Source of the DNA: a virus
Virus record (IMG/VR): IMGVR_UViG_3300045988_168123
Span: 1-15,136 of that record
Length of the DNA stretch: 15,136 nt
Direction: 5' to 3' (one strand)
Below are positions 1-15,136 of this stretch, one piece after another; the stretch's first letter is position 1; each line of letters opens with the position of its first letter. The position numbers and the translations under genes are program-made. Under the pieces are notes generated by a model, which searched no databases, had not been told where the DNA came from, and saw nothing but the letters and a program-made list of their open reading frames with translations.

Positions 1-36
1 TATAATATAGTGCCCACCATACACAAAAAACCCCCA

Positions 37-59
37 AGTGTCCGTGTGGGACGGACACT
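37..59. repeat. Terminal perfect hairpin / palindrome inside the ITR (mirror copy 15078-15100)
   Basis: AGTGTCCGT (37-45), 5-nt loop GTGGG, ACGGACACT (51-59): a 9-bp perfect stem. It is flanked by A6C5 (25-35) toward the genome end. Confidence 0.85.
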
Positions 60-71
60 ACTATGTGTATC

Positions 72-123
72 TGTCCGTCGGGAGAACACACAAAGCGAGT
101 CAAGTGTTCGCAGACGACGGACA
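72..123. repeat. Compound imperfect hairpin inside the ITR (mirror copy 15014-15065)
   Basis: TGTCCGTCG (72-80) pairs with CGACGGACA (115-123), 9 bp. The inner stem is GAACAC (84-89) with GTGTTC (104-109), 6 bp, around a 14-nt loop. It shares the TGTCCGT/ACGGACA core with the 37-59 hairpin. Confidence 0.8.
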
Positions 124-220
124 AAACCGGCAAAATGTGCGTGCAAAAGAGACAGCACTTTGTACAAAATGCGTGTTATAGAGAATTAATATTTTGTGTA
201 ATATTTTATATAGAAAACAC

Positions 221-249
221 TTGCAAAATATATAGAGTCGTGGTATTAT
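221..249 (+). promoter_or_regulatory. Sigma-A-type promoter in ITR-L driving the left-arm genes
   Basis: -35 TTGCAA (221-226), 17-bp spacer, extended -10 TGgTATTAT (241-249). SD GAGGT lies at 288-292 and the ATG at 301. Confidence 0.6.
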
Positions 250-300
250 ATACTTGTAGGGAACAAAGAGATACAGTACAGAAAGTTGAGGTAAGAAAAT

Positions 301-480
301 ATGTTTCATAGTAAAGAATTGAAAAGCTATAAAGGTTATAAAATATTTAAGTCATGGGAAAATGAATTGACATGGGATTATCGAACAGTGCAAGGCGATA
401 TTGAATATCTTGCTTTTGATAACGAATGGAATAAAATAGCAACAGCAAAAACATTACTAGAGTTAAAGAAATTATTATAA
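301..480 (+). CDS. Hypothetical small early protein, 59 aa (below the ORF-track size cut-off)
   Basis: ATG 301 lies 8 nt after the ITR-encoded SD GAGGT, with TAA at 478-480. Translation: MFHSKELKSYKGYKIFKSWENELTWDYRTVQGDIEYLAFDNEWNKIATAKTLLELKKLL. No family recognised. Confidence 0.6.
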   Translation: MFHSKELKSYKGYKIFKSWENELTWDYRTVQGDIEYLAFDNEWNKIATAKTLLELKKLL

Positions 481-499
481 TAAGAAAGATGAGGTAAAA

Positions 500-655
500 A
501 TGAAAACAATAACAGAATTAAGAAAAATGACAGTAGAGCAATTAAAACAATATTTAATGCAGATCGACAAAAGAAAGTATAACATGTTTGGTAGAACTAT
601 CAGTAAAAAAGGCATGCTTATACAAATAATAACTGGTTGCAAATATACAAGATAG
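500..655 (+). CDS. Hypothetical small early protein, 51 aa, with a possible SAP/HeH-like helix-extended-helix motif
   Basis: SD GAGGT lies 5 nt before ATG 500, with TAG at 653-655. Translation: MKTITELRKMTVEQLKQYLMQIDKRKYNMFGRTISKKGMLIQIITGCKYTR. The pattern ELRKMTVEQLKQYL...SKKGMLIQII resembles SAP/Rho-N type DNA-binding motifs. Confidence 0.55.
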   Translation: MKTITELRKMTVEQLKQYLMQIDKRKYNMFGRTISKKGMLIQIITGCKYTR

Positions 656-667
656 GGTGGTAATGTA

Positions 668-895
668 ATGCTTAGTTTAAAAGATCTGTTTTATTATAAC
701 ATTGATTACATGTACAGCGATACATTAACAATTCAATTTGAGGGGAGTAATACTAAATATGAACTCAAATGTGACGATTTAAATAGAATAAGTAATTATC
801 CAGTTCAACGTTTCCACGGTTATGAAGTATGTCTTTTATTTAGCATGCGTGATAGGGATAAACAGTATTTTAAGAAAGTTGGTGTGGAAGAATGA
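668..895 (+). CDS. Hypothetical small early protein, 75 aa
   Basis: ORF-track ORF, with SD-like GGGTGG upstream of ATG 668. No family recognised. Confidence 0.65.
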   Translation: MLSLKDLFYYNIDYMYSDTLTIQFEGSNTKYELKCDDLNRISNYPVQRFHGYEVCLLFSMRDRDKQYFKKVGVEE

Positions 896-1056
896 AACAT
901 GAAAATGATAAAAAATTTTTACTTTTTGCTATTTCAGAAATGCAACTTGCAATTCAAAGCGATCTTTTGAATGGTAATTATTTTTATCTTAAACAAGACA
1001 GGAAATTACTTGACAAATATTACAGAATATTACATGGCAAGAATACTATAAAATAG
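892..1056 (+). CDS. Hypothetical small early protein, 54 aa (below the ORF-track cut-off)
   Basis: ATG 892 overlaps the TGA of the previous gene (ATGA coupling). Translation: MKHENDKKFLLFAISEMQLAIQSDLLNGNYFYLKQDRKLLDKYYRILHGKNTIK. The stop TAG 1054-1056 lies inside the terminator stem. Confidence 0.55.
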   Translation: MKHENDKKFLLFAISEMQLAIQSDLLNGNYFYLKQDRKLLDKYYRILHGKNTIK

Positions 1057-1073
1057 GGTGCTAAGCACCCTAT
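1053..1073. terminator. Hairpin terminator at the convergence point of the two transcription directions
   Basis: ATAGGGTGC-TAA-GCACCCTAT is a perfect 9-bp stem. On the minus strand it is followed by TTTTATAG, a short U-tract. On the + strand the trailing T-run is poor. It overlaps the stop codons of both convergent genes. Confidence 0.6.
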
Positions 1074-1867
1074 TCACGCAAACGGTATAACGACATAGTA
1101 CCAATCACATTAATAGTAGTATTAGATGTTTGCATAGCATATAGAGAAAAAACATCATTTAATTTTGCATCAAAAGGTACTGTCGCAATATTCAAATTCG
1201 TTTTAACAGTTGGAACTGCACGATTGTTAGCAATACCAATGTCAATCGTTTCACCATTTCTTGTTCTTTTAAAAACAATTTGCCTAATACCGTTTTCGTT
1301 TTCTTCGAAGTATCCATTAACGTGAGCAAAATAATGCCCCTCTTTATTTTTATTGTCTATTGTAATAGTTACTATCAAGTTTTCCGATACTGTATTAGGT
1401 ATATTTACACCCTTATAGTCAGCTAAATTTGTACCGATCTTTTTTACACTATCTTCCAACGTTTCTACACGACCGTTTAATGCACTGATCTCCGCTTTAT
1501 CCGTGTTCAGATCGGTCTCAAGTTCTGCTATTGTTCTATCACTGCCACCCTTTAAAGTAGTTAAAGACTGCGAAACCAGTGCCACTTCTGTTTGCAAACC
1601 GGCGATTGATGTAGTACTACCACCCTTGATATTTTTAATATCATCTTTAACATTTGCAATATCTTGCGTGTTTTCGTTGATTTGCGTCCTGTTGTTGTTA
1701 ATCAGTTCCTCATCTGCCGTAAACCGCAATTCATATTTTGAATTTTCTGTTTTCTGCTCACCAACGGCGGTATCTACTTTAAGCATGTCGCTGTTATACT
1801 GATCTAACCAGTTTGGTACATCATTTGGTTCGAATTGCGTTAATTTGATATTTGGCGTTTCTCTCAT
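1070..1867 (-). CDS. Tail fibre / receptor-binding appendage protein, 265 aa
   Basis: It is the last gene of the structural string, with SD AGAGAGGA upstream. It has a conserved-looking fibre N-terminus (IKLTQFEPNDVPNWLDQYNSDMLKVD). A coiled-coil shaft carries a 25-aa internal duplication (KGGSTTSIAGLQTEV / KGGSDRTIAELETDL). The C-terminal ~120 aa are beta-rich. Confidence 0.6.
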   Translation of the reverse strand: MRETPNIKLTQFEPNDVPNWLDQYNSDMLKVDTAVGEQKTENSKYELRFTADEELINNNRTQINENTQDIANVKDDIKNIKGGSTTSIAGLQTEVALVSQSLTTLKGGSDRTIAELETDLNTDKAEISALNGRVETLEDSVKKIGTNLADYKGVNIPNTVSENLIVTITIDNKNKEGHYFAHVNGYFEENENGIRQIVFKRTRNGETIDIGIANNRAVPTVKTNLNIATVPFDAKLNDVFSLYAMQTSNTTINVIGTMSLYRLRE

Positions 1868-1883
1868 TTAATATCCTCTCTTT

Positions 1884-2861
1884 CTACTGGAAAATTTGTT
1901 TTCCAAGTACATAATAATTGTAAGCGGTTGCACCTTTATCAAAATATCCGGTTGCTGTTAATTGCAGAGCGGCATATTCAGCCGCAGTTAATGAATTAAC
2001 TTCCTCATGGAATTTGATAAGCTGTCTGATAACAGGCATAATTGTTTCAAATTTACCACTGTATGGATTTTGCATTGAAAAATCAAACTGAAATAATTTT
2101 CTGTCGTAGCGGCGTCTTAAATTTCTTAAGTACTCAATGCATGTCAATTTAAGATCGGCGTATTCCTGTGCCGTTAGTCCTAAAAATTCATACTCCCTAG
2201 CCGTTAATGCATTACTGCAAATATAATACATCATTTCAAGTGTACTGTTAATATCCATTACTGTTTTTGTAATTGGATTTTTCACATAATACATTTTACG
2301 GCTTTTGTAGAGTTCGTCGCAATATTTTTTCAATTCATTCCAGTAAAAAACATCCTGTTTGTCAATATAAGTATATATCGCATTGATACTTTTTGTCAAG
2401 TCATAAAATTCATTTCTAAGTGCTGTTAGTCTGCCGCTTAATTTTAAATCAAGTTCTGATAACGCATTAAAGAATTTTGTTTCAACATCACTGATTTTGT
2501 TATCCTGTTCGTTCATTCTAGCACGAATTTCATTTTCAAATTTAAGAAGTTTATCAGTAAATTTTTTATCCTGTAAAATCAGTGCTTTTTCTGTATCATC
2601 TTTAAGTTTTGTAATTTCCTTATTTACTTTTGTATTTAGTTCGTCAATTTCTCTGTCGATTTTAGTTTTAAATTCCAAAAGTTCTTTTTTGACATCCTGT
2701 AAAATCGAATCATGAATATTGTTTATAGTTTCTTCAATTTTTGTAATTTCCTCTCCCATTTCATTTAAAATTTTCGATATTGCAAGAAGTTGTTCATAAT
2801 AACTCATGCTATCATCATAACCGATTGGAATTGTACGATAAACGTATGGAAAATATATCAT
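1884..2861 (-). CDS. Structural protein of unknown role, 325 aa (coiled coil plus LTAxEY decapeptide repeats); candidate appendage or fibre-assembly protein
   Basis: SD AGAGGTG lies upstream. Residues ~20-160 are heptad-rich and charged. The C-terminal half has two clusters of exact 10-aa-period repeats (LTAREYEFLG LTAQEYADLK LTCIEYLRNL; LTAAEYAALQ LTATGYFDKG ATAYNYYVLG). It sits between the lower collar and fibre genes. Confidence 0.55.
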   Translation of the reverse strand: MIYFPYVYRTIPIGYDDSMSYYEQLLAISKILNEMGEEITKIEETINNIHDSILQDVKKELLEFKTKIDREIDELNTKVNKEITKLKDDTEKALILQDKKFTDKLLKFENEIRARMNEQDNKISDVETKFFNALSELDLKLSGRLTALRNEFYDLTKSINAIYTYIDKQDVFYWNELKKYCDELYKSRKMYYVKNPITKTVMDINSTLEMMYYICSNALTAREYEFLGLTAQEYADLKLTCIEYLRNLRRRYDRKLFQFDFSMQNPYSGKFETIMPVIRQLIKFHEEVNSLTAAEYAALQLTATGYFDKGATAYNYYVLGKQIFQ

Positions 2862-2873
2862 TTTATCACCTCT

Positions 2874-3824
2874 TTAATATCCGCGTAACGGGCTATACCA
2901 TGCGTTATTTTCTAAAGGTTCATAAAGCCCCAGGAACAAATCATCAAATTCATGTAATAACATTTCATTTATATTTCGGATAGCGGCTCTGTATTTTTCC
3001 AGTTCATCTGTCTTACTGCCGCCGCCCCATCCGCTATCAGAGTAAATGTCTGTATATTCATGTTCATGCTTCATCTGATTTTCACTGTCGATAACATGAC
3101 CATGGGTGAAAGTATTTTGTGACTTGTTGCCTAAAGTTGTAGTGGAAATTGTAGAATCCGCTGATTTCACACTTCCAGTTCCGTCACTTTTCACTGTATC
3201 ATTAACAGTATTTGTACTTTCATCATTCGACTGCCCACGATTTACCTCGCTTGCATAATCTTTTGTTTTCGTAAAACTTGCTTGCGGATAATCGCTTCGT
3301 AATGTCTGATTATTATTCGAACTATTAACAGTCGTTGTGCTTTTGTCTGTTGTAGTGTTTGAATTTTCACTATCGCTTTGCTTTTTTGACTCCGTAATTA
3401 TTTTATCACTGCCACTGTTTTCTGTCAATGACAAATCTTTTCCACTGTTTGTATTTTTTCCAGTTGCATTTTCATTATCTTTCTTTTCACCGTTTCTTTT
3501 TCCACTGATTTCATGATTGATAAGAGGATTATAAGTAATGTTCAGTGCTTTATAAAGATCAGTATAGTATGGAATTTTTTGATAAAATACTCTCTGCATC
3601 TGCATTTTAAATAATGCCATTGTTTCGAACCCGATTTCATCAGTAAAATGGCTTTCTACAAAAATTCGCTTAAAGTTCTCCAAACTACCATCAGAATTAT
3701 CGTTATACCATGGAAAAGGAAAAGAAAAAATATTTTCCGCTGTTTTCATAACACGTTCTTGCCATTTATCACCGGTCGTAAAACTGTCGTAAATGTCTTT
3801 GAAACAAAGTGTATAGTAAGCCAT
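2874..3824 (-). CDS. Lower collar (gp11-like) protein, 316 aa
   Basis: It lies immediately downstream of the portal gene, as in phi29 (gene 10 then 11). Its start overlaps the portal stop (TAATG) after SD GAGGTGG. The motif DEIGFETMALFKMQMQRVFYQKIPYYTDLY resembles lower-collar proteins. It has a long Ser/Thr/Asn-rich central insertion. Confidence 0.6.
   Translation of the reverse strand: MAYYTLCFKDIYDSFTTGDKWQERVMKTAENIFSFPFPWYNDNSDGSLENFKRIFVESHFTDEIGFETMALFKMQMQRVFYQKIPYYTDLYKALNITYNPLINHEISGKRNGEKKDNENATGKNTNSGKDLSLTENSGSDKIITESKKQSDSENSNTTTDKSTTTVNSSNNNQTLRSDYPQASFTKTKDYASEVNRGQSNDESTNTVNDTVKSDGTGSVKSADSTISTTTLGNKSQNTFTHGHVIDSENQMKHEHEYTDIYSDSGWGGGSKTDELEKYRAAIRNINEMLLHEFDDLFLGLYEPLENNAWYSPLRGY
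3400..3428 (-). promoter_or_regulatory. Candidate internal promoter inside the lower-collar gene
   Basis: Minus strand reads TTGACA (3428-3423), 17-bp spacer, extended -10 TGaTAAAAT (3408-3400). The 10-mer ATTGACAGAA is identical to the -35 context of the 11610-11638 promoter. Confidence 0.35.
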
Positions 3825-4720
3825 TATTCCACCTCGCTATCTCTTTCAGCCGAAACATTATTCAATAATGGAATATCAGAATTAAATTCCACGGTGATAT
3901 TTAAGCCGAAAAGTTTATTAATCTGCTCTGCACTCCGCTGTCTAACTCCCAGTGCATTTTTTCGGTTCATTTCTAATTCTCCCGTATTTCCATCAACTTC
4001 TCCACTAACAGATCGTTCCTTTTTATCGGAATAAAAGCTGTTAATACCTAAAAATGTACAGGCGTCCGACATTTCCCAACGCATTGCGGCGTCTAACTCT
4101 GGAAATAATACCGGTGCTTCAGTTCTTACTGATTTTAAATCACCATTGTCACGAACACCTTTTTTCAAATGAATAAACGGAATACCGTCGATAATTTGTT
4201 TCATGATATTCATGGCAGATAATTTTTGTTCACATGTGCTAGTTACCAAAACAGGTGTGCGGTTTGCAATCAAGTTTACATCACGGGAAATTCTCATGTT
4301 TGCCAATGCGTCTGCATGCATGGCAATAATATCGGCGCTAGGGTAATCGGTCATGTTGTCATGTAGTAAAACACTATTTTCTTTTGTTAATTCAGCGTTA
4401 TAATTAATGGAATACGCAAACCGCATATCACCATAACCATAAATATCCAAGTTACCGGCTGTTGTAACGTTCATCACTGCAAACATGTTTGCAATATCAT
4501 CTTTAAAGAAAATACCATTCCCACGAAAAAATAACATTTCTTCCAAGAATCGTGGGTCAATTTCCGGCGGCAGATTTTTCCATTTGAATCGAGTTACTGC
4601 CAGTCCTAATAGATAATAAAAATATCTATTAAAATATAGATTGTATTTTGTATTTTTTCCACAAAATTTTCCTCTTAAGACATCAATATTTGAACTGTTT
4701 CTTCCCATCATTAACCTCAT
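3824..4720 (-). CDS. Portal / connector (upper collar, phi29 gp10-like), 298 aa
   Basis: It matches remembered phi29 gp10 blocks. [19 protein letters not shown] matches [27 protein letters not shown] matches [28 protein letters not shown] matches [33 protein letters not shown] matches INELYGLNVKVKF. The start could instead be Met4/Met5, just after GAGGT. Confidence 0.9.
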   Translation of the reverse strand: [298 protein letters not shown]

Positions 4721-6363
4721 TCATTACTTAATGCATAATTTCCTATATCGTTAGTATGCCATACTGTTACACCATTGTCAAATATTTTTCGCATTTTTTC
4801 CAACATGTCAATAGGGAATTTTCCATCAATACTGCAATTTTGTGTTTTCACATAATTCCATGATGAGCGACCTGTGATATCCGGCTTCTTTACTCTGCAA
4901 ATTTTATAACCAAACATGGAAAAATAATCGTCAATTACCTTTGCAAATTCTGCCGTGATTGATACGGGATAAACAGAAATACAGTCAAAGTTAGCCGCTT
5001 TTGGTAAAGTGTTACTGATTGAACCTTTTATACCATCTGCCTGTAATTGTGCCTGGTAATTCCCGCTTAATAAACTATAAACGGAATTACCAAAATTTGA
5101 CGCAACTTGATTTCCAGTAACTTTCTGTTCTCCCCCGATCGCTCCGATAATATCACCGATTCCGGCGATTGATTGCCCGACCGTCATGATACTTCTTCCA
5201 ATCCAATCTCCTGTATTGGTTGGTACATTATCTCCCGTTGCTAAAGACATGATTAAATTGTTACTGTTTTGAGCCAGCCAAGCTTTGTATGCGTCAACAG
5301 GAAATGCAATTTTTGGATAACCGTTAAACGTAATTGAATCTCCAAAATTTTCCTGTACACCTTTATAATATTGTGGATAACAATAAAGTGTAGGGTTCGG
5401 TGAAACATTTACAGTATAATAAAAATTGCAAAGATCATCAGCACCCGGCGTGTGGAATCGTTCAAATTCAAACTGTTTAATTTGACCGCTGTTGTTTGTC
5501 ATTTGTAAAAATGAATATGGGTAAGCAAATAATTTATTATTTTTCGGCGTGTACCCGTTAATATCTTTTATACTTTTCTTTGAAAAGGAAAAAGTCTTTT
5601 TTACAATGTTATTCACATCGGCAAATGTCGCCGGCATTTCCCAAGCGTCGACAATATCATCTGCACTTCCTTTAGCGGTTATAACATTTTCAATATAAGT
5701 CTGCAAATCTGCCAAACTGGTATACACTCCAATGTATAAGCCACATGGCACGTTTTGATATAAAGACATTTCTGCTGTTTCAGCATTATTATCAACTGCG
5801 CTTGCCACGCAATATACAACCTCTCTCCGTTCATCCCCCTCAGCCGGTATCGTCGATAAAGAGTTGTTGCCGTTTACAACATAATCTCCTAACTGTAATC
5901 CCTCTGGATAAGTGTAACGACCACGGATATCGGAACTTTTCTTTACGATTTCACGTTCAACGAAGCATTCTTTTAACTCAATATCGAACTGACATTCATT
6001 CCAAACATCCAGTTCAAATTTTACATGTGTTACTGTTGCGCTTACAGGCGTAACTGATCTGATAAATGCATAATGCGGCGTGTTATCCCATGGTGTATTT
6101 ACAAAACGCATATAATTACACTTATAAGCAAGTGCTTGATTGTAATCTATCGCAATATCAATTTCTCCCATGCTAATAAATGACACTTCTGTTGTAGTAA
6201 ACTTTACAAGAGTTTCAAGAAAAGTGTCTAATTGCGTTCTGTTTGAATATTTCCTTACATGCGTGTAATTATAATCCCACGGAACTCCGCTATACAATTT
6301 TAATTCAGCTTGAGGGGTGGAACTCTCCACCCCTACTGAATCTGGAAAAGGTATATACTCCAT
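4717..6363 (-). CDS. Tail knob / tail tube protein (phi29 gp9-like), 548 aa
   Basis: The N-terminal region aligns with remembered phi29 gp9: YAFIRSVTPVSATVTHVKFELDVWNECQFDIELKECFVEREI versus [42 protein letters not shown]. It lies between the capsid and portal genes, as in phi29. Confidence 0.85.
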   Translation of the reverse strand: MEYIPFPDSVGVESSTPQAELKLYSGVPWDYNYTHVRKYSNRTQLDTFLETLVKFTTTEVSFISMGEIDIAIDYNQALAYKCNYMRFVNTPWDNTPHYAFIRSVTPVSATVTHVKFELDVWNECQFDIELKECFVEREIVKKSSDIRGRYTYPEGLQLGDYVVNGNNSLSTIPAEGDERREVVYCVASAVDNNAETAEMSLYQNVPCGLYIGVYTSLADLQTYIENVITAKGSADDIVDAWEMPATFADVNNIVKKTFSFSKKSIKDINGYTPKNNKLFAYPYSFLQMTNNSGQIKQFEFERFHTPGADDLCNFYYTVNVSPNPTLYCYPQYYKGVQENFGDSITFNGYPKIAFPVDAYKAWLAQNSNNLIMSLATGDNVPTNTGDWIGRSIMTVGQSIAGIGDIIGAIGGEQKVTGNQVASNFGNSVYSLLSGNYQAQLQADGIKGSISNTLPKAANFDCISVYPVSITAEFAKVIDDYFSMFGYKICRVKKPDITGRSSWNYVKTQNCSIDGKFPIDMLEKMRKIFDNGVTVWHTNDIGNYALSNE

Positions 6364-6373
6364 TTCATTCTCC

Positions 6374-7648
6374 CTAAGATATAGTAACTGTTCCTGTTCC
6401 GCTCACTGTGCTATCAGTTCTGCTTGTAACTGTTACAGTTAAAGTTGTAGCTTTTTCATCGTTTCCAATACTAAGGATATTAGAACCCGGAATGAATTTT
6501 GTAAAAGCTGACTTATTTCCGCTAACTGAATAATCAAATACCTGTGAAACATATCCTGTATCGCCTGTATTTGTTGCTTTTGCTTTGATCTCAACTGTTG
6601 TCGCTTTTGACGCCGTTGCATTTTCAACAGTAATTGTTTCTGCCGCATTCTGTTCCGTTGTGAAAATAATCATCGGAAAGAAAGGACTATAAGAGTACAT
6701 CTGCGACAGTGTATAGAAATAATTCCATGTAAGTGCCGCACCGTTTCTGCTGTCGGACATTGTTCTGAAATTCTCACGCACTTTAAACCAACGCATATCG
6801 AAAAGAACTGCTTTAATTTCCGTGTTTGCAAATTTATCCACAATGATCTTGTGCGCCGTGATATCAACTTTGTTATCGTGAAACGCTGTTGCCAAAACGT
6901 CCACGTCGAGTACTGCGTCCATTTCCGGCGTTACCATGTAATAAATTCCGTTTTCCAATGCAGAGGATGTCGCACCGGCAATGTTATATTCCGGGTGTGG
7001 AAACTTCATCTGATTGATGTAAGATTTCATTGCGATCGTTAATTCACGTGCCGCCGCTGAATCGTTATTTCCACTTACCTGTACATTGTAAAGCTGTCCT
7101 TTTTCATATGCAGATTCAATCAGCATTTTCATTGTCAAGTATTCGTCATATTCCGCACTTGCATAAACCGCTTGCACTTTTGCATTAATAAGATCACGAA
7201 TACCATAGTCACTGGTAAAAGCCATTCTAAGATTATCATAAGTAATCGTTAGTGGATATTGAATCGCTGGATTCACCTTGTGATAAGCCGACATCACATT
7301 GCTGTCGTAAAAAGCAAATAACTCATTCGTTCCGGCAAAAGCGTCGAATGTTTTTCCTTTGATCATATTAACAAAAATTTCCTGTTCCGTAAGTCCATAC
7401 CTCATTGGGTCTGTCTTTAAAGCGGTCAATGGATTTTTGAAATAAGACGCATTGATTTGCGTTAACGCAATTCTGCCTATCAGACTTGCGATAAATTCAT
7501 TCCGAACCGGCTCAACGTTTAAAATTTCATCATAAATACCCTCAATCGAATTTTTAATCGGGTCGGGAATCCGTGTGTTTGGATTCATATCCCGTAACGC
7601 ACGAATAATATTTTCATTAGTTGCCGGTGTTTTTACTGTGGTTGACAT
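6374..7648 (-). CDS. Major capsid protein, 424 aa, with a C-terminal Ig-like (BIG2-type) domain
   Basis: It has a very strong SD (GAGGGGGG) and follows the scaffold gene, as phi29 gene 8 follows gene 7. Its size is similar to gp8. The last ~88 aa (ETITVENATASKATTVEIKAKAT...TLTVTVTSRTDSTVSGTGTVTIS) look like an Ig-like beta-sandwich. Confidence 0.75.
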   Translation of the reverse strand: MSTTVKTPATNENIIRALRDMNPNTRIPDPIKNSIEGIYDEILNVEPVRNEFIASLIGRIALTQINASYFKNPLTALKTDPMRYGLTEQEIFVNMIKGKTFDAFAGTNELFAFYDSNVMSAYHKVNPAIQYPLTITYDNLRMAFTSDYGIRDLINAKVQAVYASAEYDEYLTMKMLIESAYEKGQLYNVQVSGNNDSAAARELTIAMKSYINQMKFPHPEYNIAGATSSALENGIYYMVTPEMDAVLDVDVLATAFHDNKVDITAHKIIVDKFANTEIKAVLFDMRWFKVRENFRTMSDSRNGAALTWNYFYTLSQMYSYSPFFPMIIFTTEQNAAETITVENATASKATTVEIKAKATNTGDTGYVSQVFDYSVSGNKSAFTKFIPGSNILSIGNDEKATTLTVTVTSRTDSTVSGTGTVTIS

Positions 7649-7662
7649 TTCTTTACCCCCCT

Positions 7663-7944
7663 CTACTCTGTTTCTGCTGAAAAATCAAGAGAACCAACAT
7701 CTACTGTTTTCGGTTCTTCTTCTTTTTCGTCCTCTGTTACATCTGCTCGCACCTCTGTATTCAGAGATTCTTTAAACCGTTTTTTGTAAACCTCTGATAA
7801 TTCACGGTATTTTGTTTCCCAGTCATCAGCGTTTACAGAACTTGTATTTTCATTTTTTAATGTTTCTACAACCTCATCAAATTCCGCAATCCGTTCTTCT
7901 GGGATAATGTCAATTACTTTACTGATTGCTTCATCAAAAGTCAT
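7663..7944 (-). CDS. Scaffolding protein, 93 aa (gp7-like by position and composition)
   Basis: It is a small, highly acidic protein predicted to be helical. It is the first gene after the late promoter and lies immediately upstream of the capsid gene. Confidence 0.6.
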   Translation of the reverse strand: MTFDEAISKVIDIIPEERIAEFDEVVETLKNENTSSVNADDWETKYRELSEVYKKRFKESLNTEVRADVTEDEKEEEPKTVDVGSLDFSAETE

Positions 7945-7970
7945 TTTTCTATACCTCTCTTTCTAAATAT

Positions 7971-7999
7971 ATTGTAATATAAAGTTGGTTGCGTGTCAA
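7971..7999 (-). promoter_or_regulatory. Late (structural-gene) sigma-A-type promoter
   Basis: Minus strand reads TTGACA (7999-7994), 17-bp spacer, TACAAT (7976-7971). SD AGAGAGG and the scaffold ATG at 7944 follow. The -35 overlaps the stop codon of the upstream gene. Confidence 0.65.
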
Positions 8000-8658
8000 G
8001 AAAAAGTTTTAAAATAAGCATTCCTTAAATAAAAAAGCTGTTTAAACTCTTTCTTAATTGGTTTAATTGGTGTTGGCGGTTCTGTTCCGGCAAAAATACT
8101 GTAATAATATTCTCCATAAGCCGCTCTTAAATTTTCCTGTGACGCTGATTGATCAGCCGGCTGTTCATAATTATGCAGAACAAAATCACTTGCATGCTTA
8201 ATAGAAGTTGCTGTTTGACATGTAGTTAAAGTGCTTCTATAACCACCTTGCAATTCAGATAATGCAAAACCTACTGCTACATTCACGTCTCCGACCTGTG
8301 ATATTCCACTTGCTTTCCAAAAATCCCAGTAAGCAGATTTTCTAGTCGGGTATGTCCATTGCGCCAAGCTATAACCTAATTTATTGGTAACAAATTCATT
8401 TTTTGTAATTGTTCCGTTATCTATTGAGTTAGAATAATCAACAGAAATTTGAGTCGGCGGCGTATCTCCTTGTTTGCAAAATGGACAATTATAACTTTCT
8501 ACTTGCCAGTTTCCCATGATTCCGGCAACGCCGTATTCATTTCCAACGATTGCCTTTAATAAACTCCATATGCTTGCGGCGTAATTAAACACCCGGACAC
8601 TTACTGTGCCATAGTTTGAGTTATAAGCGACAACCGTAGAAGATAAATCATAAGCCAT
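7996..8658 (-). CDS. Phage-tail-lysozyme-like (Phage_lysozyme2-type) muralytic protein, 220 aa
   Basis: Three motifs are typical of that family: GIMGNWQVES, GYSLAQWTYPTRKSAYWDFW and FVLHNYEQPAD...RAAYGEYYYSIF. There is no clear SD, and the ATG lies 2 nt after the endolysin stop. Confidence 0.6.
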   Translation of the reverse strand: MAYDLSSTVVAYNSNYGTVSVRVFNYAASIWSLLKAIVGNEYGVAGIMGNWQVESYNCPFCKQGDTPPTQISVDYSNSIDNGTITKNEFVTNKLGYSLAQWTYPTRKSAYWDFWKASGISQVGDVNVAVGFALSELQGGYRSTLTTCQTATSIKHASDFVLHNYEQPADQSASQENLRAAYGEYYYSIFAGTEPPTPIKPIKKEFKQLFYLRNAYFKTFS

Positions 8659-8660
8659 AA

Positions 8661-9326
8661 TTATTCAACAGAGGAAAAACCGGCTGACCATGTGTTTTTT
8701 CCCACTTTTCCGTCTACTGTCAATCCGTGATTTTTCTGAAAAGATTTTGTAACTTTTTCAGTATTTGCACCAAAAACACCATCAGGCGTAATGCCTATAA
8801 TACACTGCCATATTTTAACGGCTTTTCCTTTACTTCCTTTTTGAATTAATTTCATATTATAATCTCCATTTTCTAAACCACACGAAACTTTTACTGCTGT
8901 TTTAAAAAGTACACATTCCTGTTTTCTCCGTGACTCAAGACCACTAAGTTTTTTCTTTTTTCCATTTACAGTAGCATAACAGTATTTTAACATTGCAACT
9001 GCAATTTGCTGTTTTGTCCGTGTTCCATTTGCGGTGACTCCTTTCACATTTCCGACATTGAATGCAAAGGAAACCAGAGCGGAAAATTCATTTTCATTGA
9101 AATTGTAATTTCCTTTTGCATTGATATTGGAAACCATTTTTTCGAATCTCTCAACGTCTTTCTTAAGAAGTTTATCAGCATCTTCTTTACAGATAAAATC
9201 ACCATCTTTTACGCCACCGGTGTGCCCAAAACCGATCGTCCAAACTCCCGCCGGACATCTATAAGCTCTTGCACGAAAACCCTCAAAACGCTTAATGATG
9301 ATTAAGCCTTTTTCATTTATTTTCAT
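8661..9326 (-). CDS. Endolysin: GH24 phage lysozyme plus C-terminal PG_binding_1 domain, 221 aa
   Basis: The N-terminus KINEKGLIIIKRFEGFRARAYRCPAGVWTIGFGHT is the GH24/T4-type lysozyme signature, with the catalytic Glu in FEG. The C-terminus KGKAVKIWQCIIGITPDGVFGANTEKVTKSFQKNHGLTVDGKVGKNTW is a peptidoglycan-binding repeat. I prefer ATG 9326 (SD AGAGGTGG 5 nt upstream) to the GTG at 9335 used by the ORF track. Confidence 0.9.
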   Translation of the reverse strand: MKINEKGLIIIKRFEGFRARAYRCPAGVWTIGFGHTGGVKDGDFICKEDADKLLKKDVERFEKMVSNINAKGNYNFNENEFSALVSFAFNVGNVKGVTANGTRTKQQIAVAMLKYCYATVNGKKKKLSGLESRRKQECVLFKTAVKVSCGLENGDYNMKLIQKGSKGKAVKIWQCIIGITPDGVFGANTEKVTKSFQKNHGLTVDGKVGKNTWSAGFSSVE

Positions 9327-9717
9327 CTTTTCCACCTCTGATTTGTATACATTTTTCTTTTAACCAATCCGGTAAGGGGATATATTCCCCAGTATTTTCA
9401 ACAATACTCAATCCCTCATTTGCACAAAAGAATGACAAGATAACTTTTGTCAAATCAGTTCTTAAATAAAAATCAAAAGCCATGCAAAGAGAAACGATCA
9501 CAACCATGTAAAATTTTTTCACAATTCCGGCAAAGCAAACCTCTGAATTTAAAGTACCATTCTGAAATGCTTTCACAATTCCTGTGATGAAATCTAAACA
9601 CATCAGAATATAAAGCACTGGCAGATAATTAATTCCGGTAAATAAAAAACCGACAACAGCCAAAACTATTGTTATTAACAACACTGCTACTGAAAACATT
9701 TTTTTGCTTATTTTCAT
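9313..9717 (-). CDS. Holin (Phage_holin_4_1 / LL-H type), 134 aa
   Basis: There are several hydrophobic TM segments (FSVAVLLITIVLAVVGFLF, LPVLYILMCLDFITGIV, FYMVVIVSLCMAFDFYL). The family signature FFCANEGLSIVENTGEYIPLPDWL is present. The start is placed at ATG 9717 after SD AGAGAGGAAAAA. The ORF stays open in frame up to ATG 9843 (see findings). Confidence 0.85.
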   Translation of the reverse strand: MKISKKMFSVAVLLITIVLAVVGFLFTGINYLPVLYILMCLDFITGIVKAFQNGTLNSEVCFAGIVKKFYMVVIVSLCMAFDFYLRTDLTKVILSFFCANEGLSIVENTGEYIPLPDWLKEKCIQIRGGKDENK

Positions 9718-9737
9718 TTTTTCCTCTCTTTCTATGG

Positions 9738-9815
9738 GGCGGTTTCTTTTAACTTCTCCACCACGGAGATACGCACTGTTTTTCCAGTTGGTTCTGCTAT
9801 CAGTTAAAATCCACC
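9738..9815 (-). promoter_or_regulatory. Structured non-coding leader / candidate small RNA between the ATPase and holin genes
   Basis: On the minus strand, GGUGG-A-UUUUAACU (9815-9802) can pair with AGUUAAAA-GAAA-CCGCC (9754-9738). These enclose two hairpins: ACUG/CAGU (9788-9775) and UCUCC-GUGGU-GGAGA (9769-9755). Folded by eye only. Confidence 0.25.
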
Positions 9816-9833
9816 GTTTTTCCCCGTGATTAA

Positions 9834-9862
9834 ACAATATCATATTTATCCGTACATGTCAA
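9834..9862 (-). promoter_or_regulatory. Candidate promoter in the last codons of the ATPase gene (lysis cassette / leader)
   Basis: Minus strand reads TTGACA (9862-9857), 17-bp spacer, extended -10 TGaTATTGT (9842-9834). It shares AGGTATTGACA with the promoter at the polymerase gene end. Confidence 0.45.
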
Positions 9863-10907
9863 TACCTAACAATAAAAAAATTATATTTTTTATTTCAATA
9901 TTTTCAAAAGTTAAATAAGCATTATCGAATGCATTTTCCAATGTTTTGAAAATGAAAGATGAACGCTTTAACATAACAGTATTTTGACTATGATTTTCCG
10001 GCGTAAAAGCAAAAGTATAAAATGCACTGGGATCAATTTTATCATTGCAGTGTATTTCTCCACTTTCATAAAATTCACGCACACCGATTTTTTTATCGCC
10101 GTATTCTATTGTACATAAATATCGAGATTTTCCAGTCTGCTTTTTAATGAAAGCGGACATATTAATCAAATAAGAATTTTTTGCTGTCATGTACTCTGTA
10201 AATGCTGAATTTGATTCGGAAAAGGCACGGACAATATTATTTCCCGATACCGCTTTATCTGCTGATGAATTATAACCCTGTTCCAAAACCCAACCATGAC
10301 CACGGAGAAAATGCACGTTATCCGTTAAACGTTGCGTGATTCCCAGTGAAATGTAATAAGGATTCAGAATTGATATATTGTTCGATAACATGTAAAGATC
10401 AATGTTTCGTGACTGCGAACCACCACCACGGGCGATTGATATAATCAATGACATTAATTTTTGCGGTTCATTTTTCATATAACGTCCGTTTTCTAACTGG
10501 TATTCATCGAATAATGCACGATTTACATTATAAAAAAGCGGACTGTATTTTTTCATTTTATCGACTGCAAATAAACCGACAGCATAACCGCATAAATGAC
10601 TTTCTTCATCCTTTAATATAATCTGATAAAACAGACCTTTCGCACATGCTTTTGTTTCCATTGAATAATTCGGATATTCTCTTTGCAAAATATCAGCAAA
10701 AATGTTGTGTGCGTCCGACATTTCATATTGGTTTCGATAAATGATTGCAAATTGTGTTCCGTCCTGTAAAAAATACTCGATAAATTCTTTCAATACTGCT
10801 GTTGTTTTTCCGGCAGATCGGTTACTTGAAATAAGGAAAATGGACGGTTTTTTCCCGTCCAAGTCCTTTATCTTTTTTATTTTATCGAGCGTATAATAAC
10901 CGCTCAT
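9846..10907 (-). CDS. DNA encapsidation (packaging) ATPase, phi29 gp16-like, 353 aa
   Basis: Walker A is SSNRSAGKTT and Walker B is ALFDEY. Two blocks align with remembered gp16. FLISSNRSAGKTTAVLKEFIEYFLQDGTQFAIIYRN matches FVIGARGIGKSYAMKVYPINRFIKYGEQFIYVRRY. YMLSNNISILNPYYISLGI matches ICLSNAVSVVNPYFLFFNL. The start overlaps the upstream stop (TAATG). Confidence 0.9.
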   Translation of the reverse strand: MSGYYTLDKIKKIKDLDGKKPSIFLISSNRSAGKTTAVLKEFIEYFLQDGTQFAIIYRNQYEMSDAHNIFADILQREYPNYSMETKACAKGLFYQIILKDEESHLCGYAVGLFAVDKMKKYSPLFYNVNRALFDEYQLENGRYMKNEPQKLMSLIISIARGGGSQSRNIDLYMLSNNISILNPYYISLGITQRLTDNVHFLRGHGWVLEQGYNSSADKAVSGNNIVRAFSESNSAFTEYMTAKNSYLINMSAFIKKQTGKSRYLCTIEYGDKKIGVREFYESGEIHCNDKIDPSAFYTFAFTPENHSQNTVMLKRSSFIFKTLENAFDNAYLTFENIEIKNIIFLLLGIDMYG

Positions 10908-11239
10908 TACAGTATCTCCAGAGTTAAGAATTTTCTTCCGTTTTTACTCTCCGATGAGCGAATAGTAAAAGGAATACCGGCTTTAATTTCTTCCGGTGTG
11001 TATTCTGCCTCAATCATTTCAACAGTAGAACGGACGTTTGCAGATGTAGAACCGATAAAACCATCCTGTGTTTTAATTGATGTAACGATCTGTACTGTAC
11101 CATCTTCTTTTGTATCTTCATAAATTACAAAACCGGTCATTATTAATGATACCCCGGTATAATCTTTCATTACGCCCATTGCATTGCCGGCGTTGATAGC
11201 ATCTTTTTTGCTGTCTAAATTTGTACTTAAAACTTTCAT
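10907..11239 (-). CDS. Putative ssDNA-binding protein (phi29 p5-like), 110 aa
   Basis: SD AAGGAG lies upstream. The C-terminal half resembles remembered phi29 p5. [31 protein letters not shown] matches [51 protein letters not shown] matches FKVKVVQGTSSKGNVFFSLQLSL. The similarity is from memory, not computed. Confidence 0.5.
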   Translation of the reverse strand: [110 protein letters not shown]

Positions 11240-11263
11240 GTCTCTTCTCCTTTTCTTTTACAG

Positions 11264-11560
11264 TTATTTAGCGTCTACCAGTTTACCATCTACTACCGGT
11301 TTTGCAATTTTCAGAAATTCTTCCACCGTAATACCAAGCAGACGTTCGCTTGTAGATGTTACTTCCGCAATGACTTTTTTCACGTCGTGTTCTTTAGCGA
11401 TCTTTTTAAGATCGCTTTCTTTTAATTTCTCCGGCACTGTTACAGTATCTAACATAGTGATTGCACCATCTTCCAAACTGTACAGATTATAAGTATAACT
11501 GTCTGTCACGGTTCGTGTTAATAAAGGTACTCTTTTTCCTGTCTTTTCTTTGTTACTCAT
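11264..11560 (-). CDS. Putative dsDNA-binding replication accessory protein (phi29 p6-like), 98 aa
   Basis: I prefer ATG 11560 (SD AGAGAGGAAAG upstream) to the TTG at 11605 used in the ORF track. It is the first gene after a near-consensus promoter. The C-terminal LGITVEEFLKIAKPVV resembles remembered p6 YELPVEKFLEVATVRV. It is small and charged. Confidence 0.4.
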   Translation of the reverse strand: MSNKEKTGKRVPLLTRTVTDSYTYNLYSLEDGAITMLDTVTVPEKLKESDLKKIAKEHDVKKVIAEVTSTSERLLGITVEEFLKIAKPVVDGKLVDAK

Positions 11561-11609
11561 TCTTTCTTTCCTCTCTTTCTTGAGTTTGTCTGTTCCTTTG
11601 AACAATTAT

Positions 11610-11638
11610 ATATTAACAGATTTATTGTATTCTGTCAA
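11610..11638 (-). promoter_or_regulatory. Near-consensus sigma-A-type promoter embedded in the last codons of the polymerase gene
   Basis: Minus strand reads TTGACA (11638-11633, inside codons G-I-D of ...GIDRIQ*), a 17-bp spacer ending in TGt, then -10 TAATAT (11615-11610). Confidence 0.65.
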
Positions 11639-13676
11639 TACCTTTTTCATAAATTTCAGAAAAATTTTTTTCCAGTAATTCCCTAAATGTATTTGATACA
11701 CCTAGTGTATAAGTAGTATCAAAAAGTGCAAGAGAAGAAGCTGTTAAAAAAGATGAATTATTAAAATCTATATAATGAGGTTCTTCCTCTACATAATAGG
11801 CAACCTGTCTGCCAACATCATTAAGCGGTTCACCTGTTATTTTGAAATTCTCTATACTTTCTATTCTCTCTGCACCTTTTTTCTTTGACATTCCTGCAAC
11901 TGTAATATGAAAACCTTTTTCATCATTATAGGCATATTTTTTTGCTCCCCATGTTCGAAACTCTGAATATTTCCCATCATCTTCCCACACGCCTAAATAA
12001 TACTTTTTATTATCTTTTTCAGAATAGGCTTTTGGAAAAGCATTTTCGTCATCCTCTATAATTCTTTTGTTCAATTCTTCAAAAACATCGTCATGATCTC
12101 CAACATATTTTACTGAATCCGTATCGCAATATACAAAATCATTTCCAACTTCTGTAACTGCTAAACGTAATTCGTAACGTGCTCCGGCTGTTATCCACAC
12201 GCCCCATTGATAAGGTAAGAAATTATTCATAGATTTGTAAAATTTATCCAATGATTCTTTCAAGTCCTCTTTTTCTACTTTCCATTTTATATCACTTTCA
12301 GCATTGTAATAAATTTCATCATGGTCAATGGCAGTAACCATCATGCCAAAAGAACTATTGACATCATTTTTCTTTTTAGCATATTCATACTCCTTTCCGC
12401 TAACATCTTTTAATTGTGTCTTACCATCATAAAGTTCCATCAAATACTCCCGTAATTCAACAGGTAATAAACCTCTTTTCGCTATGTACATTTTTTCTAC
12501 TTTAATACTTAAAAATTCATAACTCATTCTAATACACTTAATATCTAATTCTGTACATGTTAAATTTATCATTTTTGCTGAAACGATTCTACCATTATCA
12601 TTAATAATATCTGAATGTCTCAAGCAATGTGCTAAATCAATATACGGACACGGCTGATCTATTTTATTCTCAAGTTCAAATATCGTGACATTCATCAAAC
12701 ATGCATAATTATCAATGTAATTATCAAATTCCTCTTGTGACCTAGGAACAACAAAAGTAAACGGAGACATTGGGAAAATAGGTTGATTCATTACAGCCGG
12801 ATAAGATGACTGACGATCTTTACTTTTTACATTTACAATAATGTAACCAACTTTATACCTATTTGCATGTGTGTCGCCACCACGAAAAGCCTGTTTACAC
12901 ATTGTATAAGTTTCCGGTGTTAACCTTAATTTTATAAACAAATCACGATTCCGTTTATTTTTCATCCTTTTTCTATAATCACGTCGGACATAACCGGTGC
13001 TTGTGAGAGGTATAGTTGTTAGTTCATCATCTAATAAGCGAGTTTCGACACATTCATAAAGACCAGCAACGTCACAATAACAGTAACCTAGTTCTTCTTC
13101 TGTCATTTCCGTGTCACATGTTCTTATCTTCTTATAATTATAATTTTCTCCGGACATTTTAAAATGAAAACATAATTTTGAATTTTCACAAAATTTCTGC
13201 AAATTCATATTACTTAAAAAATAAGAACAACGAAACTCTATTCCATGTGATAAATAATAAAGAACTTTGTGCCTACCTTTTGCAAATAATTCATCCGGTT
13301 TTAGAAAATCCTTTATGAATTGAAATTCAAAAGATAAATTGTGAACATAACAAACCAATCTCTTACTTTCATTTAATTCTAAACGTTCTACTAAAAAATC
13401 AATGAACGCTAAAAACTCTTCCCAACGTCTACCGAAAATAACGCTATGATTAATGCATGCTTGCCAGTGGTACATAAACGCTTTTGGCTGTTCGTTTATC
13501 ATAACAGATGTCGTTTCAATATCAAACGTCATGAAAAAAGATGTAATATAAGTTATTTCAGTTTTTCCTTTTTTCCGGCGTTTTGTATCATAAACAACAG
13601 GTATATTTAATTCATCCAATGAATATATTTTTTCTCTATTAATACCGTTTTTATTAGGAACATTTATATATTTCAT
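11622..13676 (-). CDS. Family-B, protein-primed DNA polymerase, 684 aa
   Basis: All pPolB motifs are present. Exo I is FDIETT (D52, E54). Exo II is HNLSFEFQF (N113..E117). Exo III is YCYCD (Y198..D202). Motif A is DRQSSYPAVM (D287). Motif B is KKKNDVNSSFG. Motif C is VYCDTDSVKY (nt 12114-12131). KxY is GAKKYAY. The start overlaps the upstream gene (ATGA). Confidence 0.97.
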   Translation of the reverse strand: MKYINVPNKNGINREKIYSLDELNIPVVYDTKRRKKGKTEITYITSFFMTFDIETTSVMINEQPKAFMYHWQACINHSVIFGRRWEEFLAFIDFLVERLELNESKRLVCYVHNLSFEFQFIKDFLKPDELFAKGRHKVLYYLSHGIEFRCSYFLSNMNLQKFCENSKLCFHFKMSGENYNYKKIRTCDTEMTEEELGYCYCDVAGLYECVETRLLDDELTTIPLTSTGYVRRDYRKRMKNKRNRDLFIKLRLTPETYTMCKQAFRGGDTHANRYKVGYIIVNVKSKDRQSSYPAVMNQPIFPMSPFTFVVPRSQEEFDNYIDNYACLMNVTIFELENKIDQPCPYIDLAHCLRHSDIINDNGRIVSAKMINLTCTELDIKCIRMSYEFLSIKVEKMYIAKRGLLPVELREYLMELYDGKTQLKDVSGKEYEYAKKKNDVNSSFGMMVTAIDHDEIYYNAESDIKWKVEKEDLKESLDKFYKSMNNFLPYQWGVWITAGARYELRLAVTEVGNDFVYCDTDSVKYVGDHDDVFEELNKRIIEDDENAFPKAYSEKDNKKYYLGVWEDDGKYSEFRTWGAKKYAYNDEKGFHITVAGMSKKKGAERIESIENFKITGEPLNDVGRQVAYYVEEEPHYIDFNNSSFLTASSLALFDTTYTLGVSNTFRELLEKNFSEIYEKGIDRIQ

Positions 13677-14317
13677 CTAAATAATCTCCTATATTCTTTT
13701 TTCTGCTCTTTATCCATTTTTTCGCCGTGATCATGCATGTACTGTAATTCCTGTACTTCTGCAATTTTATCATAAAATTCATTCCATCCAAATTTAAAAT
13801 TTTGAAAATCAATAAATAATTTTTTCAATGTGTCCAAAGGTAATTCGTCATGAACGTCTAAGAAAAATTCCTGTAAATCCTCAGACGCTATTAATTGTGA
13901 CATGGTTTTGTACTCCTCAGATGTTAAAAAATCAAAAAAATCATTCTGATTTTCATAATTTAATTCAAGACCACGCATGAAAATTCCTTCGTCCGTTACC
14001 CTATCTTTTTTCAATTCAGAAACAGCCCGTGCGTGTGCTTTTTTCGCACCTGTTATCGTGGATGTTGGTCTATTCAAAAAGTCCTCTAGCTGATTTAGAG
14101 TTGCTGTTAAATTTTTATCTGATATCCGTTTTGAAAAATGCGGTTTTTCCTTGCCCTGTAATTTTCCTAGACGCTTATAAGCGTATTGAGTCAAGCCGGC
14201 TTTTTCCAAACGTGATAGGCGTTTATTAGCAAGTGCTGATAATTCTTTTACAGCCTGTTTTAACTGATCGCCTTGCAATTTTCGTATTGCTTCGAAATCG
14301 TATTTGCGTTCTTTCAT
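13673..14317 (-). CDS. Putative terminal (priming) protein, 214 aa
   Basis: It lies immediately upstream of the protein-primed polymerase and is translationally coupled to it (ATGA at both ends), as phi29 gene 3 is to gene 2. It is charged and helical. No sequence motif was recognised, so the call rests on position only. Confidence 0.5.
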   Translation of the reverse strand: MKERKYDFEAIRKLQGDQLKQAVKELSALANKRLSRLEKAGLTQYAYKRLGKLQGKEKPHFSKRISDKNLTATLNQLEDFLNRPTSTITGAKKAHARAVSELKKDRVTDEGIFMRGLELNYENQNDFFDFLTSEEYKTMSQLIASEDLQEFFLDVHDELPLDTLKKLFIDFQNFKFGWNEFYDKIAEVQELQYMHDHGEKMDKEQKKEYRRLFR

Positions 14318-14592
14318 AATGCACCACCCATTGCTTGTATAATTATTTTGTCCTCTATTTTTCTATAAAGATCTTCCAATGAAACAAAATCGTTTTTTAC
14401 TGTTAAGTAAAATGAATTAAAATAAATATAAAGTGTATTGCCGATAAAATCAATTTCTATTAATTTTATTGACTTAAAACGCAAGTATAATGCTGTAACG
14501 TTTCCGAGTATTTCTACAACTTCTATATCAGTCATGTGAGATTCTACCAAGCTTAATTTTTCTTTTTCTGATAAACCACCTAACTTTTCCAT
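14314..14592 (-). CDS. Hypothetical early protein, 92 aa
   Basis: SD AAGGAG lies 6 nt before ATG 14592. The stop overlaps the next start (ATGA). No family recognised. Confidence 0.7.
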   Translation of the reverse strand: MEKLGGLSEKEKLSLVESHMTDIEVVEILGNVTALYLRFKSIKLIEIDFIGNTLYIYFNSFYLTVKNDFVSLEDLYRKIEDKIIIQAMGGAL

Positions 14593-14603
14593 TTGTATCT
14601 CCT

Positions 14604-14837
14604 TTATTTTCTCATGTAATTATATTCGTCTCCGGCATTTCCTACAATGTATACAGGTTCTCTTAATGCTCCGAACATATCGCATTTTGAATATCTTGCA
14701 ACTATAATATTTCCTGTAATTTCTTTAATTGCATTTCTAAATTCTTTTACAGAATCATAATGCTTAATATAGACTCTCGATTCCGAAGAACCGTTACTAT
14801 TTTTCATTTCATATATAATTTTACCTATTACTCTCAT
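14604..14837 (-). CDS. Hypothetical early protein, 77 aa (true start at the inner edge of ITR-R)
   Basis: ATG 14837 lies 7 nt after the ITR-encoded SD GAGGT. The protein begins MRVIGKIIYEMKNSNGSSES. The 79 codons upstream in the ORF-track ORF are ITR and promoter sequence, not coding. Confidence 0.65.
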   Translation of the reverse strand: MRVIGKIIYEMKNSNGSSESRVYIKHYDSVKEFRNAIKEITGNIIVARYSKCDMFGALREPVYIVGNAGDEYNYMRK

Positions 14838-15136
14838 TTTTCTGACCTCAACTTTCTGTACTGTATCTCTTTGTTCCTTACAAGTATATAATACCACGAC
14901 AAAGTATGTTTTGCAAGTGTTTTCTATATAAAATATTACACAAAATATTAATTCTCTATAACACGCATTTTGTACAAAGTGCTGTCTCTTTTGCACGCAC
15001 ATTTTGCCGGTTTTGTCCGTCGTCTGCGAACACTTGACTCGCTTTGTGTGTTCTCCCGACGGACAGATACACATAGTAGTGTCCGTCCCACACGGACACT
15101 TGGGGGTTTTTTGTGTATGGTGGGCACTATATTATA
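14838..15136. repeat. Right inverted terminal repeat (ITR-R)
   Basis: Reverse complement of 1-299 (see ITR-L). The window ends exactly at the repeat end. Confidence 0.97.
14888..14916 (-). promoter_or_regulatory. Sigma-A-type promoter in ITR-R driving the early replication operon
   Basis: This is the mirror of 221-249: -35 TTGCAA (14916-14911), 17-bp spacer, TGgTATTAT (14896-14888). The spacer differs from the left copy at 5 positions. Confidence 0.6.

Follow-up and report, generated by a model that had tools for sequence, protein, structure and literature searches.

Bacillus phage phi29 has host sigma-A early promoters near its genome ends (PMC11476376, PMC4974454), and because its terminal repeat is only 6 bp long (AAAGTA), these promoters lie outside the repeat (PMC11476376). 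Streptococcus phage Cp-1 (Salasmaviridae, Cepunavirus) is a protein-primed podophage with inward early genes at both ends. We examined its ends, and those of the tectivirus PRD1, directly from the GenBank records. A 236-bp repeat is annotated in Cp-1, yet the two ends align at 97.7% identity to base 352, and the aligned stretch harbors two tandem TTGACA-17-TATAAT promoters per arm. The annotated starts are PE1/PE2 at 351/357 on the left and PE4/PE5 at 351 and 257 nt from the end on the right, and the first genes begin 376 and 375 nt from the ends. The similarity of the arms fades from the transcription start onwards; their leaders are not the same, nor are their Shine-Dalgarno (SD) sequences (AAAGGAG vs AAAGAGG). 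In Clostridium phage HM2, the repeat is 170-174 nt long with arms that are 98.8% identical, and TTGACA-17-(TG)GATAAT is found on both; the repeat ends just past the -10 box, and the inward genes start 22-32 nt beyond, each with its own leader and SD. The HM2 record is nearly without annotation. PRD1 also has a linear protein-primed genome, inward early genes at both ends and promoter-like hexamers at matching distances from each end. However, its perfect 110-bp repeat stops before these elements, which differ between the ends (TTGTAA...TAAAAT vs TTGCAC...TATAAT); the signals therefore adjoin the repeat and are not duplicated within it. In the linear genomes of adenoviruses and poxviruses, the terminal repeats have origin functions and also contain transcription elements or entire genes, the arms are kept alike, and the repeat length changes by exchange between the ends. 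These are eukaryotic viruses with unrelated sequences and proteins, and they offer only an analogy of mechanism. A full-text search, with the original Cp-1 genome paper lying outside it, returned no paper on promoters inside the terminal repeats of Cp-1, PRD1 or phi29-like phages.

The DNA analyzed in this study, hereafter the window, is a stretch of 15,136 nucleotides (positions 1 to 15,136 of IMG/VR record IMGVR_UViG_3300045988_168123). Judged from its gene content and its ends, the window spans the entire linear genome of an uncultivated phi29-like podophage replicating by protein priming; the group considered comprises the phi29-like protein-primed podophages (Salasmaviridae / Guelinviridae and allies). 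A 299-nt inverted repeat occupies exactly both ends. The 684-aa ORF at 11622-13676 is 42-44% identical to the polymerases of HM2 and an Amedibacillus phage over >90% of the length, and its homologues carry PF03175, the mark of a family-B protein-primed DNA polymerase. By this protein, HM2 is the closest named relative among the matches listed (44.5% identical), and Cp-1 is absent from the best 30 phage records of the polymerase search. PHROG matches in the window include the terminase phrog_2150, the major head protein, the upper collar connector, the lower collar and a tail protein, and PF25622, PF05352, PF16838/PF20934 and PF05894 are found on orthologues 97-99% identical to the window proteins. 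The phi29-type set of capsid, connector, tail knob and gp16 packaging ATPase is thus present, and phi29 shares with the window the polymerase, the gp16 ATPase, the connector and the capsid. Phi29 differs in the outward orientation of the early genes on its left side, and it has a pRNA gene (147-320). No RNA gene was found in the whole window by Rfam at permissive thresholds (E <= 1), a pRNA included, or by a tRNA scan. A pRNA is documented for Bacillus phages only (PMC11476376); therefore, it may not define the wider phi29-like group.

Four small genes at 301-1056 are on the + strand and all other genes are on the - strand, and outside the repeats the non-coding stretches are no longer than ~60 nt. 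The genes nearest the ends are as follows:

301-480, + strand: left first gene, 59 aa, ATG at 301
500-655, 668-895 and 892-1056, + strand: three more small left-end genes from the ORF list
14604-14837, - strand: right first gene, 77 aa, ATG at 14837
11622-14592, - strand: early genes behind the right repeat, of 92 aa (14314-14592), 214 aa (13673-14317) and the DNA polymerase (11622-13676)

None of the six small end-proximal proteins, the left 59-aa protein among them, had a family in the PHROG searches, and the 214-aa candidate terminal protein likewise had no PHROG hit, nor was a priming residue identified in it; its gene lies directly upstream of the polymerase gene in close relatives, and in most other relatives its homologues lie near the same end. 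The 59-aa protein has an identical or 92% identical copy on at least 11 contigs, and its gene directly follows the repeat in every locus returned. Homologues of the genes in 500-1056 are present in some relatives and missing from others. The right 77-aa protein is 95-97% identical in the relatives L007-L009. The initial annotation described the two first genes as unrelated, and a comparison of the proteins confirms this (E = 0.12).

The same annotation proposed that the repeat is a duplicated expression cassette and that both first genes inherit one set of transcription and translation signals from it. The motifs on which this proposal rested (TTGCAA-17-TGgTATTAT and GAGGT) are all at the coordinates it quoted, and the inverted repeat (98%) indeed ends at ATG 301 on the left and ATG 14837 on the right. 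The parts of the repeat are as follows:

1-299, + strand: left inverted terminal repeat, 98% complementary to 14838-15136
14838-15136, - strand: right inverted terminal repeat, mirroring the left arm
39-45, 51-57, 72-78 and 117-123, mirrored in 15014-15100, no strand assigned: four TGTCCGT/ACGGACA heptamers of the outer domain 37-123
164-197, mirrored in 14940-14973, no strand assigned: inverted repeat ACAAAAT (164-170) / ATTTTGT (191-197) upstream of the -35 box
221-249, + strand: predicted sigma-A-type promoter, left copy, with -35 TTGCAA (221-226), a 17-nt spacer, TG (241-242) and -10 TATTAT (244-249)
14916-14888, - strand: predicted promoter, right copy, mirroring the left copy
256-300, + strand: left leader (5' UTR), with a predicted start near 256 and SD GAGGT at 288-292
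14838-14881, - strand: right leader, with a predicted start near 14881 and SD at 14845-14849

This is by far the longest inverted repeat of the window. The arms differ at 229, 233-236, 259 and 293 (mirror positions on the right arm) and diverge at 300; five of the seven substitutions fall in the spacer between -35 and -10. The SD core GAGGT lies within GAAAGTTGAGGTAA at 281-294 (mirror 14843-14856), and the gap between SD and ATG is 8 nt on each arm. As in Cp-1, each arm thus contains an inward -35/-10 promoter, here a predicted one, and an inward gene directly downstream, but the window has one promoter per arm, and its repeat, unlike that of Cp-1, takes in the leader and SD as well and ends at the start codon. 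The length was initially described as far greater than that of the phi29 repeat and somewhat greater than the 236 bp of Cp-1. The first comparison stands, whereas the second holds only against the annotated repeat because the Cp-1 ends align to 352 bp; with relatives at 285-325 bp, the window is typical of its family.

The base composition divides the repeat into a relatively GC-rich outer part (48.7% in 1-160) and an AT-rich inner part (27.3% in 161-299; whole genome 34.3%). The outer heptamers form two hairpins (37-45/51-59 and 72-80/115-123). The window has 11 copies of the heptamer where 1.15 would be expected, 8 of them within the two arms, and the fold of bases 1-220 has z = -4.1 on each strand. 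GTGTCCG/CGGACAC-type motifs are also found in the outer repeats of distant relatives, and within the repeat the domain 37-123 probably serves as the origin or for protein binding. The physical DNA end may lie elsewhere than at base 1; a related clade begins with AAAGTTACATAG, compared with TATAATATAG in the window. The ORF at 63-311 was rejected as coding sequence since it lacks an SD and since one arm of L009 has a 4-nt deletion that disrupts the reading frame; on the right arm, this ORF is an in-frame extension of the 77-aa gene (the 156-aa ORF 14604-15074).

In the inner part, TTGCAA/TATTAT scores 9/12 against the consensus, with a weak -35 and an extended TGg. We rejected this score as evidence of a promoter because promoter-like sites are as numerous in this AT-rich genome (77) as in its shuffles (66 +/- 7.3). 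An outward-facing promoter in the repeat, such as Cp-1 annotates, was also rejected, no site on the outward strand reaching >=10/12. The exact full pattern TTG-N17-TGNTATTAT is found within the window on the two arms only. The inverted repeat at 164-197 may be an operator or an UP-like element. Since the motif score is not significant, the case for promoter function rests on the relatives. In addition, only repeat DNA lies upstream of both outermost gene blocks (301-1056 on the + strand and 14837 downwards on the - strand). Therefore, their promoter must lie in the repeat if, as we infer, a linear protein-primed genome has no read-through past its end.

No near-identical DNA was found in the GenBank phage collection or in IMG/VR (searched by polymerase and by a 22-nt repeat pattern), and this pattern had no match in JGI metagenome contigs. 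The relatives were reached through protein searches and Logan/ENA contigs; in the Logan contigs, the inner boundary was placed by means of the 30-nt inverted overlap that the assembler leaves, and not by full repeats. Metagenomes that contain the phage include the sources of SRR12234429, ERZ27259060 and ERR9710406. The initial annotation had suggested aligning the repeats of related genomes, and in four such genomes the TTG of the -35 box and most of the -10 box are invariant on all eight arms, as are ACAAAA and TTTT of the 164-197 inverted repeat. Close relatives have three versions of the spacer, and their hexamers are fixed except for CATTAT on one L009 arm. Among the four genomes with invariant boxes, the identity between arms falls to 87.5% in L018 and only 74% in L015. 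Across ten genomes, between-arm differences occupy 9 of 200 positions in the -35, extended -10 and SD and 112 of 1130 elsewhere (Fisher p = 0.011, in a test that pools related genomes). The most variable segment is the spacer (13.6%), and the 5-nt SD core is without a mismatch (0/50 positions). The relatives thus support the proposal that both first genes share the same transcription and translation signals.

Similar arrangements are found at greater distances. In the L001/L002 genomes, Cp-1 and HM2, 25-37 nt separate a similar promoter from the first ATG, and in the L059 clade, whose capsid is ~43% identical, the distance of TTGACA-17-TGGTATTAT from this codon is 44-51 nt. This different clade of gut phi29-like phages (IMG/VR, Logan/ENA; e.g. 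L059, L066, L070, L072, L086, L100) has the architecture of the window: on both arms, TTGACA-17-TGGTATTAT, a 44-48-nt leader and AAGGAGG all belong to the repeat, which ends a few nt before the ATG, and the small first genes on the two arms are unrelated. Their sisters L071, L080, L093 and L097 have a short repeat without the cassette, a form that was not found in the window's own clade. Another phi29-like contig, of 18 kb, has 30 nt of the window's promoter in common and was binned into a Christensenellaceae genome, which gives a weak clue to the host.

The extent of the repeat is associated with the layout of the genes. It ends <=20 nt from the first ATG in 23 genomes, and in 19 of these an inward gene lies at that distance on the other arm as well. 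In another 22 genomes, the repeat stops before the -35 box, and none (0/22) has an inward gene at the far end; 17 of the 22 belong to one clade, and shared ancestry inflates this association. The contigs of L071 and L072, which are nearly identical in sequence, keep 66 vs 141 nt of the repeat, without vs with the cassette. These comparisons support the view that the cassette is included in the repeat almost only where the far end has an inward gene. There are exceptions. In L073 and L102, the promoter and SD on one arm are followed by a terminator and the end of an outward gene, and a gene behind the cassette is therefore not strictly required; one of the two L015 arms is followed by a gene that has its own SD and begins 61 nt past the repeat. 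The cassette can thus persist without a gene directly behind it. Apart from L073 and L102, the suggestion that the repeat boundary is set by gene expression, and not only by origin function, is supported by the relatives, in many of which the inner edge tracks the start codon.

We consider it likely that the repeat combines an outer origin part with an inner early expression cassette that ends at the start codon, and that recombination moves its edge. The outer ~1-160, with its hairpins of TGTCCGT/ACGGACA, would most likely serve as the replication origin and in end recognition. The inner ~160-299 would provide an AT-rich upstream region with an inverted repeat, a sigma-A-type promoter, a leader of ~45 nt and GAGGT. 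The host RNA polymerase would start in each arm and read inwards. On the right, it would transcribe the genes of the 77-aa and 92-aa proteins and those of the candidate terminal protein and the DNA polymerase, and on the left between one and four small accessory genes, a set that varies. The two cassette copies are kept alike because the arms evolve in concert; between the window and L009, 13 sites have changed in both arms together and 1 is arm-specific. The inner edge would lie at the start codon because the upstream DNA is interchangeable between the arms and the coding sequences are not, and recombination at similar ribosome-binding site (RBS) sequences probably shifts the edge and swaps the first gene. 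A candidate for such a recombination point, able to shift the repeat boundary, is the following:

484-497, + strand: second copy of the RBS motif, GAAAGnTGAGGTAA, before ORF2

The RBS motif has 3 matches in the window, compared with 0.57 expected. In L009, which lacks ORF1, the repeat passes straight into the ATG of the ORF2 homologue; ORF1 is also deleted in L007, and the number of left-end genes varies from 1 to 4 across relatives.

More tentatively, the end of the repeat may be a gene-capture site, where small accessory genes are deleted, swapped and plugged in behind the early signal, a possibility that we rate as unlikely. The cassette would be copied to both ends, the arms would be kept alike, and recombination would take place at the short repeated RBS motif; such a site would be loosely comparable to the cassette site of an integron, without a dedicated recombinase. 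If true, gene capture would explain the boundary at the ATG, the different first genes in near-identical genomes and the orphan cassettes.

A selectively passive origin of the left copy seems to us rather improbable. The promoter would be needed on the right arm only, where it serves the replication genes, and the left copy would be a by-product of homogenization up to the coding DNA, with the ATG boundary marking the limit of tolerated conversion and not selection for a second cassette. The concerted evolution of the arms, the orphan cassettes facing a terminator in L073 and L102, and the left-end genes, which are small, variable and dispensable among close relatives, are all compatible with this explanation. 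However, the left copy is the sole possible promoter for the left-end genes, as there is no other upstream DNA, and mismatches spare the hexamers and SD of both arms even where arm identity is 74%. Moreover, the cassette is absent from the repeat in 22 of 22 genomes without inward genes at the far end, despite the presence of homogenizable non-coding DNA by the promoter.

We regard it as very unlikely that a separate product is encoded in the repeat or in its outer part, either an RNA like the phi29 pRNA in two copies or a small protein (ORF 63-311). The gp16-type ATPase and phi29-type connector would suit such an RNA, non-coding stretches longer than ~60 nt are confined to the repeats, the fold of 1-220 (z = -4.1) holds for both strands, and the Cp-1 record annotates an outward-facing -35/-10 inside its repeat. 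Nevertheless, Rfam returned no match at E <= 1 and the repeat scan no outward promoter at 10/12; the hairpin motifs are kept by sequence and not by compensatory changes, which suits protein-DNA binding; and ORF 63-311 lacks an SD and is broken on one L009 arm. A product of this kind concerns the outer part and is compatible with a promoter in the inner part.

We assign a still lower probability to the view that all 299 bp serve as the origin, in packaging or in terminal-protein recognition, the promoter-like and SD-like motifs being incidental in AT-rich DNA. In its favor, the consensus score by itself is not above chance, long repeats are common in the phi29-like family, and the origin-binding protein p6 of phi29 spans a few hundred bp at the ends (established knowledge; see PMC4974454, PMC10899789). 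Under this view, however, conservation should not be concentrated in the TTG, the TATTAT box and the SD, as it is, instead of being evenly spread; relatives of nearly the same sequence whose repeat stops just before the -35 box indicate that the inner part is dispensable for replicating both ends; and if the repeat held no promoter, no transcription signal would lie upstream of the genes for the candidate terminal protein and the polymerase. Finally, an assembly artefact (a fold-back chimera or duplicated end), an alternative raised in the initial annotation, is extremely unlikely: metagenome assemblers handle terminal repeats badly, most related contigs end inside the repeat and two IMG/VR contigs begin with Illumina adapter sequence, but the arms are non-identical (7-8 differing positions), the same arms, each with its own first gene, recur in independent assemblies of other samples made by different assemblers, and comparable repeats occur in dozens of relatives and in the cultured phages Cp-1 and HM2.

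The design of a duplicated cassette is not new, as the annotated starts of Cp-1 lie within its aligned ends and the HM2 repeat also holds a promoter; what the window adds to these two cases is a repeat that also takes in the leader and SD. For annotation, it helps to know that gene callers start the first ORF too far out, within the repeat, as in the 156-aa ORF 14604-15074, and that assemblers cut contigs within it. For the engineering of linear protein-primed replicons, the repeat offers a compact natural cassette in which an origin would be combined with a predicted promoter. The small, fast-changing first genes are probably early host-takeover or anti-defence genes. Small protein-primed phages are very common in gut metagenomes, and a scan of IMG/VR found at least 558 related stretches. 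A simple rule may apply to the ends of these phages: the outer repeat would be the replication end, and the inner part, if present, would carry the early promoter, leader and RBS. An inner cassette in the repeat would then predict a block of accessory genes at the far end.

The inverted repeat arms at 1-299 and 14838-15136 are 98% complementary, as established by a repeat search and by reading both window ends, which confirms the 299-bp terminal repeat described in the initial annotation. The arms mismatch at 229, 233-236, 259 and 293 and diverge from 300 onward: on the left, T300 stands just before ATG 301, and on the right, the equivalent base is the A of ATG 14837. Homology therefore stops next to the two start codons as claimed, the predicted promoter and Shine-Dalgarno (SD) motif are present and mirrored on the right arm, and a protein comparison finds no similarity between the 59-aa and 77-aa first ORFs. 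The observation of a duplicated cassette is confirmed. The features of the repeat and of the genome behind it are as follows.

221-249, + strand: predicted promoter, left copy (-35 TTGCAA 221-226, 17-nt spacer, TG 241-242, TATTAT 244-249)
14916-14888, - strand: predicted promoter, right copy (mirror)
288-292, + strand: SD GAGGT, within GAAAGTTGAGGTAA at 281-294
164-197, mirror 14940-14973: ACAAAAT-N20-ATTTTGT inverted repeat, 24 nt upstream of the -35
37-123, mirror 15014-15100: four TGTCCGT/ACGGACA heptamers per arm, with two hairpins (37-45/51-59 and 72-80/115-123)
301-1056, + strand: four small ORFs, the sole + strand genes
14837 down to 1070, - strand: gene block, starting with the 77-aa and 92-aa ORFs
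strand block: 214-aa ORF, candidate terminal protein by position
strand block: protein-primed family-B DNA polymerase, 44.5% identical to that of Clostridium phage HM2
strand block: two small proteins, then gp16-type packaging ATPase, holin and two lysins
strand block: phi29-type capsid protein, tail knob, upper and lower collar, two fibre-like proteins

Gene assignments rest on PHROG matches and on Pfam families found on 97-99% identical orthologues. The repeat promoter scores 9/12 against the sigma-70 consensus, and the window contains 77 promoter-like sites versus 66 +/- 7.3 in shuffles. Such a bare consensus match is unremarkable, and promoter function must be judged by context and by comparison with relatives.

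The window, a whole phi29-like podophage genome, has tightly packed genes, and repeat DNA alone lies upstream of both outermost gene blocks. In a linear protein-primed genome, no transcription can read in from outside the ends. Therefore, we strongly infer that the promoters for the polymerase operon and the left-end genes lie inside the repeat or the first small genes. The extended promoter pattern, with one mismatch allowed, also occurs on the - strand at 11638-11610, just past the polymerase gene, and at 9862-9834, at the ATPase/holin junction. Both sites carry TTGACA-17-TGnTAnnnT on the coding strand at junctions between genes of the long operon; they are candidate middle or late promoters, and their presence fits a dependence of the phage on extended -10 sigma-A promoters of its host. 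At 10841-10861, approximately 46 nt into the packaging ATPase gene, lies a perfect 7-bp GC-rich hairpin with T-runs on both strands. It resembles a terminator and might act as an attenuator that separates early from late parts of this operon. The holin ORF (9313-9843, - strand) has 176 aa in the window and in its relatives L007-L009 versus 128-137 aa in more distant relatives; its first ~40 codons are probably untranslated, and an internal MKISKK is the likely true start.

No near-identical sequence was found in the GenBank phage set or IMG/VR, and protein searches returned a large family of related 14-17-kb contigs, which were retrieved whole via the capsid gene (handles beginning with L denote these relatives). 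Assemblers usually cut the repeat from the outside, and Logan contigs end with a 30-nt inverted overlap that marks its inner edge. Across eight aligned arms, taken from four genomes, the -35 TTG and most of the -10 box are invariant, despite arms that are only 74% alike in L015 and 87.5% alike in L018. The ACAAAA and TTTT of the upstream inverted repeat are invariant in all eight arms, even amid diverged flanking sequence; this element may help the promoter from upstream, or serve as the operator of a switch from early to late expression. Three versions of the 17-nt spacer occur among close relatives, and the hexamers are fixed but for CATTAT on one L009 arm. Pooled over ten genomes, between-arm differences amount to 9/200 in the -35, extended -10 and SD versus 112/1130 elsewhere (Fisher p = 0.011); the SD-to-ATG stretch is the most variable class, followed by the spacer (13.6%). 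Even a clade with an only ~43% identical capsid has TTGACA-17-TGGTATTAT in its repeat, with 44-48 nt from the -10 end to the ATG versus 50-51 nt in the window.

L112 (JAZLAE010000049.1) is a distinct phi29-like phage of 18 kb (tail protein identity 27%, connector identity 33%). At 435-464 it matches the repeat promoter over 30 identical nt (GTCGTGGTATTATATACTTGTAAGGAAC), which span the -10 box and the initial transcribed region. There, TTGACA lies 17 nt upstream, and the promoter precedes a 60-aa gene right behind a terminator. The match suggests that a promoter module is shared or was transferred. Binning places the L112 contig in a Christensenellaceae genome, which hints weakly at the host.

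According to the initial annotation, the repeat boundary appears to be set by gene expression and not by replication-origin function alone. We surveyed every genome with a locatable inner repeat edge. In 23 genomes, the repeat ends at most 20 nt from the first ATG, and in 22 it ends before the -35; an inward-reading gene is found on the other arm, at the same distance, in 19 of the former and at the far end in none of the latter, counts that support the claim and are inflated by shared ancestry. The 23 include four exceptions: in L007 the gene is deleted, in L015 it starts 61 nt further on and has an SD of its own, and in L073 and L102 a terminator faces the cassette. In the 22 short-repeat genomes, the far end is occupied by the long operon's last gene, which reads outward. 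The repeat would thus include the cassette when the far end has something to express.

The closest relatives, L007 and L009 (L009 capsid 97% identical), have the same arms as the window. In L009, which is without the 59-aa gene (ORF1), the left arm abuts the ATG of the homologue of the next gene (ORF2); in L007, ORF1 is reduced to its first five codons. At least 11 contigs, taken from different samples, encode an identical or 92% identical ORF1 protein, with the gene directly behind the repeat in every locus returned and in a left-end block of one to four genes. This block (301-1056) is very plastic among the near-identical genomes L007, L009 and L105-L109, with extra DNA in L106, and the right-end genes are fixed; its accessory genes may serve early host takeover or anti-defence. 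The ribosome-binding motif GAAAGnTGAGGTAA is repeated ahead of ORF2 (3 matches versus 0.57 expected), and either a deletion between two such copies or conversion reaching the ATG would produce the L009 arrangement. Because the edge ranges across lineages from 18 nt inside to 11 nt before the first gene, we favour a model in which inter-arm exchange, or deletion, at similar ribosome-binding regions would shift it, and selection would then purge events that harm needed coding sequence. In L010-L012, the capsid is 90% identical to that of the window, whereas the DNA polymerase is only ~59% identical and the terminal repeats are unrelated; such mosaics indicate that the replication-and-end module and the structural module have been exchanged.

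Comparison of the window with L009 shows 13 sites that changed jointly in the two arms versus 1 in a single arm, which is the pattern of concerted evolution. The left cassette copy may be a mere by-product of such homogenisation, although selection on both copies agrees better with the data.

That the repeat encodes a product of its own is not supported: Rfam finds nothing, an ORF in the repeat is broken in a relative, and the repeat has no convincing outward promoter. A packaging RNA is a possible product, since bases 1-220 are strongly structured (z = -4.1, either strand) and the two repeats are the sole non-coding stretches longer than ~60 nt; however, Rfam detected no pRNA-like RNA in the whole window, despite the gp16-type ATPase and phi29-type connector. 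The ORF inside the repeat was also rejected as a real gene. From ATG 15074, which lies in the repeat, the reading frame runs on into the 77-aa gene and yields a spurious 156-aa ORF (14604-15074, - strand). The same gene-caller extension or extra ORFs appear inside the repeats of L007 (1-264) and L009 (3-224), an annotation pitfall for this phage family.

The outer heptamer occurs 11 times in the window versus 1.15 expected, and GTGTCCG/CGGACAC-type motifs recur in the outer repeats of the distant relatives L026, L038, L015, L054 and L002. These motifs are kept by sequence and not by compensatory changes, a pattern suggestive of binding by a protein for replication or end recognition. The genomes of a related clade (L026, L038, L039 and L055) begin with AAAGTTACATAG, resembling phi29 AAAGTA and Cp-1 AAAGCATG; the window (1-10) begins with TATAATATAG and L054 with CCTGTAATATG. 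A few terminal bases may be missing from the window, or a TA-repeat end may be used for sliding back. The IMG/VR contigs L043 (1-49) and L059 (1-41) carry Illumina adapter (…ACACTCTTTCCCTACACGACGCTCTTCCGATCT) at both ends, counted within their "terminal repeat".

A replication role for the full 299 bp is contradicted by the short-repeat relatives. L071 and L072, of one clade and nearly the same sequence, retain 66 nt and 141 nt of repeat on their contigs; the former stops two bases before TTGACA, and the latter reaches the ATG on both arms. Therefore, the cassette is dispensable for replicating both ends. For practical purposes, an assembly artefact can be dismissed, as the arms are non-identical and independent assemblies agree on them. 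Within the reach of sequence comparison, interpretation as a duplicated expression cassette is supported.

The repeat is far longer than the 6 bp of phi29 (PMC11476376), as had been stated. It also exceeds the 236 bp annotated in GenBank for Cp-1, yet alignment of the Cp-1 ends extends, at 97.7% identity, as far as base 352. Within that stretch, each Cp-1 arm has two tandem TTGACA-17-TATAAT promoters (annotated starts: left 351/357; right 351 and 257 nt from the end), and the first genes begin at 376 and 375. A duplicated early promoter in a terminal repeat is therefore already documented; however, the leader and SD of Cp-1 have diverged between arms, whereas those of the window lie inside the repeat. 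In HM2, the closest named relative, the repeat contains the promoter and ends right after the -10 box, and the 110-bp repeat of PRD1 ends before promoter-like elements that differ between ends. In the literature searched, we found no description of a promoter-bearing repeat in this phage family. The window is a clear example of the Cp-1 design, which is probably the common state in a large family of uncultivated gut phages, in which the two repeat forms, gene swapping at the repeat edge and the conserved outer motifs deserve attention.

Follow-up and report, generated by a model that had tools for sequence, protein, structure and literature searches.

The 128-nt gap that follows the packaging ATPase gene in this viral genome encodes a conserved structured RNA, and this RNA is, in our reading, the counterpart of the phi29 pRNA within a large clade of phi29-like podoviruses from Clostridia and bacteria of the gut, a reading to which we assign a probability of about three in four. 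The initial annotation, made from the letters alone, had noticed the gap, its possible fold as a three-way junction and a loop complementarity reminiscent of phi29, and had wavered between a pRNA, a holin leader and a coding extension of the holin. The pRNA-like reading is now strongly supported by the phi29 topology of the fold, by the covariation of its helices as well as of the loop-loop pairing, and by adjacency to a gp16-type ATPase gene in roughly 80 loci.

Genome, gap and promoter

The window, that is the whole stretch of 15,136 bp analysed here, is apparently the complete linear genome of a phi29-like podovirus, bordered by inverted terminal repeats of 299 bp (1-299 and 14838-15136, 98% complementary). 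According to the ORF table, almost all of its genes are held by the minus strand, where a 214-aa ORF, a type-B DNA polymerase (PF03175 match), two small proteins and the gp16-type packaging ATPase come first and are followed by holin, endolysin, tail lysozyme, a scaffold-sized protein, a phi29-type major capsid protein (PF25622 Phi29_MCP, E = 1.2e-76) and the tail and portal genes. The 214-aa ORF has no Pfam match; we take it to be the terminal protein on the sole ground of its position directly upstream of the polymerase gene. The genomic setting characteristic of pRNA, namely a gp16-type ATPase, a phi29-type capsid and portal and protein-primed replication, is present in this genome, as seen from PF05894, PF25622, PF03175 and the 299-bp repeats. 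No nucleotide match to deposited phage genomes was obtained by blastn of the region against INPHARED, and a scan for tRNA and tmRNA found none. Among cultured phages, Clostridium phage HM2 (40% identity) and the Clostridium phages CS229P1-3 (39%) come nearest to the window in the ATPase protein, and the Bacillus phi29-like phages share 27-29% with it. Based on HM2 and CS229P1, the hosts are probably Clostridia.

The ATPase ORF ends at 9846 (stop codon at 9848-9846) and the ATG of the holin is found at 9717-9715, all on the minus strand, which leaves 9718-9845 as the largest internal non-coding gap, just as initially annotated; the remaining same-strand junctions measure at most 24 nt, with a single exception of 51 nt (7945-7995). 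The candidate promoter that had been proposed for this place was also recovered by a promoter scan, with a 17-nt spacer between its two elements and a resulting leader of 110 nt. The features of the gap and its flanks, in positions of the window, are as follows.

9846-10907, minus strand: DNA-packaging ATPase gene of the phi29 gp16 type (Pfam PF05894 Podovirus_Gp16, E = 2.4e-24; ORF table), with the -35 box in its last codons
9857-9862, minus strand: -35 hexamer TTGACA from the promoter scan, overlapping the conserved G-I-D codons of the ATPase
9834-9842, minus strand: extended -10 element TG-a-TATTGT from the promoter scan, with the predicted start at about 9827, 1-2 nt ahead of the A helix
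9723-9728, minus strand: Shine-Dalgarno sequence GAGAGG of the holin gene, read from the sequence and unpaired in the fold
9313-9717, minus strand: holin gene, short form of 134 aa (Pfam PF05105, E = 2.5e-25, matched from residue 21 onwards)

A TTGAC(A/T) box, a 17-nt spacer and the motif TGnTAnnnT are conserved in position in the window, in the related loci L018, L019, L021, L027, L028, L033 and L040 (L numbers denote loci of relatives throughout) and in HM2, and the locus L049 has a similar promoter-like site with TTGATT as its first hexamer. Part of the conservation of the -35 box may perhaps come from coding, because the box overlaps the last codons of the ATPase gene; the -10 motif TGnTAnnnT of the relatives is located in non-coding DNA, at an equal distance from the helix.

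Fold of the RNA and covariation in relatives

The MFE structure of 9718-9845 (minus strand, -28.5 kcal/mol, z = -2.39) is the three-way junction that had been drawn by eye. Regarding the stem proposed then, its inner helix UUUUAACU/AGUUAAAA and the two small hairpins proved exact, but for the outer part the MFE structure prefers CGGU/ACCG plus GGGG/CCCC over the proposed GGUGG/CCGCC; these are register alternatives of one helix. The loop GUGGU (9764-9760) is indeed complementary to the unpaired ACCA (9792-9789). From the outside inwards, and following the RNA from its 5' end, the element consists of the following parts.

9736-9825, minus strand: whole pRNA-like RNA element of about 90 nt, from the GGGG to the CCCC of the outer A helix (MFE, with which independent folds of relatives agree)
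9822-9825, minus strand: 5' strand GGGG of the outer A helix, partner CCCC at 9736-9739 (MFE; G-C kept in 4-5 of 5 relatives)
9817-9821, minus strand: 5-nt A bulge separating the middle and the outer A helix (MFE; one extra A in L016)
9813-9816, minus strand: 5' strand CGGU of the middle A helix, partner ACCG at 9740-9743 (MFE)
9802-9809, minus strand: 5' strand UUUUAACU of the inner A helix, partner at 9747-9754 (both-side changes in 5 of 8 pairs among 7 relatives)
9796-9797, minus strand: 5' strand GC of the C helix, partner GC at 9773-9774 (fold and alignment of relatives)
9789-9795, minus strand: 5'-side bulge AGAACCA, the counterpart of the phi29 CE loop, with ACCA at 9789-9792 complementary to the D loop
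9775-9788, minus strand: E hairpin ACUG-GAAAAA-CAGU, with 4 bp and a 6-nt A-rich loop (compensatory changes)
9755-9769, minus strand: D hairpin UCUCC-GUGGU-GGAGA, whose loop bases UGGU at 9760-9763 pair with ACCA (both-side changes in 4 of 4 counted stem pairs)
9747-9754, minus strand: 3' strand AGUUAAAA of the inner A helix (MFE; covariation)

The core at 9747-9809 scores 80.9 bits with CM R1, a covariance model made from the window's group. The C helix has 3 bp in relatives (GAC/GUC or GGC/GCC) and 5-7 bp in other clades. An extended C helix of 5 bp with a bulged G, which can be drawn for the window, was discarded, as it is not conserved in L019.

Taken by itself, the fold of this one sequence has a modest z-score, 4 of 200 shuffles folding equally well, and a reader might accordingly regard the gap as a plain spacer that carries nothing but a promoter and folds by chance. 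The deciding support comes from covariation in relatives, and it renders this view highly improbable: compensatory changes are found in every helix, the covariation score and the fraction of paired cells are both, taken singly, reached by 0 of 500 shuffles in each of three alignments, and the threshold of a structural descriptor, explained below, is reached by 0 of 462 shuffled regions. The outcome that the initial annotation had named as its own refutation, a mere spacer without conserved structure, is therefore itself refuted by the covariation of the helices across relatives.

The relatives were taken as a graded series from a protein search with the ATPase, and their contigs were compared. 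Every relative that shares the gene order has 93-234 nt of gap after the ATPase gene, in a genome that otherwise is tightly packed, and gap and element persist from 87% down to 46% ATPase identity. When folded singly, 9 of 12 distinct relative sequences adopt this three-way junction in their MFE structure. The hairpins differ in sequence while remaining paired; the E hairpin occurs as ACUG/CAGU, AGUG/CACU and AGCG/CGCU, and the D hairpin as CUCC/GGAG, GUCC/GGAC and CCGA/UCGG. A MAFFT alignment of the window's group (7 sequences, ATPase identity from 100% to 46%) has 92.4% of its cells paired, against 74.8% in shuffles and 34-47% in slid controls, and a covariation score of 0.497 against 0.190, matched by 0 of 500 shuffles; 12 of the 23 pairs are changed on both sides. 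For a sister group, which includes the cultured phage CS229P1 (L116, 10569-10648), the corresponding alignment (14 sequences, MAFFT) yields 82% of cells paired against 60% in shuffles (0 of 500). A second covariance model, CM R2, was made from this sister alignment, with the loop-loop pairs left out of the model, and it finds the element in 61 of 100 loci, in all of them on the strand of the ATPase gene and starting roughly 10-75 nt past its stop codon. Among the 52 distinct sequences found by R2, 83.0% of cells are paired (58.3% when shuffled) and the covariation score amounts to 0.583 (0.168 when shuffled), again with 0 of 500 shuffles reaching these values. The covariation analysis that had been suggested as a check of the fold thus came out in its favour, all helices covarying across relatives.

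Altogether, the element adjoins the gp16-type ATPase gene in most of the related loci, which number about 118, including those of the Clostridium phages HM2 and CS229P1. In a third clade (L045, L046, L048, L051, L053, L109) it is situated 400-515 nt upstream of the ATPase gene. It should also be noted that R1 and R2 detect neither each other's groups nor phi29; the link between the groups rests on architecture and position, not on sequence. One distant clade was aligned badly by R1, and this alignment was left out of the pair counts.

The pairing between bulge and D loop, which the initial annotation had likened to that of phi29 pRNA, is kept while the sequence of both partners differs between phages. 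In the closest group of the window the loops are nearly invariant (ACCA/UGGU), L018 having ACCG/UGGU with a G-U pair. Distant relatives of the same gene order contain AUCC/GGAU (L031), UGCA/UGCA (L029 and L030), AUGC/GCAU (L034), GCCA/UGGC (L040), GACU/AGUC (L032), GACA/UGUC (L047) and, in the cultured phage HM2 (L117, 6113-6184), GUAGU/ACUAC; the third clade has CACCA/UGGUG or AACCG/UGGUU. With ACACA/UGUGU and ACGC/GCGU also among them, at least 15 different complementary bulge/loop pairs occur among the relatives. The loop-loop helix is paired to 94.6% in the 14-sequence sister alignment, where 4 of 4 pairs show both-side changes, and to 83.8% in the 52 distinct sequences, where this applies to 4 of 5 pairs.

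The architecture was also searched for by means of a structural descriptor, scored by free energy, which asks for no fewer than 5 bp in the A helix and 2 bp in the C helix, for a D hairpin and an E hairpin with an A-rich loop, for a 5' bulge of 5-9 nt and for 4 bp or more of complementarity between bulge and loop. Applied without restriction, this descriptor is far too permissive, rendering hundreds of chance hits, and it was hence confined to the regions flanking the ATPase gene and combined with the energy score and shuffled controls. On the ATPase flanks of 118 loci, 44 regions (35 distinct elements) reached -12 kcal/mol or below, compared to none of the 462 shuffled regions mentioned above. 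After the complementarity requirement had been dropped to avoid circularity, 25 of 45 distinct junctions (56%) still had at least 4 bp of it, against 16% for cross-paired loops. In the whole window, both strands included, the best match of the descriptor is 9747-9809 on the minus strand. As a positive control, with the filter for an A-rich loop switched off, the best match in the 1.2-kb left end of phi29 is the pRNA core. A separate descriptor match in the terminal repeats (29-101, minus strand, and 15036-15108, plus strand; -11.4 kcal/mol) was considered as a terminal pRNA in the manner of phi29 and rejected as the better candidate, since its MFE structure consists of two separate long hairpins and no outward promoter was found.

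Coding and leader readings of the gap

The initial annotation had further pointed out that the gap is open in frame with the holin from an ATG at 9843, which would add a very basic N-terminal extension of 42 residues and could produce a long-form antiholin. An ORF of 176 aa with this start does exist in the ORF table, and for L015 and L017 a gene caller chose this form; besides these two, however, only the window has a frame that runs open from 9843 into the holin. L016, whose ATPase (P0001) is that of L015 and L017 and 99% identical to that of the window, has lost the start through a 1-nt insertion, namely the extra A in the A-helix bulge, and has no in-frame upstream start, and in L019, L021, L027, L028 and L035 the frame is closed by in-frame stops located 5-28 codons upstream of the start that is supported by a Shine-Dalgarno sequence. 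The start at 9843 is not preceded by such a sequence, the Pfam holin match, which begins at residue 21 counted from the short-form start, argues against an extension, and the substitutions among relatives track base pairing and not codon positions. As a conserved feature the extension is refuted, and we consider the chance that it is real to be negligible. The short form starting at 9717 is the real holin, the frame upstream of it not being conserved, and the 42 codons are accidental, the RNA gene lacking a stop in this frame by chance. For genome annotation there is a practical gain in this, as an RNA had been turned by a gene caller into a false 42-residue extension of a holin.

Known dual-start holins have their two starts a few codons apart, and both are conserved. 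The window resembles such holin/antiholin pairs (lambda S105/S107) in having an in-frame start upstream of the holin, but unlike in these pairs the upstream start is 42 codons away, lacks a Shine-Dalgarno sequence and is broken in close relatives. The MKM motif of the phi29 holin has been discussed as a dual-start case (PMC9965433).

More attention should be given to the reading of the gap as a cis-acting 5' leader of the holin/lysis (late) transcript, which would stabilise the mRNA or tune holin translation and lysis timing without any role in packaging. No terminator was found after the element in the window's clade, so that none separates it from the holin gene, whose Shine-Dalgarno sequence starts 8 nt after the A helix, and the promoter would drive not only the holin but the endolysin and the tail lysozyme, too. 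The fold nevertheless leaves Shine-Dalgarno sequence and start codon free, and the gene downstream of the element varies, being a 73-aa ORF in L029, a GH25 endolysin in L032 and a 67-aa ORF in L034. Of 16 distinct elements of the sister clade, 10 have a hairpin with a U-tail no more than about 25 nt 3' of them, and the genes past this terminator are convergent, with none downstream on the strand of the element; here the element would be a stand-alone small-RNA gene. The IMG/VR relatives L001-L014 have convergent genes after the ATPase gene, yet element and terminator are present. The upstream position of the element in the third clade does not suit a leader of this kind either, and a plain stabiliser would leave the covariation of the loops through at least 15 sequence pairs unexplained. 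As for known families of cis-acting leaders, no Rfam family matches the window or the slice taken from it, the downstream gene varies or is absent, and the Shine-Dalgarno sequence is not sequestered. Since many relatives have a terminator of their own or a different downstream gene, the RNA is not a holin-specific leader, and the suggestion that the gap bears on the timing of lysis is not supported, the next gene in relatives often being no holin at all and one large clade having its own terminator and no same-strand gene downstream. We regard a leader without packaging role as quite unlikely.

The pRNA reading and known systems

A function as prohead RNA is most likely because of the architectural match with phi29 pRNA, the covarying bulge and loop, the occurrence in phi29-type phages and the linkage to the gp16-type ATPase gene. 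The remaining rival is a trans-acting or structural RNA in which bulge and D loop form an intramolecular pseudoknot and whose function is unrelated to packaging, for instance a regulatory sRNA, a protein decoy or an anti-defence RNA. Covariation proves that these bases pair and would fit pairing within one molecule as well as between molecules, and the Rfam model of pRNA does not recognise the element; the point-by-point correspondence with phi29 pRNA in topology and loop sizes, the near-universal adjacency to the gp16-type ATPase gene and the occurrence of the element in phages of the phi29 type all speak against it, and we hold it to be unlikely.

For the pRNA reading the following course of events may be envisaged. 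Transcription would start at about 9827 from the sigma-A-type promoter whose -35 box is part of the last ATPase codons, and the first 90 nt or so would fold as a three-way junction with the A helix, the C/E arm with its 7-nt 5' bulge ending in ACCA, and the D loop GUGGU. The bulge of one RNA would pair with the D loop of the next, so that a ring could form on the portal vertex of the prohead; the A helices might then recruit the gp16-type ATPase, and the protein-capped linear genome would be packaged. As the genome of the window has no terminator at this place, a free RNA would need to be released by processing from the 5' end of the holin/lysis transcript or would have to survive as a stable 5' fragment. 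We infer the pairing between molecules, the formation of a ring, the binding of prohead and ATPase, the role in packaging and the processing of the 3' end.

The origin of pRNA is debated, the RNA being viewed either as a relic of the RNA world or as a late acquisition. According to one description (PMC4201828), pRNA is without parallel among known natural RNAs in that identical molecules assemble into functional multimers, and a review of 2024 regards it as unique to phi29 and related Bacillus phages (PMC11476376). Predictions of pRNA have thus far been confined to Bacillus podoviruses (PMC9965433), and where pRNA comes up in work on C. perfringens phages, it does so only as the partner of the phi29 ATPase (PMC3362512). 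In the literature that we searched, subscription-only papers lying outside its scope, no report of a pRNA in phi29-like phages of Clostridium or of the gut was found. We infer that the element is a diverged form of pRNA with a function in packaging, which RF00044 does not detect, which is shorter and which occupies a different position in the genome.

A wider proposal can be built upon this, and we consider it evenly poised between true and false: pRNA would be an ancestral and near-universal part of the gp16-type motor, not confined to the phages of Bacillus; phi29-like phages of Clostridia from gut and rumen (more than 80 loci, HM2, CS229P1) would possess highly diverged mini-pRNAs, some 70-90 nt in length, as would probably phiCPV4 of C. 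perfringens and Cp-1; and in the window's clade the pRNA would be transcribed as the 5' part of the lysis/late mRNA, its supply thereby being coupled to late expression. The candidate in phiCPV4 is placed at 16200-16272 (minus strand). If true, a diverged class of pRNA beside the ATPase gene would widen the known distribution of these RNAs and would reveal a conserved core, consisting of the order of the junction, the one-sided bulge and the 5-nt D loop, as well as what is free to vary, namely C-helix length, the second domain and genomic position. For RNA nanotechnology, at least 15 natural orthogonal loop pairs and new three-way junctions would become available. Two cultured relatives carry the element, which makes direct testing possible.

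Streptococcus phage Cp-1 offers a further comparison. A putative pRNA was proposed for it by Martin et al. 1996 (as cited in PMC6266182), and covariance models of Bacillus pRNA fail to find the Cp-1 pRNA once proposed (PMC6266182). Our descriptor gives a candidate in Cp-1 at 4704-4787 (minus strand), with a loop complementarity of 6 bp and -20.3 kcal/mol, the best shuffled value being -9.2 kcal/mol. This candidate junction, which comes from a single sequence and may be the locus proposed in 1996, is located away from the ATPase gene, unlike the element of the window.

The reference for phi29 was the left end of EU771092, with the pRNA folded by MFE. In this fold the A helix is formed by the 5' and 3' ends; it is followed by the C helix with a bulge of 9 nt on the 5' side only, ending in AACC, and by an E hairpin of 4 bp with a 6-nt loop, then by the 3' strand of C contiguous with E, by UUU, by a D hairpin with the 5-nt loop UGGUU and by the contiguous 3' strand of A. 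The element of the window has the same three-way junction, with the A helix made by the ends, a C/E arm with a one-sided 5' bulge and a D hairpin, in the same order: first the bulge, 7 nt long with ACCA at its end, then the E hairpin (4 bp, loop of 6 nt), 3 nt of linker and lastly the D hairpin, whose 5-nt loop is GUGGU and to which the 3' strand of A is contiguous. The complementary loop bases are AACC/GGUU in phi29 and ACCA/UGGU in the window, four bases of the 5-nt D loop pairing in both. Transcription of the phi29 pRNA likewise begins at the foot of the A helix, 1-2 nt before it as predicted here. With the pRNAs of the phi29 family (phi29, PZA, M2/Nf, B103, SF5, GA-1) the element shares the setting of a protein-primed podovirus with gp16-type ATPase and a sigma-A-type promoter of its own, in the window a promoter-like site.

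On the other hand, phi29 pRNA and the element have no detectable sequence homology. The Rfam model RF00044 (Phage_pRNA) finds nothing at E <= 10, neither in the window as a whole nor in a 181-nt slice of it, and also nothing in HM2 or CS229P1 at permissive thresholds; as a positive control, it scores phi29 with 145.4 bits against a gathering score of 100. The element is about 90 nt long, compared to 117-174 nt in the phi29 family, its C helix has 2-3 bp in the window's clade instead of about 9 bp in phi29, and it lacks the second domain of phi29 pRNA. Unlike the pRNAs of the phi29 family, it is on the strand of the ATPase gene and, in the window's clade, without terminator. Its position is internal (9736-9825 of 15136), right after the ATPase gene, whereas the phi29 pRNA is encoded at the left genome end; the pRNAs of GA-1 and Karezi, however, are also non-terminal (PMC9965433), and a place at the genome end is therefore typical but not strictly defining. 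Concerning size, a core of about 75 nt of the phi29 pRNA suffices for self-association and binding to the motor (PMC4201828).

Position and annotation of the RNA gene in related phages

The pRNA-like three-way junction, which in the window lies 3' of the gene for the gp16-type packaging ATPase, is not found at this place in all relatives. In one clade of related loci (L045, L046, L048, L051, L053, L063 and L109), the element (approximately 1910-2095 in locus coordinates) precedes the ATPase gene by 400-515 nt instead of following it, so the RNA gene has changed its place relative to the ATPase gene; the complementary bulge and D-loop sequences are here CACCA/UGGUG or AACCG/UGGUU. Annotation can also hide the RNA gene, as seen from the gene calls in further relatives: in the near-identical L015 and L017 (4068-4598), the automatic gene caller made it the N-terminus of a 176-residue holin, whereas in L016 the short holin was called instead.

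Additional signals in the window

The promoter-like match at 9862-9834 (minus strand) is preceded, at a distance of 45 nt, by a second and stronger one (9880-9907, minus strand; TTGAAA, 16-nt spacer, TATAAT; 11 of 12), which falls within the ATPase gene where its 3' end is AT-rich; if active, it would extend the 5' end of the RNA by about 45 nt. About 46 nt inside the ATPase reading frame, a perfect 7-bp G+C-rich hairpin (10841-10861, TGGACGG-GAAAAAA-CCGTCCA, followed by TTTTCC) was scored as terminator-like on both strands.

Inverted terminal repeats of 299 bp (1-299 and 14838-15136, 98% complementary) are present at both ends of the window, which therefore probably represents a linear genome in full. 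For the outward-reading strand of the repeats, the predicted structure consists of two long hairpins at -49.8 kcal/mol (z = -2.84). The structural descriptor of the junction gave a weak hit in them, at 29-101 (minus strand) and 15036-15108 (plus strand), with TGTG/CACA as complementary loops, but a search for an outward promoter found none.

A palindrome shared by related phages

A perfect 14-bp palindrome, GTTTCACGTGAAAC, is present in 30 of the 121 loci of related phages, among them:

L029/L030
L035, 4 copies
L045-L053
L116 (CS229P1), 10529-10542
L120 (phiCPV4), 6 copies

Wherever its surroundings were inspected (L029, L032, L035, L116), it is intergenic and near the ATPase gene or the RNA element, and it looks like an operator for a regulator common to these phages. 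A search of the window did not find it, the best match having three mismatches, which is chance level.

Candidate junctions in phiCPV4 and Cp-1

pRNA-like three-way junctions were also obtained as candidates in the phages phiCPV4 and Cp-1. That of Clostridium phage phiCPV4 (16200-16272, minus strand; -22.7 kcal/mol versus -6.3 for the best shuffled control; loops GCCA/UGGC) is located in a gap of 213 nt that precedes gp22 and the gene for the major head protein, and does not adjoin the ATPase gene. In Streptococcus phage Cp-1, the candidate (4704-4787, minus strand; -20.3 kcal/mol versus -9.2) has a 6-bp loop complementarity, UGGUUA/UAACCA, and shares its intergenic region with PL1 and PL2, which are annotated as late promoters and lie on the opposite strand; a pRNA was reportedly proposed for Cp-1 in 1996, which may be the same element.
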